DNA from: Acidimicrobiia bacterium
Lineage (GTDB): Bacteria > Actinomycetota > Acidimicrobiia > Acidimicrobiales > JACDCH01
Length of the DNA: 44,890 nt
Reading direction: 5' to 3'
NCBI GenBank assembly: GCA_013694495.1
Contig: JACDCH010000546.1
Location: 1 to 44,890 of the forward strand
This document shows, one piece after another, positions 1 to 44,890 of the stretch. Every line of letters starts with the position of its first letter. Within the stretch, counting starts at the first letter, position 1. The notes beneath the pieces are model-generated. The model had not been told where the DNA came from. It saw nothing but the letters and a program-made list of their open reading frames with translations, and did not search any database. Both the position numbers and the translations under genes were made by a program.

Positions 1-98
1 GCCAACGATGACCACCACGACCACGCCTCAGCGCGCCCCCATCACAGCCTCACCGACCATGTCGCCGCCGTCCTCACCCAGCCTGTCGGCGAACACCC

Positions 99-401
99 GT
101 GACGTCCACGGACCCGATCGAACATCCCGACCTCGTCGACGCCCTTGTGCAGCTCGCTGACGCACTCGACCGGCGCCCAGGCGACGGCCCACGCCTCAGC
201 CATCTCGCCATGGCCGTGCTCGCCGACCAGATCGCACAACTGGTGCACGACCTGGCCCGATCCCTTGTCGTGTTGGCGCGCTCGGAGGATGGCGCGAGCT
301 GGACCGACGTTGGCGTCGCCTTCGGCGTAACCCGCCAGGCCGCCCTTCGGCGATGGAGAATCGAACCGAGCCGGACGGCGTCGTCAACCGACAGCGAGTG
401 A
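99..401 (+). CDS. small hypothetical protein with HTH-like C-terminal segment
   Basis: ORF track 99..401 (GTG start). This frame has strong G/C third-position bias. The segment ASWTDVGVAFGVTRQAALRRW looks like a helix-turn-helix. No family recognised. Confidence 0.4.
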   Translation: MTSTDPIEHPDLVDALVQLADALDRRPGDGPRLSHLAMAVLADQIAQLVHDLARSLVVLARSEDGASWTDVGVAFGVTRQAALRRWRIEPSRTASSTDSE

Positions 402-616
402 AGCAAGGCGAGCTTCGGCAGCGCGATCCGGCTTCCTGCTGCGGCGGCTGATTCGCTCGAGGCGGAACCCGCCGCCATCTTTGCTGGCCGGCCTCCCCAG
501 AGTGACGACCGCCCTATGCCCGAGCCGCGAAGTCCCTTCCTCACGTGCCAGCAGCAGCCCGCCCAAACTCCCCGACCGCTCGCTGGTTCACCCGCCATTG
601 CGCGCCACCGTGGCCA

Positions 617-899
617 TCCACAGACTATGCCGCTTCGTTTCTGGACCCGGTCCGGCCGGTGAACGGCCTGCGGCCTTGGCCTTCCGTCCTCCCGTCCTCC
701 CGCACGCGATTCGCAGGGACCGACGCAACGGCCTGGCAGACTGTGATCCGCTCGGGACCGGCGCACGGCCCCTCCATCGGAACTGAACCGAAGGAGGACC
801 CCATGGTCCCGACCGAGCTCACCCCCCGAACCAAGGCCCGACAGGGCCGTTCAGCGGCGGCTCCGAACTGCGTAGAGCGGAAGCGGCATAGTCTGTGGA
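617..899. repeat. 20-bp perfect inverted repeat pair separated by 243 bp, with extended imperfect arm similarity
   Basis: TCCACAGACTATGCCGCTTC at 617-636 is the exact reverse complement of GAAGCGGCATAGTCTGTGGA at 880-899. Further inward matches include TGAACGGCC and GGCCTTGG. Both strands translate to HRLCRF in the ORF track (481..786 and 625..1014). Confidence 0.85.
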
Positions 900-1017
900 G
901 GACAATCGGGGGTCGCGCAGACGCTGATTGCCGGGGGACGCAGGTCGCGACGGCGTGCGCTCTGCAGGTGTCGGTCGACTCGCTCGGAGGGGTCGGCTGG
1001 CGGCAATCGGACATCGA

Positions 1018-1368
1018 TCAGATGTCGAAGAGCCGCGGTGCCGCGGGGTTCGTGCGACCGATGGTTCGGCGAGGTCGGCGACCGGTCGGCTCATCGCTGC
1101 TCGCTTGCTTCGTCATCGCCTCGACGTCCGAGGTTGAGCCCGTGTCCTTGTCGGCGCGGTGGAACGAGCGCAGTCGGCCACCGGCCATCTCCTCGAGCCG
1201 GGCGACGGACACGCGGTAGAGCCGGCCCACGGGCATCGCCGGCACGATGCCTTGAGCCCCGCCGGTCGCGATGTAGAGGCGGGCCTCCAGGTAGGCCCTC
1301 GACCGGCCGATCCGCAGCCTCTCGGCCGCCTCCTCGACGGTGATGAAGTCCTCGGGCTCGTGAGCCAT
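1018..1368 (-). CDS. excisionase-type (MerR-like) HTH DNA-binding protein
   Basis: N-terminal ITVEEAAERLRIGRSRAYLEA ... LYRVSVARLEE is the typical Xis/MerR-superfamily HTH. It is divergent from an integrase gene across an AT-richer 60-90 bp spacer. Confidence 0.7.
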   Translation of the reverse strand: MAHEPEDFITVEEAAERLRIGRSRAYLEARLYIATGGAQGIVPAMPVGRLYRVSVARLEEMAGGRLRSFHRADKDTGSTSDVEAMTKQASSDEPTGRRPRRTIGRTNPAAPRLFDI

Positions 1369-1456
1369 GAGCGTCCCCCCTCGCTTGATCTTCTGAACCG
1401 CGGTAAACTACTTCTATCTACTCTAGTTTCGAATGGGTCGAGAGGGTGTGATCGGG

Positions 1457-2575
1457 ATGGCGCACATCAGAAGGGCAAGGTCAGGCCAAGGCTGGGAGGC
1501 CCGCTACCGCGACCCGCACGGCAAGGAACGAGCGAGGACCTTCAACACCAAGCGCGACGCGCAGCAGTTCATCGCCGGCGCCGAAGCGGACCTGCAGCGC
1601 GGTGACTGGCTCGACCCGAGGGTCGGGCGCATCCGCTTCGACGACTGGGCCGACGAATGGCTCGCCACTGCTGTCCACCTCAAGCCCAACACCCGGTATG
1701 GCTACGAGCGGCTGCTCGAGCGACACGTGCTGCCCGTCTTTGGCGGCAAGCGCATCGCCAACATCGAGCGCATCGACGTCCGTCGGTTCGTCTCCGACAT
1801 GACCACCGCCGGCATGGCGGCGGGCACGGTGCGCAACGCCTTCACCGTCGTGCGCAACGTGTTCAACATCGCCCTCGACTCTGGCGCGGTCAAGGCCAAC
1901 CCCTGCGCTCGGGTGAAGATGCCGCGCTCACCTCGGGCGGAGATGCTGTTCCTCGACCCGGCGCAGATCGTGGCGCTGGCTGAGGCGATCGGTGACGAGT
2001 ACGCGCTGCTCGTCAAGACCGCGGCCTACACCGGGCTGCGAGCCGGTGAGCTCCAGGCCTTGCGAGTGCGACGAGTCGACCTCGACAAGTGCAACCTCGA
2101 CGTAGTCGAGTCGCTCAGCGAGGTCGAGGGCCAGTTGATCTTCGGCGAGACCAAGACGTACTCGCGGCGCCAGGTCGGCGTCCCCGCGTCCCTTGCAGCC
2201 GAGCTGCGCTTGCACATCACGACTCGGTCACTCGGACCCGACGATCTCGTATTCGCCGGCCCCCGCGGTGGACCGATGCGCCACAACAACTTCTACAACC
2301 GCCACTTCAAGCCAGCGGTCGTGCGCGGGGCTCTGCCGGACGGCCTCCGATTTCACGACTTGAGGCATACGTGCGCCGCCCTGCTGATCTCCGAGGGCGC
2401 ACACCCGCGGGCGATCATGGAGCGCCTCGGACACTCCACCGTGCAGGTTGCCATCGACCGCTACGGCCACCTCTTCCCGCGCATCCACGCCGAGCTGACC
2501 GACTCCCTCGACAAGCTCTACCGCGGGGGGCATGACGATCCGACCTCGGCAGGTGCTACGAGCTCGGACGGTTGA
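1457..2575 (+). CDS. int: tyrosine recombinase (phage-type integrase)
   Basis: ORF 1433..2575. MAHIRRARSGQGWEARYRDPHGKERARTF is a typical N-terminus, so the start was chosen at ATG 1457. Catalytic-region motifs are present: TGLRAGEL, HDLRHTCAALLI, RLGHSTVQVAIDRYGHL. Confidence 0.9.
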   Translation: MAHIRRARSGQGWEARYRDPHGKERARTFNTKRDAQQFIAGAEADLQRGDWLDPRVGRIRFDDWADEWLATAVHLKPNTRYGYERLLERHVLPVFGGKRIANIERIDVRRFVSDMTTAGMAAGTVRNAFTVVRNVFNIALDSGAVKANPCARVKMPRSPRAEMLFLDPAQIVALAEAIGDEYALLVKTAAYTGLRAGELQALRVRRVDLDKCNLDVVESLSEVEGQLIFGETKTYSRRQVGVPASLAAELRLHITTRSLGPDDLVFAGPRGGPMRHNNFYNRHFKPAVVRGALPDGLRFHDLRHTCAALLISEGAHPRAIMERLGHSTVQVAIDRYGHLFPRIHAELTDSLDKLYRGGHDDPTSAGATSSDG

Positions 2576-3467
2576 GTTGATCTCGAAGTCCATCTCGAAG
2601 CGCATCATGGTCCATGTCGCACATGCGGCCGAGCAGTTCCGACAGTTGTCGGACGAGGTCTCCACCAGACAACGCGTTCAGTGCAGCCACCGAGACCGCA
2701 TGATGGCCTCCTGTCCGGTCGGACGAGGGCGTCTCGTCCGCGATGCGTACATCCTCAGCAATGAGAACGCCAACAAGCCGACCACCGCACTCGAGACGAA
2801 TCGCGGCGTAACTGCGGCTTCTCATCGTCATCGTCTGAACTTCATCGCGCGGCAGGTTGTATCGGCCGCATTGCTGGTCGATCCACCGGGGATTGGCGGG
2901 CGCATCGCGAGCACCAGGGTTGGACAGACGTGGCTCTTCCCAGGCGCCCTTCTCCCAGGCCTTCCCGATCACACCTTCGTCATAGGGATACTCCGCGCGA
3001 CCGGTCGTACGGTCGAACGTCGGCATAGCTGAATACCGTCCGACCAGAGCTAGCGCTGTAGCCGTATCGAGGAAGAGGCTGACTCTTCCGTTGCTGTTCA
3101 GGCCCAACTGTTCGAGGAGCTCGTGCAGCTCGGTCCTCACAAGAATCAACACCGCACGTTCCGCGTGTCTCGCGCGTCCGAGATGGGCGTCCGACTTCTC
3201 GGCTCTCTCCTGGAGCGCCCGCAGGTAGGACGTCGACAACAATCCACCAACGACAAGCACGAGGACACCGCCGATCAACAACGCCAAGGAGGTGGGGACT
3301 CTGCGCCACTCGAAGACTCGATTCTCGCGTGGCACCAAGCCCGCGACACCGAGAAGCAGAGCACCGGCCGCGCTGTATACGGCGAGCGCAACGCGAGCCG
3401 CGGCGTTCCGTCTGGGACGCTCTGGCGAAGACACGGCTCGAGCCGCACGTGAAGGAGTCGTCGCCAT
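2556..3467 (-). CDS. membrane protein with two N-terminal TM helices and a C-terminal GAF-like domain
   Basis: Two hydrophobic segments: VALAVYSAAGALLLGVAGLV and LALLIGGVLVLVVGGLL. These are followed by a GAF-like core (GRVSLFLD..., EGVIGKAWEKG..., SYAAIRLECGGRLVGVLIAED). The 3' end overlaps the convergent int gene by 20 nt. Confidence 0.6.
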   Translation of the reverse strand: MATTPSRAARAVSSPERPRRNAAARVALAVYSAAGALLLGVAGLVPRENRVFEWRRVPTSLALLIGGVLVLVVGGLLSTSYLRALQERAEKSDAHLGRARHAERAVLILVRTELHELLEQLGLNSNGRVSLFLDTATALALVGRYSAMPTFDRTTGRAEYPYDEGVIGKAWEKGAWEEPRLSNPGARDAPANPRWIDQQCGRYNLPRDEVQTMTMRSRSYAAIRLECGGRLVGVLIAEDVRIADETPSSDRTGGHHAVSVAALNALSGGDLVRQLSELLGRMCDMDHDALRDGLRDQLNRPSS

Positions 3468-3483
3468 CAGGCAACATGATGGC

Positions 3484-3753
3484 GTGGATGATGTCGACGA
3501 TCCCTCTGAACTCGAGGTAACCCCGAGTCCCGAGATTCAGATTTTCATCAACCGAGCCGTCTACGTCGTGTCACAGGTCTCGATGTCCGGCCATGAGCTC
3601 CGACACCTAGCCCATCCTCCACTGCCGACGGACGTCGACCTGTTCGTTGTCGGGGACCACGGTGCGGATCGTCTCGTGCTCAACGACGAAGTCGTCCAGC
3701 TCCGAACGGGCATGAGACTCTTCACCACGCCACGTTCGATTCTGGCTGGTTAG
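3484..3753 (+). CDS. ubiquitin-like beta-grasp protein (multiubiquitin-domain type), paralog 1, C-terminus ...RSILAG
   Basis: This is the in-frame tail of ORF 3292..3753. The upstream part overlaps the GAF gene, so GTG 3484 was taken as the start, giving 89 aa. It aligns along its length with the 4075..4344 product (IQIFINRAVYVVSQVSMSGHELRHL / FHIKIDRAEYTVTEKVMTGAELRHV; LFTTPRSILAG / FFTAPRQINPGA). Confidence 0.65.
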   Translation: MDDVDDPSELEVTPSPEIQIFINRAVYVVSQVSMSGHELRHLAHPPLPTDVDLFVVGDHGADRLVLNDEVVQLRTGMRLFTTPRSILAG

Positions 3754-3781
3754 GGACGGCGGTCGCCTCGTTCAAACGCGA

Positions 3782-3970
3782 TCAGTCGGTCAGGAGGCGC
3801 TCCGCGCGAAGCAACCTCGCACGGAGACCACGCTGAAAGTCCTGATCCAACCTCCGCGCTTCGATGTGCTCCGTAATGGCCGCCCGCACAATTTCGGAAA
3901 CTGGCAGCTCCACCACACTCGCGATCGTGTCGAGTTCTTCTGCCTGCTCGGGCGACAAGCGGATGGTCAT
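3782..3970 (-). CDS. ribbon-helix-helix (CopG/Arc-type) DNA-binding protein
   Basis: Internal ATG of ORF 3782..4054. MTIRLSPEQAEELDTIASVVELPVSEIVRAAITEHIE has the classic beta-strand plus two-helix RHH layout. It lies antisense between the two Ubl genes. Confidence 0.6.
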   Translation of the reverse strand: MTIRLSPEQAEELDTIASVVELPVSEIVRAAITEHIEARRLDQDFQRGLRARLLRAERLLTD

Positions 3971-4074
3971 GGCTTTGACGGGTTTCACAGGTGCAGTATG
4001 CGCCGTGGTGCCTCGGTGTGCAAGATCTCTGCTACCGTGATACCATTCCACCAAACCAGCACAGGAGGCCGCTC

Positions 4075-4344
4075 GTGCCAGAGACCGAGACCAAGGAGTC
4101 CGCGGAGAAGCGGCCTCACAAGTTCCACATCAAGATCGACCGAGCCGAATACACCGTGACCGAAAAGGTCATGACTGGTGCGGAACTTCGCCACGTACCC
4201 CCGATGCCGATCGGAGCTGATCGGGACCTGTTCGAGGTGATCCCTGGCAAGCCAGACCGTCTGATCGGAGACACGGACGGCGTCGAGATCCACGACGGGA
4301 TCCGATTCTTCACGGCGCCTCGCCAGATCAATCCGGGCGCCTAG
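4075..4344 (+). CDS. ubiquitin-like beta-grasp protein (multiubiquitin-domain type), paralog 2, C-terminus ...RQINPGA
   Basis: ORF 3991..4344. GTG 4075 is preceded by CAGGAGG at 4062-4068 and gives 89 aa, the same length as paralog 1. Confidence 0.7.
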   Translation: MPETETKESAEKRPHKFHIKIDRAEYTVTEKVMTGAELRHVPPMPIGADRDLFEVIPGKPDRLIGDTDGVEIHDGIRFFTAPRQINPGA

Positions 4345-4366
4345 CTCGACTACGTCGGAGACGACC

Positions 4367-4759
4367 GTGCCGCTGTTGCCGATCGACAAGGAGTACCTCG
4401 CTGAGCGCGACATCGCTCACGAGGTGCATGAGGAATCGAGCATGACGTGCGTCGTGATTCGTTCGTGGCAGCTCCCGACAGGCCTCGATCGGCCTGAGGC
4501 CGACGTGTTGGTACGGCTACCCGCCGGCTATCCAGACATCGCCCCAGACATGTGGTGGGTCGAACCAGCCTTGCGAACTGCCACCGGCCAAGTCATCCCG
4601 GCCACGGAAGCCACTGAAGTCCACCTCGGCCGCACGTGGCAACGATGGTCCCGCCACTTCGCCGCCGGGCAATGGCAGCCAGGAGTCGACCGCCTCGAGA
4701 GCTACCTCGCCCTCATTCGAGGCGAGTTCCAGCGAGCTGCAGGCGGACACGCAGCATGA
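4367..4759 (+). CDS. prokaryotic E2/UBC-like protein (Prok-E2 family E type)
   Basis: LPAGYPDIAPDMWWVEP matches the E2 YPxxPP-plus-aromatic core. The gene sits between the Ubl and E1 genes, and its stop overlaps the E1 start (ATGA at 4756-4759). Its only Cys is residue 28. Confidence 0.65.
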   Translation: MPLLPIDKEYLAERDIAHEVHEESSMTCVVIRSWQLPTGLDRPEADVLVRLPAGYPDIAPDMWWVEPALRTATGQVIPATEATEVHLGRTWQRWSRHFAAGQWQPGVDRLESYLALIRGEFQRAAGGHAA

Positions 4760-6141
4760 TGCAAGCGACACTGGTCTTGCCGAGCTGGATCGCAGTGGAC
4801 TTGACGCGCCGCGCTGGCGAAGAGCTCGAAGCCGGTGCGGTGCTGATAGCAGGAGTTGCGCGAACGGCCTCAGGCGTGCGGCTGCTCGCACGAGAGGTCG
4901 CGTGGGTGCCACCCGAGGCGTACCTGCAGCGCCGACACGACGGTCTCACGATCACGTCGAACGGATATGTCCCGGCGTTGGCTCGTGCCGAAGCGCTCGG
5001 TTCAGCCGCGATCTGGCTGCACACACATCCGGGTGTTGACGCGGACCCCTCGCCGAGCCGTCACGACGACGTCGTTGACACGGAACTGGCCGAGACGTTC
5101 AAGATCCGCACGGGCCGCGACCTCTATGGCTCGCTGGTCATCTCGCCAGCTCGTAAGCATTTCGCCTTCACAGGTAGAGGACACGATCTCGACGAGCCGT
5201 TCCGCATCGACCGAACCCTCATCGTCGGTGACAGGCTGGACCTCGTTACCGCACGCGACATAGAGGCGGCGCGCGAACTACCGCTGATCTTCGACCGGCA
5301 GGTTCGTGCCTTCGGTGGCGAAGTTCAAGAAGTGCTCGCGCAGCTGCGAGTGTCGATCGTCGGATGCGGCGGAACGGGCTCAGCCGTGGCGGAACAACTT
5401 GTTCGCCTTGGTGTCCGCTCGCTGACACTGGTTGACCATGACACGCTCAGCGACACGAACGTGACTCGCGTGTACGGCTCCTTTCCAGATCAGGTCGGAA
5501 AGAGCAAGACAGAGGTTCTTGGTGAGCACCTTCGAAGGATCGCCCCCGATCTTCAGCTTCGGACTTACTCCGCGTCGGTGCTCGACCAAGCTGTCGCGCG
5601 AGCGATTGCGGCGTCAGACGTCATCTTCGGTTGTACCGATGACAACGCTGGCCGACTCGTCCTCAGCAGAGTCGCCGCCTACTACCTCGCGACCCTTATC
5701 GACTGTGGGGTGCTGATCACCTCGCATGATGGGACGATCGAAGGCATTGACGGACGAGTCACCGTGCAATCTCCCGGTGCTGCCTGTCTCGTCTGTCGGC
5801 ATCGGATCGACATGGCACGCGCGGCGGCAGAGGTCCTCGACCCCGAAGAGCGACAGCTGCGGGAGGACGAGGGGTACGCCCCCGAGCTCGGCCGCGTCGA
5901 ACCCGCGGTCGTCACGTTCACGACGCTCGTCGCAAGCCACGCCGTTACCGAACTCTTGGAGAGGTTGGTGGGCTTCGGTCCGGAACCGGTTCCAACCGAG
6001 CTACTCCTCCGGAGCCATGAACGCGAGATCAGCACGAATGTCGCGGCGCCCGTCCCTGGTCACTTCTGTGATCCGACAAGCGGACTGCTCGGGACGGGCG
6101 ACAGCGAGCCGTTTCTTGGTCAGCTCTGGCGGTCCCCGTGA
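4756..6141 (+). CDS. JAB/JAMM metallopeptidase fused to a ThiF/E1-like adenylyltransferase
   Basis: Start re-called at the MMQATL methionine of ORF 4636..6141. JAMM motif: EAGAVL ... HTHPGVDADPSPSRHD (about 5020-5070). E1 Rossmann motif: VSIVGCGGTGSAVAEQLVRLGVRSLTLVDHD (about 5350-5440). Also CTDDNAGR and a CLVCRHR zinc-type motif. Confidence 0.9.
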   Translation: MMQATLVLPSWIAVDLTRRAGEELEAGAVLIAGVARTASGVRLLAREVAWVPPEAYLQRRHDGLTITSNGYVPALARAEALGSAAIWLHTHPGVDADPSPSRHDDVVDTELAETFKIRTGRDLYGSLVISPARKHFAFTGRGHDLDEPFRIDRTLIVGDRLDLVTARDIEAARELPLIFDRQVRAFGGEVQEVLAQLRVSIVGCGGTGSAVAEQLVRLGVRSLTLVDHDTLSDTNVTRVYGSFPDQVGKSKTEVLGEHLRRIAPDLQLRTYSASVLDQAVARAIAASDVIFGCTDDNAGRLVLSRVAAYYLATLIDCGVLITSHDGTIEGIDGRVTVQSPGAACLVCRHRIDMARAAAEVLDPEERQLREDEGYAPELGRVEPAVVTFTTLVASHAVTELLERLVGFGPEPVPTELLLRSHEREISTNVAAPVPGHFCDPTSGLLGTGDSEPFLGQLWRSP

Positions 6142-6491
6142 ACGCCCGGGGTCGCCTCCGCTGGTGGCACTGGCTGCCTCATCGTCGGTATTTCGTCGCA
6201 GCAACGGTCGAGGCGGCGGACGAGGTCCCCGAACGACTTCCACGTCGGGCAATCGTGCTCGTTGCACGCGATGATTGCGCCACATGGGTCGCATTTGATT
6301 GTCCGTGCCCCGCCCACCACCGCCTCCTGGTCAACCTCGATCCGGCGCGGTGGCCGCATTGGCGGCTTGAATCATCGCGACCGGTGAGCCTTCGCCCGAG
6401 TATCGATGTCAAGGGAGTCGACCGTCGTTGTCATTTCTGGTTGAGGTCAGGCCGCATCGAATGGACACCTGCGCGCCAGCGCATCGCATGA
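6138..6491 (+). CDS. Cys/His-rich small protein, DUF6527-like
   Basis: ATGA overlap with the E1 stop. Motifs FDCPCPAHHRLLVNL ... RCHFWLRSGRIEW. The family assignment is from my memory of proteins found next to E1/E2 genes. Confidence 0.55.
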   Translation: MNARGRLRWWHWLPHRRYFVAATVEAADEVPERLPRRAIVLVARDDCATWVAFDCPCPAHHRLLVNLDPARWPHWRLESSRPVSLRPSIDVKGVDRRCHFWLRSGRIEWTPARQRIA

Positions 6492-6492
6492 C

Positions 6493-7437
6493 GTGAAGGA
6501 GCCGTCCGTGGATGAGGGACCGACCAGCAGCGACGACGCCACAACAGCGAGTAGCGGGAACACTCCGGCGCCTGCGGTGCGAACGCCGTTGTATCGCGCG
6601 TCGAACGCGCCAAGGTACGGCCGCCAGTCGCTCATCAAGGAGATCCAAGGCAAGGAGAATCGAAAGCTGATCTGCTACGTCGCCGGTGCAGCAGCCTCGA
6701 TGACGAGGGACGACGTCTTGCCGCTGGTCGATCTGTTCCACACGGTCCCCGAAGGGTCAAACATCGACCTCATGCTTCAAACTCCAGGCGGTGACGTGGA
6801 TGCCGCCGAGAAGATGGCGTCGATGCTCCGAAAGCGCGTGGGGCCAGAGTCGGAGTTCCGAGTCATCGTCCCCGACTACGCGAAGAGCGCGGGCACGCTG
6901 ATTGCGCTCGCGAGCGACACGATCCTGATGAGCGACAGCTCCGAGCTTGGACCAGTCGACCCTCAACTCCCGTTACCCGATGGCAGCGGGCGAGCGAACC
7001 TCCGACCGGTGCAGTCGTACGTCGACGGCCACGACGCGCTCGTCGAGCTGGTCAACCAAGAGCCGAACGCAGCTGGTTATCGGCTCATGCTTGACAAGTA
7101 CGACCCCACCACCATCGACCTGTGCAGAAAGGTGCTCGAACGATCCACCCGTCTGGCGGAGGAGTTGCTCAAGGGAGGCATGTTCCGTCCGCCGCGTGGC
7201 GGCAACTTCACGGGTGTTGCGCGCGACCTGTCAGACAACAAGAAATGGCTGTGGCACGGCGCACCGATCGATCACAAGGAAGCTGAGCGACTTGGCCTTG
7301 CCGTCACCTATCTCGCCCCGCGTGACCCTAACTGGGAGCAGTACTGGAACCTGTACTGCGAACAGCGACTCGCGCTGAACGACTCCAACACAGCGAAACT
7401 GTTTGAATCCGACTACGTCTCACTCGTGATCGGCTAG
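6493..7437 (+). CDS. ClpP/SppA-fold serine protease (SDH-type Clp-fold proteinase)
   Basis: GTG start 2 nt after the previous stop. IDLMLQTPGGDVDAAEKMASMLR ... VIVPDYAKSAGTLIALASDTILMSDSSELGPVDPQ is the characteristic Clp-fold serine peptidase core, with the putative nucleophile in KSAGT at about 6883-6897. Confidence 0.75.
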   Translation: MKEPSVDEGPTSSDDATTASSGNTPAPAVRTPLYRASNAPRYGRQSLIKEIQGKENRKLICYVAGAAASMTRDDVLPLVDLFHTVPEGSNIDLMLQTPGGDVDAAEKMASMLRKRVGPESEFRVIVPDYAKSAGTLIALASDTILMSDSSELGPVDPQLPLPDGSGRANLRPVQSYVDGHDALVELVNQEPNAAGYRLMLDKYDPTTIDLCRKVLERSTRLAEELLKGGMFRPPRGGNFTGVARDLSDNKKWLWHGAPIDHKEAERLGLAVTYLAPRDPNWEQYWNLYCEQRLALNDSNTAKLFESDYVSLVIG

Positions 7438-7674
7438 CGACTTCGTGATCCCACGTACGCGGTGCTCGCCGACTTCAAGTACCGCGTGCGCGGGCGGTTG
7501 GTGATGAGCGGGATCGCCAACGGAGCCCTCGCACGAGGCCGAGTACCCTCGATCCTCGTGCGTTCGATCCGTGCTGCCGAGAGCTGCGAAGTGCCGCTTC
7601 ATGCTGCACCGTCCGCGGGATTTTCGCGGGATCGCGCTTCCGAGCCCGGTCGGCGAAGGCCCACCGAGAGCCCC

Positions 7675-7701
7675 GAAAACCGCATCTGACCTGCGGTTTT
7701 C
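7675..7701. terminator. A-tract / 10-bp stem / T-tract hairpin (possible bidirectional intrinsic terminator) 10 nt upstream of the tRNA
   Basis: GAAAACCGCA-TCTGACC-TGCGGTTTTC is a perfect 10-bp stem with a 7-nt loop. The GC core is only 6 bp, so its strength is uncertain. Confidence 0.35.
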
Positions 7702-7710
7702 CACTATCCC

Positions 7711-7786
7711 GCCCTCGTAGCTCAGGGGATAGAGCATCGGTTTCCTAAACCGTGTGTCGCATGTTCGAATCATGCCGAGGGCGCCA
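7711..7786 (+). tRNA. tRNA-Arg (anticodon CCT), CCA encoded
   Basis: Folded by hand. Acceptor GCCCTCG/CGAGGGC, D-arm GCTC-AGGGGATA-GAGC, anticodon loop TTCCTAA, T-arm GCATG-TTCGAAT-CATGC, discriminator G then CCA. Confidence 0.9.
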
Positions 7787-7895
7787 CTAAAAGACCTGGC
7801 CAAAGGCCATTTCTGGGCGACAGATCCAGCCCGCCTCGACGACTTGCCCATCCAAATCGCCACTCTTGCCCATCCGATATGCAAGGATGACGGGC

Positions 7896-9053
7896 ATGGC
7901 CGGATCGATCCGCCAGCGAGGGAAGCAGTCGTGGGAGGTCCGATCCTTCGCCGGCAAAGACCCCGCGACTGGCAAGAAGCAGTACGTCACCAAGACGATC
8001 CGAGGTAGCCGCAAGGAAGCGGAGGTCGCCCTCGGCCGCATGCTCGGTGAGATCGAGGACGGCCAGCACACCGCGCGCGCCGGCACGGTCGGTGATCTGT
8101 GCGAGCGCTGGTTCGCCCAGGCCGCGCCCGACCTCTCACCGTCGGTCGCACCCGAGTACCGCCGACTGCTCGACAACCGCATCCTCCCCCGCTGGGGCTC
8201 AACCCCGCTGCGCCGAGTGCGCACCGCGGACCTCGACCTCTGGTACTCCGAGCTCCGCCGGAGCGGCGGTCTCAAGAGCGGCGGCCCGCTCGCCCCCAAC
8301 ACGGTGACGCGCATCCACGCCGTGCTCCGGCGCGCGCTGGCCCAGGGCGTGAAGTGGGGCTGGCTCACCACGAATCCCGCGGCGAACGCATCTCCGCCCC
8401 GCGCCCACAAGCAGCAGCTCAGCCTGCCCGACCCGTCCGACGTCGCTCGGCTCATCGAGGCGGCGGCCGACGTCAATCCGTCGCTGCCGACCTACTTCCG
8501 CCTTGCGGCGGCGACGGGAGCCCGCCGCGGTGAGATGTGCGCGCTGCGGTGGAAGCACGTCGACTTCGAGCGACGCCGCCTCACCATTGCCCGCGGCATC
8601 GTCGAGGCCGGGGGCAAGCTCATCGACAAGGACACGAAGACCCACCAGGTGCGAACCGTGACGCTCGACGAGGAGACGACGGCGATCGTCCTGGCCCACC
8701 ATGATCGGTGCGCCGATCTCGCGGAGACGTGCGGCACGACCTTGTCGCCGATCTCGCATCTGTTCTCGCACGAGGTGGACTTCTCGAAGCCATGGCGACC
8801 CGGCTACGCCACCCTCGCCTTCGGCCGCCTACGAGACGAGCTCGGGCTGGAAGGCGTGAAGCTCCACCATCTCCGCCACTTCAGCGCCACCCAGCTCCTG
8901 TCACTCGGTATCGACGTTCGCACGGTGAGCGGCCGCCTCGGTCACGCCAACGCTTCGACGACTCTCGACATCTACGCCCAGTTCATGACGCAGGCCGACG
9001 AGCGGGCCGCGAATGTGCTCGGCGCGCTGCTCAAGACACCCGACCCGTCCTGA
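7896..9053 (+). CDS. int: tyrosine recombinase (integrase) of the tRNA-Arg island
   Basis: ORF 7866..9053, with the start taken at MAGSIRQRGKQSWEVR. Motifs: ATGARRGEMCAL, LHHLRHFSATQLL, RLGHANASTTLDIYAQF. Confidence 0.9.
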   Translation: MAGSIRQRGKQSWEVRSFAGKDPATGKKQYVTKTIRGSRKEAEVALGRMLGEIEDGQHTARAGTVGDLCERWFAQAAPDLSPSVAPEYRRLLDNRILPRWGSTPLRRVRTADLDLWYSELRRSGGLKSGGPLAPNTVTRIHAVLRRALAQGVKWGWLTTNPAANASPPRAHKQQLSLPDPSDVARLIEAAADVNPSLPTYFRLAAATGARRGEMCALRWKHVDFERRRLTIARGIVEAGGKLIDKDTKTHQVRTVTLDEETTAIVLAHHDRCADLAETCGTTLSPISHLFSHEVDFSKPWRPGYATLAFGRLRDELGLEGVKLHHLRHFSATQLLSLGIDVRTVSGRLGHANASTTLDIYAQFMTQADERAANVLGALLKTPDPS

Positions 9054-9059
9054 GTCCGG

Positions 9060-11321
9060 TCACGCCGGTGCGGGCGACGCCGGTTCCTCGATGCCAAGGC
9101 GCCGCCGTTCCGACGCGAGGATCAGCGCCTCGGCCTGCGTCTCGTTCACGATCTTCTGCACGTCCTGGAGGTCAGAGATGTCGACGGAGTCCGGCGTGGC
9201 GTCCTTGACCGCGCTCCCCAGCACGAACTGCTCGATGAGGTGCTGCTTGCCGGCGAGCACGGCGAGCATCCGCTGGTCGACGGTGTCCTCGAGGAGGAGC
9301 CGGTGCACCTGGACCCGCCGCACCTGGCCCATGCGGTGGCAGCGGGCGACCGCTTGTGCTTCGACGGTCGGCTTCCACTGCGGCTCGCAGAGGATGACGA
9401 CCGATGCGGCCTGGATGTTGAGTCCGACGCCGCCCGCCTCGATCTGGGAAGTGAGCACTCCACCGCCCGGCCGCGCGCCCAACGCATCGACAAGCCGCTG
9501 GCGCTCGGCCGGCGGTGTGCTCCCCGTGAGCGGGCCGTAGACGGCGCCGGGGAGCGCGACGTTGGCGGCTCGGGTCACCCGGTCGAGCACATCCCGGAAG
9601 TAGGAGAACACCACCACCTTGAGGCCCTCCTCGCTGGCCTCCTCGAGGATGTCGACCAGGCGGGCCGTCTTGGCCGAGTGCTCGATCTCCAACACCGCAG
9701 CCGGGCCACCGTCGGGGATGCTCGTGTAGGCGGCCCGGCGCATCGTCTGGAAGGCCTGGGCCTCGACGGCCGCTCGGTAGGTGCGGAGATCCTCGGGTGT
9801 GGGATCCACCCAGTCGAGCGAAGGGATCTGCTCGGGCAGCTCGTTGAGCACGTCGATCTGGTTGCGGCGGAGGTACGCAGGGGCGACGGCGGTCTGGAAC
9901 GCCACCGGTCCTGCGAGCGCCGTCGCGGCGTTGACCCGGACGGCGACCTCCGGTTGGAGGTGGTCGATCAGGTTGCGGAACTCCTCCACGCGGTTCTCCA
10001 TCGGGGTTCCGGTTAGGAACAGCACCCGCTCGGCGCCGTCGGCCCACCGGGCGACGGCCTGTGAGCGCAGGGTCGCGGGGTTCTTGACGTAGTGAGCCTC
10101 GTCGACGACCAACATGGCGAGCGACGAGTCCGCTCCATCGGCGTTCGGATCGGGATCGGCAGGATCGAACCGGCGGAGCCCGTCGAAGGTGGTGATGGCC
10201 ACGCCGCCTTGGCGGAGCCACGATCGGTGTGCCCGGTCCCGCTCGGCGCCATGGAGCACGTGGGCCGCGAGCTCTGTGTGACGGTGGATCTCGCTTCGCC
10301 AGTTCGCGACCACGCTGGCGGGGCACACCACCATCGCCCGCTGCTTCCCCGCCGCCCGGAGGTGGCAGAGAGCGGCCAGCGCCTCGACTGTCTTGCCCAG
10401 GCCCATCTCGTCGCCGAGGATCGTCCGCCGCTGCACCAACGCGTACTTGGCACCGAAGGCCTGGTAACCGCGAAGGCTGGCCTTGAGGAAGGACAGGTCG
10501 AGAGCCAGGGCCTGCACCCGCTCCACGATCTCGGCCGGGAGATGGCCCCGATTCGCCTCCTCGCCCGTGCCCTCGACGATCTCGCCGAGCACGCCGAGGA
10601 GGTGGGCCGCGTTGTGCTCGAAGTCGATCCACACCTCCTCGTGGGCCCGCGGCCGGTTGATCTCGTGCAGCGAAGTGGCGAGGTACTGCCGGAACTGGAC
10701 CACCGACGGGTCGGCCAGGATTCGGTCGAGCTGCTCGACGGCGACGTTCGCCGCCGTCTTCGCGGCGGCGCGCACGAAGATGCGCCGCAGCCAGGGACGA
10801 GCTGCCGGCTCAGTGTCGACAGCCAGCGGTGACGCCGTGGCGCGCAGCCATTGGCTCATCGCTTGCGACTCGTCGACCGCCCGGGCGGCGAGGTCGTAGC
10901 GACGCAGCGAGACCAGCACGTCGGTCTGCGCCGCCGGCCGTGCGACGACGTCGAAGTGGACGCGGACCGCGGCTTCGGTGGCTGCAAGCACCTGGCGGGC
11001 CGCGGCGAGCGCCTGGGTCGCGGTGGCGTCACCGACGCCCGGCACCGCTCGGAGGCGAGCGGCAGTGGCGCCGAGGAGCTGATCGACGGTGCGATACCCC
11101 GTTCGTTCGAGCGCGTCGAGCCGCAGACCCTTGGCCGTCTCGCGCAGCCGGGCCACGGGCACCTGCGCCATCTGCCCCAACGCAACCGCCCGCCGGATGG
11201 CCGACACCTGTGCGCGGGCGACGTCGGCCACGCCGGCGGGCAGCGATTCGAGGGTGCCGACCTCGGCGAGGAGTGCCTCGTGTTCGGCCAGCACCTGTCG
11301 CGCTGATCGTGTGTCCGCCAT
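9060..11321 (-). CDS. SNF2-family helicase (DrmD-like), N-terminal helix-hairpin-helix-like region
   Basis: ORF 9060..11474 with the start re-called at MADTRSARQ (ATG 11321). SNF2_N motifs: LRGYQAFGAKYAL, LGDEMGLGKTVEAL, LVVDEAHYVKN. Helicase_C motifs: LTSQIEAGGVGLNIQAASVVILCEPQWKP, RCHRMGQ. Also VPGVGDATATQALAAA. Confidence 0.9.
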   Translation of the reverse strand: MADTRSARQVLAEHEALLAEVGTLESLPAGVADVARAQVSAIRRAVALGQMAQVPVARLRETAKGLRLDALERTGYRTVDQLLGATAARLRAVPGVGDATATQALAAARQVLAATEAAVRVHFDVVARPAAQTDVLVSLRRYDLAARAVDESQAMSQWLRATASPLAVDTEPAARPWLRRIFVRAAAKTAANVAVEQLDRILADPSVVQFRQYLATSLHEINRPRAHEEVWIDFEHNAAHLLGVLGEIVEGTGEEANRGHLPAEIVERVQALALDLSFLKASLRGYQAFGAKYALVQRRTILGDEMGLGKTVEALAALCHLRAAGKQRAMVVCPASVVANWRSEIHRHTELAAHVLHGAERDRAHRSWLRQGGVAITTFDGLRRFDPADPDPNADGADSSLAMLVVDEAHYVKNPATLRSQAVARWADGAERVLFLTGTPMENRVEEFRNLIDHLQPEVAVRVNAATALAGPVAFQTAVAPAYLRRNQIDVLNELPEQIPSLDWVDPTPEDLRTYRAAVEAQAFQTMRRAAYTSIPDGGPAAVLEIEHSAKTARLVDILEEASEEGLKVVVFSYFRDVLDRVTRAANVALPGAVYGPLTGSTPPAERQRLVDALGARPGGGVLTSQIEAGGVGLNIQAASVVILCEPQWKPTVEAQAVARCHRMGQVRRVQVHRLLLEDTVDQRMLAVLAGKQHLIEQFVLGSAVKDATPDSVDISDLQDVQKIVNETQAEALILASERRRLGIEEPASPAPA

Positions 11322-11340
11322 CGCAGCAAGGTATCGGCCC

Positions 11341-11374
11341 CCTGTGACCGGCTTCCGGCTCACCCTGTCACAGG
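11341..11374. promoter_or_regulatory. 8-bp inverted repeat in the divergent promoter region between the two helicase genes
   Basis: CCTGTGAC (11341-11348) and GTCACAGG (11367-11374), within the 110-bp spacer between starts 11321 (-) and 11432 (+). Confidence 0.3.
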
Positions 11375-11431
11375 CCTCACGTAGGGTGACCACGGCGTCG
11401 AGCGAGTGCCGGCGGTGAACGGAAGGACACG

Positions 11432-14400
11432 ATGATGGCTGGGGACCCGCGCCCGGCAGCTGGTGGCGGAACACGCCTCGAAGACCTGACGGTCGGCGCG
11501 CTCGTCCACGGCCTGTCCACCTCGGGCCCCGTCACAGTGGTCGCCACCAAGTGGCACGGGTCGGTCGCGCTCACCTTGACCTGTCGGGACGCATCGGGCC
11601 ACGTGAGCGAGCGGGTGCTCTACCGCGACGACGAGTCCGGTCTGAGGGTCGAGAGCTCCACCCGGGGGTGGTCGTTCGACGCCGACGGCGATCTGTTCCG
11701 CCTGGCCGCCGAGGCGCGCCGCATCCAGCTCGCCCATCTGTTCGACCCGATGCTGGCGATCTCGCTGTCGCAGGTCGATCCGCTGCCGCATCAGATCCAG
11801 GCCGTCTACGGCGAGCTGCTGCCACGCCAGCCCCTCCGCTACCTCCTCGCCGACGACCCCGGTGCCGGCAAGACGATCATGGCCGGCCTCTACATCAAGG
11901 AGCTGATCCTCCGTGGAGACCTGGCCCGGTGCCTCATCGTCGCCCCAGGCGGCTTGGTGGGGCAGTGGCAAGAGGAGCTCTACGACAAGTTCGACCTGAC
12001 GTTCGAGATCCTCACCCGCGAGCTCATCGACTCATCGCTGACGGCCAACCCCTTCGCCGAGAAGAACCTTCTCCTCACCCGCCTCGACCACCTGTCTCGC
12101 AACGAGGACCTCCAAGCCAAGCTGGCCGAGACCGACTGGGACCTGATCGTCGTCGATGAGGCCCACCGGATGGCTGCGCATTGGTTCGGGGGCGAGGTCA
12201 AGGAGACCCGTCGCTATCAGCTCGGCAAGATGCTCGGTGGTATCACGCGCAACCTGCTCTTGATGACGGCCACGCCCCATGCCGGTAAGGAGGAGGACTT
12301 CCAGCTGTTCCTCGCGTTGCTGGACGGTGACCGGTTCGAGGGGCGGTTCCGCGACGGGGTGCACACCGTCGACGTCTCGGACCTCATGCGCCGGATGATC
12401 AAGGAGAAGCTGCTGCGGATGGACGGGCGCCCGCTCTTCCCCGAGCGGATCGCCTCGACCGTTCCCTATCCGCTCTCGCCGCTCGAACAGGCGCTCTACG
12501 ACGAAGTCACGAGGTACGTGACCGACGAGATGAACCGCGCCGATCGGCTCGCCGCCGAAGGTGAGGGCCGGCGAGGGAACCGGGTCGGCTTCGCCCTCAC
12601 CGTCCTCCAGCGGCGCCTCGCGTCGAGCCCCGAGGCGATCTACCAGTCTCTGCGCCGCCGCCGAGTCCGACTCGAGAAGGATCTCGTCGATGCTCGGAAC
12701 CGGGCCCGCATCGCCTCGCTCCCGTCCGCCGAAGCCCGCATCGAGCGCCTCCTCGCCGACCTGGAACGGCCGGCTCGAGGGACCGACGACGACGACGACT
12801 TCGAGGACCGCATCGACGACCTCGCCGACGATGAGCGCGAGGAGGTCGAGGAGGAGCTGGTCGACTCCGCTTCCGCAGCCCGCACCGCGCAGGAGCTCGC
12901 GCTCGAGATCCAGACCCTCACTCGGCTCGAGGAGCTGGCCAACCAAGTCCGCAAGACCGGAACCGATCGCAAGTGGACCGAGCTCCTCTCGATCCTCGAC
13001 GAGAAGCCCGAGATGCGCCACGCCGACGGCTCGCGCCGCAAGCTCATCGTCTTCACCGAGCACCGCGACACCCTGACGTACCTCGTCGACCGGCTCCGCG
13101 ACCGGTTGGGCAAGCCTGAGGCCGTTGTCACGATCCACGGCGGCACAGCGCGCGAGCAGCGCCGGGCCATCCAGGAGCGCTTCACTCAGGACAAGGACTG
13201 TCTGATCCTTGTCGCCACCGACGCCGCCGGCGAGGGCCTCAACCTTCAGCGCGCCCACCTGCTCGTCAACTACGACCTGCCCTGGAACCCGAACCGGATC
13301 GAGCAGCGCTTCGGCCGCGTCCACCGCATCGGCCAGACCGAGGTCTGCCACATGTGGAACCTCGTCGCCGAGGACACCAGAGAAGGCCAGGTTTACCTGA
13401 CCCTTCTCGCCAAGCTGGAGGAGCAGCGCAAGGCGCTGTCCGGCCAGGTGTTCGATGTCCTCGGCGAGGCATTCCGTGACGCGCCACTTCGGGATCTGCT
13501 GCTCCGAGCGATTCGCTACGGAGACCAGCCCGAGGTCCGCGACGCCATCAACCAAGTGATCGACGAGAAGGTCGGTGACGGACTCGCCGAGCTGATCGAT
13601 GCCCATGCGCTCGCGTCGGACGTTCTCGGCGAGACCCAGGTCGAGCGGATCAGGACACAGATGGAAGAGGCCGAGGCTCGTCGGCTGCAGCCGCACTACA
13701 TCCGATCGTTCTTCCTCGAAGCCTTCGACCTGCTCGGCGGTCGGATCGTGGAGCGTGAGAAGGGCCGCTTCGAGATCAAGCACGTCCCGCAGGAGCTGCG
13801 GGATCGAGACCGCCAGATCGGGCTCGGGGCACCGGTGCTCCGAGCCTACGAACGCGTCTGCTTTGACAAGGAGCAGGTCCGGGTGGTGGGCAAGCCGATC
13901 GCCGAGCTCCTCGCGCCGGGACACCCTCTCCTCGACGCCATCCTCGATGTCACCCTCGAACGGCATCGTCGAGTACTCGCCCAAGGTGCGGTGCTCGTTG
14001 ACGATCGAGACGCAGGTCTCGACGCCCGAGTGTTGGTCCTTCTCGAACATGCCGTCGCCGACGGCCGCACAGACGGACGAGGAGCCGACCGACGAGTCAT
14101 CTCCCGCCAAATGCAGTTCATCGACCTCCACGAGGACGGCACGCACACAGCCAGCGATGCCGCGCCCTACCTCGATCTGCGGCCTGCAACCACGGGTGAG
14201 CGTGCGGTCGCCGAGCAACTCCTCACGAGCGGGGGATGGCTCGCGGGCGATCTAGAGGCTGCCGCATTCGACGTCGCCGTCGGCGAGGCGATCCCCACCC
14301 ACCTCGCACGCACTCGCCTCCGCACGACCGCCCGCACCCAGAAGGTGCGATCAGCGGTCTACGAGCGACTCACCCGGGAGATCAACCACTGGGATCACCG

Positions 14401-15028
14401 GGCGAACGAGCTCGCAGCACAGGTCGAGAGCGGCAAGCAGCCGAAGATGAACCCCGAGCGCGCCCGCCAACGAGCGGACGACCTCTCCGGCCGCCTCAAG
14501 CGGCGCATGGACGACCTCGACCGCCAAGAAGAGCTGCACGCCCAGCCTCCGACGGTGACCGGCGCCGCGCTCGTCCTCCCGGCTGGCCTACTCGGACCCG
14601 GCGACGGTCCAGCCGCACCGCCCGCCCACGCGAGGGAGACCGCCCGTGTCGAGCGTCGAGCAGTTGACGCGGTTCTGTCAACAGAGGAGCGACTTGGCCG
14701 CGATCCCCGCGAGATGCCCCACAACAACCCGGGCTACGACATCGCCAGCACTACGCACGACCGCCACCTCATCTTCATCGAGGTGAAGGGTCGCGTGGCC
14801 GGCGCCGAGACGGTCACGATCACCCGTAACGAGATTCTCACCAGCCTCAACACCGACCGCTGGGTGCTCGCACTCGTCGAGGTCGCCGACGCCGACGGGC
14901 AGCCGCGCGACCATGTCCGCTACCTCCACCACCCGTTCCGAGGACAGCTCGATGACCTCGGCTTCAAGGAGACCAGCCGCACCTTCCCGTGGCGTGGACT
15001 CTGGGACGCCGCAGGGGAGCCGGCATGA
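11432..15028 (+). CDS. SNF2/DEAH-type helicase with C-terminal DUF3883 (PD-(D/E)xK-like) domain
   Basis: Helicase motifs: LLADDPGAGKTIMAG, IVVDEAHRM, LLMTATPH, VATDAAGEGLNLQ, NPNRIEQRFGRVHRIGQ. The C-terminal NNPGYDIAS...HLIFIEVKGR...ITRNE (about 14720-14830) is the DUF3883 signature as I remember it. Confidence 0.9.
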   Translation: MMAGDPRPAAGGGTRLEDLTVGALVHGLSTSGPVTVVATKWHGSVALTLTCRDASGHVSERVLYRDDESGLRVESSTRGWSFDADGDLFRLAAEARRIQLAHLFDPMLAISLSQVDPLPHQIQAVYGELLPRQPLRYLLADDPGAGKTIMAGLYIKELILRGDLARCLIVAPGGLVGQWQEELYDKFDLTFEILTRELIDSSLTANPFAEKNLLLTRLDHLSRNEDLQAKLAETDWDLIVVDEAHRMAAHWFGGEVKETRRYQLGKMLGGITRNLLLMTATPHAGKEEDFQLFLALLDGDRFEGRFRDGVHTVDVSDLMRRMIKEKLLRMDGRPLFPERIASTVPYPLSPLEQALYDEVTRYVTDEMNRADRLAAEGEGRRGNRVGFALTVLQRRLASSPEAIYQSLRRRRVRLEKDLVDARNRARIASLPSAEARIERLLADLERPARGTDDDDDFEDRIDDLADDEREEVEEELVDSASAARTAQELALEIQTLTRLEELANQVRKTGTDRKWTELLSILDEKPEMRHADGSRRKLIVFTEHRDTLTYLVDRLRDRLGKPEAVVTIHGGTAREQRRAIQERFTQDKDCLILVATDAAGEGLNLQRAHLLVNYDLPWNPNRIEQRFGRVHRIGQTEVCHMWNLVAEDTREGQVYLTLLAKLEEQRKALSGQVFDVLGEAFRDAPLRDLLLRAIRYGDQPEVRDAINQVIDEKVGDGLAELIDAHALASDVLGETQVERIRTQMEEAEARRLQPHYIRSFFLEAFDLLGGRIVEREKGRFEIKHVPQELRDRDRQIGLGAPVLRAYERVCFDKEQVRVVGKPIAELLAPGHPLLDAILDVTLERHRRVLAQGAVLVDDRDAGLDARVLVLLEHAVADGRTDGRGADRRVISRQMQFIDLHEDGTHTASDAAPYLDLRPATTGERAVAEQLLTSGGWLAGDLEAAAFDVAVGEAIPTHLARTRLRTTARTQKVRSAVYERLTREINHWDHRANELAAQVESGKQPKMNPERARQRADDLSGRLKRRMDDLDRQEELHAQPPTVTGAALVLPAGLLGPGDGPAAPPAHARETARVERRAVDAVLSTEERLGRDPREMPHNNPGYDIASTTHDRHLIFIEVKGRVAGAETVTITRNEILTSLNTDRWVLALVEVADADGQPRDHVRYLHHPFRGQLDDLGFKETSRTFPWRGLWDAAGEPA

Positions 15029-15270
15029 CCACCTGGCCGAAGTCGTGGCTCGCCGGTTCACCGGGTGCCGCATGCCCGACGTGCGGCGAACGATCAGGCC
15101 GTCCCATCCTGATGGGCATGCCGAGCGGCGAGGTGTTCGAGGCCCTCGACGCCGGTGCGATCGACATCGAGCTAGGCGGCTGCTGCATCAGCGACGACGA
15201 CCCGACCCACCGCTGCGCCGCCTGCGGTGTGTCGTTCGGTGGGCGGCCGGCAGCTCAGGAGCGAACGTGA
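15025..15270 (+). CDS. 81-aa zinc-ribbon protein
   Basis: ATGA overlap with the helicase stop and GTGA overlap with the methyltransferase start. Contains CPTCG ... CAACG (two CxxC pairs). It is the in-frame tail of ORF 14989..15270. Confidence 0.55.
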   Translation: MTTWPKSWLAGSPGAACPTCGERSGRPILMGMPSGEVFEALDAGAIDIELGGCCISDDDPTHRCAACGVSFGGRPAAQERT

Positions 15271-17966
15271 AGCGCAAGCTCATCGAGGTGGCCCTACCGC
15301 TCGACATCATCAACGCCCAGTCGGCGCGCGAGAAGTCGATCCGCCACGGCCATCCCTCGACGCTGCACCTGTGGTGGGCCCGTCGGCCGCTCGCGGCTTG
15401 CCGAGCCGTGCTGTTTGCCCAGCTGGTCGACGACCCGTCGTCCGACCCCGACCACTTCCCCACCGAGGAGGCGCAGGACGCCGAGCGGCAGCGGCTGTTC
15501 CGCATCCTGGAGCGGCTCGTCCCGTGGGAGGCCCTCACCGACGAGGCCGTGCTCGCCGAGGCCAACGCGGAGATCCGGCGATCATGCGGCGACGAGCTCC
15601 CCACCGTTCTCGACCCGTTCGCAGGGGGAGGCTCGATCCCTCTCGAGGCGCAGCGGCTCGGCCTGTCCGCCGTGGCGAACGACCTGAACCCAGTCGCGGT
15701 GCTCATCAACAAGGCCCTCATCGAGATCCCGCCGGTTTTTGGCGGCCGGCCGCCCATCCATCCCGACGCCGAACGGCGCACCCGATGGGCCGGCGCAGAG
15801 GGCCTCGCAGAGGATGTTCGGCGCTACGGGCAATGGATGAGCGACGAGGCCGAGACGCGCATCGGCGCAAACTACCCGTCTGCGACCACCCCCGGCGGCG
15901 CCTCTACCGTCATCGCCTGGATCTGGGCCCGCACCGCCACCTGTTCGAACCCGGCCTGCCGGGGCACGATGCCATTGCTCAACTCCTATGCCCTGTCCAG
16001 GAAGAAGGGACGGGAGGCGTGGCTCGACCCGGTCGTCGATAGGGAGACGAAGACGGTGACCTTCCGAATCGGCACCGGCGCCGGTTGCCCACCAGGTGGG
16101 ACGGTGTCGCGGACGGGAGCGACCTGTCTGATCTGCGGAACGAACGTGCCGTTGGCCCACGTCCGCGCCGAGGGCAAGGCCGGTCGCATGGGAGCGCAGC
16201 TCGTGTGCACGGTGGCCGACGGGCCCCGTCAGCGCGTGTACCTGCCCGCCGACCCAGTGCACGCCGATGCCGCCAGGGTGACGGTGACGGACGCCGCACC
16301 AGACACGGACCTGCCCGAGCAGGCGCTCGGGTTCCGCGTCCAGGGCTACGGGATCACCAAACACCGCCAGCTCTTCACCGATCGCCAGCTCGTCGCGCTC
16401 ACGACGTTCGTGGACGTGCTCGGCGGCCTGCGGGCCCGAGCCCTTGCCGACGGCGCTGACGAACGGTACGCCGACGCGCTCGTCACCTACCTCTCCCTCG
16501 GCATCGGCCGGCTCGCGAACCGGTGCTCGTCGCAGTGCTTCTGGGACCCAGGTGGGGAGGGCGTCATGCAGGTCTTCGCCCGCAACGCGCTGCCGATGGT
16601 GTGGGTCTTCGCCGAGGCCAACCCGTTCTCGGAGGCGTCGGGCAACTTCACCGGCCAGCTCGAGTACCTGGCCAACGCCCTGGAACGGGTACCGGCTCGC
16701 GGCCACGGGACCGCGGCGCAGGCCGACGCAGCCCACCCGCCGGCCCGCGAGCGGATGGTCATTGCCACTGACCCGCCCTACTACGACAACGTCCCCTACG
16801 CCGACCTCTCGGACTTCTTTTACGTGTGGCTCCGACAGTGCCTCTCCACCGTCCACCCCGAGCTGTTCGGCACGGTCCTGGTGCCAAAGGCCGAAGAGCT
16901 CATCGCCGAGCCGGCTCGCCAGGGCTCCTGGGACGAGGCGGCATCGTTCTTCGAGACGGGCCTACGGACGGTGTTCGCCCGGATCCTCGACACGCAGGTC
17001 GAGGGCATCCCGTTCACGGTCTTCTACGCGTTCAAGCAGTCTGAGGCGGTCGAAGACGTAGAAGGCAACATCGAGCGGGCGTCGACGGGCTGGGAGACGA
17101 TGTTGCAGGGTCTGCTCGACGCCGGTGCAATGATCACCGGGACCTGGCCGATGCGTACCGAGCAGCCCGGCGGGTTGCGCGAGGTCGGCCGCAGTGCGCT
17201 CGCCTCGTCCATCGTGCTGGTCTGCCGGCCGCGCGAGGTGCACGCCGGCATGACCGACCGGCGGGGCTTCCTCACGGCCTTGCGGGCCGAGCTCCCTCAG
17301 GCGCTGCGCGACCTGCAGAAAGGGAACACCGCGCCGGTCGATCTGGCCCAGGCCTCGATCGGCCCCGGCATGGCCGTGTACTCCCGCTACGCCAAGGTCG
17401 TCGAGCCTGACGGCAGCCCCATGCGCGTGAGGGCCGCGCTGGGACTGATCAACCAGACCCTCGATGAGGTCCTCTCCGAGCTCGACGCCGACTTCGACCC
17501 CCGCACGCGCTGGGCCGTGAAGTGGTTTGAGCAGTTCGGCTTCGACGAGGGTCCCTCCGGCCAGGCCGACGTCCTCTTCACGGCCACGGCCACTTCCCTC
17601 GACGGCGTGAAACGAGCCGGCATCGCCGGCTCGTCACCGGGGAAGGTGTGGCTCCTGGGGCGACCCGACCTACCGGCGGACTGGGATCCGACCACCGACA
17701 CCATCACACCGGTATGGGAGGTGACTATGCACCTGCTCAAGCGCCTCGAGGAACGTGGCGAGGCCGCCGCCGGCGGACTGCTCTCCCAGGTCGGCGGCGT
17801 CGGCGACACTGCCCGGGAGCTCGCCTACCGACTGTTCGCGATCTGCTCGAACCGGAAATGGGCAAGCGAGGCGCTCGCCCTCAACGGTCTCGTCACCTCC
17901 TGGCCGGAGATCGCCCGCCTCGCGGCCTCCGGTTCGAGGAACGCCGAGCAAGGAACACTTCTTTGA
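15267..17966 (+). CDS. DUF1156-type DNA methyltransferase (DPPY, N6A/N4C class) with internal zinc ribbon
   Basis: Start re-called at GTG 15267 (VKRKLIEVALPLD) within ORF 14913..17966. DUF1156 signature: HGHPSTLHLWWARRPLAACRAV. SAM motif: VLDPFAGGGSIPLEA (about 15608-15650). Catalytic motif: ATDPPYYDNVPY (DPPY at 16770-16781). Also CSNPAC...CLICG. Confidence 0.9.
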   Translation: MKRKLIEVALPLDIINAQSAREKSIRHGHPSTLHLWWARRPLAACRAVLFAQLVDDPSSDPDHFPTEEAQDAERQRLFRILERLVPWEALTDEAVLAEANAEIRRSCGDELPTVLDPFAGGGSIPLEAQRLGLSAVANDLNPVAVLINKALIEIPPVFGGRPPIHPDAERRTRWAGAEGLAEDVRRYGQWMSDEAETRIGANYPSATTPGGASTVIAWIWARTATCSNPACRGTMPLLNSYALSRKKGREAWLDPVVDRETKTVTFRIGTGAGCPPGGTVSRTGATCLICGTNVPLAHVRAEGKAGRMGAQLVCTVADGPRQRVYLPADPVHADAARVTVTDAAPDTDLPEQALGFRVQGYGITKHRQLFTDRQLVALTTFVDVLGGLRARALADGADERYADALVTYLSLGIGRLANRCSSQCFWDPGGEGVMQVFARNALPMVWVFAEANPFSEASGNFTGQLEYLANALERVPARGHGTAAQADAAHPPARERMVIATDPPYYDNVPYADLSDFFYVWLRQCLSTVHPELFGTVLVPKAEELIAEPARQGSWDEAASFFETGLRTVFARILDTQVEGIPFTVFYAFKQSEAVEDVEGNIERASTGWETMLQGLLDAGAMITGTWPMRTEQPGGLREVGRSALASSIVLVCRPREVHAGMTDRRGFLTALRAELPQALRDLQKGNTAPVDLAQASIGPGMAVYSRYAKVVEPDGSPMRVRAALGLINQTLDEVLSELDADFDPRTRWAVKWFEQFGFDEGPSGQADVLFTATATSLDGVKRAGIAGSSPGKVWLLGRPDLPADWDPTTDTITPVWEVTMHLLKRLEERGEAAAGGLLSQVGGVGDTARELAYRLFAICSNRKWASEALALNGLVTSWPEIARLAASGSRNAEQGTLL

Positions 17967-17988
17967 TGATGAGTGCGGAGGGGGCGCC

Positions 17989-18303
17989 ATGAGTATCTCG
18001 CTGCAGCGCGCCGAGGAACTGCTCCTGCGAGCGGTGGGGATTCTGGCCACCGACCCGGGCGAGGTCCGCGCCCGGCTTCACCACGCTCGCGAGGACCTGT
18101 TCGAACTCGACGAGATCGCCGCCCAGACTGAGCCGGACGGCGCCCCGTACCTCGCGGAGCTGAACGCTCGCATCGCCGCAGTGCGCTCAACCCTCGCTGG
18201 TGGGGGCGTCATGGACCTGAGCGAGGACCAGGGCGTCGAGTGCGCGAAGGAAGTTCTCGACATCTACCTCAGCGTCCGAGCATTTCGGAAGGACGTTCCC
18301 TAA
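17989..18303 (+). CDS. 104-aa helical hypothetical protein
   Basis: ATG 17989 is preceded by GGAGGGGG. Its stop overlaps the next start (TAATG at 18301-18305). Codon bias fits. No family recognised. Confidence 0.5.
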   Translation: MSISLQRAEELLLRAVGILATDPGEVRARLHHAREDLFELDEIAAQTEPDGAPYLAELNARIAAVRSTLAGGGVMDLSEDQGVECAKEVLDIYLSVRAFRKDVP

Positions 18304-21300
18304 TGACCGGGCCCAGCAACCGGGATCGCGTCGGGAAGGCGTTCGAGCACCTTGGCGAGGGCTTGCGGCCGTACGTCGACCGCCGGATGACCAAGAAGTC
18401 GCCGCTGAAGGAGCGTTGGTGGCCGGAGTGGGCGAACCGCTCCCGCGGTGACGCCTCGATGGACGATCCGGCGGAGCTCCTCAAGGTGATGGCCGACTGC
18501 TGGGACCTGGCGTTCCGTGATGAGCTCACCCGTACCGACCGCAATGTCGTGTTCACGCTGCGGGACACCCGCAACAAGTGGGCGCACAACGGCAAGTTCG
18601 ATCTCGACGACGCCTACCGGGCCCTCGACGGCATCGAGGTGTTGCTCCGGGCGATCGACGCCAGCGAGGCCGAGGTCGTCGGCGAGTCGAAGGACGAGCT
18701 GATGCGCCTGCGTTACGCGTCAGATGCGAAGACGGCGACTAAGCAGGAGGTGCTCATCGCCGCGCCACCCGCCGGGCTGACGCCGTGGCGGGAAGTGATG
18801 GTCCCCCACGAGGACGTGGCCGCTGGTCGCTTCAACCAGGCCGAGTTCGCGGCCGATCTGTGGCAGGTCCAGTCCGGGCAGGGACGCGCTGAGTACGTCG
18901 ACCCCATCGAGTTCTTCCGTCGCACCTTCCTGACCGAGGGGCTGCGCACGCTTCTCTCGGAGGCCGCGCTCCGACTCACCTCGTCCGGTGGCGTGCCGGT
19001 GGTCGACCTGCAGACGAACTTCGGTGGCGGCAAGACCCACAGCCAGATCGCTCTCTGGCACCTGTTCTCGGGAACACCACTCGAATCGTTCCCCGACGAG
19101 GTGCGGTCGCTCCTGGCGTCCGAAGGGGTGACGTCGCTGCCTTTTGCGCGCCGGGCGGTGCTTGTGGGCACGAAGGTCCCCCCCGGTCAAGTGACCGTTA
19201 AGCCCGATGGCACCGAGACCCGGACGCTCTGGGGTGAGCTGGCCTGGCAGCTCGGCGGACCGGAGGGGTTCGCCCTAGTTGCGGAGTCCGACCGGACGGC
19301 AACCAACCCCGGCGAGGCGCTCAACCGGCTCCTCGAGCAGTGCTCCCCCTGCCTCATCCTCATCGACGAGTGGGTGGCTTACGCCCGGCAGCTCTCCGAC
19401 ACGAGGGAGGAGGTCGTCGGCGGCAGCTTCGACACGCAGTTCACCTTCGCCCAGGCCCTTACTGAGGCCGCCCGAGCGGTGCCCGGGGCCCTGCTCGTCG
19501 TGTCTCTACCGGCATCGGAGGGCACCGGTGACGCTGGGATCGGCTCCGACATCGAGGTCGGAGGCGCCGGCGGTCGGGAGGCGCTACGGAAGCTGCGGCT
19601 GGTCATCGGACGCATGGAATCGTCGTGGCGACCCGCCACCGCTGAGGAGAGCTTCGAGATCGTTCGCCGCCGGCTGTTCCGGCCGATCGAGCCGGGCCGC
19701 GAGGCCGCCCGCGACGCCACCGCCCAGGCGTTCGGCCGGATGTACCAGAAGGAGGCGTCGGAGTTCCCCAACGAGTGCCGGGAGCCGGCGTACGTCGACC
19801 GGATGAAGGCGGCGTACCCGATCCACCCTGAGCTGTTCGCCCGGCTTTACGAGGACTGGTCGACCCTCGATCGCTTCCAACGCACCCGGGGCGTGCTGCG
19901 GCTGATGGCTTCGGTGATCCACGCCCTGTGGGAGGCCGGCGACCAGTCACCGCTCATCCTCCCGTCTTCGATCCCCCTGGCTGACGCAGCCGTGTCGGCC
20001 GAGCTCACCCGCAACCTCGACGACCAGTGGAAGCCGATCATCGACCACGACATCGACGGCCCGGGCTCCGTCCCCGTCGCCCTCGACCGCGAGCTAGCCG
20101 GCACGCTCGGCAAGTTCCAGGCCGCTCGGCGCGTGGCACGCTGCATCTTCCTCGGGTCGGCGCCTACCGTTCGGTCGGCCAACCGCGGCATCGACCCCGC
20201 CCGCATCCGCCTCGGCTGCGTCCTGCCGTCGGAGGGCATCGCCACCTACGGCGATGCCCTGTCCCGGCTCTCAGGCCGGGCCACCTACCTGTACGCCGAC
20301 GGCGGCCGCTACTGGTTCGGGGTCCAACCGTCAGTGGCTCGCGTCGCTCGCGACCGCGCCGAGCGCTACCTCAACCAGCAGCGTGACGAGCTGCACATGG
20401 AGATCGTCCGCCGGCTGCGGGCGGCGCAGAGCGAGCCGGGCGAGTTCCGGGCCGTGCACCCGCCAGCGTCGAGTTCAGCCGACATTCCCGACGAGGCCGA
20501 GACCCGACTTGTCATCCTCGGTCCCGATCATCCCCACATCGCCCGCTCCGACAACAGCGCGGCCCTCGCCGCCGCCGCCGAGATCCTGGAGCGCCGGGGC
20601 GCAGCGCCGAGGGATCACCGCAACTGTGTGGTGTTCCTGGCACCGGACCACAAGCGCCTCGATGAGCTCGAGCAGGCTGTCGCCGACTACCTGGCCTGGT
20701 CGTCGGTCGACGCCGAGCGCGGCGAGGACGGCCTGAACCTCGATCCGAACCAGGCTCGGCAGGCGTCGACCAAGCGCGATGACAGCGACCGGGCGGTGAC
20801 GATCCGGCTGGCCGAGACCTACCAATGGGTGCTGGTCCCCACCCAGCTCGACCCGCTGGGGCCGGTCAGCTGGGACAAGGTCAAGGTCGACGGACAGGGC
20901 GGACTCGCCGTTCGCGCCAGCAGGAAGCTCGTCAACGAGGCGCACCTATACACCCAGTTCGCCCCAGCGCTCCTCCGCCAGCGCCTCGACGGCGAGCTCG
21001 CCTCGCTCTGGACCGACGGGCACGTCAGCGTCAACAAACTGTGGGACGCGTTCTCCCGATACCTCTATCTCCCTCGACTCCGCGACCCGGCCGTCCTCCT
21101 GTCATCGGTCGGAGCCGGTGCGGCCAGCGTCATGTGGCAAGCCGAGGGCTTCGCGACTGCGGATGCTTACGACGAGGCCACAAGCCGTTACCTCGGCCTG
21201 ACCGTCGGGGGGCTGGCGAACCCCATTACCTCCACCCTGGTGGTCGTCCCGGACCGAGCTGCCGCGCAGATGGACGCCGACCGCACACGAGCCGCGGCCA

Positions 21301-21635
21301 CCGGCGGATCGGTTGAAGCCGGCGAGGACGATCCGACGACCGGAGAGACAAGCAGCGCAAGTGGTGAGGTTGCTCCGCCTGGTCCGGCGGTGCCGACGAA
21401 GCCCACCCGGTTCCACGCCGCAGTCAACCTCGATCCCGAGCGTCTGAACCGTGACTTCGGAAAAGTCTCGGCTGAAGTAATCGCCCACCTGACGAGCCTT
21501 CTCGGCACTGATGTGACGATCACGGTCGAGATCGGCGCGACGAACACCGAGGGCTTCGCGGACACGACTGTGCGCAACGTGACGGAGAATGCGAAGACCC
21601 TCAAATTCACCGACTACGGCTTCGAGGACCGATGA
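18303..21635 (+). CDS. Swt1-like HEPN domain fused to a DUF499 P-loop ATPase
   Basis: Start re-called at MTGPSNRDRVGKAFEHL within ORF 18240..21635. HEPN motif: TLRDTRNKWAHNGKF (R-x4-H at 18570-18587). P-loop: NFGGGKTHSQ. The long C-terminal region is typical of DUF499 proteins. Confidence 0.85.
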   Translation: MTGPSNRDRVGKAFEHLGEGLRPYVDRRMTKKSPLKERWWPEWANRSRGDASMDDPAELLKVMADCWDLAFRDELTRTDRNVVFTLRDTRNKWAHNGKFDLDDAYRALDGIEVLLRAIDASEAEVVGESKDELMRLRYASDAKTATKQEVLIAAPPAGLTPWREVMVPHEDVAAGRFNQAEFAADLWQVQSGQGRAEYVDPIEFFRRTFLTEGLRTLLSEAALRLTSSGGVPVVDLQTNFGGGKTHSQIALWHLFSGTPLESFPDEVRSLLASEGVTSLPFARRAVLVGTKVPPGQVTVKPDGTETRTLWGELAWQLGGPEGFALVAESDRTATNPGEALNRLLEQCSPCLILIDEWVAYARQLSDTREEVVGGSFDTQFTFAQALTEAARAVPGALLVVSLPASEGTGDAGIGSDIEVGGAGGREALRKLRLVIGRMESSWRPATAEESFEIVRRRLFRPIEPGREAARDATAQAFGRMYQKEASEFPNECREPAYVDRMKAAYPIHPELFARLYEDWSTLDRFQRTRGVLRLMASVIHALWEAGDQSPLILPSSIPLADAAVSAELTRNLDDQWKPIIDHDIDGPGSVPVALDRELAGTLGKFQAARRVARCIFLGSAPTVRSANRGIDPARIRLGCVLPSEGIATYGDALSRLSGRATYLYADGGRYWFGVQPSVARVARDRAERYLNQQRDELHMEIVRRLRAAQSEPGEFRAVHPPASSSADIPDEAETRLVILGPDHPHIARSDNSAALAAAAEILERRGAAPRDHRNCVVFLAPDHKRLDELEQAVADYLAWSSVDAERGEDGLNLDPNQARQASTKRDDSDRAVTIRLAETYQWVLVPTQLDPLGPVSWDKVKVDGQGGLAVRASRKLVNEAHLYTQFAPALLRQRLDGELASLWTDGHVSVNKLWDAFSRYLYLPRLRDPAVLLSSVGAGAASVMWQAEGFATADAYDEATSRYLGLTVGGLANPITSTLVVVPDRAAAQMDADRTRAAATGGSVEAGEDDPTTGETSSASGEVAPPGPAVPTKPTRFHAAVNLDPERLNRDFGKVSAEVIAHLTSLLGTDVTITVEIGATNTEGFADTTVRNVTENAKTLKFTDYGFEDR

Positions 21636-21669
21636 GGCAGCTCACCGCACGCTGGCTGGAGGGCTGGCA

Positions 21670-22191
21670 ATGGCACTGACCATTGGGTCCAACCCGCACC
21701 AGGGTCATCACGCCGAGGGAATGCTCGCCGCCCTGGCTGCATCGGCTGGTCTGGACATTCAGGTTCCGCGGTTGGGTTACGCGATCGACATGTCGATCTT
21801 CAACCCGGGCCCCAATGGCACATCCGGAAGTCGACAGATCACGGTCCAAGTCAAGAGCTGGTCGACCGGGAGCCTTCACGACGACGGGACGTTCCACTAT
21901 CCGCTCAAGTGCTCCGCCTTCAACTACCTCGCAGGCGGTGGCCATGACGTCCGCCACTACCTCGTGCTGTGCATCGTCCCGGCCGATGGCAACGACTACG
22001 CCGACGCCGGCGCCGATCGCCTGAAGCTTCGCCAAGCCCTGTACTGGCATTCGCTGCACAACGACACGCCCGACGACAACCTTGATCCCGAGAGCACGAA
22101 GACCGTCTACGTGCCTCGGACGAACATGCTCACGCCGGTCACCCTGCGCTACCTCGTCGATCACAACGAAGCGCTGGCGGTCGTGCCATGA
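21670..22191 (+). CDS. DUF4365-like PD-(D/E)xK nuclease-fold protein (173 aa)
   Basis: ATG 21670 lies downstream of GGAGGG and within ORF 21589..22191. The layout HAEGMLAALAASAGL ... GYAIDMSIF ... ITVQVKSW ... YLVLCIVP ... ALYWHSL fits the E / D / QxK pattern that I associate with DUF4365. Confidence 0.55.
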   Translation: MALTIGSNPHQGHHAEGMLAALAASAGLDIQVPRLGYAIDMSIFNPGPNGTSGSRQITVQVKSWSTGSLHDDGTFHYPLKCSAFNYLAGGGHDVRHYLVLCIVPADGNDYADAGADRLKLRQALYWHSLHNDTPDDNLDPESTKTVYVPRTNMLTPVTLRYLVDHNEALAVVP

Positions 22192-23354
22192 GGGTGCGCG
22201 TACTCGATCCCAGCGCGCTCGCAAGCCCCGGTGCACGGCGGATACGTCTGTATCTTCGACTCAACGGCTGGGCGCAGGAGACGACCGACCAGGGCGGCCC
22301 CGACGTCTGGGGCCGTCAGGCAGAAGGCGATGTCTACGAGGTCATCGCACCATCTCAGACGGCACGGGACTTCACGTCCCGGGTTTCGGAGCTGCTGCAC
22401 ACGCTGTCGGTCGTTGAGGACCGATCGGAGTCCGACGTCCTCCGTGACTTGCTCACCGTCACGTTCGACGTGCAGTACCTCCGTACCGGGCACGAGGGAC
22501 CTCCCGGAACAGCGCCGCTCCGCGACGCCGCCGATGCAGTCGCGGCAGCGCACAATCTGCTTGCGTCCGCGACCGCTGCGTTGGAAGAACCTCGCCTGGT
22601 GCAGCCGAGCCGACGGCCGGCCAAGACCACCGACTTCATGCGGAAGGTTCTTGCAGGGCCGACATCGGTCGGCAGTTTCGTGATCTCTACTTGGGTGCCC
22701 ATTCCACCCCGGCTGTCGCCGGAGGAGGACCAAGTCCTCTTCGACGACCCGAATGAGCCGTTCGAGCGCCAGGCAACGAGGCATCTGAGTCGTGCGCTCG
22801 CCGCAGCGCAGCAGGCCAGCGACGAGGCGCTGTCCTCGGACGCGGGGCTCGATGCCTTCCTCGCTGGTGAACAGGACGGCCTCAGCGCCAATCTCTGCGA
22901 GGCACTGGTGGCACTGGCGGGCGAACAGGAGGTGCCGCTGGGGATCACACTGGCTTGGGCCCTCGACCGCCCGATGCAGCACCTGCCATCCGAGTTCAGT
23001 TTCCCGACTGAGTCGATCTCAGTGCTGCGCGAGGCGGCACGCGAACTGCGCCAACGGCTACCCGAAGAGGTAGTTCGGGTGCGAGGAAATGTCGTACGCC
23101 TCCACCGTGACGCCGTTTCCGGCGCGGGTGACGTCACCATCGCCGGCATCGTGTCGGGTGACGATCTGGGCAAGCTTCGCCGAATCTCCGCATCTCTGGC
23201 GGAGGAGGACTACGAGCAAGCAATCGAGGCGCACCAGCAGTTCTCCGACGTAGAGATCGTCGGCGAGCTGTACCAACGGGGCACCCGGACGCACCTTCGG
23301 GATGCCCGAGGCTTCGCGGTCCATCCCGCCGCGGACGAGCATCCAGGCTCGTAG
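22188..23354 (+). CDS. 388-aa hypothetical protein, no recognisable family
   Basis: ATGA overlap with the preceding gene. Good G/C third-position bias. No P-loop, TM segment or catalytic motif found by eye. Confidence 0.65.
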   Translation: MRVRVLDPSALASPGARRIRLYLRLNGWAQETTDQGGPDVWGRQAEGDVYEVIAPSQTARDFTSRVSELLHTLSVVEDRSESDVLRDLLTVTFDVQYLRTGHEGPPGTAPLRDAADAVAAAHNLLASATAALEEPRLVQPSRRPAKTTDFMRKVLAGPTSVGSFVISTWVPIPPRLSPEEDQVLFDDPNEPFERQATRHLSRALAAAQQASDEALSSDAGLDAFLAGEQDGLSANLCEALVALAGEQEVPLGITLAWALDRPMQHLPSEFSFPTESISVLREAARELRQRLPEEVVRVRGNVVRLHRDAVSGAGDVTIAGIVSGDDLGKLRRISASLAEEDYEQAIEAHQQFSDVEIVGELYQRGTRTHLRDARGFAVHPAADEHPGS

Positions 23355-23483
23355 CCGCACAAGTTCGACGATGGTTGCGACCCTCTCCTGGCTCGACGTC
23401 TCGGCTGGGCACCAGCGCCGGGTGCGCGACCTCATCCGGCTCTTCGAGGAACTGGGGACGCGGACCCTTCCGGAACTCGACGA

Positions 23484-26400
23484 TCACCGCGCGCCGATTG
23501 AGCGGCCGAGGGAACGACCCCTCGTTGGCTCGATCACATCTCGCACGACAGCCGCGACCTGGTCGTGGCGATACCGGGCAAGAAGCTCCCTCGGACGGGA
23601 ACCGATCAGCTCGGCGATCGTGGTGGCGTGCTCCGGGACCACCTCGGCGGACTCGTCGAGGTAGAGACGGATGCTCTCGGCGGCTCGGTCCCAGCAGAGT
23701 CGCTCACGCTGAGCAGACGGTCGTGTTCCGAGGAGCTCGATGATGGCCAGAGGTGGGTCGGCGACGGCCTCGACGGCGAGAGTCAGCCGGCGAGAGGCCA
23801 AGGCCTGGTTCACCAGCTTCCTCTCGGCGAACTGTTCGGCGTGGTCGGCAGCGAACGCTTCGTGCTCGTGCTGCACCCCTTCGAGGCGCCCTACGCGCTG
23901 ATCGGCATGTGTGATCGCCTCGTCGATAGATGCGAGCGGCCTCAGGGCGGCGCGGCGCCGGCTGGGGCGCCAGGCGGCATGGGCCTCCGTCATTCGAGCG
24001 CGCCGGCCAGCCAGCATGGAGAGTCCTCGCCGGGCCTCTGTGAGTTGGTCCGCAACGGATGGCGGCTGCTTGCCGAGCACCGCGTCTAGCTCCCTGGCTC
24101 GCTCTCGCAGCTCCCGCAGCGTTTGACGTTGCGCGAGATGGGCGGCTTGGACAGCGAGTGGGTCGATCTCCGACGCGACGATCTGGTTTCCGCGGCGCGC
24201 GAGCGCCTCCGCGATGGGGCCAAGTCCGGTCTCGGGCACCTCCACGGCGTGGTCGCCAGTCTCGTCGTCGATCTCCCGGTCGCCCTCCACGATGTACAGA
24301 CTGGTTCGCTCGGCAGCTCGGGTGATGGCGACGTAGCCCTCTTCGAACCGGGAGACGTCGGTCGGGTGGTACCTGGCGCGATCGAGCGTCGCTCCTTGCA
24401 CGCCGTGCGTGGTTCGGGCGTAGGCGTGCTCGATGTGGCCAGCATCGAGGTACTCGGCGGGGATGGTGATCGGGCCCTCGTTCATGAACTCGACGACGAT
24501 CTCGCGTCGGCCGACCTTGATGGCGGCGACCCACCCGGTGCTCCCGTTCTTCACGAACTCCGACCGACCGCTTGCGTGGAGGGCGCGGTCGTTGCGGCGG
24601 GCGACGACCTCGTCACCAACCATGAACTCGCGGCCGTGGGCAATGAGGGGCTCGCCCATGAGCACCCCTTCGGCCTTGAGCAGCGTCCGGGCTCGGGTGT
24701 TGAGCGCTCGGCGGGCGGCGTTGGTGCCGGTGAGCATCGGCGCCGCAGAACCAGCGAGGCGGTCGGCCCACCAGTCCTGCACGAGGGCGTCGTACGTCTC
24801 GCGGGCAGTGGGCTGCCGGACGATCTTGCCGGCCAGGTCGTAGCGGTCGAGGGCCTCGTCGATGCGGCCCTCCCTGTAGTCGTCGATGGCCGCGCGCTCG
24901 ATCGGATCGATCTGGCGACGGTTGCCGACGAGCCGGACGAGCTCGGATCCCTTGCGAGCGGCCAGGGCCTTGAAGACGCCACCGGTGTCGACCGAGGCGT
25001 GCTGATCGGGGTCTCCGATCAGCTTGATGCAGCCGCCGACAGCATCGACATGGGAGGCGAGGCGAGCGAGGTCACGGGTACCCACCATCGATGCCTCGTC
25101 AAGCAGGAGGACGGTGCCGGATGCAAAGCGGTAGCCCCGCTGCTCAACGTCGATCAGCAAGCTGGCAATCGTTTGCGCCGACCGCCCCGTGTGGTGTCGG
25201 AAGCCGACGGCTGACTCCAGCTCTGCGGCGGCCGTGGCGCTGACCGCGCACCCGGCGACCGAGGTGCCCGACAAGGCGAAGGCATCGACGCAGGCGGAGG
25301 CGGCGTAGGTCTTGCCCGACCCCGGGCGGCCGACAATCGGTTGAATCGCCTCGGACGATGAGCAGACGGCGCGCACCATCGTCACCTGCTCGTCGGTGAG
25401 ATCGGGCCGCTGGGTCAGGACGAGGTCGATCGCCAAGTCCTTGGCGGCGAGGCCGGGGGCTCGGCGTTGCTCGGCCCACTGCAGGAGACGGGTTTCGATC
25501 TCGACGAGCTCTGGGGTGCTGAAGACCGCGGTACCGCCGGTGAGGATGCGGCGGTTGTCGAGCCCGATGACGACCTGGGAGTTGACTCCGGAGGTGGGGC
25601 CGGCGAGGAGCACAACCCGGTCGGAGGCGATGAACCGATCGGCGAGGCGTTCGACCTCCTCGGCGGGGGCTGCGGACCCGAGCTCGGCGGCGAGGCGCTG
25701 GACGACATCTCGGCGGGTAAAGGTCGAGGCTCGCTCGGTCAGCCCGTGCGCTCCGGCGAGGTGTTCGAAGGTGCGCTCGATGGCGCCGGATCGCTGCTGC
25801 ACGACGTGCGCCCGGTCGAAGCACGCCTCGATCGCGCGCTCGTCGAAGCCGAGGGCGGCGGCCCGTTCCCGCCAGGTGTTGGCCAGGGCGTCCGGGTCGA
25901 CGCTTCGGTCCTTCGCGTTCCGGGTGGCGAGGGTGGCGGCCTGGCGGGCCCGCGCGGAGGTGTAACCGGACTCGGCGAGCAGCTCCTCGATCTCGTCGCG
26001 GCGCTGGCTGAACTCGTCGATCACCCGCTGCGGGACGCCGTCGATGTCGGCGAGGCCGTGGACGATCGGTCCCCACTCGATGCCGAGCCGCTCGGTCAGC
26101 AAGTGGCGAAGGTGGGCTTGGTAGAGGTAGCCGCCGGAGAGGGCGTGGTGGAACAGGAGTCGGCCCTCGAGCGTGCGCCAGGCGTCGGCGACGGTGAGCG
26201 TGAGGTTGGCGACGACGACGTGAGTGTGCAGCAGGGGGTCGCCGGCCCGGCTGCTGCGGTGGTCGAAGGCAGCGGCGACGAGTCCGGCGGTCTGGATGCG
26301 CTCGCCCTTGGACCGGGCCATGGTCGCCTGGGCCTCGTAGTACCTGACGACCTCGTCGACGGCTTCGCGGTGGGCCTGGCGGATGGCGGCCCGCCGCTCG

Positions 26401-26918
26401 GGGTCGGCCAGCGCCCACAGGATGCTGACGCTCTTGGGTGGTCGGAGGGTGAGGTCGAAGCCGGGCCGGCGCTTCGACGGCTTGTGCGCCGTGGCGTAGG
26501 CGTTGACCTGTGCGCGCTGGACGCGCCACCCGATGCGCCGGGTCGTGTCCGACCGGGCCTTCTCACCCTCGAGGGCGCCGGTGGCGAGGAGGCGGCGGGT
26601 GAAGCGGGTGGAGACGTCTAGCTGGGCGGCGGCCTCCTTGACGGTGAGCCAGGCCCCTTCGGGCGCCTCGGAGACGGTCGGCGCCTTGGCCCGCGGGGCA
26701 GCTACCAGCTGCTCGGCCGTGAACGGGTGCTTGCCCTCGAGGAGCGCCCGGAAGTGGTCGGGGTCGACCTCGCCTTGCAGCCCCATCTCCTCGGCCAGCG
26801 AACCGACCCAGCGCCCGGGCGCCTCGCCGCGTCCGAGGTAGTAGGCCTCGGCCGACAGGGCGATCTCGCCGACGTAGTACTCGGCGCCGCCAGGCCGGAT
26901 TCGACCGATGTTCAGCAC
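23484..26918 (-). CDS. MOBF-family conjugative relaxase (TrwC/TraA type) with C-terminal RecD-like helicase
   Basis: Start re-called at GTG 26918 (VLNIGRIRPGGAEYYVGEIA) within ORF 23484..26966. Relaxase His-triad region: FDHRSSRAGDPLLHTHVVVAN. Helicase P-loop: GRPGSGKTYAASA. Also LLLDEASMV. Confidence 0.9.
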   Translation of the reverse strand: MLNIGRIRPGGAEYYVGEIALSAEAYYLGRGEAPGRWVGSLAEEMGLQGEVDPDHFRALLEGKHPFTAEQLVAAPRAKAPTVSEAPEGAWLTVKEAAAQLDVSTRFTRRLLATGALEGEKARSDTTRRIGWRVQRAQVNAYATAHKPSKRRPGFDLTLRPPKSVSILWALADPERRAAIRQAHREAVDEVVRYYEAQATMARSKGERIQTAGLVAAAFDHRSSRAGDPLLHTHVVVANLTLTVADAWRTLEGRLLFHHALSGGYLYQAHLRHLLTERLGIEWGPIVHGLADIDGVPQRVIDEFSQRRDEIEELLAESGYTSARARQAATLATRNAKDRSVDPDALANTWRERAAALGFDERAIEACFDRAHVVQQRSGAIERTFEHLAGAHGLTERASTFTRRDVVQRLAAELGSAAPAEEVERLADRFIASDRVVLLAGPTSGVNSQVVIGLDNRRILTGGTAVFSTPELVEIETRLLQWAEQRRAPGLAAKDLAIDLVLTQRPDLTDEQVTMVRAVCSSSEAIQPIVGRPGSGKTYAASACVDAFALSGTSVAGCAVSATAAAELESAVGFRHHTGRSAQTIASLLIDVEQRGYRFASGTVLLLDEASMVGTRDLARLASHVDAVGGCIKLIGDPDQHASVDTGGVFKALAARKGSELVRLVGNRRQIDPIERAAIDDYREGRIDEALDRYDLAGKIVRQPTARETYDALVQDWWADRLAGSAAPMLTGTNAARRALNTRARTLLKAEGVLMGEPLIAHGREFMVGDEVVARRNDRALHASGRSEFVKNGSTGWVAAIKVGRREIVVEFMNEGPITIPAEYLDAGHIEHAYARTTHGVQGATLDRARYHPTDVSRFEEGYVAITRAAERTSLYIVEGDREIDDETGDHAVEVPETGLGPIAEALARRGNQIVASEIDPLAVQAAHLAQRQTLRELRERARELDAVLGKQPPSVADQLTEARRGLSMLAGRRARMTEAHAAWRPSRRRAALRPLASIDEAITHADQRVGRLEGVQHEHEAFAADHAEQFAERKLVNQALASRRLTLAVEAVADPPLAIIELLGTRPSAQRERLCWDRAAESIRLYLDESAEVVPEHATTIAELIGSRPRELLARYRHDQVAAVVRDVIEPTRGRSLGRSIGAR

Positions 26919-26981
26919 GGGACGCCCCCAGGATCCCGCGGGGTCCGCCGCAGGCGGAACCTGCAAGTCTTTGAAGGCTTG

Positions 26982-27058
26982 ACGTGAGTGGGTCGCGTGG
27001 TGCGTGAGTGAGTCGAAGAGGACGGGTGCGGGCGACGCGGTGGTGAAGGCGTGAGGGC
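26982..27058. repeat. GTGAG-containing motifs upstream of the relaxase gene, inverted relative to the 27426-27612 array
   Basis: ACGTGAGTGG at 26982-26991 is the exact reverse complement of CCACTCACGT at 27520-27529. Also GCGTGAGTGAGTC at 27002-27014 and GCGTGAGGG at 27050-27058. Confidence 0.6.
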
Positions 27059-27107
27059 GTCGCGCAGTGGTCGGCGCGCGACGGCTCGAGAGGGTGACTG
27101 GCTGAGG

Positions 27108-27383
27108 TCAGGCATTGCTGGCCGGACGGTGCAGCTCGGTGACGGTGGCGGGCCGGGCGACGAGCTCGTCGAGTGCCCACCTCGGGATGACGATGCGCCT
27201 GACGTGCAGCCGCAGGGCATAGAGCTGCCCCTGGTCAATCATGTTGCGGACGGTCCCGGGCGAGATCTTGAGCCGGTCGGCGACCTCGGCGACGGTGTAG
27301 ACGATCGGCGCCTCAGCCGCCGCTCTGCGGCGGGGCTGGGCGTCCGGGACGGGCTTCAGCGGCCCGCAGCGGCGTCGTTCCAC
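27108..27383 (-). CDS. excisionase-family HTH DNA-binding protein (91 aa)
   Basis: GTG 27383 is preceded by GAAGGAGGA, within ORF 27108..27590. YTVAEVADRLKISPGTVRNMIDQGQLYALRL is an Xis/MerR-type HTH. Confidence 0.65.
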   Translation of the reverse strand: MERRRCGPLKPVPDAQPRRRAAAEAPIVYTVAEVADRLKISPGTVRNMIDQGQLYALRLHVRRIVIPRWALDELVARPATVTELHRPASNA

Positions 27384-27425
27384 GGGTCCTCCTTCGGGTG
27401 GCAGACGACCACCGTGCGGGATGGC

Positions 27426-27612
27426 ACTCACCCGAGCGCTCACGTTTGGGCTCACCCTCGCGAGATTTCTCAGAATTTCTAGGGAGTGAGCCCCTCCCCA
27501 CTCACGCGCGCTCACGTTTCCACTCACGTTCTCCGGGATTCCGAGGGGTGAGCCCGACTTGGGCTCACGCTCACTCACGTATTGGCTCACCCGCGCTCAC
27601 GTTTGGTCTCAC
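27426..27612. repeat. dense field of (G/A)CTCAC(G) direct repeats, including three copies of GCGCTCACGTTT
   Basis: About 13 same-strand CTCAC hexamers plus 2 inverted GTGAGC in 187 bp. GCGCTCACGTTTGGGCTCAC at 27436-27455, GCGCTCACGTTTCCACTCAC at 27508-27527 and GCGCTCACGTTTGGTCTCAC at 27593-27612. The field lies in the divergent spacer between 27383 (-) and 27710 (+). Confidence 0.8.
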
Positions 27613-27709
27613 GCACGCCGCGATCCCGCCCCTGGAGCCCGGTGAGGCCTTGGTTGCGCTTATTTCGATTTGCTCGTACCGTACGGGTAGACCGACCGGG
27701 AGCGAAGCG

Positions 27710-28150
27710 ATGGCAAGACCGACCGAAGCAGCGACGATCACCGCGCATCCGAACGAGGCGGCGGAACTCCAATCGCTTGCTACCCATCTCGACGGTGACG
27801 GCGGGGCCGTCGCGTTGAAGGACGCGCTTGGCCACGAAGTCGAGCTGCCGCGTTCGGTGGCGAGGGCGCTCTCCGGGCTGGTCCGCGAGCTTGCCGCCGG
27901 GAACTCGGTGACCGTGGTTCCCACGCAGGCGGAGCTGACCACCCAGCAGGCGGCCGACCTTCTCAACCTGTCGCGGCCTTACTTGGTCCGGCTCCTCGAC
28001 GCGAACCAGATCGCTTCGTCGAAGGTCGGCACGCATCGGCGTGTCCGGCTTGGCGACGTCCTTGAGTACAAGACCCGGCGAGACGAGCACCGCGAGGCCG
28101 TGCTCGCCAGGATGGGCGAACGGGTCGAGGCATCGGGCCTCGAGTACTGA
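27710..28150 (+). CDS. excisionase-family HTH protein of the type II antitoxin-like kind (146 aa), no toxin partner
   Basis: Internal ATG of ORF 27398..28150. TTQQAADLLNLSRPYLVRLLDANQIASSKVGTHRRVRLGDVLEY is the HTH commonly found upstream of PIN toxins. What follows here is an integrase fragment. Confidence 0.6.
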   Translation: MARPTEAATITAHPNEAAELQSLATHLDGDGGAVALKDALGHEVELPRSVARALSGLVRELAAGNSVTVVPTQAELTTQQAADLLNLSRPYLVRLLDANQIASSKVGTHRRVRLGDVLEYKTRRDEHREAVLARMGERVEASGLEY

Positions 28151-28178
28151 CCCGGATTGCCTCTGCCAGACGGCCGGC

Positions 28179-28385
28179 ATGAAGGCGAGACTCCACGACC
28201 TCCGTCACCTCCAGGCCTCGCTCCTCCTCGACGCTGGCGAAGCGGTGACAACAATGACCGCCCGGCTCGGCCACCGAGACACCTCGACGACGCTGAGGGT
28301 CTACGGCCACCTCATGCCGGGCGCCGACACAAGAGCGGCCGAGATCGTCGGGTCGGCCTTCCGCCGGACTACGAGTGACGACTGA
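28179..28385 (+). pseudogene. C-terminal remnant (about 68 codons) of a tyrosine recombinase
   Basis: MKARLHDLRHLQASLLLDAGEAVTTMTARLGHRDTSTTLRVYGHLMP carries the HxxR, GH and Y catalytic-box residues. The whole N-terminal and core-binding region is missing. It aligns with the C-terminus of the 7896..9053 integrase. Confidence 0.75.
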
Positions 28386-28387
28386 GG

Positions 28388-29656
28388 TCAGGAAGAGGAA
28401 TCCCGATGATCGGGCCCCCTGATGACCCGGTGCCGGACGATGTCGAGGGTGGCCAGCTCCTGCTCAACTGGATAGCCCCGATCGAGAACCGACGCAGCGA
28501 ACCACCCAATCAGCGGATCATCGGCGAGCGCGCGCAGGCCGACCATCGCAGGCCCGTCAGGATCAAACGGCGGCCGGGGTGGGTGAGGCCAGGCACCGAC
28601 GTCGATGACCTCCGCAGCCGGCGCGGCTTGGAGCACTCGGCGGGCGATGCGCACGCCTCCCAGGTCGGCGTCGACGATCGCGACGACTCGCGTGCCTGTC
28701 GACGCCAGCAGCTCGAGGAGGCACGCTGCGTCGTCGCCGAACTGGCCGGCGGTGTACACGACCGGCAACGCCGGATGGCGCGCGCAGACGACCTCGGCCG
28801 GTTGCAGGTTCTCGATCACGACGACCGTGCACTCCGTGGTTGAGATGCCGAGGTGCGGCTGGTCGAGCCGGAGGGCAACCGGGCCTCGGATCGGTGCGAG
28901 GTCGACCGAACCGTCCGTGGTCGTCACGACGATCGGCCCGCCGAGGCCGATGCGGTCGCCTCGTCGGAGGCCGAGCTGCTCGAGCACGGCGGCGGGGACG
29001 TTCGCCGCTGTGAGGACGGCTGCGACGTCATGTGCCTTGGTCCCATCGAAGTGCGCCTGCGCAAACGCGCGTGGACCGGCATGATCGATGCCCGCCAACA
29101 GATCGCCGGCCGCCGCAGTGATCACCGCAATGGCCACGGGCGACCTGGCGCTTCGCAGCGCCGAGGCGACCTCGGGGAAGTTGGCGGCGAGTGCCGTGGC
29201 GAGTGACTCCCGCTCGGCGTCGCGCTGCTGCTCCGACTCGATGGTGCGGGCGCGCGCCGTCGACACAGCGACGGCAGCCTCCTCGGTGGGTTGCCACCAG
29301 CGAGGGCCACCGAGGATGCCGCGGCTGTCGACGCCGCAGGCCAAATGGACCACACGGCCGCGCACAAGGGACAACGCGACCTCGAAGGCCTCGTCGCCGT
29401 AGCGGCCGACGACCGTCGACCACCGCCGTCGTCCGGCGCCGAGCGCAAAGAGCCGGTCGGCCTCGACAACTGGGCCTGCCGGATGGTTCGGGTCGTGCAC
29501 CAGCACGACCTCGTTGGTCTTTCGACGCTGCCGACGATCTCTGACTTCGACGAGCTCCCCGTCGCGTTCGACGACCTCGACCAAGGGGACGACGCGACAC
29601 CCGAGCGGAACGCCACCCACCAGGGCGGATGCGCCGTTGGGATCCCAGTGCCTCAC
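28388..29656 (-). CDS. jetD: JetD/MksG-like Toprim nuclease subunit
   Basis: C-terminal Toprim-like layout: TVVVIENLQPAE ... VVYTAGQFGDDAA ... VVAIVDADLGGVRIARRVL. GTGA overlap with the upstream SMC-like gene. Confidence 0.75.
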   Translation of the reverse strand: MRHWDPNGASALVGGVPLGCRVVPLVEVVERDGELVEVRDRRQRRKTNEVVLVHDPNHPAGPVVEADRLFALGAGRRRWSTVVGRYGDEAFEVALSLVRGRVVHLACGVDSRGILGGPRWWQPTEEAAVAVSTARARTIESEQQRDAERESLATALAANFPEVASALRSARSPVAIAVITAAAGDLLAGIDHAGPRAFAQAHFDGTKAHDVAAVLTAANVPAAVLEQLGLRRGDRIGLGGPIVVTTTDGSVDLAPIRGPVALRLDQPHLGISTTECTVVVIENLQPAEVVCARHPALPVVYTAGQFGDDAACLLELLASTGTRVVAIVDADLGGVRIARRVLQAAPAAEVIDVGAWPHPPRPPFDPDGPAMVGLRALADDPLIGWFAASVLDRGYPVEQELATLDIVRHRVIRGPDHRDSSS

Positions 29657-32600
29657 AGCAGACGACCGGACTCCACCGCCGCGCGCGTCAGCTCAACTCG
29701 GCGGCCGTCAGGGTCGAAGCCCCAAACACGCGTCGGACGGCAGAGCGGCGACGCATCCGAGAGCCGCTCGAACCATAGGAGGAGGCGGGCGGCGCCGAGG
29801 GCGGCGACCTCCTCAAGGACCTTGTCCTGACAGGCAGCGATCACGGTGACGCCGTGGATGTCGGCGACGTGCGCGAAGGCCGACAACACCTGGCGGAGGT
29901 GCTCGCGGCCAAAGTCATTGCCGGCCTCATCGACGATGAGAACTCGACCGGCGGGGTCTTGGGCGGCGAGCAGCGCGGCGAGGACCAGGTGCGTGCGGTG
30001 CTGCTTCTGCATGGCCGAGTTGGCCTGTCGCGTGTATGGCAGCCACTTGGCACCCTGACCGCGGCGCCATTCCGGGGTGACCTCCCAAACCCAGAGGTCG
30101 GTCGGCAGCTCCGGCCGAAGCGAGCGCCAACCGAGCTGCGCGCCGTAACCACCGGCAGCGGCATCGAGTTCGGCGTAGCGCGCGCTGACGTGACCGAGTG
30201 CGGCTTCGATCTGCTGCTCGACCATGTCGCGGTGCCGATCGAGCAGGTCGCCCTGCGTGCCGCACTCCTTGCGGGCGGCACCGATGAGCTCGTCCCACCG
30301 CTCCCGTTCGGCTTCGACGTCCTCGCGAAAGGTGGCGTCGTGGTCGCCCTGTTCGTCGAGCCAGTCGACGAGCGGCTGGGCGACTGTGTCGAACCTGCGG
30401 ACCTCGTTGGTGGAAGGCACGTCGTCGTCGAGCCCACGCCGGGCGCGGATGACCCCTGCGATCGCTGAGGTCGGTGCGCCGAACCCGGAATTCGAATCGA
30501 TGCCGACACGCTCGAGCGCGATGCTGAGCTGTTCGGCGGCCCGCTTCCGGAGCGTGTCCTCCTGGCGGTCGTCGCTCGCGAGCGCGACCCCCGCGGCCTC
30601 GTCGGTGTCGGCCCAAGCACTGCGCCACCCATCGGCGTCGAGGCGCGCGATCGAGGCCCTGGTCGTGTCCATCTCGCGTGCAATGCGCTCCACCTCGTCT
30701 TGAGCGACCCCGAGATCACCCTCGAGACGGTCTCGGGCCTGCGCTGAGGTGTCGTACTGCACTCGAGCGTCGACCAGCTCCGTGTTTGCCATGCGTCGGT
30801 CCGCGTCCGCCTCGGCCAGCGCCCGCCTTCCCGTTGCAAGCTCCCGGGCACGCTCGGACTCCTGCCTGCTCAGGATCTCGAGCTCTGCGGCGGAGCGAAG
30901 CCGCTCGGCGGCGTCGATCGCCAGCTCGTGGGCTTGGAACGCTCGTTCGTGCTTCCCAAGCGTCTCGGCCTGCGCGTGTTCGACCTGTTCCAGCTCGGCG
31001 CGCGCTCGGTCGATTGCGGCGTCTCGGCCGCACAACTCGTGCTCGAACCCGCCGGCCACGACAACGCCAGCGGCGGCGTCGACGTAGGGCACCTCCGACC
31101 GCCCGAGGAGGGTGCGCAGGAACCGGGCGGTTCCGGCAGGTGCCTCAGTCACACCGTCGGGTCGTTGCTCCGTCGAGTCGGGCTCGACGATGACGAGGAC
31201 CGTGCCGGGCGGAGCGGAGGCGATGGCTCGATCGCGATGCTCGACAGGGATGACGAACGCGCCTCGCCACGGGGCGAGCAGCGGCTCCCACAGGGGACGT
31301 GCTGCCTCGTCGAGCACGATGCCGTCGATGAGCGACGTCGCGTTGACCTGCGCCGAGTCGAGCGCGGCGTGCGCTTGGGGGTCGGCCTCGCCGTGTTTCA
31401 TGATCGCCGCGAGGGTTGACTGCGCGCGATGGACATAGGTCTCGGCAGCACCAAGCGCGCGGATCGCTAGATCGAGCGCGTCCGCTGCGTCGGTCGCTCG
31501 AGACTCCGCATCTTCGAGGGTGACCCCGGCTGGGGCGGCGATCGCCTTCGTCGTGAGCGATGTGATCCGCTCCGCCAGCTGGTCGAGTTGGACGCCGCGT
31601 CGGACGACGTCCTCGTTTGCAGCCGTGTACCGCTGCTCGGCCTCCTCGTGAGCGCGCTGCGCCGATTCGACCAACCCTTCGAGCGTCGGGGCGTCGGGGA
31701 GGTCCGCCAGGCGAGCTGCGATGTCGCGGACAGCGGTACTGGCGGCGTTCTGGCTGGACGACAGGTCGAGGATGTGCGCGTCGAGCCGCTCCTGCTCCGA
31801 CACGGCGTCGAGGAGCTTGCGGGCGATGCGGAGCCGCCAGAGCCGCTTGCCTTCGGCGATGGCGTCCCGCGCGCTGTCGCGAGCGTCGATCTCCCCGAGG
31901 GTGGCCGCCCACTCCCGCTCGCGGCGTTCATGCTCGTCGATGCGGGTGGCGAGCCGCTGCTGCGCGTCGGCGAGCTTCGACCGCAGCTCTCGCTCGCCGT
32001 CGATGAGGTGCTCCAGCCCGAGGAGCACGATCAGCTCACTCCCGATGCGTGACGGGCTCAGCCGGGCCTGGAGCTGCATCAGTGAAGTGTCGGTGTCTCG
32101 GTTGCCCCGGCTGGTGACGTAGGCAAGGCATCGTCCGGTCCCGCCGTAGAGCTGCTCCACGAAGGAGGTCGGGCCGATCTGGTGTTCGCGGCCAAGTTCG
32201 TTCCACATCGTGGCCGCCTGGTCGCGCTCGGCGACGAGGTGGACACCGGGCGCCCACCGGGCGGTGAGCCGGGGCGTGTCGTCGGAGGAGATCCGCACCC
32301 AGACGGTCAGCTCGTCGTAGTTCCCGTCGGCCGTGACGTGGGCGAAGACGCCGGCGACATAGCCGACCCGAGCCGGGTCGTAGAGGCCGGCGGCGTCGCC
32401 AGAGAGGTCGGGGTCGAAGAGCAGGCCGAGCGCGTCGGCGCCGCCGGTGGTCGCCACCCGCCATTCGGGGTCGCCGAGCAGAAGCGACACTGAGGCCAGG
32501 AAGGTCGTCTTGCCACTCCCGTTGGAGTCCCGGTCGGGACCGGTGCCTGACACGGCAACCAGCGCCGAGGGCACGAGCGGCACCGGGTGGTGGGTGAGCC

Positions 32601-32688
32601 GCCCGAGTTCGATGGTCTGCACGGCAATCAGCTGGCGGCGACCAACGATGCCAGCGGCGGGCGCGCCGAACAGGGTGGGCTCATTCAT
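29653..32688 (-). CDS. jetC: JetC/MksB-like SMC-family ABC ATPase
   Basis: N-terminal P-loop SNGSGKTTFLASVSLLLGDPEW. About 600 aa of Ala/Glu/Arg-rich coiled coil. C-terminal Walker B RVLIVDEAGNDFG. Confidence 0.85.
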   Translation of the reverse strand: MNEPTLFGAPAAGIVGRRQLIAVQTIELGRLTHHPVPLVPSALVAVSGTGPDRDSNGSGKTTFLASVSLLLGDPEWRVATTGGADALGLLFDPDLSGDAAGLYDPARVGYVAGVFAHVTADGNYDELTVWVRISSDDTPRLTARWAPGVHLVAERDQAATMWNELGREHQIGPTSFVEQLYGGTGRCLAYVTSRGNRDTDTSLMQLQARLSPSRIGSELIVLLGLEHLIDGERELRSKLADAQQRLATRIDEHERREREWAATLGEIDARDSARDAIAEGKRLWRLRIARKLLDAVSEQERLDAHILDLSSSQNAASTAVRDIAARLADLPDAPTLEGLVESAQRAHEEAEQRYTAANEDVVRRGVQLDQLAERITSLTTKAIAAPAGVTLEDAESRATDAADALDLAIRALGAAETYVHRAQSTLAAIMKHGEADPQAHAALDSAQVNATSLIDGIVLDEAARPLWEPLLAPWRGAFVIPVEHRDRAIASAPPGTVLVIVEPDSTEQRPDGVTEAPAGTARFLRTLLGRSEVPYVDAAAGVVVAGGFEHELCGRDAAIDRARAELEQVEHAQAETLGKHERAFQAHELAIDAAERLRSAAELEILSRQESERARELATGRRALAEADADRRMANTELVDARVQYDTSAQARDRLEGDLGVAQDEVERIAREMDTTRASIARLDADGWRSAWADTDEAAGVALASDDRQEDTLRKRAAEQLSIALERVGIDSNSGFGAPTSAIAGVIRARRGLDDDVPSTNEVRRFDTVAQPLVDWLDEQGDHDATFREDVEAERERWDELIGAARKECGTQGDLLDRHRDMVEQQIEAALGHVSARYAELDAAAGGYGAQLGWRSLRPELPTDLWVWEVTPEWRRGQGAKWLPYTRQANSAMQKQHRTHLVLAALLAAQDPAGRVLIVDEAGNDFGREHLRQVLSAFAHVADIHGVTVIAACQDKVLEEVAALGAARLLLWFERLSDASPLCRPTRVWGFDPDGRRVELTRAAVESGRLL

Positions 32689-33308
32689 GCGTGGGCTGCT
32701 CCTCGGCGACGGTGGACGGCCCGAGCCAGGTTCGAGCCGGGTGCGGCGGCCACGACCATGTTCTCCCAGATCGTGCGGCTGCGTTCCTCCGTGAGCCGGC
32801 GGAACTGCGGACCGGGCAGAAGCTTGGAGCGGAGCCCGGTTCGCAGGACGCCGGCGTCGCGCAGTCGGCGCAGCGAGGCGCGGACGGCCCGTTCGTTGAG
32901 GCGACGGTCTCGGTTGGCGGTGAGCGCGCCGACATCGGGTGCAGGGAGGTTGTCGCTGGACCAGTCGGTGGTGTCCGTGGTGCCGCGTGCTGCCGGGATG
33001 GCGACGGCGTGAAGTAAGACCAGGCTCAGCACGGCGGCGTCAATCGGTGCCAGGACACCCGCGCCCTCGTCGACCAGCCGGTCGGCGATGGTGTCGTCGT
33101 ACCCGGAGATCCAACTGTCATCGCCGACTCGGAGGAGCGCGCGCCCGGCTCCCTGCAACGACTGGCCGACGAGGTCGCGAAGGGCGGGATCGGCGAGCGC
33201 AGCGAACTGCGCTTGCGGAACCGGCTCCGCCGACTCCTCGACGGCAACGACGGCGTTCAGGACCGCACCGCGGTCTCGCGACGACAGGGTGGCGAGAGTG
33301 GCGGTCAT
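32685..33308 (-). CDS. 207-aa winged-helix-like protein (JetB/KITE-like candidate, second of two)
   Basis: Start re-called at MTATLATL (ATG 33308) in ORF 32685..33593; the upstream 95 codons are Arg/Pro junk read out of frame from the preceding gene. ATGA overlaps at both ends. VRASLRRLRDAGVLRTG looks like a wHTH recognition helix plus wing. Confidence 0.55.
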   Translation of the reverse strand: MTATLATLSSRDRGAVLNAVVAVEESAEPVPQAQFAALADPALRDLVGQSLQGAGRALLRVGDDSWISGYDDTIADRLVDEGAGVLAPIDAAVLSLVLLHAVAIPAARGTTDTTDWSSDNLPAPDVGALTANRDRRLNERAVRASLRRLRDAGVLRTGLRSKLLPGPQFRRLTEERSRTIWENMVVAAAPGSNLARAVHRRRGAAHA

Positions 33309-33808
33309 GCCAGCGACTGGCTCGGTTCGGGGAGGGCGTCGAGGTTGCGGCGAAACGCTTCGAGATCGGCGTCGGCCCAGCCAGCGGTGAGGGGACCGAG
33401 CCGGAGGACGTCGTTGTCGTCGATGTCGAGGATTTGAGCCTGGGAGAGGATGTGGCGAACGGCGCCCACGATGTGTCGGCTGGCGGCGACGTTGATGCGC
33501 ATGGCGCGCGCCGCGGCCATGACGTCGTCGATCGTGAATGGGCGGCCCGGGTAGGGGTGGCGGTCGCGGTCGTCCCAGGCGAGGCCGACGCACAGCCCGA
33601 GAGCGACAAGGGCCGAATCCGGGAGTGTCGTCGGGAACACCTCGAGATCGGCGGCGGATGGCGCTTCGGCGTGGCGGGCGAGGACGACCTGGCGGCCGGC
33701 TCGCTGCGGCGCGCGCCCGACGTTGGCAGCGGAACGTTCAAGCGCCACCAGGTCGGCGATGGGCCCGGCGCCGAGGGCGCGCAGGCGGGCGAGCTCGATG
33801 GCACTCAT
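33305..33808 (-). CDS. 167-aa winged-helix-like protein (JetB/KITE-like candidate, first of two)
   Basis: Start re-called at MSAIELARL (ATG 33808) in ORF 33305..34582. ATGA overlaps with the upstream and downstream genes. Confidence 0.55.
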   Translation of the reverse strand: MSAIELARLRALGAGPIADLVALERSAANVGRAPQRAGRQVVLARHAEAPSAADLEVFPTTLPDSALVALGLCVGLAWDDRDRHPYPGRPFTIDDVMAAARAMRINVAASRHIVGAVRHILSQAQILDIDDNDVLRLGPLTAGWADADLEAFRRNLDALPEPSQSLA

Positions 33809-35109
33809 CGGGGCGCGCGCTCCTCGCTCTCGGCGGCGGGTTGGACGATCGTCGGTCTCTCCACGGTGAGGCGAGCGTCGGACGTCCAGCTGGTGTGGGC
33901 GTCGGTGTCGACGACCAGGGTGTCGGCTAAGTGCAGGCGGTAGACCGAGTGCTCGTCGACGTCGAGGCTGGCGAGCTCGACGACCACCTGGAGCGCCGCG
34001 GGCCACGGCGTGGCACGGAGGTGCGCCGACAACTCGATCGAAGCCTCGCCCTGCAGGAGCAGCTCGGCGGTGTGCTGGCGTTGTCGCCGGATGACGTCGA
34101 TCCGCTCGTCGAGACCGTCGAGCGGATCGATCGCCGGGTCGCCCGCCAAGGAGCCGACGGGGGGCCGCCGCGGTTGGCGATGATTCGGGCGGTACGCCCG
34201 CAGCGCTGCGACGACGTCGGCGGGCGACACCTGCGGCCGAGGCGGGTCCCACACGACACCGGCGAACACCGCGGCAAGTGCCTCGACCGTGCCGGTGGTG
34301 GCGAGCCGGGCGTAGTCGGCCGGGTCGAGCAGCGAGAAGTCGCGGGTCGACGCACCCTCGTCGACGATCCGTTCGAGAAGCCGCTGGGTCGCCACCAGGT
34401 ACGACTGGGCAGCGGTGAGCAACGCCGTGGCTGCGACCCGCAGAGTGGGATGGTGCTTGGTGACGACGTCGACGACCCGCTCCACCTGGGCGAGCATCCG
34501 GTCGCCGTCGTGCTGGGCGCGCTCCGCCACCAGCTCGGCGAGAGTGGCCGTGTCGGTGAGACGGTTGACAGCGGCGGTCCACATCTCGACGTAGCCGCGC
34601 TGTTCGACAAGGGCGTCGGCGACCTTGCCCGCGTCGTGCCGACCATCCTCGATCGCGTCAGCCGTGGCGCCGAGGAGCTGGAGCAGTTCCTCGATGCCTC
34701 CGTCGGTCAGCCCCTTCCGGAAGAAGAGGCTGCCTGCGACGGCGTCGGTGCTGACCACGTAGCGCTGCTGGTGGACCTTGTCCCGATAGGGCAGGAGCAT
34801 CGCCAACTCGACGAAGGTGTCGATCCGCTGTTCGAGCTCAGCCCGGTCGAGGTCGTCGAGGCGCAGCGCGCGCTCGATGATCTGAGCGCGGGCGAGTCCC
34901 TGTTCGATGTCGCCCTGGCCGAACGCGCCGATGACGGCCTCGGCGTAACGCAGCATCGACGGGTCGTCGACGACGGCGCCGCCGTGCGACGCGACGGGAG
35001 CAGCCATGGCACCGAGCCGGCGCGCCGCGCCGCTGCGCCGATGGCGCTTCCCGACGAAGTCGAACTGTTCGTCCTCCACGGCCGTGACCCTACGCAGGGA
35101 GTGTGACAT
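33805..35109 (-). CDS. 434-aa first gene of the Wadjet-like operon (JetA/MksF kleisin-like by position)
   Basis: Start re-called at MSHSLRRV (ATG 35109) in ORF 33805..35286. The assignment rests on operon position and size only; I cannot see a diagnostic motif. Confidence 0.5.
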   Translation of the reverse strand: MSHSLRRVTAVEDEQFDFVGKRHRRSGAARRLGAMAAPVASHGGAVVDDPSMLRYAEAVIGAFGQGDIEQGLARAQIIERALRLDDLDRAELEQRIDTFVELAMLLPYRDKVHQQRYVVSTDAVAGSLFFRKGLTDGGIEELLQLLGATADAIEDGRHDAGKVADALVEQRGYVEMWTAAVNRLTDTATLAELVAERAQHDGDRMLAQVERVVDVVTKHHPTLRVAATALLTAAQSYLVATQRLLERIVDEGASTRDFSLLDPADYARLATTGTVEALAAVFAGVVWDPPRPQVSPADVVAALRAYRPNHRQPRRPPVGSLAGDPAIDPLDGLDERIDVIRRQRQHTAELLLQGEASIELSAHLRATPWPAALQVVVELASLDVDEHSVYRLHLADTLVVDTDAHTSWTSDARLTVERPTIVQPAAESEERAPR

Positions 35110-35170
35110 GCCCGACGAATTCCGCTCGCCGGGATCTCCCGGGGCAGGATGAGGAGGGCCGAGCCCGCCT

Positions 35171-36052
35171 CTACGACAGCGCGCCGAGGGCGGCCTCGAC
35201 CTCGTGGCGCAACCGCTCGTCACAGGTCGCCCACCTTCGTTCGTCGTCCTCGAGGTCGGCGAGGAACCCGAAGCGGTGGCGCACACACGCCTCCCATGCC
35301 ACGAGGTCCACGGGACGGGTCAGCACCCCGATCGAATCGGCCTCGAAGTCGCGCTCCCGGCGCTCGTGGAGAACGTCGGCGGGGTCGAGGGGCCGGACGC
35401 CGCGTCCGTCATCCACGACATCACCCCACACCTTCAGCACCCAGAGCCGACGGACGAGGGCCTCGTCGATGGCTCGACCGGCGAAGTGGTTGAGGTCGTA
35501 CAGGTCTCGGCCCAGCGAGATCCGTCGATAGCGGGCCAGCTTCTCTGCGCACGCCTCAGCCTCGGCGACCACGGGCAGCACCGGGAGCTCGAATCCGTAG
35601 CTCTTGTGGATCGGAAGCGGCACGAACCCGAGTGGATCCGAAGGCAGGGCGAGCGGCCGACGGGCGAACTCGACGCTCGCTGCGATGTTGGGCGCGCCAA
35701 GGTCAGCGTGGCTGACCCGGAGATGCCAGTGCCGGCCGTCTCCACGATCGGAGTCGAGGTGGTACTCGAAGCCGCCGACCCGCGCACCGTCGATGATGCC
35801 GCAGGTCTCGAGCACGGTGTTCTCGTCGGGAGCCGCGAAGTCCAGGTCGGTGGAGAATCGGCCGTCGTTGCCCAGGCGGCACTTGCGCAGGCTGGTGCCG
35901 CCCTTGAACACCAGATGCCCTCCATCAAAGCAAGCGGCCTCGGCCAGCAGGAACAGCAGGTGGTCCTGGGCGACGTCGAGCAGCGCGGCGTCGTACGCGT
36001 CGGCGCGTCCGAGGGCGTGTCGAGAGACGAGCGCTTGCGTGAGTCCGGCCAT
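35171..36052 (-). CDS. abiEii: AbiEii/AbiGii-family nucleotidyltransferase toxin (DUF1814)
   Basis: LVFKGGTSLRKCRLGNDGRFSTDLDFA matches the GGTxL...R.S.DxD NTase motif of AbiEii. It follows an AbiEi-like gene after a 3-nt gap. Confidence 0.8.
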   Translation of the reverse strand: MAGLTQALVSRHALGRADAYDAALLDVAQDHLLFLLAEAACFDGGHLVFKGGTSLRKCRLGNDGRFSTDLDFAAPDENTVLETCGIIDGARVGGFEYHLDSDRGDGRHWHLRVSHADLGAPNIAASVEFARRPLALPSDPLGFVPLPIHKSYGFELPVLPVVAEAEACAEKLARYRRISLGRDLYDLNHFAGRAIDEALVRRLWVLKVWGDVVDDGRGVRPLDPADVLHERRERDFEADSIGVLTRPVDLVAWEACVRHRFGFLADLEDDERRWATCDERLRHEVEAALGALS

Positions 36053-36055
36053 CGG

Positions 36056-36937
36056 CTACGCCTTGCCCACGAGGCCCTGCAGCGGAGCGATCAGCCGATC
36101 GACGACGTAGTACTGAGGCACCCAGAGCGCTGGGGCGTCGTCACCACCACGATGCAGAGCCGGGTGTTCGAAGTGGACCTTAGGCATCGGCCCGCGTGCT
36201 GGTCGCCGATCGAACAGCTGGATGCCCCGCGGTGGATGGCCGGCGGCGTGGAGCAGGTAGGCGGCCCGCTGCCAGGTCGATGCCGACTGGCCGACCAGCA
36301 GGGTGGCCAGTCGATCGTCGTCGCAGTCGGCCGTCAGCTGTTCGAGGTGGGCAACGAGGTCCGCCCAGGGGCGGAACGACGCTGGGCGCGCGGCCAGCTG
36401 GACGATGAGGGCCTCAGGTCCGAAGGCCGGTAGTCCGCCGGCCCACGCGACGAGGTCTAGCTTGCGCCGCACCAGCAGGGCGGTGCTCGGACCCAGCTCC
36501 TTGGCTGCGGCCCTCGGCCACTTGATCCGCACTACCGATACGTGCTGGCGCAGCCCGTCGGGCAGCCGGCGCTCCCTTGGAAGCCAGACCGGGATCCGGC
36601 CGTCGGGGGCTCGGTCGAGGTAGCCGAGATGCCACGCTGCCGCGGCGCCCGCGAGCATGAGCTCCGCATCGGGGTCGCGAGCCCGCCAGGCGCGAATCGC
36701 AAGGTAGGGATCGGCCACGGCGTCCTGGCCGGGTGGGATGAATGCCCAGGTTCCCTGGATCGGCAGGCCCACGAGCCATCCAAGGCGGCGGAGCTCATCA
36801 ACGGTGGTGTCGACATCCCGGTCGCTGCCGACCTCCGCCAAGCGATCGCCGAGGTCCTCGCGCGTGACGACGGCCGGAAGATCTCGCGACAGTCCCGCAA
36901 CCAAGCCGGAGGCCCAGGTCGGAACGCGGCGGTCCAT
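36056..36937 (-). CDS. abiEi: AbiEi-like antitoxin / transcriptional regulator
   Basis: ORF 36056..37015. Codons upstream of MDRRVPTW are low in G/C at third positions, so ATG 36937 was taken as the start. N-terminal wHTH-like VTREDLGDRLAEVGSDRDVDTTVDELRRLGWLV. Positioned upstream of the NTase toxin. Confidence 0.65.
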   Translation of the reverse strand: MDRRVPTWASGLVAGLSRDLPAVVTREDLGDRLAEVGSDRDVDTTVDELRRLGWLVGLPIQGTWAFIPPGQDAVADPYLAIRAWRARDPDAELMLAGAAAAWHLGYLDRAPDGRIPVWLPRERRLPDGLRQHVSVVRIKWPRAAAKELGPSTALLVRRKLDLVAWAGGLPAFGPEALIVQLAARPASFRPWADLVAHLEQLTADCDDDRLATLLVGQSASTWQRAAYLLHAAGHPPRGIQLFDRRPARGPMPKVHFEHPALHRGGDDAPALWVPQYYVVDRLIAPLQGLVGKA

Positions 36938-37156
36938 CCCCGCCGAGCTCGTCGCCTGCCAACCCGTGGTTGAGTTCACAGCGGATACTCTACCCCCACA
37001 GTGCTGATTCCGCATCTATCCCAACCATTTAGTTAGAGACTGTGCGGATTTCGGTTGCTGGGAGCCGGCTTTCCGCATCGCTTACAACCAACTCAACACC
37101 GGCCATGCGGGGGTTCGGGTCAGCCACCGGGTTGCAGTCATCGGTGCCACCGATGC

Positions 37157-37209
37157 ATAAGCCGTAGTGGAGTCATAAGCACAGCGCTTATACTTGGCAT
37201 TGTGCTTAT
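37157..37209. promoter_or_regulatory. four copies of ATAAGC/GCTTAT (two direct, two inverted) in the AT-richer spacer between the divergent TA pairs
   Basis: ATAAGC at 37157-37162 and 37175-37180. GCTTAT at 37186-37191 and 37204-37209. The central pair forms ATAAGC-N5-GCTTAT. Confidence 0.4.
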
Positions 37210-37216
37210 CGAAGCG

Positions 37217-38248
37217 ATGCGCTGGCTCCGCGATGCCGGCGTCACGATTGAGCGGTTGGCCTCACAGCCGTCCGACCACGGTGGCGTCGTCGGACCTGAC
37301 GCGATCCTCCTCATTGCCGCTGGCGACGCGGAGGTGAGGTTCGCTGTCGAGGAGAAGCGGCGGGCGCCATACCCCAACGAGATTCCACGGCTCAGCGGAC
37401 ATCGAGAGGCGTTGAGCCAATCCGGCCAACCGCTGCTCGTCGTGCCCTTCGTGAGCGAGGCACTCGGACCTGTGCTCGGTGAGGCCGGTTGGTCGTGGGC
37501 TGATGAGTGCGGCAACTTCGACCTGCGCGCGCCCGGCCTGGTGCTTCGGCAACGACACACGACGACGACGCCGAGGCCCAAGCGGAAGAGCCTCCCCCAG
37601 GGCTCGGGCGGCCTTGCGATCATTCGCGCTCTGATCCGCTTCGGAGCAGGCGAGGAACAGGAAGCTGGCGCGACCGCCCTCGCTGCGCAAGCGAAGGTCT
37701 CTCAGCCCCGCGCCTCACAGGTGCTTCGCCAGCTGCACGAGCTGAAGCTCATCGACAACTCGGGACGCGGTCGGTTGCGGCCCAATCGCGAGGCGCTCCT
37801 CGATCGCTTCCTCGCGGAGTACCGGGGCCCCGGAGGCTCGGAGCAGTACCTCTACAGCCTGGACCCGCCCACTGACCTCGCTGTGCGCGCTACGAGCACC
37901 CGCACAGGCTCTCCTGCACGTCAGATCGTCGTTTCGGCCGACGTCGGACCAGATCTCATCCTGGCCTGGCGCCGTCCGACCACCGTCGTCCTTTACACCA
38001 CGCACGAGATCGACCCCGACGACCTCGGGCTCGTCGAGGCCCAGGGCAGTCACGACGCCAATGTCATCGTGCGGATCCCGGAGGACCGGTCGGTGTTCCC
38101 GGTTCCGGAGCTGGTGGCCGACGTACGGGGGGTGGGGGTCCCGTTGGCCGATCCGTCACAGATGATCTGGGACCTGCAGGATCTTGGGGGTGCCGACCGA
38201 CTCGAGGCTGCTGGCATGCTGCACGAATGGCTGCTGACGCGCCCCTGA
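37217..38248 (+). CDS. 343-aa wHTH protein, putative antitoxin/regulator of the downstream NTase
   Basis: Start taken at MRWLRDAG within ORF 37055..38248. Central wHTH-like ALAAQAKVSQPRASQVLRQLHELKLID. Overlaps the downstream gene by 22 nt. Confidence 0.5.
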   Translation: MRWLRDAGVTIERLASQPSDHGGVVGPDAILLIAAGDAEVRFAVEEKRRAPYPNEIPRLSGHREALSQSGQPLLVVPFVSEALGPVLGEAGWSWADECGNFDLRAPGLVLRQRHTTTTPRPKRKSLPQGSGGLAIIRALIRFGAGEEQEAGATALAAQAKVSQPRASQVLRQLHELKLIDNSGRGRLRPNREALLDRFLAEYRGPGGSEQYLYSLDPPTDLAVRATSTRTGSPARQIVVSADVGPDLILAWRRPTTVVLYTTHEIDPDDLGLVEAQGSHDANVIVRIPEDRSVFPVPELVADVRGVGVPLADPSQMIWDLQDLGGADRLEAAGMLHEWLLTRP

Positions 38249-39069
38249 GCCAACTCGTGCTCGCAGCGACATCGGTCGCCGACGATCTCGGGTACGTCGC
38301 GCTCGCCGACCTCTCGACCGTGCTCCACACGGAGGGACTGAGGGACCATCGCGTCATCGGCGGCCACATGGTGACGGCGCTCGTCGCGCGATGGCGCCTC
38401 GGGGCCGAGCTCTACCGCGAGACGGGCGACACGGACCTCGGTGTCCCGCCCATCGTCGTGCGCGACCACCGCCTCATCGAGCGCATGATGGAGCTCGACT
38501 ACGTGAAGGTCAAAGGCAATCGCTTCGCCAGAACGATGACGGACGTACCCGTCACGATCGCCGGCGACCGGGAGACCCCACGGCAGGCCATCATCGACGT
38601 CCTCGTTCCCGCTTACACGAGCAGGCCTCGCCAGAACCGCAGAATCAGCGAACACCTCGTGACGACCGAGGTCCCCGGACTGGCGACGGCGCTGAACCGC
38701 GCGCCGGTCGTCATGGCGCTCGAGCTCCGCCGGCTCAACGGCGAGGAGCTCGACGCTGAGCTGTCCTTTCCCAACGAGGTCGCGGCCCTCGTGCTGAAGA
38801 GCCTCGCCACGCGGGTTCGTTCGAAGGCGACCGACATCGTGGACCTGTGGCGATGTCTGGAGGTCGGCTACGCCGCTGGCGTCAGCCACAAGGAGTTCGC
38901 TGACGGAGAGCCCGCTGAAGCGATGACGATCATCCGCGCCCTGTTCGACGAGCGCGACGGTGCCGGGATGACGGCACTGGTCGCCGAACAGCGCCTGTCC
39001 GACCGCTCAGGCGACGAGCGCTTCACGAGGGTGCGCGCGCTGATGGCTCGCGTGCTCGGAACGGCCTGA
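38227..39069 (+). CDS. nucleotidyltransferase-fold protein (AbiEii/MNT-like toxin candidate)
   Basis: VIGGHMVTALVARWRLGAELYRETGDTDLGV fits the GG...R.T.DxD NTase motif. Confidence 0.6.
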   Translation: MAADAPLSQLVLAATSVADDLGYVALADLSTVLHTEGLRDHRVIGGHMVTALVARWRLGAELYRETGDTDLGVPPIVVRDHRLIERMMELDYVKVKGNRFARTMTDVPVTIAGDRETPRQAIIDVLVPAYTSRPRQNRRISEHLVTTEVPGLATALNRAPVVMALELRRLNGEELDAELSFPNEVAALVLKSLATRVRSKATDIVDLWRCLEVGYAAGVSHKEFADGEPAEAMTIIRALFDERDGAGMTALVAEQRLSDRSGDERFTRVRALMARVLGTA

Positions 39070-39240
39070 CGGCGCTTCGAGGCGCGGCCCATGGTCGCGG
39101 ACACCGTGCGTCGCATTGCCCGTCCAACTGTCCGTCTCGGCAACCGAAATCGTTGGTTTGGACCGAACTCGCTGTGCGAGCGCAACGCTCTGACGTGCTC
39201 CCCTGCGCTCGTTGCGCTGAACAACACACGCCCAAAGCGA

Positions 39241-39282
39241 TTCCTAAACCGTGCGTCGGGTGTTCGAATCACCCCGGGGGCG
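39241..39282 (+). repeat. attR: displaced 3' half of tRNA-Arg(CCT)
   Basis: TTCCTAAACCGTG-CGTCG-GGTG-TTCGAAT-CACCC-CGGGGGC-G aligns with 7742-7783 of the intact tRNA. It has compensatory T-stem changes and lacks CCA. Confidence 0.8.
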
Positions 39283-39303
39283 CTCCGAACACCCGCTCAC
39301 GGG

Positions 39304-42300
39304 CTACGTCGTGACGTTCACGAGCGTCTGGCCGAGCTCGTCGGTGAGGTCGCTGTAGACGACGGCACCGAGGTACTTCGAGGCCAGCGCCAGCCCGGTC
39401 CACGCCACGTCGATCGTGCCTTGCTGCCCGACCGTCGCCGCCGTCGGGGCGGTGACGGTCATGTTCCCGGCCGCGGTGTTGCCGAGCATCCACGTGAAGA
39501 GGTCGTAGACGGCTTCGGGGCCGTCGGTCTCCCAGCCGTGGACCACCAAGGTGTAGGTGCCGGCACTGGGGAACTCGGCGTCGACCTGCTCGGCTGAGGT
39601 CACCGACCCACTGCCGTCGAGGAACACGAGGTTGTCCGGGTCGTCGAAACTGCCCTGGAACAGGTACAGGTCGAGGTCGTCGGCGCCGTCGGTGTTCTCG
39701 TCGAACAGCGACGCCCGGTAGTGGCGGGTGCCGGCGGGGACCTCGAACTCGATGACGTCGATGCCGACCCCGGTGCCGAGGGCGACGTTGATGTCGTCGG
39801 CCGGGTCGTCGACCACGGTGCGACCAGCCGACACGTCGGCCGGCACGAGCCCGCGCGGGGTCGCGCTGAACGGACCGGTGTAGCCGAAGGTCACCTCGTA
39901 GGTCTCGGAGCCCGAGACGCCCTCGCCGGTGATCTCCACCGGGGCCGACAGCGGCACCGGGCGGACGGCGATCGGGCTGCGCACGCTGTGACCGGCGCCG
40001 TCCGACCACGTCAGGGAGCCGAACCGCCACTCGTCACCGGCGGTGTCGGCGACCGTGAAGGTGACGGTGTAGCTCCGCACCGCGTCGGGGGTGCCTGCGG
40101 CGGTGAACGTGAGCGTCGGAGGAGTCACGACCGCGGTGACACCGGGCGGCGCCTCGACGGCGACGGTGTAGGTGCCGGCCGGGCCGACGTTCGTCAGCTC
40201 CCTGGTGACCGTCTGGACGCCGGCCAGCTGGCCGATGCCGATCGTCGGCTGGTTCAGGTCGCTGGGATCGACCGCCCGGGCGGGCGGGCAGTTGATCTCG
40301 CCGGAACCGCAGAGGAAGTCGACGTAGTCGGCGAAGTCGGCGTCGTAGACGAGCCCGGGGTCGTTGGCCGGGAACGGCTGGATGTGACCGCCGCCGAAGT
40401 CGAACGGGTCAGCCGCGGTGACGAAGTCCTGCTTGTCCACGTCCTGGTGGGCGGTGGTGACCAGCGCGGAGCTGATCATCGCCGGGGACCAGTCCGGGTG
40501 CGTCCCGCTGAGCAGGGCGCCGACGCCGGCCACGTGCGGGCTCGACATCGACGTGCCCTGGATGGCCTGGAACAGCTGGCCCGGCGCGCCGAGCCACGGG
40601 TTGGGCGCCGCCCCGGCGAGGATCTCGACGCCGGGGGCGGTGACGTCGGGCTTGATGATGTCCGGCGCCGCTCCGTTCGGGCCCCGCGACGAGAACACGG
40701 CCATGTCGGGGGCGTCCGGGTTCACGGCGCTGGTACCGGCCGTGATGGTCGCGGTGGCGGCGGCGCCCTGCGCCTCGATGTAGTCGAGGATGATCCCGGC
40801 CGCCGGCGCCAGCACCGTCGATGTCGGCAGGACGTGGTTGTCGGTCGGGGTGACGTTCACCTGGGGCGGGTCGAACAGGATCATGCCGACGCCGCCGGCG
40901 GCGCGGACAGCGGCGCCGTGGTTGACGCGGGCGATGCCGGTGACCCGCTGGCAGAACACGATGGCCCCGGCCACCTCGGCCGGGTCCAGCCCGTCGGGGC
41001 ACTCGGCGCCAGCGTTCACGAGACGGGCCGGGCCGACGCCCGGGGTGACGCTTCCACCGGTGACGGAGACGGCCCCGTCACCGAGGACGACCTCGTTGTC
41101 GAAGGTGCGGCTGTGGGTGCTGGCCCCGACTGCGGTGACCCACGGGGCCGACGCCGGCGAGCCGACGGTGGATGCGCCCGGACCGGCGTTGCCGGCCGAG
41201 GTGGCGACGAAGACGCCGGCGCGGCGGGCGAAGAGGAAGGCGATGGCGTCGGGCGACACCACCGACGGCGTGTTCGAGCCGATGGAGTAGTTGATGACGT
41301 CGACGCCGTCGGCGACGGCGGTGTCGATGGCCATCACGAGGTCGCTCACGACGCAACCGGCCTCGCCGAAGCAGCCCTTGTACGCCGCGATGCGGGCCCG
41401 GGGCGCCATGCCGGAGATGGTGTCGACGCCGAGGTCGCGCCCGAAGATGCTCGGGTCGACGCCGCGGTTGCCGCCGGCGGTGGAGGCGGTGTGGGTGCCG
41501 TGCCCGTCGCGGTCGCGGGCGGAGGCGTAGTCGGCCGGGTCGACACCGGAGCGGCGGAGGCCCTCGATGAAGTAGCGGGCCCCGATGAGCTTGTTGTTGC
41601 AGGTCTGGCGGGAGAACTGCTCGCCGGCCTGGCAGATGCCGTTCCAGTGGGCGGGCGGGGGGCCGTAGGCCCGCAGGCGGTTGCCGGCCGAACCCTGCCG
41701 GTGGGCGAAGTCGGACTGGTCCGAGAAGCTGGGGTGCTCGGGCCAGATGCCGGTGTCGATGACGCCGATGATGACGTCCTCACCGACGCCGGCCGTGTCC
41801 CAGAAGCCTCCGGGCGTGGAGAGCCCCAGATCCGACGGGGTGTTGTCGGTCATCGGGTGGCGCTCGGCGTCGACGCTGACCGCCACGACCTCGGGGTTCT
41901 GGGCGAGCCGGGCGGCTTGCGCCGGCGTCAGCTCGGCGGCGAAGCCGTTGAACGAGAAGTTGTAGTCGTAGAACTTGGCGTCCGCGGGGGCGCCGGCGGC
42001 GGCCAGCGCAGCAGCATGGGCGCGGTCGAGGTGAGCGCGGTAGCGGCGCACGTTGGCGCTGTTCGGGTTGGCGTGTCGCCCCGGGGCGGGGGCCGTCGCG
42101 GCCAGCCCGGGCTCACCGCCCTCGTAGGCGATGACCGGTTCGTCGGCCATCTGCACGACGTAGACCTGCGCGGCGCCGTCCTTGGCGTCGACGACCTGTC
42201 CTCGTCCCGGTGGCGGTGCGCTCCCTGCCGGTGCGCTCTGCGCGCCGACGAGAACAGCGACGACCGTGAACGCGGTGAGCAACATGCGACCGCCGAGCAC

Positions 42301-42321
42301 GGTCCGACGTGGCTGGACCAT
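39304..42321 (-). CDS. secreted subtilisin-like (S8) serine protease with I9 propeptide, PA insert and C-terminal beta domains
   Basis: Start re-called at MVQPRR (ATG 42321, preceded by AGGGAGG) in ORF 39304..42666. Signal-like MLLTAFTVVAVLVGAQSAPA. Catalytic triad contexts: VIGVIDTGIWPEHPSF, HGTHTASTAGG, GTSMSSPHVAGVGALL. Confidence 0.9.
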   Translation of the reverse strand: MVQPRRTVLGGRMLLTAFTVVAVLVGAQSAPAGSAPPPGRGQVVDAKDGAAQVYVVQMADEPVIAYEGGEPGLAATAPAPGRHANPNSANVRRYRAHLDRAHAAALAAAGAPADAKFYDYNFSFNGFAAELTPAQAARLAQNPEVVAVSVDAERHPMTDNTPSDLGLSTPGGFWDTAGVGEDVIIGVIDTGIWPEHPSFSDQSDFAHRQGSAGNRLRAYGPPPAHWNGICQAGEQFSRQTCNNKLIGARYFIEGLRRSGVDPADYASARDRDGHGTHTASTAGGNRGVDPSIFGRDLGVDTISGMAPRARIAAYKGCFGEAGCVVSDLVMAIDTAVADGVDVINYSIGSNTPSVVSPDAIAFLFARRAGVFVATSAGNAGPGASTVGSPASAPWVTAVGASTHSRTFDNEVVLGDGAVSVTGGSVTPGVGPARLVNAGAECPDGLDPAEVAGAIVFCQRVTGIARVNHGAAVRAAGGVGMILFDPPQVNVTPTDNHVLPTSTVLAPAAGIILDYIEAQGAAATATITAGTSAVNPDAPDMAVFSSRGPNGAAPDIIKPDVTAPGVEILAGAAPNPWLGAPGQLFQAIQGTSMSSPHVAGVGALLSGTHPDWSPAMISSALVTTAHQDVDKQDFVTAADPFDFGGGHIQPFPANDPGLVYDADFADYVDFLCGSGEINCPPARAVDPSDLNQPTIGIGQLAGVQTVTRELTNVGPAGTYTVAVEAPPGVTAVVTPPTLTFTAAGTPDAVRSYTVTFTVADTAGDEWRFGSLTWSDGAGHSVRSPIAVRPVPLSAPVEITGEGVSGSETYEVTFGYTGPFSATPRGLVPADVSAGRTVVDDPADDINVALGTGVGIDVIEFEVPAGTRHYRASLFDENTDGADDLDLYLFQGSFDDPDNLVFLDGSGSVTSAEQVDAEFPSAGTYTLVVHGWETDGPEAVYDLFTWMLGNTAAGNMTVTAPTAATVGQQGTIDVAWTGLALASKYLGAVVYSDLTDELGQTLVNVTT

Positions 42322-42665
42322 TCGTGCCTCCCTTGGCCTCGCGCCGCCAGTCAGACGTCCGGCGTCCGGATGCGAGAGCAGCATCCTCGCGCGGTGCTGC
42401 GCGGGTTCGCTCGGAAACCATGCCCCGCGGTGAGCGATTCGCGTGCGGGTCTGGCCACGACGCGCCGGTTCGCCGAGCGCGATCCCCATTGTTCGGGCAG
42501 GCCGCGTCACGCCGGAACGGGCCCCGACTGCCGAAAGGGGACACGGTGGCCAGGACCGGACATTGTCCGGTTGTGGACTTGGCGCGCGGGTTCGGAACGT
42601 CGATGATCCCGCACCGGCGAGGACTGAGTGGGCCTCGTCGGGCCCGTCGTCGCCGAGGAGGCGCA

Positions 42666-44549
42666 ATGTCCCGACCCGTACGCGGCCGCATCTTCGGCCG
42701 TCCGTTGCTCGCTCTGGCGATCGCCGTCCCGTCGGCGGTCGCGCTGGGGCTCGTGCCCGGGCCGGCCGACGCCGACACGCCGCCGGAGGTCGTCGTCGAT
42801 GCGCCGGCGGCGGCGGTCGTCGAGGGGTTCATCGTGCACCTCGAGCCCAGCGGCGCCAGCGACGCGACCGTCGAGGCGGAGACCGAGGCCGCCATCGCCG
42901 ACGCGACGACCGAGGACGTCGAGGCCGACGTCGAGTCGCACACGGCGACCGGCGCGGCGGTCGTCTCGCTGTCCGAGGCCCTGTCGGGCGAGGAAGCCAA
43001 CGCAGCGATGGACGAACTGCTCACCGACCCTCGCGTGGCCGCCGTCGAGCCCGACCTCACGCTCCAGGCGAACTTCACCCCGAACGACACCCGGTACGCC
43101 GAGCAGTGGGACCTGTTCGAGACCACCGGCGGCATCCGGCTCCCGGCCGCCATCGACGGCGCCGCCGCCGACGGCGCCGGAGCGGTCGTGGCCGTCATCG
43201 ACACGGGCCTCGTCAGCCATCCCGATCTCGCCGGCCAGACCGTGGCCGGGTACGACTTCATCACCTCGGCCACCACCGCCAACGACGGCGGCGGGCGGGA
43301 CAGCGATCCGAGCGACCCCGGCGACTGGAACACCTCCGGGCAGTGCGGCCTCCTGAGCCCCGCCCGCAACTCGTCGTGGCACGGCACGCACGTCGCCGGC
43401 ACCATCGCCGCCGCCACCGGCAACGGCGCCGGCGTCGTGGGCATCGCCCCGAACGCCGACGTCCAGCCGGTGCGGGTCCTCGGGCGCTGCGGCGGGTCGA
43501 CGGCCGACATCGCCGACGCCGTCATCTGGGCCTCGGGCGGGGCGGTCAGCGGTGCGCCGGTGAACCAGACGCCGGCCGACGTGATCAACCTCAGCCTGGG
43601 CGGCTCGGGCTCGTGCGGCATCTCGATGCAGAACGCCATCAACGGCGCCCGCTCGCGCGGCACCGTCGTGGTCGTCGCCGCCGGCAACTCGAACGCCAAC
43701 GCGGACAATTCCACGCCGGCCAACTGCGCCGGCGTCGTCACCGTGGCCGCCACCACCCGCCAGGGAGCCCGTGCCCCGTACTCGAACTACGGCACCAGCG
43801 TGGAGATCGCGGCGCCGGGTGGCGACACGGCCAGCGGCACCGCCAACGGCATCCTGTCGACGCTCAACTCGGGCACGCAGGGCCCGGGCACGCCGACCTA
43901 CGCCTTCTACCAGGGCACGTCGATGGCGACGCCCCACGTCGCCGGCGTCGCCGCCCTCCTGCGGGGCGAGCGGCCGAACGCCACCGTGAGCGAGATCGAG
44001 ACGGCGATGATCTCCACGGCCCGTGCCTTCCCTGGCACCTGCAGCCAGTGCGGCTCCGGCATCCTCGACGCCAACGCGGCGCTCGTCGCCCTCACCGGTG
44101 GCCCCGGCCCGACCACGACCGCGCCGCCCACGACCGCACCGCCCACCACAGCGCCGCCCACGACCGCACCGCCCACCACGGCGCCGCCGACGACGCAGCC
44201 GCCGGCCGGGCAGACCTTCACCAACGGCACCGACTACTTCATCGCCGACAAGAGCACGGTCAACAGCCCGATCACGTCGACCCGGGCGGGCACGGCCCCG
44301 TCGAACCTGCGGGTCGCGGTCGACATCGCCCACACCTACAAGGGCGATCTGCGGGTCGAGCTCATCGCCCCCGACGGCACCGTGTACCTGCTGCACAACC
44401 GCACCGGCGGCAGCGCCGACAACATCATCACCACGTATACGGTGAACGCGTCGGGTCGCCCCGCCGGTGGCACGTGGACCCTGCGGGTCAGGGACATGGC
44501 CAACTCCGACACGGGCACGCTCCGGGCCTGGTCGATCACCTTCCCCTGA
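42666..44549 (+). CDS. secreted S8 serine protease with Thr/Pro linker and C-terminal proprotein-convertase P-domain
   Basis: Start re-called at MSRPVRGRIFGRPLLALAIAVPSAVA within ORF 42309..44549. Triad contexts: VVAVIDTGLVSHPDL, HGTHVAGTIAA, GTSMATPHVAGVAALL. P-domain: YKGDLRVELIAPDGTVYLLHNR...GTWTLRVRD. Confidence 0.9.
   Translation: MSRPVRGRIFGRPLLALAIAVPSAVALGLVPGPADADTPPEVVVDAPAAAVVEGFIVHLEPSGASDATVEAETEAAIADATTEDVEADVESHTATGAAVVSLSEALSGEEANAAMDELLTDPRVAAVEPDLTLQANFTPNDTRYAEQWDLFETTGGIRLPAAIDGAAADGAGAVVAVIDTGLVSHPDLAGQTVAGYDFITSATTANDGGGRDSDPSDPGDWNTSGQCGLLSPARNSSWHGTHVAGTIAAATGNGAGVVGIAPNADVQPVRVLGRCGGSTADIADAVIWASGGAVSGAPVNQTPADVINLSLGGSGSCGISMQNAINGARSRGTVVVVAAGNSNANADNSTPANCAGVVTVAATTRQGARAPYSNYGTSVEIAAPGGDTASGTANGILSTLNSGTQGPGTPTYAFYQGTSMATPHVAGVAALLRGERPNATVSEIETAMISTARAFPGTCSQCGSGILDANAALVALTGGPGPTTTAPPTTAPPTTAPPTTAPPTTAPPTTQPPAGQTFTNGTDYFIADKSTVNSPITSTRAGTAPSNLRVAVDIAHTYKGDLRVELIAPDGTVYLLHNRTGGSADNIITTYTVNASGRPAGGTWTLRVRDMANSDTGTLRAWSITFP
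44115..44204 (+). repeat. six tandem 15-nt units encoding a (T-T-A-P-P)n linker
   Basis: ACGACCGCGCCGCCC and its variants repeat six times. The protein reads TTAPPTTAPPTTAPPTTAPPTTAPPTTQPP. Confidence 0.85.
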
Positions 44550-44627
44550 GGCGATGTCGCCGCGCCGGCGTCGAGCCTTCACCCGTTCCGGGCCGGTTGT
44601 ACGGTTCGGCGGGTGGGGGCCCTCGGG

Positions 44628-44890
44628 GTGCTCGGCTTGACCGAGGCCGATGAACGTCTGCTCGAGGAGCTCGTCGGTCGCCCAGATCGCGGGCTCGACG
44701 AGCTCGCGGCTGCGGTCGGGCTGGCCGCCGGCGCGCTCCGCACCCGTCTCGACGCGCTGATCCATCTCGGCCTCGTGCGCCAGACCGGCGCCCGACCCGC
44801 CCGTTACGCAGCGCTGCCCCCCGGCCCCGTGGTCGAGGCCATGGCGCGGGTCGCCGAGGAGGCGCTGGCGCGAGCGCGGGTCCACGCCGC
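44628..44890 (+). CDS. HTH transcriptional regulator, 5' partial (runs off the window)
   Basis: Open frame from GTG 44628 (or GTG 44613) to the window end, with strong G/C third-position bias. LTEADERLLEELVGRPDRGLDELAAAVGLAAGALRTRLDALIHLGLVRQ is a TrmB/LuxR-N-type wHTH. It is not in the ORF track, presumably because no stop codon falls within the window. Confidence 0.5.
   Translation, partial: MLGLTEADERLLEELVGRPDRGLDELAAAVGLAAGALRTRLDALIHLGLVRQTGARPARYAALPPGPVVEAMARVAEEALARARVHA

Follow-up and report, generated by a model that had tools for sequence, protein, structure and literature searches.

The eight-gene cassette described here, from a window of 44,890 nucleotides (the whole stretch of DNA that was analysed) of an Acidimicrobiia bacterium, is a Type I-like Bub (bacterial ubiquitination-like; formerly "6E/DUF6527") operon and belongs to a known family; as a whole, the locus is probably to be explained as a Type I-like Bub conjugation operon that sits on DNA acquired by horizontal transfer and carries two accessory modules. 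The genes are ordered 2TM-GAF (−), Ubl1 (+), ribbon-helix-helix (RHH; −) and then, all on the plus strand, Ubl2, E2, JAB-E1, BubE and SDH protease. A sequence-only reading had proposed these eight genes, and all were found with the same positions, order and orientation, together with the JAMM and E1 Rossmann motifs that it had quoted (HTHPGVDADPSPSRHD and GCGGTGSAVAEQL). A check against Pfam profiles gave matches above the gathering scores for the Ubl, E2, E1, DUF6527 and SDH families. For comparison, 85 BubCD-anchored and 9 GAF-anchored loci were tabulated, with 79 complete related loci.

The suggested Bub or "6E" identity is borne out by the top PDB matches of two core proteins, which are the corresponding proteins of Citrobacter. 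BubCD (4756–6141, +), a fusion of a JAB/JAMM peptidase and an E1 adenylation domain, matched Pfam ThiF (1.2e-37), Prok-JAB (6e-4, below the gathering score) and, over residues 21–409, Citrobacter BubCD (PDB 9ea4; 2e-29), to which its JAMM residues E25/H89/H91/D104 align. These residues are invariant among 29 homologues, as are R181, the GxGGTGS motif, D295/D296, C344/C347 and the crossover-loop residue Y374 (EGYAP), which aligns with Y370 of Citrobacter BubCD. The CxxC pair C344/C347, which provides the sole invariant cysteines near the crossover loop, is read together with H436/C438 as presumably a structural zinc site, comparable to that of ThiF/MoeB-type enzymes. In the E2-like protein BubB (4367–4759, +; Pfam Prok-E2_E, 7.2e-38), Ser95-x-His97 and Asp61 replace the catalytic cysteine; in the match to Citrobacter BubB (PDB 9eae_C; 3.5e-15) QRWSRH pairs residue for residue, WSRH aligning with S333/H335 and PDMWW with D299, and both PDMWW and WQRWSRH are invariant across 82 E2 sequences. 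BubE (6138–6491, +; Pfam DUF6527, 1.1e-16) is a Ser-His peptidase with a Cys/His metal cluster; C55, P56, S88, C98 and H99 are invariant and C57 and H61 at least 90% conserved in 79 sequences, with a spacing of S88...C98-H99 as against S92...C99..H102 in Citrobacter numbering. The catalytic roles of the E1 tyrosine, the E2 serine and histidine and the BubE residues come from published biochemistry (10.1101/2024.11.21.623953). The oxyester-type chemistry proposed earlier would apply here by homology, and the residues concerned (E1 Tyr374; E2 Ser95-x-His97 and Asp61) are all kept. The Clp-fold enzyme had been taken for the "new serine-protease family" of Bub; in the Bub paper that family is DUF6527/BubE, and the cassette therefore has three peptidases.

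Ubl2 (4075–4344, +) is BubA, a class-B Ubl pre-protein (Pfam Multi_ubiq, 5.2e-8) that ends in ...RFFTAPRQINPG-A; its start was refined to GTG 4075, with AGGAGG 6 nt ahead. The Ubls of about 80 loci share RFFTAPxxINPG followed by a variable tail of 0–25 residues. The separate encoding of the Ubl had been called unusual, yet separate genes are the norm in this clade, with 83 of 84 Ubl ORFs not joined to the E2, and had been described as early as 2006 by Iyer, Burroughs and Aravind (PMC1779556). Divergent from Ubl2 lies a gene for a CopG/RelB-like RHH protein (3782–3970, −; start refined to ATG at 3970), which matched Pfam RHH_1 (3.8e-5), DUF6290 and, below the cut-off, NCBIfam RelB_antitoxin (1.9e-5); 61 of the 79 complete loci have such a gene at this place and in this orientation, and its product is presumed to be the operon repressor. 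Close gene junctions had also been reported: the E2 and JAB-E1 genes do overlap by ATGA, whereas the JAB-E1/BubE overlap is GTGA, and the 1-nt gap between BubE and the SDH gene holds for a start at GTG 6493 but becomes 16 nt with GTG 6508.

The layout RHH/Ubl/E2/JAB-E1/BubE/SDH protease was found in 60 of the 79 complete related loci, which span many phyla and plasmids, and is the standard arrangement of the clade. The complete architecture had been put forward as possibly novel; six-gene cores of essentially the same kind, lacking GAF and Ubl1, are common in RefSeq and annotated there as a matter of routine, and a search of the literature found no functional characterisation of any six-gene-core locus. 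In Phenylobacterium sp. LH3H17 plasmid pA (NZ_CP101284.1), Kribbella sp. NPDC002412 and an Acidimicrobiia MAG (L001), the six genes, their order and their overlaps are shared, with BubCD 53–71% and SDH protease up to 85% identical; these relatives lack the TM-GAF and Ubl1 pair, and their SDH gene is often labelled "hypothetical protein".

The closest characterised system is the Type I Bub of Citrobacter sp. RHBSTW-00271 (Ye, Gong, Chambers & Corbett, 10.1101/2024.11.21.623953; PDB 9ea4, 9eae). Both have a JAB-E1 fusion with a crossover-loop tyrosine and no catalytic cysteine, a Prok-E2_E protein with Ser-x-His and Asp, a DUF6527 BubE and a Multiubiquitin-family Ubl whose C-terminal glycine is exposed by trimming, and both lie on a mobile element with a tRNA gene nearby. 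In Citrobacter, however, Ubl and E2 form a BubAB fusion with three beta-grasp domains in the Ubl, whereas here they are separate genes and the Ubl has one; identity is only about 25–30%, the CxxC/HxC cluster (presumably a zinc site) of the window E1 is absent from Citrobacter, the regulator is RHH rather than CapW, CapH+CapP or CapK+CapS, and the SDH-type ClpP-fold protease, the second Ubl and the 2TM-GAF protein are additional. For the published Bub operons, phage protection has not been demonstrated. The "6e" type (PMC1779556, Table 1, row 6e) combines JAB-E1 with a Ubl (polyUbl or solo), an E2-like protein that has no cysteine and is called "inactive", and a metal-binding protein Y (= DUF6527), with a Ubl-E2 fusion in "some species" only; the retrieved passages on this type list no ClpP-like protease, GAF, second Ubl or RHH. 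Like Bil (bacterial ISG15-like) and Type II CBASS Cap2/Cap3, the cassette encodes bacterial E1/E2/JAB conjugation machinery of the kind seen in defence islands, and PADLOC E1-E2 models match the BubCD adenylation domain. Those systems nevertheless use catalytic cysteines (the Bil E1 being IAD-AAD-CYS), neither has DUF6527, and CBASS conjugates a CD-NTase.

The first accessory module is the sixth operon gene (6493–7437, +), which encodes an SDH-type ClpP-fold serine protease (Pfam SDH_protease, 6.6e-20; NCBIfam Clp_like_SDH, 1.6e-23, below the cut-off). Its start may be GTG 6508, which is preceded by a GAAGGAG ribosome-binding site and agrees with the 309-aa NCBI call. S132 (AKSAGT), D156 (GPVDPQ) and H255 are invariant in 44 sequences, and an AF2 model (pLDDT 90) has a ClpP/SppA/NfeD fold followed by a C-terminal helical domain, for which a PDB structure comparison gave no match. 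The co-occurrence of a JAB domain and a serine protease had been regarded as unusual; in fact the SDH protease is almost always there as the sixth gene, in 69 of the 79 complete related loci, and SDH loci occur in Actinomycetota, Proteobacteria, Acidobacteriota, Chloroflexota and Planctomycetota and on plasmids. No mention of it was found in the Bub preprints consulted. In 12 loci, BubE or SDH is followed on the same strand by a gene homologous to the anti-phage dCTP deaminase (PADLOC dCTPase, 8e-135), which overlaps the preceding gene by 4 nt in three of them (L023, L049 and L069), and the complete loci without SDH comprise six with the deaminase alone and four with neither. Since some lineages do without the protease, and it can also stand alongside the deaminase, it is not simply one alternative for an "effector slot".

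The SDH protease could instead be a regulator that cuts the RHH repressor, as CapP cuts CapH, in a signal-dependent or feed-forward de-repression, a role that is possible but rather unlikely. All 61 complete loci with RHH (counting L044) also have the protease, downstream in 60 and upstream in one; loci without both bear a CapH (HTH) and CapP (Peptidase_M78) repressor/protease pair instead, and in the BubCD tree the two genes were lost jointly at least four times, on separate branches. This co-occurrence fits a regulatory role equally well. However, seven loci retain the protease with CapH+CapP in place of RHH and two without a recognised regulator, which indicates a function independent of RHH; in addition, the gene is the 3′-terminal one of the operon, linked to BubE translation and not beside RHH, and the protein has a large conserved C-terminal domain. 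A role as a third Ubl peptidase, either a tail-processing enzyme or a second deconjugase, appears quite improbable. The gene directly follows that of the known deconjugase BubE, the Ubl pre-proteins of the clade carry tails of 0–25 residues, and among the solved structures closest in fold are SppA and NfeD-type proteases, trimmers of specific C-terminal or membrane substrates; yet Ubl tails are equally long in SDH-less loci (for example L007, L018 and L023), and ClpP-fold enzymes are not known to be isopeptidases. Moreover, tail cleavage is already assigned to the Citrobacter JAB domain, which was shown to cleave the Ubl pre-protein tail (10.1101/2024.11.21.623953). Our preferred reading is that the SDH protease may be a downstream, output part of the system, which either acts on Ubl conjugates or is under their control, and not a housekeeping neighbour.

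The second module is a recurrent, divergently transcribed pair of 2TM-GAF and Ubl1. The 2TM-GAF protein (2556–3467, −) matched Pfam GAF below the gathering score (E 0.007); its AF2 model, built from four sequences (pLDDT 75), has two helices at the N terminus, one long helix and a GAF-like fold, for which GAF domains were the top PDB matches (E 3.5e-5, prob 1.0), and the GAF assignment is held with moderate confidence. Hydrophobic segments lie at about residues 22–46 and 55–85, and both helices are kept in homologues; NCBI annotates a shorter product of 243 aa, but the long form is favoured because TM1 is conserved. Ubl1 (3484–3753, +; Multi_ubiq 3.2e-7, above the gathering score) is a class-A single beta-grasp Ubl ending in ...TPRSILAG-stop, with a start at GTG 3484 or possibly at ATC 3466, after GAAGGAG. 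The two single-domain Ubls singled out earlier are both present and 37.5% identical; they are not simple paralogues, since the Ubl1 class travels with TM-GAF. The class-A/class-B division rests mainly on the C-terminal motif and synteny, and whole-sequence scores set Ubl1 apart only weakly (138 versus 123).

At E ≤ 1e-10 the 2TM-GAF family comprises 717 cluster representatives, and the suggestion that the membrane GAF protein is a partner holds up, seven of eight sampled homologues adjoining Bub operons. GAF-paired Ubls (L085–L093) share a C-terminal I-x-[A/M]-G and are always divergent from GAF, the pair lying upstream or downstream of a Ubl-E2-JAB/E1(-BubE) operon. TM-GAF-linked Bub operons (L085 and L087–L093; metagenome contigs and one MAG assembly) have this divergent pair in common with the window, whereas their repressor, if any, is Phd/YefM-like rather than RHH and their BubCD is more distant. 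No SDH protease was seen in the retrieved stretches, several of which end in or just past E1. The pair is not mentioned in the Bub preprints consulted, and other than the window none of the 85 BubCD-anchored and 9 GAF-anchored loci combines it with RHH and SDH protease. GAF and Ubl1 might accordingly be unlinked, independent or decaying leftovers of a second, GAF-type Bub operon recombined with an RHH-type one: the pair is unique to the window among the BubCD-anchored loci, the window's BubCD and SDH protease are closest to those of a GAF-less RHH-type locus (L001; 71% and 85%), and such juxtapositions occur, as in a contig with two adjacent Bub operons (L085). We consider this unlikely, however, as both ORFs are intact, Ubl1 keeps its terminal glycine, and two loci (L090 and L091) have the GAF/Ubl pair upstream of a Phd/YefM-like small repressor and a Ubl-E2-E1 operon, as in the window, so that the arrangement is recurrent and not a one-off.

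Horizontal acquisition, suggested earlier from GC counts, agrees with the position of the cassette in a low-GC stretch adjoining an integrase. A GC dip does exist, though a shallower one than the spot counts implied (0.61–0.64 over 2500–8000, against 0.67–0.74 across most of the window). At the flank lies the tyrosine integrase Int1 (1433–2575, +; Pfam Phage_integrase, 5.7e-19, Phage_int_SAM_3 and Phage_int_M), and immediately upstream and divergent from it is a gene for an excisionase-like small HTH protein (1018–1368, −; NCBIfam TIGR01764 "excise", E 8.6e-5, below the cut-off), possibly the Xis that belongs to the cassette-bearing element. A search for att repeats of this element found none, which leaves its boundaries undefined. 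A tRNA-Arg(CCT) gene (7711–7786, +; ARAGORN, Rfam), whose 3′ half (7742–7784) is repeated at 39241–39283 with 86% identity, is the right-hand limit of the cassette region and the attL of an adjoining 31.5-kb island. The integrase, the GC dip and the relatives on plasmids together support a horizontal acquisition of the cassette DNA.

By homology to Citrobacter, Ubl2 would be made with one residue beyond the glycine and trimmed by the JAB domain of BubCD; the E1 domain would then adenylate the glycine, the crossover-loop Tyr374 would receive it as an oxyester, and Ubl2 would move to Ser95 of BubB and on to target lysines, from which BubE (Ser88/His99) would strip it. The divergent RHH protein would repress the operon, and the SDH protease, translationally linked to BubE, is predicted to be active through its Ser-Asp-His residues. 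Ubl1 may be a second substrate of the shared E1/E2, its glycine end making trimming unnecessary, and its conjugation may control, or be sensed by, the 2TM-GAF protein, a candidate membrane effector or sensor. The accessory parts, a ClpP-like protease and a GAF protein with a second Ubl, thus hint at what Bub-type systems may act through.

The sequence-only reading had placed eight genes at 2556-7437, all of which were recovered there by an ORF listing combined with Pfam searches, and the profile check run on the cassette proteins returned matches to Multi_ubiq, Prok-E2_E, ThiF, DUF6527 and SDH_protease. A gene encoding a membrane protein with two transmembrane helices and a GAF-like region (2TM-GAF, 2556-3467, minus strand; Pfam GAF E-value 0.007, below threshold) is followed by the first ubiquitin-like gene, Ubl1 (about 3484-3753, plus strand; Multi_ubiq 3e-7), and by a ribbon-helix-helix gene (RHH, 3782-3970, minus strand; RHH_1 4e-5). 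The remaining five genes lie on the plus strand: Ubl2 (4075-4344; Multi_ubiq 5e-8), E2 or BubB (4367-4759; Prok-E2_E 7e-38), the JAB-E1 fusion or BubCD (4756-6141; ThiF 1.2e-37, Prok-JAB 6e-4), the DUF6527 protein BubE (6138-6491; PF20137 1.1e-16) and an SDH-type Clp-fold serine protease (SDH protease, 6493-7437; Pfam 7e-20). The last four of these had been described as joined by ATGA overlaps or a 1-nt gap; an ATGA overlap and the 1-nt gap are present, one overlap is in fact GTGA, and the gap before the protease becomes 16 nt with the start at GTG 6508, which is the NCBI call. Ubl2 ends at a TAG stop (4342-4344) and E2 starts at GTG 4367 in a different frame, showing that the two genes are separate. 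A promoter and terminator scan over 2400-7800 yielded nothing of use. A 16-nt sequence, ACGTGAAGGAGNCGTC, with a strong Shine-Dalgarno motif inside it, occurs at 3447-3462 in the region of the divergent GAF and Ubl1 starts and at 6491-6506 at the BubE/SDH protease junction; the two copies are identical at 15 of 16 positions and may reflect chance or a shared translation signal.

Ye et al. (10.1101/2024.11.21.623953) defined the Bub (bacterial ubiquitination-like) family, previously called "6E/DUF6527"; they described Type I systems as BubAB (Ubl-E2), BubCD (JAB-E1) and BubE (DUF6527), with conjugation proceeding through a tyrosine in the E1 crossover loop and then through an E2 serine assisted by His and Asp, and recognized DUF6527 as a novel Ser-His peptidase. 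The assignment of the cassette to this family holds: its closest solved relatives are BubCD and BubB of the characterized Type I system of Citrobacter, and the catalytic residues are kept. The window JAB-E1 finds Citrobacter BubCD (PDB 9ea4) as its best PDB match (2e-29, residues 21-409, covering both domains), and its JAMM site (E25/H89/H91/D104) and adenylation residues (R181, GxGGTGS, D295) are invariant among 29 sequences, as is Y374 (EGYAP), which aligns with Y370 in the "ERGY" motif of Citrobacter. Around the crossover loop, cysteine is invariant only at the CxxC pair C344/C347, which leaves no catalytic cysteine there; together with H436/C438 this pair looks like a structural zinc site. 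In the comparison of the window E2 with Citrobacter BubB (9eae_C, 3.5e-15), QRWSRH falls on S333/H335 and PDMWW on D299, residue for residue, and all 82 sequences compared keep the motifs WQRWSRH and PDMWW unchanged, a Ser-x-His plus Asp arrangement replacing the cysteine. In BubE, S88, H99, C55 and C98 are invariant and C57 and H61 are conserved in at least 90%; its dyad S88/H99 may correspond to Citrobacter S92/H102. Conjugation through oxyesters on Tyr and Ser is thus predicted for the window cassette from its residues.

Two related points required correction or comparison. The Clp-fold enzyme had been taken to represent the serine protease family newly reported in the Bub study, which is wrong: that family is DUF6527, so the cassette encodes three peptidases. 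Type I Bub systems carry a Ubl-E2 fusion as BubAB, whereas Ubl2 and E2 are unfused in the window; the Bub literature allows for this, describing the fusion only "when present", and row 6e of PMC1779556 had noted unfused genes already in 2006, with fusion "in some species". Ubl and E2 are also unfused in the four-gene operon of Synechocystis pSYSX. [quoted passage not shown] A PADLOC scan of the eight cassette proteins with the 2023 library, which includes no Bub model, matched only generic E1-E2 (CBASS Cap2-type) models on the adenylation domain.

At least 3386 BubCD homologues were found at E ≤ 1e-10 (8000 candidates scored). Scanning one genome for each species gave 253 relatives, 80 of which were tabulated with 4 other loci by means of home-made HMMs, and regulators and 3′ genes were counted in the 79 loci with both flanks present. 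RHH upstream and SDH protease after BubE is the layout of 60 of these 79; in 7 the upstream gene is a CapP-like Peptidase_M78 (accompanied by an HTH gene in the loci checked) and the protease again follows BubE; 2 have the protease and no recognized regulator; 6, with M78 or no regulator, have only a dCTP-deaminase homologue after BubE; and 4, with various regulators, have neither gene downstream, although one of them (L044) carries an SDH gene upstream. The hosts include Actinomycetota, Alpha-, Beta-, Gamma- and Deltaproteobacteria, Acidobacteriota, Chloroflexota, Planctomycetota, Nitrospirota and Spirochaetia, and the operon also occurs on plasmids; the same six genes (RHH, Ubl, E2, JAB-E1, BubE and SDH protease) are found in RefSeq on Phenylobacterium plasmid pA, where the protease is annotated "hypothetical protein". 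This locus, like a Kribbella one, derives from a cultured strain. Ubl and E2 are separate ORFs for 83 of 84 related Ubl ORFs, and SDH protease is present in 69 of the 79 complete loci, so that neither the split Ubl/E2 nor the joint presence of JAB and a serine protease, both of which had been singled out as unusual, departs from the norm of the clade. Every operon Ubl carries RFFTAPxxINPG followed by 0-25 variable residues (INPG-A in the window), and because of this tail the operon Ubl is still a pre-protein in need of trimming. The core belongs to an established type, and the six-gene arrangement occurs commonly.

Upstream CapW/BrxR, CapH+CapP or CapK+CapS genes are frequent, but not obligatory, in Bub operons. 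The window regulator is instead a CopG-like RHH protein; CapH+CapP is present in sister loci. An obligate regulatory pairing of RHH and SDH protease is weakened by seven loci that combine CapH/CapP with the protease, and was kept as a rival in which the protease, as a CapP analogue, would cleave RHH. This rival fits the rule that RHH implies SDH protease, which holds in 61 of 61 RHH loci, whereas the nine SDH protease loci without RHH speak against an exclusive role of this kind.

The SDH protease matches PF01972 with 71.7 bits (cut-off 31.3) over residues 75-159 only, and NF047768 with 83.5 bits, under the cut-off of 250. S132 (AKSAGT), D156 (GPVDPQ) and H255 are invariant in 44 homologues, in the order Ser-Asp-His. 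In the AF2 model (pLDDT 90), the N-terminal half is ClpP/SppA/NfeD-like (SppA, NfeD 1510-N and ClpP), and the C-terminal helical half found no solved counterpart in a PDB structure comparison; the protein represents a diverged subfamily, its C-terminal domain being unmatched. The conserved residues predict that the protease of the clade is an active ClpP-fold enzyme, encoded by a near-constant sixth gene; a rival reading makes it a third Ubl peptidase, beside JAB and BubE. Neither of the two Bub preprints searched mentions ClpP, S49, SDH, GAF, effector or deaminase, and a full-text search on names of the protease family returned nothing relevant; the gene is undescribed in the literature searched. 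The protease also matches PHROG 11747 (phrog_11747, function not annotated; 6e-43) and, more weakly, head-maturation proteases, and phage homologues annotated "serine protease" or "hypothetical" occur at 26-29% identity in a Shewanella Mu-like phage, a Gordonia phage and Porphyromonas phages (records MZ568827.1 and MW601219.1). A role as prohead protease receives no support from the genomic context.

Downstream of the Bub operon and on its strand, 12 loci encode a protein of 510-545 aa with a dCMP_cyt_deam_1 domain and a PADLOC dCTPase match (8e-135). It directly follows BubE in 6 loci (with a 4-nt overlap in L023, L049 and L069), the SDH protease in 4, and the protease together with a further E2-like ORF in 2. 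A strict effector slot, in which protease and deaminase would be alternatives, was rejected since six loci have both in tandem; Bub operons have modular accessory content at their 3′ end instead of a single either/or slot. The linkage of a homologue of an anti-phage deaminase supports a defence or stress context for Bub operons. A second Prok-E2_E-like ORF lies between protease and deaminase homologue at 10650-11003 in L036 and 10632-10988 in L043, both from Sphingomonadales.

The TM-GAF protein scores 17.3 bits against PF01590, below the cut-off of 22.4. Its AF2 model (pLDDT 75, from a 4-sequence alignment) has two N-terminal transmembrane helices, a long helix and then a fold for which GAF domains are the top PDB matches (E 3.5e-5, target TM ≤ 0.71). 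An apparent rarity of the protein (3 relatives by word-based search) was an artefact of sensitivity, as an exhaustive HMMER profile search gave 717 cluster representatives at E ≤ 1e-10; scans of metagenome-contig and viral-contig collections added no further TM-GAF loci. The genomic context was sampled for eight family members: seven adjoin Ubl-E2-JAB/E1(-BubE) operons (L085-L093), and the eighth (L094) has no Bub genes nearby. All seven Bub-linked GAF genes form a divergent pair with a gene for a small Multi_ubiq protein, the C-terminus of which follows the pattern P-R/V-x-I-x-[A/M]-G (SILAG in the window; elsewhere SIQAG, AITAG, TILAG, AIMAG, RILAG, AILMG and SIVAG), whereas the operon's own Ubl ends in I-[N/I/T]-P-G. 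The distinction between Ubl1 (class A) and the operon's own class (class B) is drawn mainly from this C-terminal motif and from synteny, whole-sequence scores separating Ubl1 only weakly. The pair is located directly upstream of the second Ubl in L087-L089, upstream of a small Phd/YefM-like repressor in L090 and L091 (the plan of the window, with RHH as the repressor), and downstream of BubE in L092 and L093. The presence of two Ubls and that of a membrane GAF protein, which the sequence-only reading had listed as separate oddities, thus together reflect one recurrent accessory module. The pair is absent from the other 84 BubCD-anchored loci, and the window is the sole retrieved locus combining the module with RHH and SDH protease; a rival explanation is that GAF and Ubl1 are a relic of recombination. 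One JGI metagenome contig (L085, 5.6 kb) carries two Bub operons, one TM-GAF-linked and one CapH+CapP-regulated, with an AbiEii-domain gene between them.

GC content is 0.61-0.64 over 2500-8000, compared with 0.67-0.74 in most of the window. A tyrosine integrase gene (1433-2575) and a weakly matched excisionase-like gene lie upstream of the cassette, and a search for att repeats delimiting an element of this integrase and the Bub genes found none above chance. A tRNA-Arg(CCT) gene is located at 7711-7786, and its 3′ half (7742-7784) is repeated 31.5 kb downstream at 39241-39283 (43 nt, 86% identical). This repeat delimits a second island, about 7787-39283, with its own integrase (7866-9053) at the start; the repeat belongs to that island, which does not include the Bub cassette; the latter is situated 5′ of the tRNA. 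The neighbouring island encodes a DrmD/DpdE-like SNF2 helicase (9060-11474; PADLOC DrmD 5e-163) and a complete Hma candidate defence system consisting of HmaA (11432-15028), HmaB (DUF1156 methylase, 14913-17966) and HmaC (HEPN + DUF499 ATPase, 18240-21635), all three with PADLOC E-values of 0. A TrwC relaxase with an AAA_30 helicase (3e-81) at 23484-26966 suggests a mobilizable or conjugative element. At 27436-27641, just inside or upstream of an ORF at 27398-28150, direct repeats of about 26 nt (GCGCTCACGTTTGGGCTCAC...), four to five in number and 22-85 nt apart, look like iterons or operators. Next to the relaxase, the last gene of a four-gene minus-strand block at 28388-35286 has a weak JetD/DUF2399 match (4e-7) and the other three have no Pfam or PADLOC match; the block may represent a divergent Wadjet-like system. 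GC-rich repeats with a 15-nt period (CCGCCCACGACCGCACCG..., 43147-44201) lie in long overlapping ORFs close to the window's right end and probably specify a low-complexity region rich in Pro, Thr and Ala.

The biochemistry of the homologous Citrobacter system gives good confidence that RHH would repress the operon, JAB would trim Ubl2, E1 would adenylate it and accept it on Tyr374 as an oxyester, E2 would receive it on Ser95 and pass it to target lysines, and BubE would undo the conjugation. With low to moderate confidence, the SDH protease would be an output component acting on, or controlled by, the conjugates, and Ubl1, already Gly-terminated, would be a second substrate of the same E1 and E2, its conjugation controlling, or being sensed by, the membrane GAF protein. 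A bolder proposal, which we regard as improbable, is that the clade comprises tag-and-act devices with their outputs in the operon, the protease degrading Ubl2-tagged proteins, possibly recognized through its conserved C-terminal helical domain, and Ubl1 conjugation switching a 2TM-GAF membrane effector, so that the window would hold a two-output Bub; if true, bacteria would possess a ubiquitin-like "tag and destroy" route that relies on neither Pup nor the proteasome.

The Bub operon of the preprints consists of Ubl, E2, E1 and BubE with upstream regulators; the ClpP-fold protease, the appended deaminase homologue, the class-A Ubl (the Ubl1 type) with TM-GAF, and the combination of protease and GAF were not found there, and Table S1 of the Bub study, its published 2026 version and Burroughs et al. 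2009 and 2011 may list them. These accessory genes give testable leads: the protease, the deaminase homologue and the GAF/Ubl module are candidates for the missing Bub outputs, or regulators. Were they mere neighbours, the cassette would be an ordinary new member of the family; a ClpP-like protease coupled to ubiquitin-like tagging would be relevant to how ubiquitin-dependent proteolysis arose.

Follow-up and report, generated by a model that had tools for sequence, protein, structure and literature searches.

This locus raises the question of whether its helicase, methylase and ATPase genes form a defense operon of a known kind and, if they do, what a second helicase gene and two very small open reading frames (ORFs) are doing next to it and within it. 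In the window (the whole 44,890-nucleotide stretch analyzed here), we probably have a HEPN-fused actinobacterial Hma system, also called Type-1 BREX-related (BR), that sits on a tRNA-Arg island and is extended by three accessory genes. The core system is already known; the additions, a helicase here called SNF2x and the two micro-genes mic1 and mic2, are undescribed. A term search of the main text of three papers (PMC8565338, PMC12839542, and PMC3710099) found no mention of a second helicase or of the two small ORFs, and SNF2x, mic1, and mic2 were all absent from 14 distant Hma loci.

Five co-directional genes occupy positions 11432 to 21635 of the plus strand, in the order HmaA, an 81-aa ORF (mic1), HmaB, a 104-aa ORF (mic2), and HmaC, and they are translationally coupled. 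An earlier note on this DNA had described this layout, with its ATGA, GTGA, and TAATG overlaps and a 110-bp spacer before HmaA, and a rereading of the sequence agreed with it to the base. The same note had called the genes an Hma-type helicase/methylase/ATPase operon; the PADLOC models for HmaA, HmaB, and HmaC match full-length with an E value of 0, and Pfam and PADLOC profile searches upheld the domains that it had assigned (DUF1156, DUF499, DUF3883, HEPN, and SNF2). The three genes named in the PADLOC definition of Hma are all present and run contiguously in one direction, their stops and starts overlapping. By Pfam domains and motifs, the operon also has the ATPase, methyltransferase, and helicase-REase domains by which Type-1 BREX-related systems are defined (PMC12839542), and no operon protein has a Pfam match to HKD, PglZ, or DUF3780.

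All three core proteins are full-length members of their families with intact catalytic motifs. HmaA (11432-15028, plus strand; 1,198 aa) is a RapA-like Swi2/Snf2 helicase with a C-terminal NOV_C (DUF3883) nuclease domain of the PD-(D/E)xK type; RapA is its best solved relative. It aligns to positions 3 to 1149 of the 1,176 in the PADLOC HmaA profile PDLC00659 (E=0, 1535 bits), contains the Pfam domains SNF2-rel_dom, Helicase_C, and NOV_C (formerly DUF3883; 4.5e-15), and carries the motifs GAGKT144, DEAH242, and GYDI...IEVK (D1103, E1117, and K1119). HmaB (15267-17966, plus strand; 899 aa), whose GTG start overlaps the TGA of the 81-aa ORF (GTGA), is an N6-adenine-type DNA methyltransferase with a DUF1156 N-terminus (Pfam, 1.1e-31), the motifs FAGGG118 and DPPY502, and a four-Cys finger (C226, C231, C287, and C290); it matches PDLC00660 and PDLC00661 over nearly their full length (E=0; 1025 and 1011 bits, respectively). 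HmaC (18303-21635, plus strand; 1,110 aa) joins an N-terminal Swt1-type HEPN RNase domain (Pfam HEPN_Swt1, 3.5e-28) to a DUF499 AAA+ ATPase (7.3e-26), matches PDLC00662 full-length (E=0, 1016 bits), and retains RNKWAH90, the Walker A motif GGGKT, and the Walker B motif LILIDE. Its C-terminus is hypervariable, with nucleotide identity falling to 57-63% against close relatives.

The architecture was first noted in 2013 as an Ava_2192-type R-M operon (Anantharaman et al., PMC3710099) and received the name Hma in 2021 (PADLOC; Payne et al., PMC8565338). In 2024, HmaA of Halomonas meridiana was reported to defend against T4 on its own, via a NOV_C nickase (Microb Biotechnol, PMC11232893); overexpression of the Halomonas HmaB left T4 sensitivity to HmaA unchanged (PMC11232893), so that restriction-modification remains a proposal for how the full system works. 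Most recently, the trio was cataloged across 2446 taxa under the name "Type-1 BREX-related system" (Rakesh & Krishnan 2026, PMC12839542). The earlier note was right that Hma is a predicted trio named by the PADLOC authors (PMC8565338), but its description of the system as poorly characterized is out of date (PMC11232893, PMC12839542).

The window matches HEPN-fused Hma/Type-1 BR systems in its three core proteins and in their order, with a Zn-finger DUF1156 methyltransferase, an active C-terminal PD-(D/E)xK domain on the helicase, and a HEPN-DUF499 ATPase with a hypervariable C-terminus. It differs from Hma as described in having a further HhH-SNF2 helicase that lacks a nuclease and has a divergent promoter, and two small ORFs inside the operon. 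The H. meridiana HmaA has homologous SNF2 and NOV_C regions, with the D...ExK residues and helicase motifs I, II, and VI conserved; its operon has Septu and other genes inserted, and no second SNF2 gene or micro-gene is described there (PMC11232893). In Halomonas, HmaA alone was assayed (PMC11232893), whereas the HmaA of the window is known here from its sequence. Type-3 BREX has an ATPase, methylase, and helicase (BrxC, BrxXI, and BrxHII) homologous to those of the window and a common sense/modify/restrict logic (PMC12839542). However, its ATPase is of the DUF6079 rather than the DUF499 type, the nuclease in the window is fused to the helicase, and no PglZ, BrxA, or BrxB domain was found in the operon or its neighbors. 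Type-2 BR helicases carry an N-terminal HKD domain, in contrast to the C-terminal REase domain found here.

SNF2x, the accessory HhH-SNF2 helicase, is encoded on the minus strand at 9060-11321 (753 aa, ATG at 11321) and lacks a nuclease domain. Its frame stays open as far as a GTG at 11474, but the homologues measure 745-760 aa. Pfam finds SNF2-rel_dom (3.7e-33) and Helicase_C, with GLGKT307, DEAH407, and motif VI intact; an HHH_5 match of 26.5 bits falls just below the Pfam cutoff of 27 bits, and HHH_5 is recorded on most homologues. Among solved structures, it is closest to the Sulfolobus Rad54-like SNF2 translocase 1z63.

What connects this helicase to Hma is its neighborhood in other genomes. 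There were 39 informative loci, that is, metagenome loci with an SNF2x homologue and at least 1.5 kb upstream, some of them on redundant contigs (e.g., L073/L074 and L080/L081). An Hma gene lies directly upstream of the SNF2x homologue in 19 of these, and wherever the two are linked, it is on the 5′ side. There are three arrangements, and the type of linkage tracks the helicase clades. The co-directional clade has a 4-nt overlap between the stop of HmaA and the start of SNF2x, often without HmaB or HmaC nearby. Synteny in relation to the operon was looked for, as the earlier note had suggested, and found: divergent arrangements like that of the window occur in a 179-kb JGI contig, in L016 and L113, on plasmid p232 of Arthrobacter sp. 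Rue61a, and on a Rhodococcus qingshengii plasmid. Judging from these gene neighborhoods, SNF2x is a recurrent, lineage-stable partner of HmaA, one that is absent from the published accounts (PMC3710099, PMC8565338, PMC11232893, and PMC12839542).

It is conceivable, though we think it rather unlikely, that SNF2x is instead an independent helicase, serving in stand-alone defense, DNA repair, or transcription, that came to lie beside Hma only because defense islands collect such genes. SNF2x belongs to a very large family (>4700 clusters at E<=1e-50), no Hma gene is nearby in 20 of the 39 informative loci, and homologues with 64-65% identity occur on their own, surrounded by metabolic and regulatory genes; two family members adjoin DrmB or DrmA, and in the window SNF2x is transcribed separately from the operon. 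Yet Hma is the only recurrent neighbor, with no alternative conserved partner found in the other contexts of SNF2x. The constant 5′ position of the Hma gene, the stability of the linkage inside clades, the 4-nt overlap in a clade that often has no HmaB or HmaC close by, and a divergent arrangement that Acidimicrobiia-like metagenome-assembled genomes, Arthrobacter, and Rhodococcus retain at identities between 42% and 79% all argue against independence.

The earlier note had seen SNF2x as DrmD-like and the locus as a hybrid. The best PADLOC model for SNF2x does carry the DrmD label (PDLC02627, 4.6e-163), and the homologous loci L039 and L087 have DrmB, one of them also DrmA, as might be expected if SNF2x were a DrmD left over or borrowed from DISARM. 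However, a model labeled DpdE scores nearly as high (PDLC02852, 3.8e-141), implying that the PADLOC label is not specific, and against the NCBIfam DrmD equivalogs SNF2x reaches 72 and 64 bits versus cutoffs of 950 and 610. By NCBIfam, it is HmaA that is nearer to canonical DrmD (360 bits, with homology over about 900 residues). Hma, the commonest neighbor, adjoins the SNF2x family about 10 times more often than DISARM genes do (19 versus 2 loci). The absence of DrmA, DrmB, and a PLD nuclease, already remarked on, was borne out: tblastn with L039 and L087 queries found no DrmA or DrmB in the window, its large ORFs have no DUF1998/MZB domain, and no DrmC-type PLD domain was present in any scanned ORF. 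An Hma/DISARM hybrid is largely refuted, and we regard it as extremely improbable. What the window has in common with class 1 DISARM (DrmD, DrmMI, DrmA, DrmB, and DrmC) is methylase-linked defense with an SNF2 helicase alongside another helicase; the methylase and ATPase here are of other families.

The divergent spacer between SNF2x and HmaA (11322-11431) is exactly 110 bp long. The 8-bp inverted repeat previously pointed out in it is present, as CCTGTGAC (11341-48) and GTCACAGG (11367-74), but hardly remarkable, since shuffling yields such a repeat in 9% of cases and 12% of random 110-bp stretches of this sequence have one. A block, CGTAGGGTGA (about 11379-11389), contains a -10-like TAGGGT and, together with TGTCAC of the right repeat arm, is conserved in L016 and L025. 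A scan of the spacer for the sigma-70 consensus found nothing, as expected for a high-GC actinobacterial host.

Within the operon, mic1 (15025-15270, plus strand; 81 aa) begins with an ATG that overlaps the HmaA TGA (ATGA) and encodes a Cys-rich, presumably zinc-binding protein. The conserved residues in its alignment are C17, C20, C53/54, C64, C67, and the motif RPILMGMP. Its profile retrieves 1520 representative clusters, in some of which it is fused to HD hydrolases or a BrxC-type winged helix; despite the size of this family, no Pfam model matches it. It is missing from the L113, Arthrobacter sp. Rue61a p232, and Rhodococcus qingshengii plasmid loci. The all-helical mic2 (17989-18303, plus strand; 104 aa) starts 22 nt past the HmaB stop, with GGAGG upstream, and its stop overlaps the HmaC start (TAATG). 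Its homologues (76-92% identity) sit between HmaB and HmaC in all cases. An AlphaFold2 model of mic2 is a helical bundle (pLDDT 62) for which Foldseek gives no match below an E value of 0.1.

Could these be untranslated chance frames in GC-rich intergenic linkers? Neither has a match in Pfam, NCBIfam, or PADLOC, the structure models for both proteins are of low confidence, and in distant Hma loci, which lack both, HmaA/HmaB and HmaB/HmaC abut directly. We nevertheless consider chance frames very unlikely and agree with the earlier note that both micro-genes are real. Their dN/dS values lie between 0.18 and 0.59 (0.21-0.43 for mic1, for which dS is saturating, and 0.18-0.59 for mic2), and every relative preserves the reading frame, the length, and the start/stop overlaps, with each gene at its fixed position behind its own Shine-Dalgarno-like site. 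The invariant Cys residues and RPIL.GM motif of mic1, and the many clusters and domain fusions that its profile retrieves, point the same way. The stand-alone DUF3780 gene of Type-2 BR shows that a BR operon can contain a small extra gene specific to its subtype, although mic1 and mic2, neither of which has a Pfam match, do not resemble DUF3780.

HmaB is a hypervariable module, only 40-45% identical among close relatives in which HmaA is 80-98% and HmaC 82-93% identical. Where HmaB has diverged to this extent, mic2 is absent; it is present where HmaB is 91-98% identical, that is, only with the HmaB allele of the window. From these comparisons, HmaB is evidently swapped between close relatives, with mic2 following one allele, and the two may form an exchangeable specificity cassette.

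Hma probably works here as a restriction-modification-like antiphage operon on an island integrated at tRNA-Arg. By analogy with the family literature, HmaB would N6-methylate a motif in host DNA, and HmaC, an AAA+ ATPase that resembles ORC/Cdc6 and whose C-terminus evolves fast, would recognize unmodified or foreign DNA. HmaA would then translocate on DNA and nick or cut it through its PD-(D/E)xK domain, the nickase activity and T4 defense being those of the Halomonas protein only, and the HEPN RNase domain could act as a back-up abortive effector. SNF2x, a nuclease-less DNA translocase, might be expressed from a shared divergent control region and provide a second motor, helping HmaA to engage target DNA or to clear it. 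The mic1 product may be a stoichiometric small subunit coproduced with HmaA and HmaB, and mic2 accompanies one HmaB allele. More broadly, and tentatively, HmaA and SNF2x could be a dedicated two-motor effector pair, and mic1, separately, the representative of an undescribed zinc-binding domain family; that family, with about 1500 representative clusters, could supply adaptors for BREX-like and McrBC-like systems. The coupled HmaA-SNF2x module often occurs away from any methylase or ATPase gene and may itself amount to a minimal defense system that does not depend on modification.

Hma/Type-1 BR is among the most widespread predicted defense systems (26 phyla and >2400 taxa), with one protein assayed so far. 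The recurrence of SNF2x suggests protein partners and determinants of specificity that could be examined by knockouts and pulldowns, as do the two small cotranslated subunits and the swapped methylase cassette, and the two-gene HmaA-SNF2x module offers a simpler setting for asking how a helicase-nuclease is targeted without a methylase. These findings refine a known family and leave the general picture of bacterial immunity unchanged.

As for the surroundings, a tRNA-Arg(CCT) gene (7711-7786, plus strand; ARAGORN and Rfam) and a tyrosine integrase gene (7866-9053, plus strand; Pfam Phage_integrase, 1.2e-20) are likely to mark the left end of a mobile island carrying the Hma system; a search for att repeats within the window gave none. 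On the other side, a DUF4365 gene (21670-22191, plus strand; 173 aa; Pfam DUF4365, 8e-10; PADLOC PDC-M02A, 1.8e-40) begins 34 nt past the HmaC stop in the same direction. It belongs to the family PF14280, probably encodes a nuclease, and adjoins the core genes at the site assigned to auxiliary nucleases in Type-1 BR systems (PMC12839542). An ATGA overlap couples the DUF4365 gene to the next, which encodes a 388-aa protein of the PADLOC candidate type PDC-M02B (22188-23354, plus strand; 7.7e-112). Both genes are conserved in L019, where the DUF4365 gene is at the same position with 95-98% nucleotide identity.

The Hma core operon, comprising a helicase (HmaA), a DUF1156 methylase (HmaB) and a HEPN-DUF499 ATPase (HmaC), lies in a window of about 70% G+C, and direct reading of the gene junctions confirmed to the base the gene map of the earlier note. 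On the forward strand, HmaA (11432-15028) is followed by an 81-aa ORF, mic1 (15025-15270), whose own ATG overlaps the HmaA stop (ATGA); by HmaB (15267-17966), whose own GTG overlaps the mic1 stop (GTGA); by a 104-aa ORF, mic2 (17989-18303), with GGAGG upstream; and by HmaC (18303-21635), whose start is joined through a TAATG overlap. On the reverse strand, a 753-aa HhH-SNF2 helicase, here SNF2x, runs from 11321 to 9060, leaving a 110-bp spacer before HmaA. The domain assignments made earlier from sequence were all borne out by Pfam: SNF2-rel_dom, Helicase_C and NOV_C (formerly DUF3883) in HmaA, DUF1156 in HmaB, HEPN_Swt1 and DUF499 in HmaC, and SNF2 with a borderline HHH_5 in SNF2x, the latter being on record for most SNF2x homologues. 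Catalytic motifs are intact in HmaA (GAGKT, DEAH, D1103/E1117/K1119), HmaB (FAGGG, DPPY and a four-Cys finger), HmaC (RNKWAH, GGGKT, LILIDE) and SNF2x (GLGKT, DEAH). The PADLOC HmaA, HmaB and HmaC models match over their full length (E=0); NCBIfam models of the related PLD-helicase/DUF1156/DUF499 system score far under their cut-offs, and the locus therefore belongs to the Hma branch rather than the PLD-helicase branch.

The trio was described in 2013 as a restriction-modification (R-M)-like operon with HEPN-DUF499 and SNF2-DUF3883 proteins (PMC3710099), received the name Hma in 2021, with 1,638 loci in 26 phyla (PMC8565338), and was reclassified in 2026 as a Type-1 BREX-related system found in 2446 taxa, with the HEPN fusion in 1370 (PMC12839542). 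That the system is poorly characterized, as had been supposed, is now only half true. A partial test followed in 2024: Halomonas HmaA alone lowered T4 about 100-fold, with its NOV_C domain acting as a Mn-dependent nickase, and overexpression of HmaB had no visible effect (PMC11232893). The Hma core is thus already known, and the extended gene set seen here makes the locus a variant of it.

The best solved relative of SNF2x is a Sulfolobus Rad54-like dsDNA translocase, and SNF2x has no nuclease domain. The divergent arrangement of the window is also seen at five other loci: a 179-kb JGI contig (SNF2x 79% identical), L016 (67%) and L113 (76%), plasmid p232 of Arthrobacter sp. Rue61a and a Rhodococcus qingshengii plasmid (both RefSeq, both 42%); in L113, the arrangement again adjoins a TraG/TrwC transfer module. 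A metagenome scan with SNF2x returned 80 homologous loci (43-72% identity), of which 39 extend 1.5 kb or more upstream. In 19 of these 39, an Hma gene lies immediately upstream of the SNF2x homologue, in one of three arrangements: HmaA divergent (2 loci), HmaA co-directional (10 loci), or HmaC co-directional, giving an HmaA-HmaB-HmaC-SNF2x operon (7 loci). These arrangements match SNF2x clades in a neighbour-joining tree. In the clade with co-directional HmaA, the stop of HmaA and the start of SNF2x share a 4-nt overlap, and neither HmaB nor HmaC was found in the available flanks (2-10 kb).

Strict dependence of SNF2x on Hma is disfavoured by homologues at 64-65% identity that stand alone amid metabolic genes. 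Where Hma is absent, the genes beside SNF2x are unrelated ones (a cyclase-STAND protein, a kinase, a dehydrogenase, a histidine kinase), and no other conserved partner is common to these loci. The earlier note likened SNF2x to DISARM DrmD and read the locus as a hybrid. It was right that neither DrmA nor DrmB occurs in the window. We reject a DISARM remnant and the hybrid reading with it. A few members of the SNF2x family do occupy DISARM-like settings: in locus L087 (35-9015) the homologue comes after DrmB and a PDC-S68 protein, and in L039 (3-11236) a translationally coupled HmaA-SNF2x pair stands back-to-back with DrmB and DrmA homologues. This adjacency to DrmB probably explains why PADLOC labels SNF2x 'DrmD'. 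We conclude that SNF2x is a facultative yet recurrent, clade-stable partner of HmaA.

The two micro-genes are matched by no Pfam, NCBIfam or PADLOC model. Homologues of mic1 at 49-80% identity invariably sit between HmaA and HmaB and keep the overlaps seen in the window. In their alignment C17, C54, C64, C67 and an RPIL.GM motif are invariant, with C20 and C53 each substituted in one sequence, and dN/dS is 0.21-0.43 at a dS of 0.7-1.0. Searching 1.84 billion representatives with a mic1 profile yielded 1520 clusters at E<=1e-3, the majority stand-alone proteins of 60-100 aa, some fused to HD_4 hydrolase domains. Among mic1 relatives, zinc-ribbon matches are generic and sub-threshold only, and no Pfam model spans the domain; an AlphaFold2 model from a shallow alignment reached pLDDT 51. 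In locus L112 (665-5017), the 271-aa fusion protein P0056 combines a BrxC-type winged helix (7.5e-16), a Cys-rich domain resembling mic1 and one more domain. Its gene is directly upstream of an EVE-McrB/McrC operon, which connects the domain family of mic1 with other restriction systems. Homologues of mic2 come from close relatives only (76-92% identity) and without exception sit between HmaB and HmaC, with dN/dS of 0.18-0.59. Its AlphaFold2 model, also from a shallow alignment, is a helical bundle (pLDDT 62), for which Foldseek against the PDB gave generic helical bundles only (E>0.1) and no informative structural match.

None of these accessory genes is universal: mic1, mic2 and SNF2x are missing from all of the only 14 distant Hma loci (41-58% identity) obtained by an HmaB scan limited to one genome per species. 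mic1 is also missing from L113 and from the Arthrobacter and Rhodococcus plasmid loci; on the two plasmids, the HmaA-HmaB gaps carry stops in all frames.

In sliding-window comparisons of the operon with close relatives, sharp identity breakpoints coincide with gene boundaries. Among the proteins, HmaA is 80-98% and HmaC 82-93% identical, and HmaB is either 91-98% or 40-45% identical. mic2 is present in all five contigs (L019-L023) that share the HmaB allele of the window and extend beyond the HmaB stop; loci with the other HmaB alleles that reach the HmaB-HmaC junction are without it, HmaB directly abutting HmaC. The HmaC C terminus is likewise hypervariable, as described for the family (PMC12839542). 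By inference, this mosaic pattern fits exchange of a specificity module of the kind seen in Type I R-M and BREX systems.

In the best-supported model, HmaB would mark self DNA, HmaC would sense unmarked DNA, and HmaA would translocate and nick. The HEPN domain could be a back-up RNase, SNF2x a helper motor for HmaA, and mic1 and mic2 small subunits. What the present analysis shows is gene content, motifs, selection and synteny; the activities are inferences from the family literature.

The 8-bp inverted repeat reported for the divergent spacer does exist, but at chance level, since 9-12% of random 110-bp stretches of the same composition hold one; no promoter or terminator came out of a scan of the spacer. 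A block at 11379-11389, CGTAGGGTGA, is invariant in three divergent spacers (the window, L016 and L025). The block is located roughly 45 nt upstream of hmaA and holds TAGGGT, which fits the -10 pattern of actinobacteria, TANNNT. Another inverted repeat, of 7 bp (TCACCCT/AGGGTGA), overlaps the block, and a TGTCAC element of the spacer is conserved as well.

The region as a whole is a mobile defence island, and Hma is the first system inward of its tRNA-Arg(CCT)/integrase junction. The tRNA and the tyrosine integrase directly after it span 7711-9053. Another integrase, accompanied by an HTH_17 excisionase-like gene (1018-2575), and the lower G+C (62-65%) of the segment between both integrases (about 2000-8000) suggest that two islands sit in tandem at a single tRNA. 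As to the island's right end, no att repeat turned up in the window, either in a direct-repeat search or with the 3′ end of the tRNA as query. At 4636-7437 (+), a weak, sub-threshold JAB-like N-terminal match is fused to a ThiF/E1 domain with weak matches to the PADLOC E1-E2/Cap2 and 6A-MBL cap2_3 models, and an SDH-type ClpP-like serine protease comes next; these genes may form a ubiquitin-like conjugation defence module.

Downstream of Hma, co-directional genes for proteins of 173 aa (DUF4365) and 388 aa (21670-23354, +; PADLOC candidate PDC-M02A/B, 1.8e-40 and 7.7e-112) start 34 nt past the HmaC stop and share an ATGA overlap. The pair is kept in L019 at 95-98% nucleotide identity, higher than HmaC; a further relative has a Shedu-type SduA_C gene at this position instead. 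A TrwC relaxase/helicase of 1160 aa follows (23484-27618 including repeats, -), and upstream of it a 26-nt direct repeat (GCGCTCACGTTTGG.CTCAC...) occurs four times (27436-27618), a possible oriT or iteron-like element. TrwC and the repeats mark the island as mobilisable or conjugative. Four co-directional genes with overlapping stops and starts (28388-35286, -; 422, 1011, 302 and 493 aa) may be a very divergent Wadjet-like system: the 422-aa gene has a weak DUF2399/JetD/TIGR02679 match and the 1011-aa gene a faint SMC-like coiled-coil match, and the other two have no matches. An AbiEii toxin and AbiEi antitoxin pair lies at 35171-37015 (-; Pfam 2.8e-18 and 5.4e-32). A large secreted subtilase with S8, fn3_6, PPC and PA domains (39304-42666, -) and, near the window end, a 15-nt periodic repeat in five overlapping 30-nt copies (44104-44193) are probably outside the island.

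Follow-up and report, generated by a model that had tools for sequence, protein, structure and literature searches.

A translationally coupled gene pair behind the Hma operon

The window (the whole 44,890-nt stretch of DNA that was analysed) contains two overlapping genes on the forward strand, which lie directly behind the Hma system and within an integrated mobile element. Gene A (21670–22191, +) encodes a protein of 173 aa and gene B (22188–23354, +) one of 388 aa. The hmaC open reading frame ends at 21635 and the ATG of gene A, at 21670, follows after a gap of 34 nt. Reading of the sequence reveals a Shine-Dalgarno-like GGAGGG (21658–21663, +) 6 nt 5' of this start codon, and an ATGA (22188–22191, +) in which the stop codon of gene A overlaps the start codon of gene B, the arrangement of translational coupling. 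The gap, the overlap and every coordinate given in a preliminary description of this DNA were found to be correct by direct inspection of the sequence. A longer open reading frame for gene A, from an alternative ATG at 21589, also exists; the alignments with homologues begin at 21670, and this start was retained because both the GGAGGG site and the N-termini of the homologues fit it. The GC3 values are 0.80 for gene A, 0.75 for gene B and 0.85 for the hma genes. Both genes are real, since protein A scores above the gathering cutoff for DUF4365 and protein B has many homologues. A scan of 21300–23700 for promoters and terminators, using a sigma-70 consensus poorly suited to a genome with 69% G+C, found none, and no tRNA-Arg att repeat delimiting the mobile element was found at seed 14. 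The window also encodes AbiE and a JetD-like gene.

Protein A is a stand-alone DUF4365 protein

Protein A matches the Pfam family DUF4365 (PF14280) over residues 31–162 with E=5.1e-10 and 40 bits, against a gathering cutoff of 24.3; the NCBIfam search returned no match for either protein A or protein B. The match and the alignments with homologues bear out its earlier description as a DUF4365 protein of the PD-(D/E)xK type with an intact D...QxK motif. The residues singled out in that description are all present: E16 (within HAEG), D40 (gac, 21787–21789, +), which is the predicted metal-binding aspartate of the PD-(D/E)xK site, and Q60-V-K62 (caa gtc aag, 21847–21855, +), the predicted (D/E/Q)xK catalytic motif. 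D40, Q60, K62 and W126 are 100% conserved in an alignment of 63 sequences, and a separate alignment of homologues has the same four residues plus L98 and P104 as invariant positions. E16, on the other hand, is present in protein A but is not a family feature, since many members from outside the actinobacteria have S or A at this position. Of the family motif D-x-D-x-[VI]-D the clade of the window lacks two aspartates, reading LG-Y-A-I-D.

A search of the PDB sequences with protein A alone found no match, and the A-family profile retrieved a single one, the DREN-APAZ protein 9jsb, with a weak score (E=0.93). The alignment spans the D...QxK region and places D40 and Q60-V-K62 of protein A opposite GID...QIK of DREN-APAZ. 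DUF4365, which had been regarded as lacking an assigned function, is now the DREN domain, the collateral nuclease of SPARDA (PMC10810196, PMC12205087). In TmuRE, the DUF4365 protein of a SPARDA system, Q62 and K64, the counterparts of Q60 and K62 in protein A, were proposed as active-site residues, and Q62A/K64A is described as an inactive mutant (PMC10810196). By its sequence, protein A is a stand-alone PD-(D/E)xK protein of the DUF4365 (DREN) type in which the D40/Q60-x-K62 site is intact, and a putative nuclease.

Protein B carries a predicted C-terminal OB fold

Protein B has no family match in Pfam or NCBIfam, and neither a P-loop nor a transmembrane segment, metal site or catalytic motif could be seen in it, as had been noted earlier. 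Its initial characterization as a protein of no recognisable family therefore holds for these two databases; in PADLOC it belongs, over its full length, to the family PDC-M02B (E=7.7e-112, residues 1–382 on profile positions 1–377 of 380). No helix-turn-helix, ribbon-helix-helix or AbrB match was found in Pfam, no match was found in the PDB sequences with the B-family profile, and hhalign detected no relationship between the A and B families. The B family is large and phylogenetically broad: 131 homologues were found in a collection of 5.8 billion proteins, and the family comprises 6,460 clusters at 50% identity (E <= 1e-3), with a length of about 380 aa in nearly all of the 150 clusters listed. 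Its most conserved motif is G231-L-S-A-N-L-C-E238 (22878–22901, +), and the pattern G[VLI]SANLCE[AS] alone retrieved 453 confirmed relatives from genome contigs of 185,579 species. Within residues 1–290 the invariant positions are W28, P55, D61, D94, S163, R194, G231, N235, C237, E238, A284 and R288.

The AlphaFold model of the full-length protein (pLDDT 87.9, pTM 0.75) agrees with the three-part layout proposed in the preliminary description, consisting of an alpha/beta N-terminal part, a mainly helical centre and a C-terminus rich in beta structure. Residues 1–290 (22188–23057, +) are predicted to form two alpha/beta modules, which were also modelled separately (pLDDT 87.8, pTM 0.84). A Foldseek search of the PDB with this separate model found no solved relative (best E=0.36, probability 0.16), which leaves two-thirds of the protein without one. 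Residues 291–380 (23058–23327, +) adopt a beta1-beta2-beta3-helix-beta4-beta5 topology in the model, with strands at 293–306, 314–322, 331–337, 354–364 and 367–379 and the helix at 339–350. When the full-length model was compared with the PDB only this region was matched, and the top matches were almost all OB folds of bacterial single-stranded DNA-binding proteins (SSBs), the best being 3eiv_D with a marginal E=2.5e-3 and a TM score of 0.59 relative to the target. In BFVD the matches to the domain were phage SSBs, and there was one full-length structural match to protein B, from Leptospira phage LE1. Protein B has no match to the SSB family PF00436 of Pfam, and the B family has an hhalign probability of 0.15 against an SSB. 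The C-terminal 90 or so residues are thus modelled as an OB fold, an assignment drawn from topology and marginal Foldseek E-values and not from sequence. The five-strand topology and the helix between beta3 and beta4 are common to residues 291–380 and the SSB-type OB proteins, whereas protein B differs from the latter in that its only OB domain follows a 290-residue module with no solved relative. Few aromatic residues are conserved in this domain and, for this reason, nucleic-acid binding by it, including that of single-stranded DNA (ssDNA), is considered only putative.

A and B are inherited as a unit

Gene A lies directly upstream of gene B in 76 of the 80 genomic loci encoding B, and in two of the remaining four B is at a contig edge. 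The 4-nt NTGA overlap is retained in 70 of these 76 loci, across many phyla, and the pairwise identities of the A and B proteins are correlated (r=0.94). Clustering of the three nearest open reading frames on each side revealed no third conserved gene beyond single lineages. A and B are therefore a self-contained two-gene module that is inherited as a unit. The two members do not decay equally, as gene A is frameshifted, truncated or missing next to an intact B at six loci (L012, L014, L016, L018, L043 and L020), and B is truncated at one (L025). This recurrent decay of A while B stays suggests that protein A is costly. The layout of type II toxin-antitoxin systems, in which a small DNA-binding antitoxin is encoded 5' of a small toxin, was considered for the pair and rejected, the nuclease gene being the first of the two and its partner having 388 aa.

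The pair corresponds to the defence candidate PDC-M02 and recurs among defence genes

The preliminary description regarded the pair as possibly undescribed, but it is already catalogued as the PADLOC candidate PDC-M02, which was predicted by "guilt-by-embedding" (Payne, Hughes, Fineran, Jackson; bioRxiv 10.1101/2024.01.29.577857, supplementary table 8). There, the cassette CAS_00021, with a count of 894, gave rise to PDC-M02, the second most abundant multi-gene candidate of that catalogue. Using the profiles of PADLOC-DB v2.0.0, protein A matches PDC-M02A (E=1.2e-40, residues 6–167 on profile positions 3–164 of 169) and, like protein B on its own profile, does so end to end; the genes are adjacent, in the order A then B and on the same strand, as in PDC-M02. 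A search of the literature found no report of an experiment on PDC-M02 (phenotype, mechanism or structure), its name being absent from the main texts, and the PDC systems put to the test in PMC12881386 do not include it. By these profile matches the pair of the window belongs to the PDC-M02 family, a computational phage-defence candidate.

The founding examples of PDC-M02 lie inside DISARM, BREX and type I restriction-modification (R-M) systems, and so do relatives of the pair. The pair of the window shows no structural difference from PDC-M02, but it sits after the last hma gene and not within such an operon. In Streptomyces L017 the pair is flanked by DrmD and DrmMI on one side and by DrmA and DrmB on the other, DrmA/DrmB-like neighbours are found in 20–24 loci, and about 24 Streptomyces loci have the pair within DISARM. 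The pair lies inside BREX in L020, between hsdS and hsdR in L088 and, elsewhere, beside a type II R-M system. GmrSD and Mrr adjoin it in L083 and L084, and CBASS genes also adjoin related loci. At 41 further loci the nearest-neighbour matches include BrxC, PglX, short pAgo/SIR2-APAZ, type IIG enzymes, ZacA, mad2 and other PDCs. Elements with TrwC relaxases carry the pair in L089, L090 and the window itself. It was found rarely on plasmids, in 4 of 72,556 records, and on viral contigs, at four loci (IMG/VR), and in none of 50,697 phage records searched by tblastn; a PHROGs search gave weak matches only. Conjugative elements and the interior or vicinity of defence loci (DISARM, BREX, R-M and others) are thus places where the pair is repeatedly found.

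The pair is separate from Hma

The preliminary description placed the two genes outside the helicase/methylase/ATPase trio upstream and considered them either an independent two-gene module or an undescribed nuclease arm of that system. As such an arm, A–B would cleave DNA that HmaABC recognises or marks. The immediate surroundings speak for it: the genes are on the same strand, 34 nt behind hmaC with no terminator-like site between, and in the closest relative (L001) the pair likewise follows Hma, with a gap of 29 nt. In the window and in this relative the pair and Hma probably share one transcript. The wider distribution argues otherwise. When HmaA, HmaB and HmaC were compared by tblastn with the 80 loci encoding B, HmaB/HmaC were found within 10 kb at only one; at the other 79 the pair occurs without them, either together with DISARM, BREX, type I or type II R-M systems or alone. 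Besides, the GC3 of the pair is unlike that of the hma genes, Hma has nuclease-like domains of its own (NOV_C in HmaA and HEPN in HmaC), and, as Payne et al. showed (bioRxiv 10.1101/2024.01.29.577857), systems unrelated to Hma are frequently embedded in it. Because the pair occurs elsewhere without Hma, we consider it extremely improbable that it is an effector arm of Hma, and the status of accessory subunit was rejected for lack of consistent co-occurrence with hmaB/hmaC. The other alternative, an independent module, is the one supported by this distribution and by the conservation of A–B at 76 of 80 loci, and the survey of B homologues showed its recurrence near known defence genes. For the annotation of the window this means that 21635 is the end of the Hma operon and that what lies downstream is a module of its own.

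What such a separate module does can be read in several ways. PD-(D/E)xK is the classical fold of restriction endonucleases, the pair has no methyltransferase, as in type IV enzymes, and GmrSD and Mrr in L083/L084 and R-M genes around other loci are its neighbours, all of which would suit a two-subunit restriction enzyme, type IV or sequence-specific, in which DNA recognition falls to B and A cuts the invading DNA directly while the host survives. However, protein B has no fold match to known readers of modified bases or to DNA-recognition domains, and the DUF4365 nucleases characterised so far are all non-specific collateral nucleases (PMC10810196, PMC12205087), which makes a restriction enzyme unlikely. 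Distinctly unlikely, in our estimation, is a toxin-antitoxin-like addiction module, with A as a toxic nuclease and B as its protein antidote, the two together stabilising their integrative or conjugative carrier element. It would account for the tight translational coupling, for the TrwC relaxases near the pair in the window, L089 and L090, and for the recurrent decay of a presumably costly A with retention of B; but a putative toxin encoded first and a large, multi-domain partner of about 380 aa are atypical for a type II system, and most loci are chromosomal, many of them in R-M, DISARM or BREX operons, with four plasmid records only. An addiction module would be compatible with a defence role by abortive infection. 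Finally, the combination of an OB fold with a nuclease-family protein recalls housekeeping DNA repair or recombination, by an ssDNA binder and a structure-specific nuclease, and in Catenuloplanes (L086/L087) the pair does lie among housekeeping genes, near a gene for an Fpg glycosylase. The spread of the family is patchy (one strict motif gave 453 confirmed matches in genomes from 185,579 species), scattered over phyla and repeatedly within defence operons or on mobile elements, and gene A is frequently pseudogenised; a housekeeping function is thus very improbable.

A proposed stand-alone nuclease controlled by a sensor

The reading that we favour, and hold to be probable, is a stand-alone defence module composed of a nuclease effector and a sensor or regulator; both the defence role and the mechanism are predictions. 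A and B would be made in a fixed proportion and form a complex, in which B, acting as the sensor or regulator, would keep the nuclease inactive until an infection cue appears. The cue would most plausibly be a phage protein or single-stranded nucleic acid that B binds with its OB domain, whereupon B would license DNA cleavage by A. In SPARDA a DREN monomer lacks activity and gains it on tetramerisation (PMC12205087); by analogy, A would probably be activated through oligomerisation driven by B. The outcome would be an indiscriminate degradation of DNA, leading to abortive infection or plasmid loss.

SPARDA, represented by TmuRE-Ago and NbaSPARDA, is the closest point of comparison. Protein A shares the Pfam family of the SPARDA nuclease domain (DUF4365, that is, DREN) and keeps the D...QxK motif, and in both systems one operon encodes a small nuclease module together with a larger partner that is not catalytic. 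They differ in that protein A, with its 173 aa, contains DUF4365 only and has no APAZ fusion, and in that protein B, which has no Pfam match, is not a short Argonaute (MID-PIWI). Among the top 50 Foldseek hits listed for full-length B or for its residues 1–290 there were no Argonaute or APAZ structures. With neither Argonaute nor APAZ, the pair cannot rely on guide-RNA-based sensing. Activation by oligomerisation is, for the pair, a feature borrowed from SPARDA by analogy.

A more specific version of the favoured reading can be put forward tentatively, and we judge it more doubtful than the general one: protein B, with its OB domain and a 290-residue fold that has no solved relative, may be a new kind of infection sensor; upon binding a protein or single-stranded nucleic acid of a phage it would bring stand-alone DREN nucleases together as an active oligomer, making the pair an Argonaute-independent counterpart of SPARDA. 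If this were true, such a counterpart would be present in thousands of protein clusters from many bacterial phyla. More generally, should the pair prove to be a defence system, it would show how an entirely different sensor can control DREN nucleases, so far known only tethered to Argonaute, and it could supply a new activatable nuclease for diagnostics. In two representatives of the B family, P0132 (478 aa) and P0220 (458 aa), the B region is preceded by a partial match to DUF4365, and these sequences are possible A–B fusions or gene-calling artefacts.

A catalogued candidate defence pair downstream of Hma

Gene A (21670–22191, +; 173 residues) and gene B (22188–23354, +; 388 residues) follow the helicase-methylase-ATPase (Hma) system, whose genes were assigned with PADLOC and Pfam as HmaA (11432–15028), HmaB (14913–17966; DUF1156) and HmaC (18240–21635; HEPN_Swt1 and DUF499). 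All coordinates of the pair in the preliminary description were borne out by the ORF table and the sequence: the 1131-residue HmaC frame stops at 21635, the ATG of A lies at 21670 after a 34-nt gap, and the ATG of B sits in an ATGA overlap with A. A GGAGGG read from the sequence (21658–21663) lies ahead of the A start codon. GC3 is 0.80 in A and 0.75 in B, below the hma genes (0.85) and other neighbours.

Protein A belongs to Pfam DUF4365 (40 bits against a gathering score of 24.3, E=5.1e-10), while protein B, described earlier as having no recognisable family, indeed gave no significant match in Pfam or NCBIfam. In PADLOC-DB, both proteins match over their whole length and fall in one named candidate system, PDC-M02 (A to PDC-M02A, E=1.2e-40; B to PDC-M02B, E=7.7e-112). 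The PDC systems are 145 'phage defence candidates' drawn up from genes that lie within BREX, DISARM and type I restriction-modification (R-M) systems, and they entered PADLOC as predictions without tests (Payne et al., bioRxiv 10.1101/2024.01.29.577857). Supplementary table 8 of that work marks the cassette CAS_00021 (FAM_01850>>FAM_00842, count 894) 'Assign as candidate PDC-M02'. The string 'PDC-M02' is absent from the main texts of the literature searched, and the system is not among the eight PADLOC candidates tested later (seven PDC systems and HEC-01; PMC12881386); the pair, though catalogued, is thus uncharacterised. It is another member of this candidate. Of the earlier readings, that of an independent module is supported, but the module already has its place in the catalogue. 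Its interest lies in a candidate that is abundant but never tested, with a partner, B, that is structurally unexplained.

Distribution and genomic context

To collect relatives of B, one genome per species was scanned with a motif as seed, which yielded 453 confirmed proteins, and the best 80 loci were analysed. These span Actinomycetota, several proteobacterial classes, Planctomycetota, Chlamydiota, Latescibacterota, Chloroflexota, Acidobacteriota and others. Iterated profile searching placed a homologue of A immediately ahead of B in 76 of the 80; in two of the remaining four, B is at a contig edge. The A stop and B start share a four-base NTGA overlap in 70 of the 76, and pairwise identities of A correlate with those of B (r=0.94, 63 pairs). 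Clustering of the three nearest ORFs per side turned up no additional gene that is kept across more than one lineage. Whether the pair occurs apart from DUF499/DUF1156 genes, a question raised earlier, can be answered affirmatively: tblastn with the Hma proteins of the window placed HmaB and HmaC within 10 kb in one locus only, L001, an Acidimicrobiia metagenome-assembled genome whose B is 80% identical to that of the window. The pair is a self-contained, co-inherited two-gene unit that landed behind Hma in the lineage of the window.

Between the window and L001, its closest relative, identity is 87% for HmaA, 83% for HmaC, 76% for A and 80% for B, and only 43% for HmaB (14913–17966 against 3467–6130 in L001). 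From sequence comparison, this suggests that the methylase/specificity gene was replaced or diverged rapidly.

Elsewhere, helicase and DUF1998/MZB protein genes neighbour the pair in about 24 loci, nearly all in Streptomyces. In one of these loci (L017), PADLOC identified the full series DrmD, DrmMI, the pair on the opposite strand, DrmA and DrmB; this copy is embedded in DISARM. At the same locus, a 327-residue ORF (12066–13046, +), whose match to DrmMI is confined to the C-terminal third (E=2e-127), is inverted and adjoins the full-length drmMI (13058–17200, −) and the embedded pair; it may be a remnant, or else a specificity segment able to invert. The flanks of L020, which lacks A, hold a methylase resembling PglX and a PglZ-domain match that is weak (E=1.2e-4, under the Pfam cutoff), which suggests a BREX context. 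The pair lies between hsdM/hsdS and hsdR in L088, adjoins GmrSD, Mrr, an MNT-type pair and CBASS genes in L083/L084 and a type II R-M system in L091, and has nSTAND3, UvrD-type and ResIII helicases nearby in L081/L082. TrwC relaxase genes occur in L089 and L090, the latter also with Prim-Pol and ArdC. When 123 nearest neighbours at 41 further loci were run against PADLOC, the matches were to BrxC, PglX, short pAgo with SIR2-APAZ, type IIG enzymes, ZacA, mad2, PDC-S65 and others. Not every locus is defence-like, as in Catenuloplanes, where the pair sits among housekeeping genes. It is rare on plasmids (four records) and viral contigs (four loci); tblastn of 50,697 phage records gave no match, one full-length structural match is found in Leptospira phage LE1 (E=2e-23), and PHROG matches are weak for both proteins.

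Features of proteins A and B

E16, D40 (21787–21789) and Q60-V-K62 (21847–21855) of A are positioned as the preliminary description placed them. D40, Q60, K62 and W126 are invariant in 63 homologues, as are L98 and P104 in a 33-sequence alignment; E16 is not conserved. In the small clade formed by the window, L001, L003 and L004, the family motif D-x-D-x-[VI]-D is missing two more of its Asp residues. Against PDB sequences, the A-family profile hit only DREN-APAZ (9jsb), weakly (E=0.93), across the D...QxK stretch. The earlier view that DUF4365 lacks an assigned function is out of date, since the family corresponds to DREN, the nuclease domain of SPARDA, the short prokaryotic Argonaute with DREN-APAZ (PMC10810196, PMC12205087). 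For TmuRE, an active-site role was proposed for Q62 and K64, and the double mutant Q62A/K64A is described as inactive (PMC10810196). On its own, the DREN domain of NbaSPARDA is a monomer without detectable activity, tetramerisation on the Argonaute filament being the activating switch (PMC12205087). In L012, L014, L016, L018, L043 and L020, B is intact but A is damaged (frameshift, internal deletion or truncation) or absent, possibly through assembly errors in some cases; B is truncated in L025 alone. This decay fits a costly effector.

At 50% identity the B family numbers 6,460 clusters for E<=1e-3, of which 2,377 reach E<=1e-30; nearly every one of the best 150 listed is 375–400 residues long. 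P0209 (752 residues) is fused to C-terminal TPR repeats; P0132 and P0220 carry partial DUF4365 matches in front of B, fusions that may be gene-calling artefacts. Invariant residues include W28, P55, D61, D94, S163, R194, the motif G231-x-S-A-N-L-C-E238 and R288, and toward the C-terminus L305, R307, G314, Y342, H349 and G359. The AlphaFold model is confident (pLDDT 87.9, pTM 0.75), and its last 90 residues have an OB topology, with marginal Foldseek matches to OB domains of bacterial and phage SSBs (best E=2.5e-3, TM 0.59); no sequence relationship to SSB was detected. Residues 1–290, modelled separately (pLDDT 87.8, pTM 0.84), matched nothing in the PDB by Foldseek (best E=0.36).

Proposed mechanism and alternatives

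Given the near-universal four-base overlap and the co-evolution of A and B, we infer that they are made stoichiometrically and form a physical complex. A would be the effector, as the sole component with a catalytic motif, and B, large, non-enzymatic in appearance and with an OB domain, would likely be the sensor or regulator. On the model of DREN in SPARDA, B may hold A as an inactive monomer and may, upon binding a phage-derived ligand, gather several A molecules, the predicted outcome being non-specific DNA cleavage.

Other functions are conceivable at low to modest probability. The pair could be an accessory arm of Hma, a reading that its distribution rejects. It could also act as a toxin-antitoxin-like stabiliser of the mobile element, as a type IV-like two-subunit restriction enzyme or in repair.

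The surrounding region

A tRNA-Arg(CCT) gene (7711–7786) lies upstream of a tyrosine integrase gene (7866–9053), and this order suggests an integrated element made up of the Hma/PDC-M02/relaxase region; a search at seed 14 detected no att repeat of the tRNA. A TrwC relaxase gene is convergent with B. About 500 nt from its start, a 26-nt repeat (GCGCTCACGTTTGG.CTCAC...) occurs in four copies (27436–27618) at spacings of 72, 63 and 22 nt, which might serve as a protein-binding array of the iteron or oriT-like kind.

A four-gene operon (28388–35286, −; 493, 302, 1011 and 422 residues) resembles Wadjet JetABCD in gene sizes and order. Its last gene weakly matches DUF2399/JetD (Pfam 9.7e-6, PADLOC JetD 4e-7) and the other three have no Pfam or PADLOC match; it may be a divergent Wadjet-like system. 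An AbiEii toxin gene (PADLOC 4e-111) with an AbiEi antitoxin gene immediately upstream (35171–37015, −) is a further defence/toxin-antitoxin module on the same element. Divergent from hmaA, an 804-residue SNF2 helicase with an HHH motif (9060–11474, −) matches DrmD/DpdE-type PADLOC profiles (E=5e-163), and the other genes of those systems are absent from the window. The window also holds a second integrase gene (1433–2575), a ThiF/E1-like gene (PADLOC E1-E2 matches) with an SDH-type ClpP-like protease (4636–7437) and a subtilase ORF (42309–44549, +). Near the right end, in the region where this subtilase ORF and an ORF on the opposite strand overlap, lies a 15-nt tandem repeat (44104–44193; a 30-nt unit in five copies that overlap).

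Follow-up and report, generated by a model that had tools for sequence, protein, structure and literature searches.

Several SMC complexes related to the locus analysed here have been described. Wadjet type I (E. coli GF4-3 and P. aeruginosa JetABCD) has one JetB gene with a homodimeric product, and its mechanism has been described as extrusion and cleavage of circular DNA. In Wadjet type II (JetABCD-II/EptABCD from Neobacillus vireti) the SMC genes are significantly larger than those of type I. The 2025 structure of type II (PDB codes 9QE0 and 9QE1) presents its JetB protein, nvJetB, of 388 amino acid residues, as a tandem KITE of four winged helices, which stands in for the KITE dimer. The authors of that structure postulated a duplicated and then fused KITE gene as the route to this arrangement. 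The KITE subunits of MukBEF and Smc-ScpAB are homodimers coded by a single gene; these complexes contain no nuclease and their role is chromosome organisation. In the eukaryotic Smc5/6 complex (Nse1-Nse3-Nse4) a KITE heterodimer of diverged paralogs is found on one kleisin. According to the literature found, the KITE of prokaryotic SMC complexes is a homodimer, except in Wadjet type II with its single-chain tandem KITE, and KITE heterodimers have been reported only for eukaryotic Smc5/6.

The block of five genes presented here was found in a contig of an Acidimicrobiia bacterium; the whole stretch that was analysed, 44,890 nucleotides, is called the window. A first-pass annotation described the block as a Wadjet/Mks-like operon with two small winged-helix proteins in place of the one homodimeric KITE subunit that was expected. 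The expectation of a homodimer holds for type I JetB and is out of date for type II.

Gene organisation

All five genes are located on the minus strand. The first gene, A434 (positions 33805-35109, 434 residues), occupies the position of the kleisin (JetA/MukF). It is followed by the two small genes B167 (33305-33808, 167 residues) and C207 (32685-33308, 207 residues), by D1011 (29653-32688, 1011 residues), coding for an SMC-like ABC ATPase, and by E422 (28388-29656, 422 residues), coding for a JetD/MksG-like Toprim nuclease. The first four start with ATG and E422 starts with GTG. Each junction is a start/stop overlap of 4 nt, ATGA for A/B, B/C and C/D and GTGA for D/E. The reading frames, lengths and overlaps listed at first pass were thus all found in the sequence. 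The region has a G+C content of 70% and numerous spurious ORFs are open in it; the third-position G+C tracks the five proposed frames, changing frame at every junction. The chain from A to E is translationally coupled. A scan of the operon for promoters and terminators gave nothing informative. The surroundings of the operon are those of an integrative element and a defence island.

The Toprim nuclease

The Toprim core of E422 spans residues 276-343 (positions 28628-28831, minus strand) and contains Glu282-Asn283 in the fragment VVIENLQ and Asp329-x-Asp331 in the fragment DADLGG (residues 329-334). Glu282, Asn283, Asp329, Asp331 and Gly334 are invariant in the 14 members of the E family. The protein matches Pfam DUF2399 with 25.9 bits (cut-off 23.4) and PADLOC JetD2 with E 4.2e-7, both matches covering residues 274-347, and TIGR02679 weakly. 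The best matches of E422 are to models of the type II JetD, while the nuclease genes of relatives match Pfam JetD_C (2e-17 and 1e-15), a likeness to Wadjet type I and MksBEFG. When the E family profile was compared with the PDB, MksG from C. glutamicum (8b7f, E 0.0056), RNase M5 and JetD (7til) were found. These matches and the invariant residues show E422 to be a JetD/MksG-type Toprim nuclease, encoded together with the SMC-like gene, as expected of a Wadjet system. They agree with the earlier assignment of a Toprim protein from the motifs VIENL and DADLGG, and with the description of the operon as Wadjet-like.

The first gene and the SMC-like ATPase

The family of A434 is an orphan one. Scans with Pfam, NCBIfam and PADLOC assigned A434 to no known family, and the JetA/MukF models, DUF3375 and DUF2397 included, give no match in A434 or in 28 relatives. 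The family profile found no JetA or MukF chain and no kleisin in the PDB, its alignment by hhalign with the single sequence of E. coli MukF gave nothing significant, and a search over 5.8 billion proteins returned close relatives only, all of them unnamed and with no Pfam domain. The profile has a weak winged-HTH likeness at the N-terminus (IclR-type 8eju, E 1e-3; winged helix of ScpB, E 0.3). Homologues of A434, with 400-468 residues, are located directly upstream of B in at least 49 loci. By its position, on which the first-pass label was also based, its size and this weak winged-HTH signal, A434 may be regarded as a putative kleisin.

The chain of D1011 appears to be arranged as head, arm, hinge-like domain, arm and head. 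The motifs GSGKTT and LIVDEAG, from which it was called an SMC-like ATPase, are present. The Walker A fragment SNGSGKTT is located at residues 55-62 (positions 32503-32526, minus strand), and Ser55, Asn56 and Lys60 are invariant in 29 family members. The Walker B fragment VLIVDEA is located at residues 916-922 (positions 29923-29943, minus strand; VLIVDEAG at 916-923), with Asp920 and Glu921 invariant. The helix-rich arms match tropomyosin and SMC coiled coils, and the part around Walker B can be aligned with the Walker B/D-loop of FhuC; apart from coiled-coil proteins and the Walker B region of ABC ATPases, the D profile found nothing in the PDB. Between the arms, at approximately residues 445-570 (positions 30979-31356, minus strand), the composition and conservation profile shows a central globular, conserved segment richer in Pro and Gly, which may be a hinge-like domain. 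The canonical LSGGQ signature motif is absent, with ANSAMQK at that position, and QD is found at the expected position of the H-loop. This suggests that the ATPase cycle of D1011 may differ from the canonical one.

The two small proteins

The AF2 models of B167 and C207 (pLDDT 71 and 89, respectively) both consist of two helix-helix-helix-hairpin units. These are winged-helix-like in B167; in C207 they form two winged-helix domains, to which C-terminal helices are added. The best Foldseek match of B167 in the PDB is the type I JetB 8dk1_E (E 1.1e-3, TM 0.52), and MukE (3rpu/3euh), type I JetB 8as8_C and nvJetB (9qe0_D) are also among its top matches. For C207 the top matches are ScpB (6juv, E 3e-4), MukE, JetB and Nse1 (7dg2_A), and MAGE-G1/NSE1 (5hvq) is another structural neighbour. 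The alignments of both proteins extend over about 150-230 columns and span both winged helices, which is the tandem winged-helix arrangement of a KITE subunit, although the statistics are marginal (E 1e-3 to 3e-4, TM 0.25-0.52). The models support the first-pass assignment of both proteins as winged-helix-like.

Typing with profile models, proposed at first pass as the way to see which small protein is JetB, was run with Pfam, PADLOC and NCBIfam and recognised neither of them, and the JetB models DUF4194 and DUF2398/TIGR02678 gave nothing significant in B, C or the fused B-C proteins found in relatives. The only approach to such a match is one B homologue against DUF2398 (E 0.045, not significant). 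In Pfam, the fused proteins and all sequences aligned for A, B and C gave generic winged-HTH noise only; the matches of B and C are weak (PaaX, MarR, GntR), and no RING, MAGE or other Pfam family was found in either. The B and C profiles gave no KITE match among all PDB sequences. Compared by hhalign with the single sequence of E. coli MukE they gave nothing significant, and in the comparisons with MukE/MukF the alignment was confined to the recognition helix of the second winged helix.

The two proteins were first noted as not obviously similar by eye. The similarity is indeed invisible by eye, but their profiles align collinearly over 136 columns with a probability of 92.7% and E 4e-7 (hhalign, cleaned alignments), so that B and C are homologous. 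The B profile also cross-matches the C half of several fused proteins. Because KITE subunits lead the PDB matches of both models, and because of this profile alignment, we conclude that B and C are diverged KITE paralogs with two winged-helix domains each; B is the shorter and faster-evolving of the two.

Distribution of the family

The block is conserved in 81 related loci, and every named one is from Actinomycetota. Named genera, for example Streptomyces, Amycolatopsis, Actinomadura and Nocardia, account for 41 of the 81. A further 77 loci share the order A-B-C-D, and those with a named taxon are again all Actinomycetota. The homologues of B167 form 43 clusters, nearly all of 165-183 residues, and those of C207 form 57 clusters, mostly of 198-225 residues, which rules out the earlier concern that one of the small ORFs has no homologs. 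Members of the D family have approximately 1010-1080 residues. In Actinomadura (locus L001) an unrelated protein of 1121 residues is found in place of the JetD gene.

When 1.84 billion representative proteins were searched in full with the C profile (HMMER), the matches made up 135 clusters at 50% identity, a family closed in itself that nothing linked to DUF2398 or DUF4194. A tblastn search of 72,556 plasmids with E422, C207 and a JetD_C relative gave a single match, a mislabelled, unannotated Nonomuraea chromosome. The family has so far been found only in Actinomycetota. The first-pass annotation had also asked whether the layout is an already catalogued Wadjet subtype. Only the nuclease is recognised by Pfam, NCBIfam and PADLOC; therefore, as judged from these models, the block corresponds to no catalogued subtype and is best described as an uncatalogued actinobacterial relative of Wadjet.

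Comparison with known systems and the proposed complex

The order of the genes, with kleisin position, KITE, SMC-like ATPase and Toprim nuclease, is that of Wadjet type II. As in type II, two different KITE lobes with four winged helices are presumed, from the models, to be present per kleisin. In the window, however, each lobe is a polypeptide of its own with its own gene, and the type II models DUF2397, DUF2398 and TIGR02680 recognise none of A, B, C and D. The D family, at the length given above, also differs from the larger SMC genes described for type II. With type I the block shares the best structural matches of B167 and, presumably, the mechanism, but none of the five window proteins matches DUF3375 or DUF4194, and there is no single JetB gene. 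MukBEF and Smc-ScpAB have the same architecture of SMC, kleisin (here by position) and KITE, and both small proteins have MukE and ScpB among their top structural matches; however, the A, B and C profiles have no sequence similarity to E. coli MukE and MukF. Like the complex predicted here, Smc5/6 has a heterodimer of diverged KITE paralogs on its kleisin, and Nse1 and MAGE-G1/NSE1 are structural neighbours of C207. It differs in its independent origin, in that the closest relative of B is C and that of C is B, in that the SMC protein here is presumably a homodimer from a single gene, and in the attached Toprim nuclease.

No sequence model of JetA, JetB or JetC matches A, B, C or D significantly. 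Even so, we consider it reasonably probable that the five genes code for a divergent Wadjet-like SMC defence complex, with A434 as kleisin, a B-C heterodimer, and a mechanism of extrusion and cleavage. In such a complex D1011 would dimerise through its central hinge-like domain into an SMC-type ATPase ring, which A434 would close. B167 and C207 would bind next to each other at the middle of A434, most likely as a heterodimer, replacing the homodimer of JetB, MukE or ScpB and equivalent to the single-chain tandem KITE of type II. The ATPase would load on DNA and extrude loops, and on small circular DNA the motor would stall and E422 would cleave the DNA. By analogy with type I, the complex would then be a defence system that extrudes loops and cleaves circular DNA. 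The heterodimer receives indirect support from the translational coupling and from in-frame fusions of B and C in three clades, described below.

Separate and fused KITE genes

The frequency of the split, a question left by the first-pass annotation, was surveyed in loci L001-L077; L078, L081, L082 and L083 are additional related loci. A gene was counted as fused when the B and C domains are both in one ORF. An open C frame upstream of its start was also considered as a test for fusion and was dropped, because at 70% G+C frames stay open by chance. The sequence P0096 in alignment A2, which bears the C-terminus of B, comes from a fused gene whose start was mis-called.

Of the 77 surveyed loci, 67 have B and C as two ORFs, which mostly overlap; a single ORF encodes both in 13 loci (L002, L009-13, L015-16, L039, L078, L081, L082 and L083). 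Among 62 full-length representatives, about 14 have the fused form. In the window the four winged helices are divided between two genes with an ATGA overlap, while in the 13 fused loci the domain order gives the tandem KITE in one chain, of 392-455 residues, which matches the size of nvJetB. The fused loci fall into three separate clades. The sister lineage of each clade is split, and none of 200 bootstraps placed the fused loci in one monophyletic group. A split ancestor requires three events and a fused ancestor at least four. The two-gene state is commoner within the family and is slightly favoured as ancestral.

The first-pass annotation offered a naturally split JetB or a heterodimer of paralogs. 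Since the type II JetB has two KITE lobes in one chain, and B and C each correspond to one lobe, these two options are not really alternatives. It is conceivable, though rather unlikely, that the ancestor had one tandem-KITE gene like the type II JetB and that the two genes of the window arose by fission, B and C being the two lobes of one former protein and not unfused duplicates. The comparison of 167 + 207 residues with a long JetB was apt, as the sum of 374 is close to the 388 residues of nvJetB. The match of E422 to type II JetD models and the single marginal hit of a B homologue to DUF2398 are in line with fission, as are L078 and L081, the family's most divergent members, in which the pair is fused and the gene order is the canonical one of four genes. 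However, the predominance of split loci in the survey, the distribution of the fused ones among split sisters and the event count all argue for a split ancestor, and no detectable sequence link to DUF2398 or TIGR02678 was found. Under either history the functional outcome is the same, two different KITE lobes per kleisin.

Alternative functions

Some properties of D1011 and its relatives could suggest another SMC/Rad50-type defence module, Lamassu- or MADS-like, in which the Toprim protein was merely recruited and which would signal or degrade DNA without loop extrusion. Among the 29 D family members, 12 match PADLOC LmuB (best 5.8e-15), while JetC2 and JetC3 are matched by four each (about 1e-5). 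LmuB and mad8/mad3 are matched more often than JetC, and some relatives score higher against LmuB than against the JetC models. The non-canonical signature motif and H-loop, and the replacement of JetD in some relatives such as Actinomadura, point in the same direction. However, all PADLOC matches of the window's own D1011 are weak: JetC1 is at E 0.037 only, and the LmuB match (residues 228-335) lies inside the first helix-rich arm. To our knowledge, neither KITE subunits nor JetD occur in Lamassu. A kleisin-position gene, KITE folds, a long-armed ATPase of about 1000 residues and JetD in jetABCD order are the signature of Wadjet, and a module of the other kind is improbable.

It is still less probable that only one small protein is structural, the second (probably B167) serving the operon as an accessory factor or as a winged-helix regulator of transcription. 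The generic winged-HTH matches of both proteins would be in keeping with this, as would the length of B, which is shorter than usual KITEs, its faster evolution and the lower confidence of its model. On the other hand, B is located between A and C in 77 of the 77 loci, usually with an overlap of 4 or 8 nt between B and C, its homology to C extends across both domains, it has been fused with C in frame repeatedly, and its top structural neighbours are JetB and MukE, not repressors.

A frameshift error or pseudogenising mutation of a single gene, which could be suspected because the contig is from a metagenome-assembled genome and fused versions exist elsewhere, can be dismissed, although it was raised at first pass as a possible refutation: the same split and lengths recur in dozens of independent assemblies, isolate genomes included, the ATGA junction is a clean start/stop overlap, and the third-position G+C shifts frame exactly at the B/C junction.

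Implications

The Wadjet-like complex with two KITE paralogs allows a more far-reaching proposal, which we put forward tentatively and with the balance somewhat against it. The family may preserve, in present-day bacteria, the unfused duplicated KITE state as a true prokaryotic KITE heterodimer, reached independently of Nse1/Nse3 and followed by at least three fusions; each of its SMC motor units would be intrinsically asymmetric, and it could represent a fourth type of Wadjet, missing from current catalogues of defence systems.

If the B-C heterodimer is correct, the pair of the window would be a bacterial counterpart of Nse1/Nse3. Separate KITE paralogs and natural fusions of them are found in one family, which therefore constitutes a natural experiment on how a symmetric accessory dimer becomes asymmetric. 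The family would also offer a direct test of the duplication-then-fusion model for the tandem KITE, and a practical system in which each KITE lobe could be mutated or deleted singly. Surveys of defence systems in Actinomycetota probably overlook this family, because Pfam and PADLOC recognise its nuclease only. If the complex is an anti-plasmid system, it would bear on the transformability of Streptomyces, Amycolatopsis, Actinomadura, Nocardia and other genera.

Operon structure and recognition of its proteins

The five operon genes, named by order and length in amino acid residues, lie on the minus strand: A434 (33805-35109), B167 (33305-33808), C207 (32685-33308) and D1011 (29653-32688), all starting with ATG, and E422 (28388-29656), starting with GTG. 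The letters alone denote the corresponding families. Because the window has a G+C content of about 70%, it contains many long spurious open reading frames. The five proposed genes translate cleanly, the junctions read in order ATGA, ATGA, ATGA and GTGA, and the third-position G+C follows the proposed frames and switches frame at every junction. This bears out the five overlapping minus-strand genes of the first-pass annotation. B167 is identical to H0W25_17960 from an Acidimicrobiia MAG, annotated only as a hypothetical protein.

Only E422 was recognized among the five window proteins in the Pfam, NCBIfam and PADLOC scans. It matches Pfam DUF2399 at residues 276-343 (25.9 bits, threshold 23.4), JetD2 (4.2e-7) and also JetD1 in PADLOC, and weakly TIGR02679 in NCBIfam. 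No family was found in these scans for A434, B167 and C207, and D1011 gave only noise at the coiled-coil level against the SMC, JetC, LmuB and DndD models.

The two small proteins

AlphaFold2 models of B167 and C207 were built with the family alignments. The model of C207 is confident (pLDDT 89) and that of B167 is fair (pLDDT 71). In both, two helix-helix-helix-hairpin units follow one another, with C-terminal helices behind them. The structural neighbors of B167 in the PDB are JetB from P. aeruginosa (8dk1_E, E 1.1e-3, TM 0.52) and E. coli (8as8_C, TM 0.51), MukE (3rpu, 3euh), the tandem KITE of N. vireti (9qe0_D) and ScpB, while those of C207 are ScpB (6juv, E 3e-4), MukE, JetB, Nse1 (7dg2_A) and MAGE-G1/NSE1. 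The fold statistics are modest, and how the two domains are oriented to each other varies. Nevertheless, KITE proteins take almost all the top places in both lists, over alignments of some 150-230 columns.

The B and C profiles were compared after removal of a contaminating extension. They align with a probability of 92.7% (E 4e-7) over 136 collinear columns, residues 21-162 of B and 44-190 of C, with the shared motifs GR...LGW and LRLGP of B placed on GR...SGY and PGPQF of C. In several fused proteins the B profile also matches the C half. It had been proposed that the two proteins are either a naturally split JetB or a pair of distinct KITE paralogs. Each of the two is a whole KITE with two domains rather than one half of a KITE, and they are diverged paralogs of each other.

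The two paralogs differ in their rate of evolution. In the same loci, identity to the window protein is mostly about 27-36% for B and about 33-50% for C, so that B evolves faster, and the first winged helix of B is reduced. Such asymmetric divergence is expected for subfunctionalized paralogs.

Split and fused forms of B and C

The homologues of B167 form 43 clusters, nearly all of 165-183 residues, and those of C207 form 57 clusters, mostly of 198-225 residues. A total of 77 loci was collected, 74 by a C-profile scan of one genome per species and three by look-ups of C homologues. The named taxa are all Actinomycetota, and their genera include Streptomyces, Amycolatopsis, Actinomadura, Actinoallomurus, Nocardia, Lentzea, Kitasatospora, Micromonospora and Blastococcus; MAGs of Acidimicrobiia, Solirubrobacterales and Nitriliruptoria are also present. 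In tblastn and HMM searches the A-B-C-D order is present wherever the contig permits. The genes flanking the operon are not conserved among the loci, and therefore the five-gene block is the unit. A full HMMER scan of 1.84 billion representative proteins with the C profile gave only 135 clusters, none of which links the family by sequence to other KITE families; the C family is small and closed.

In a close whole-operon relative, L003 (7200-13900 of the 520 kb ENA contig_11402), A, D and E appear broken into many short frames, which could mean that the copy is decaying and pseudogenised or that the long-read assembly contains indel errors. Loci L076 and L077 can be explained in the same two ways.

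HMMs of both families place a B domain ahead of the C domain in each of the 77 loci. The two are separate open reading frames in 67 loci, mostly with overlaps of 4 or 8 nt, and share one frame in the other 10: L002 from Amycolatopsis dongchuanensis, where the fusion was read directly from the translation, eight Streptomyces loci (L009-13, L015-16, L039), and L077, a frameshift-ridden MAG contig. Of the 62 C-family representatives that are full-length, 45-47 consist of C alone, and B and C are joined in a single chain in about 14. When four of the fused representatives were looked up, L078 (424, 402, 1042 and 430 residues) and L081 (429, 392, 1033 and 427 residues) had the canonical four-gene order A-BC-D-E, and L082 and L083 the order JetD_C-A-BC-D. 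Four C-domain proteins, P0120 (684 residues), P0128 (663), P0131 (506) and P0134 (693), are much longer than about 400 residues. The first three have about 90-270 residues between the B and C domains; in P0134, searched with the C profile only, C residues 86-200 match residues 574-692.

In distance-based neighbor-joining trees of the D protein (midpoint-rooted, 200 bootstraps), the fused loci fall in three separate clades and are monophyletic in none of the 200 bootstraps. The fused pair L078 and L081 (100%) is sister to the split locus L075 (100%), the fused Streptomyces-type clade (100%) is sister to the split loci L024, L025 and L028 (99%), and L002 stands alone, surrounded by split loci of Amycolatopsis and Nocardia. 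Starting from a split ancestor, three fusions are needed, and from a fused one four events or more; for this reason the trees, which have no outgroup, lean towards the split form as the original one. Under either polarity, the two states have interconverted repeatedly, and this Rosetta-stone evidence argues strongly that B and C act as one unit.

The ATPase and the nuclease

The alignment of the D family contains 29 sequences with 25-79% identity to D1011. Lys60 of the motif SNGSGKTT and Asp920-Glu921 of VLIVDEAG are invariant, and some relatives have the Walker A variants SNESGKT or SNESSKT. Composition and the conservation profile divide D1011 into a conserved N-terminal head (residues 1-225), a first arm poor in Pro and Gly and rich in helix formers (about 230-440), a conserved, hinge-like central segment richer in Pro and Gly (about 445-570), a second helix-rich arm (about 570-840) with a break at about 720-780, and a conserved C-terminal head (about 845-1011). 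In profile searches of the PDB, the arms match coiled coils of tropomyosin and SMC proteins, and ABC ATPases are matched by the region around Walker B. We infer that this is the layout of an SMC protein. The LSGGQ signature is absent from the family, which has [AT]-N-[STG]-A in the corresponding region (D1011 residues 885-960; in the window ANSAMQK, 30 residues before Walker B), and an invariant QD occupies the expected place of the H-loop. PADLOC matches within the family are LmuB (12 of 29), mad8 (16 of 29), JetC2 and JetC3 (4 of 29 each); since these are scattered and weak, D is at most a candidate member of JetC.

In the E family, Glu282-Asn283 (VVIENLQ) and Asp329-x-Asp331 (DADLGG) are invariant, and the acidic residues among them are those of Toprim. 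The family profile matches C. glutamicum MksG (8b7f), RNase M5 and JetD (7til). Among related loci, Pfam JetD_C is found in a 470-residue gene upstream of A in L010 (6675-8087, 2e-17), in a 486-residue gene downstream of D in L065 (13787-15247, 1e-15) and, by precomputed annotation, in the nucleases encoded at L002, L082 and L083. Together, the invariant residues, the MksG and JetD matches and JetD_C in relatives tie the family firmly to Wadjet-type nucleases, although the gene position is variable. The nuclease gene changes place or is replaced among relatives (L001, L010, L065, L036): in Streptomyces-type loci the JetD_C gene precedes A, and elsewhere it follows D. In L001 (Actinomadura sp. 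21ATH), D is followed by a protein of 1121 residues without a Pfam family (12923-16288), and JetD was not found near this operon. L010 has an additional 455-residue gene after D (13782-15149).

Genomic context

Among the window's mobile-element genes, two tyrosine integrases are encoded at 1427-2575 and 7791-9053, excisionase-like genes of the HTH_17 type lie at 1018-1407 and 27108-27590, and 23484-26966 encodes a TrwC relaxase that has a RecD-like helicase. The window also carries a Multiubiquitin-domain gene (3979-4344), a ClpP-like SDH protease (6445-7437) and a subtilase gene. The whole is a defence island or an integrative mobile element. The integrases, excisionase-like genes and relaxase therefore place an anti-plasmid-type system on an integrative, mobilisable element. 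No family members were found on catalogued plasmids. The region 9060-22191 looks like a second defence-like cluster, an island module of restriction-modification type: a SNF2 helicase (9060-11531, minus), a SNF2/helicase with a NOV_C domain (11390-15028), a DUF1156 and D12-type methyltransferase (14787-17966), a Swt1-like HEPN and DUF499 protein (18132-21635) and a DUF4365 protein (21583-22191), the last four on the plus strand.

Directly upstream of A434, at a distance of 62 nt, is an AbiEii toxin (293 residues) and AbiEi antitoxin (319 residues) pair (35171-37015, minus), followed by a 397-residue gene without a Pfam family (37055-38248, plus). A homologue of the latter gene immediately adjoins the A gene, in divergent orientation, in L005 and L003, which are close relatives, and so the AbiE pair looks like an insertion between the two.

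Relation to known SMC systems

The first-pass annotation had allowed for an already catalogued Wadjet subtype, but the layout is not simply one of these, because the models recognize only its last protein. Full-text literature searches turned up no paper on a fourth Wadjet type or on paired KITE genes in a bacterial operon. The system is not recognized by sequence models for JetA, JetB or JetC and its KITE is encoded by two genes; it is therefore a divergent, uncatalogued Wadjet-like family in which the KITE is presumably heterodimeric. It lies outside Wadjet types I-III and is a variant of the known Wadjet kind. Type II is closest to the window nuclease, and its KITE is matched in size by the fused relatives.

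According to a 2025 preprint, the type II JetB of N. vireti (388 residues) has four winged helices arranged as a tandem KITE, whose two diverged lobes stand in for a KITE dimer; duplication, fusion and diversification were proposed as its origin. The same work describes KITE homodimers as general in prokaryotic SMC complexes and a heterodimer in Smc5/6. A study of SMC evolution reports archaea with multiple kite paralogs, but these were assigned to different complexes.

The system may work like Wadjet, except that its KITE is encoded as two genes. D would dimerise at the hinge-like domain and A434 would bridge two D heads, with B and C side by side on central A434, touching DNA above the heads. 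On a small DNA circle, loop extrusion driven by ATP would end in stalling, and a Toprim dimer of E422 would then cut the DNA. If this mechanism is true, the asymmetric KITE pair would give different surfaces to the two sides of each motor unit. It could also widen the sequence space for escape from anti-defence proteins that target the KITE, as the type II authors suggested for the tandem KITE (2025 preprint).
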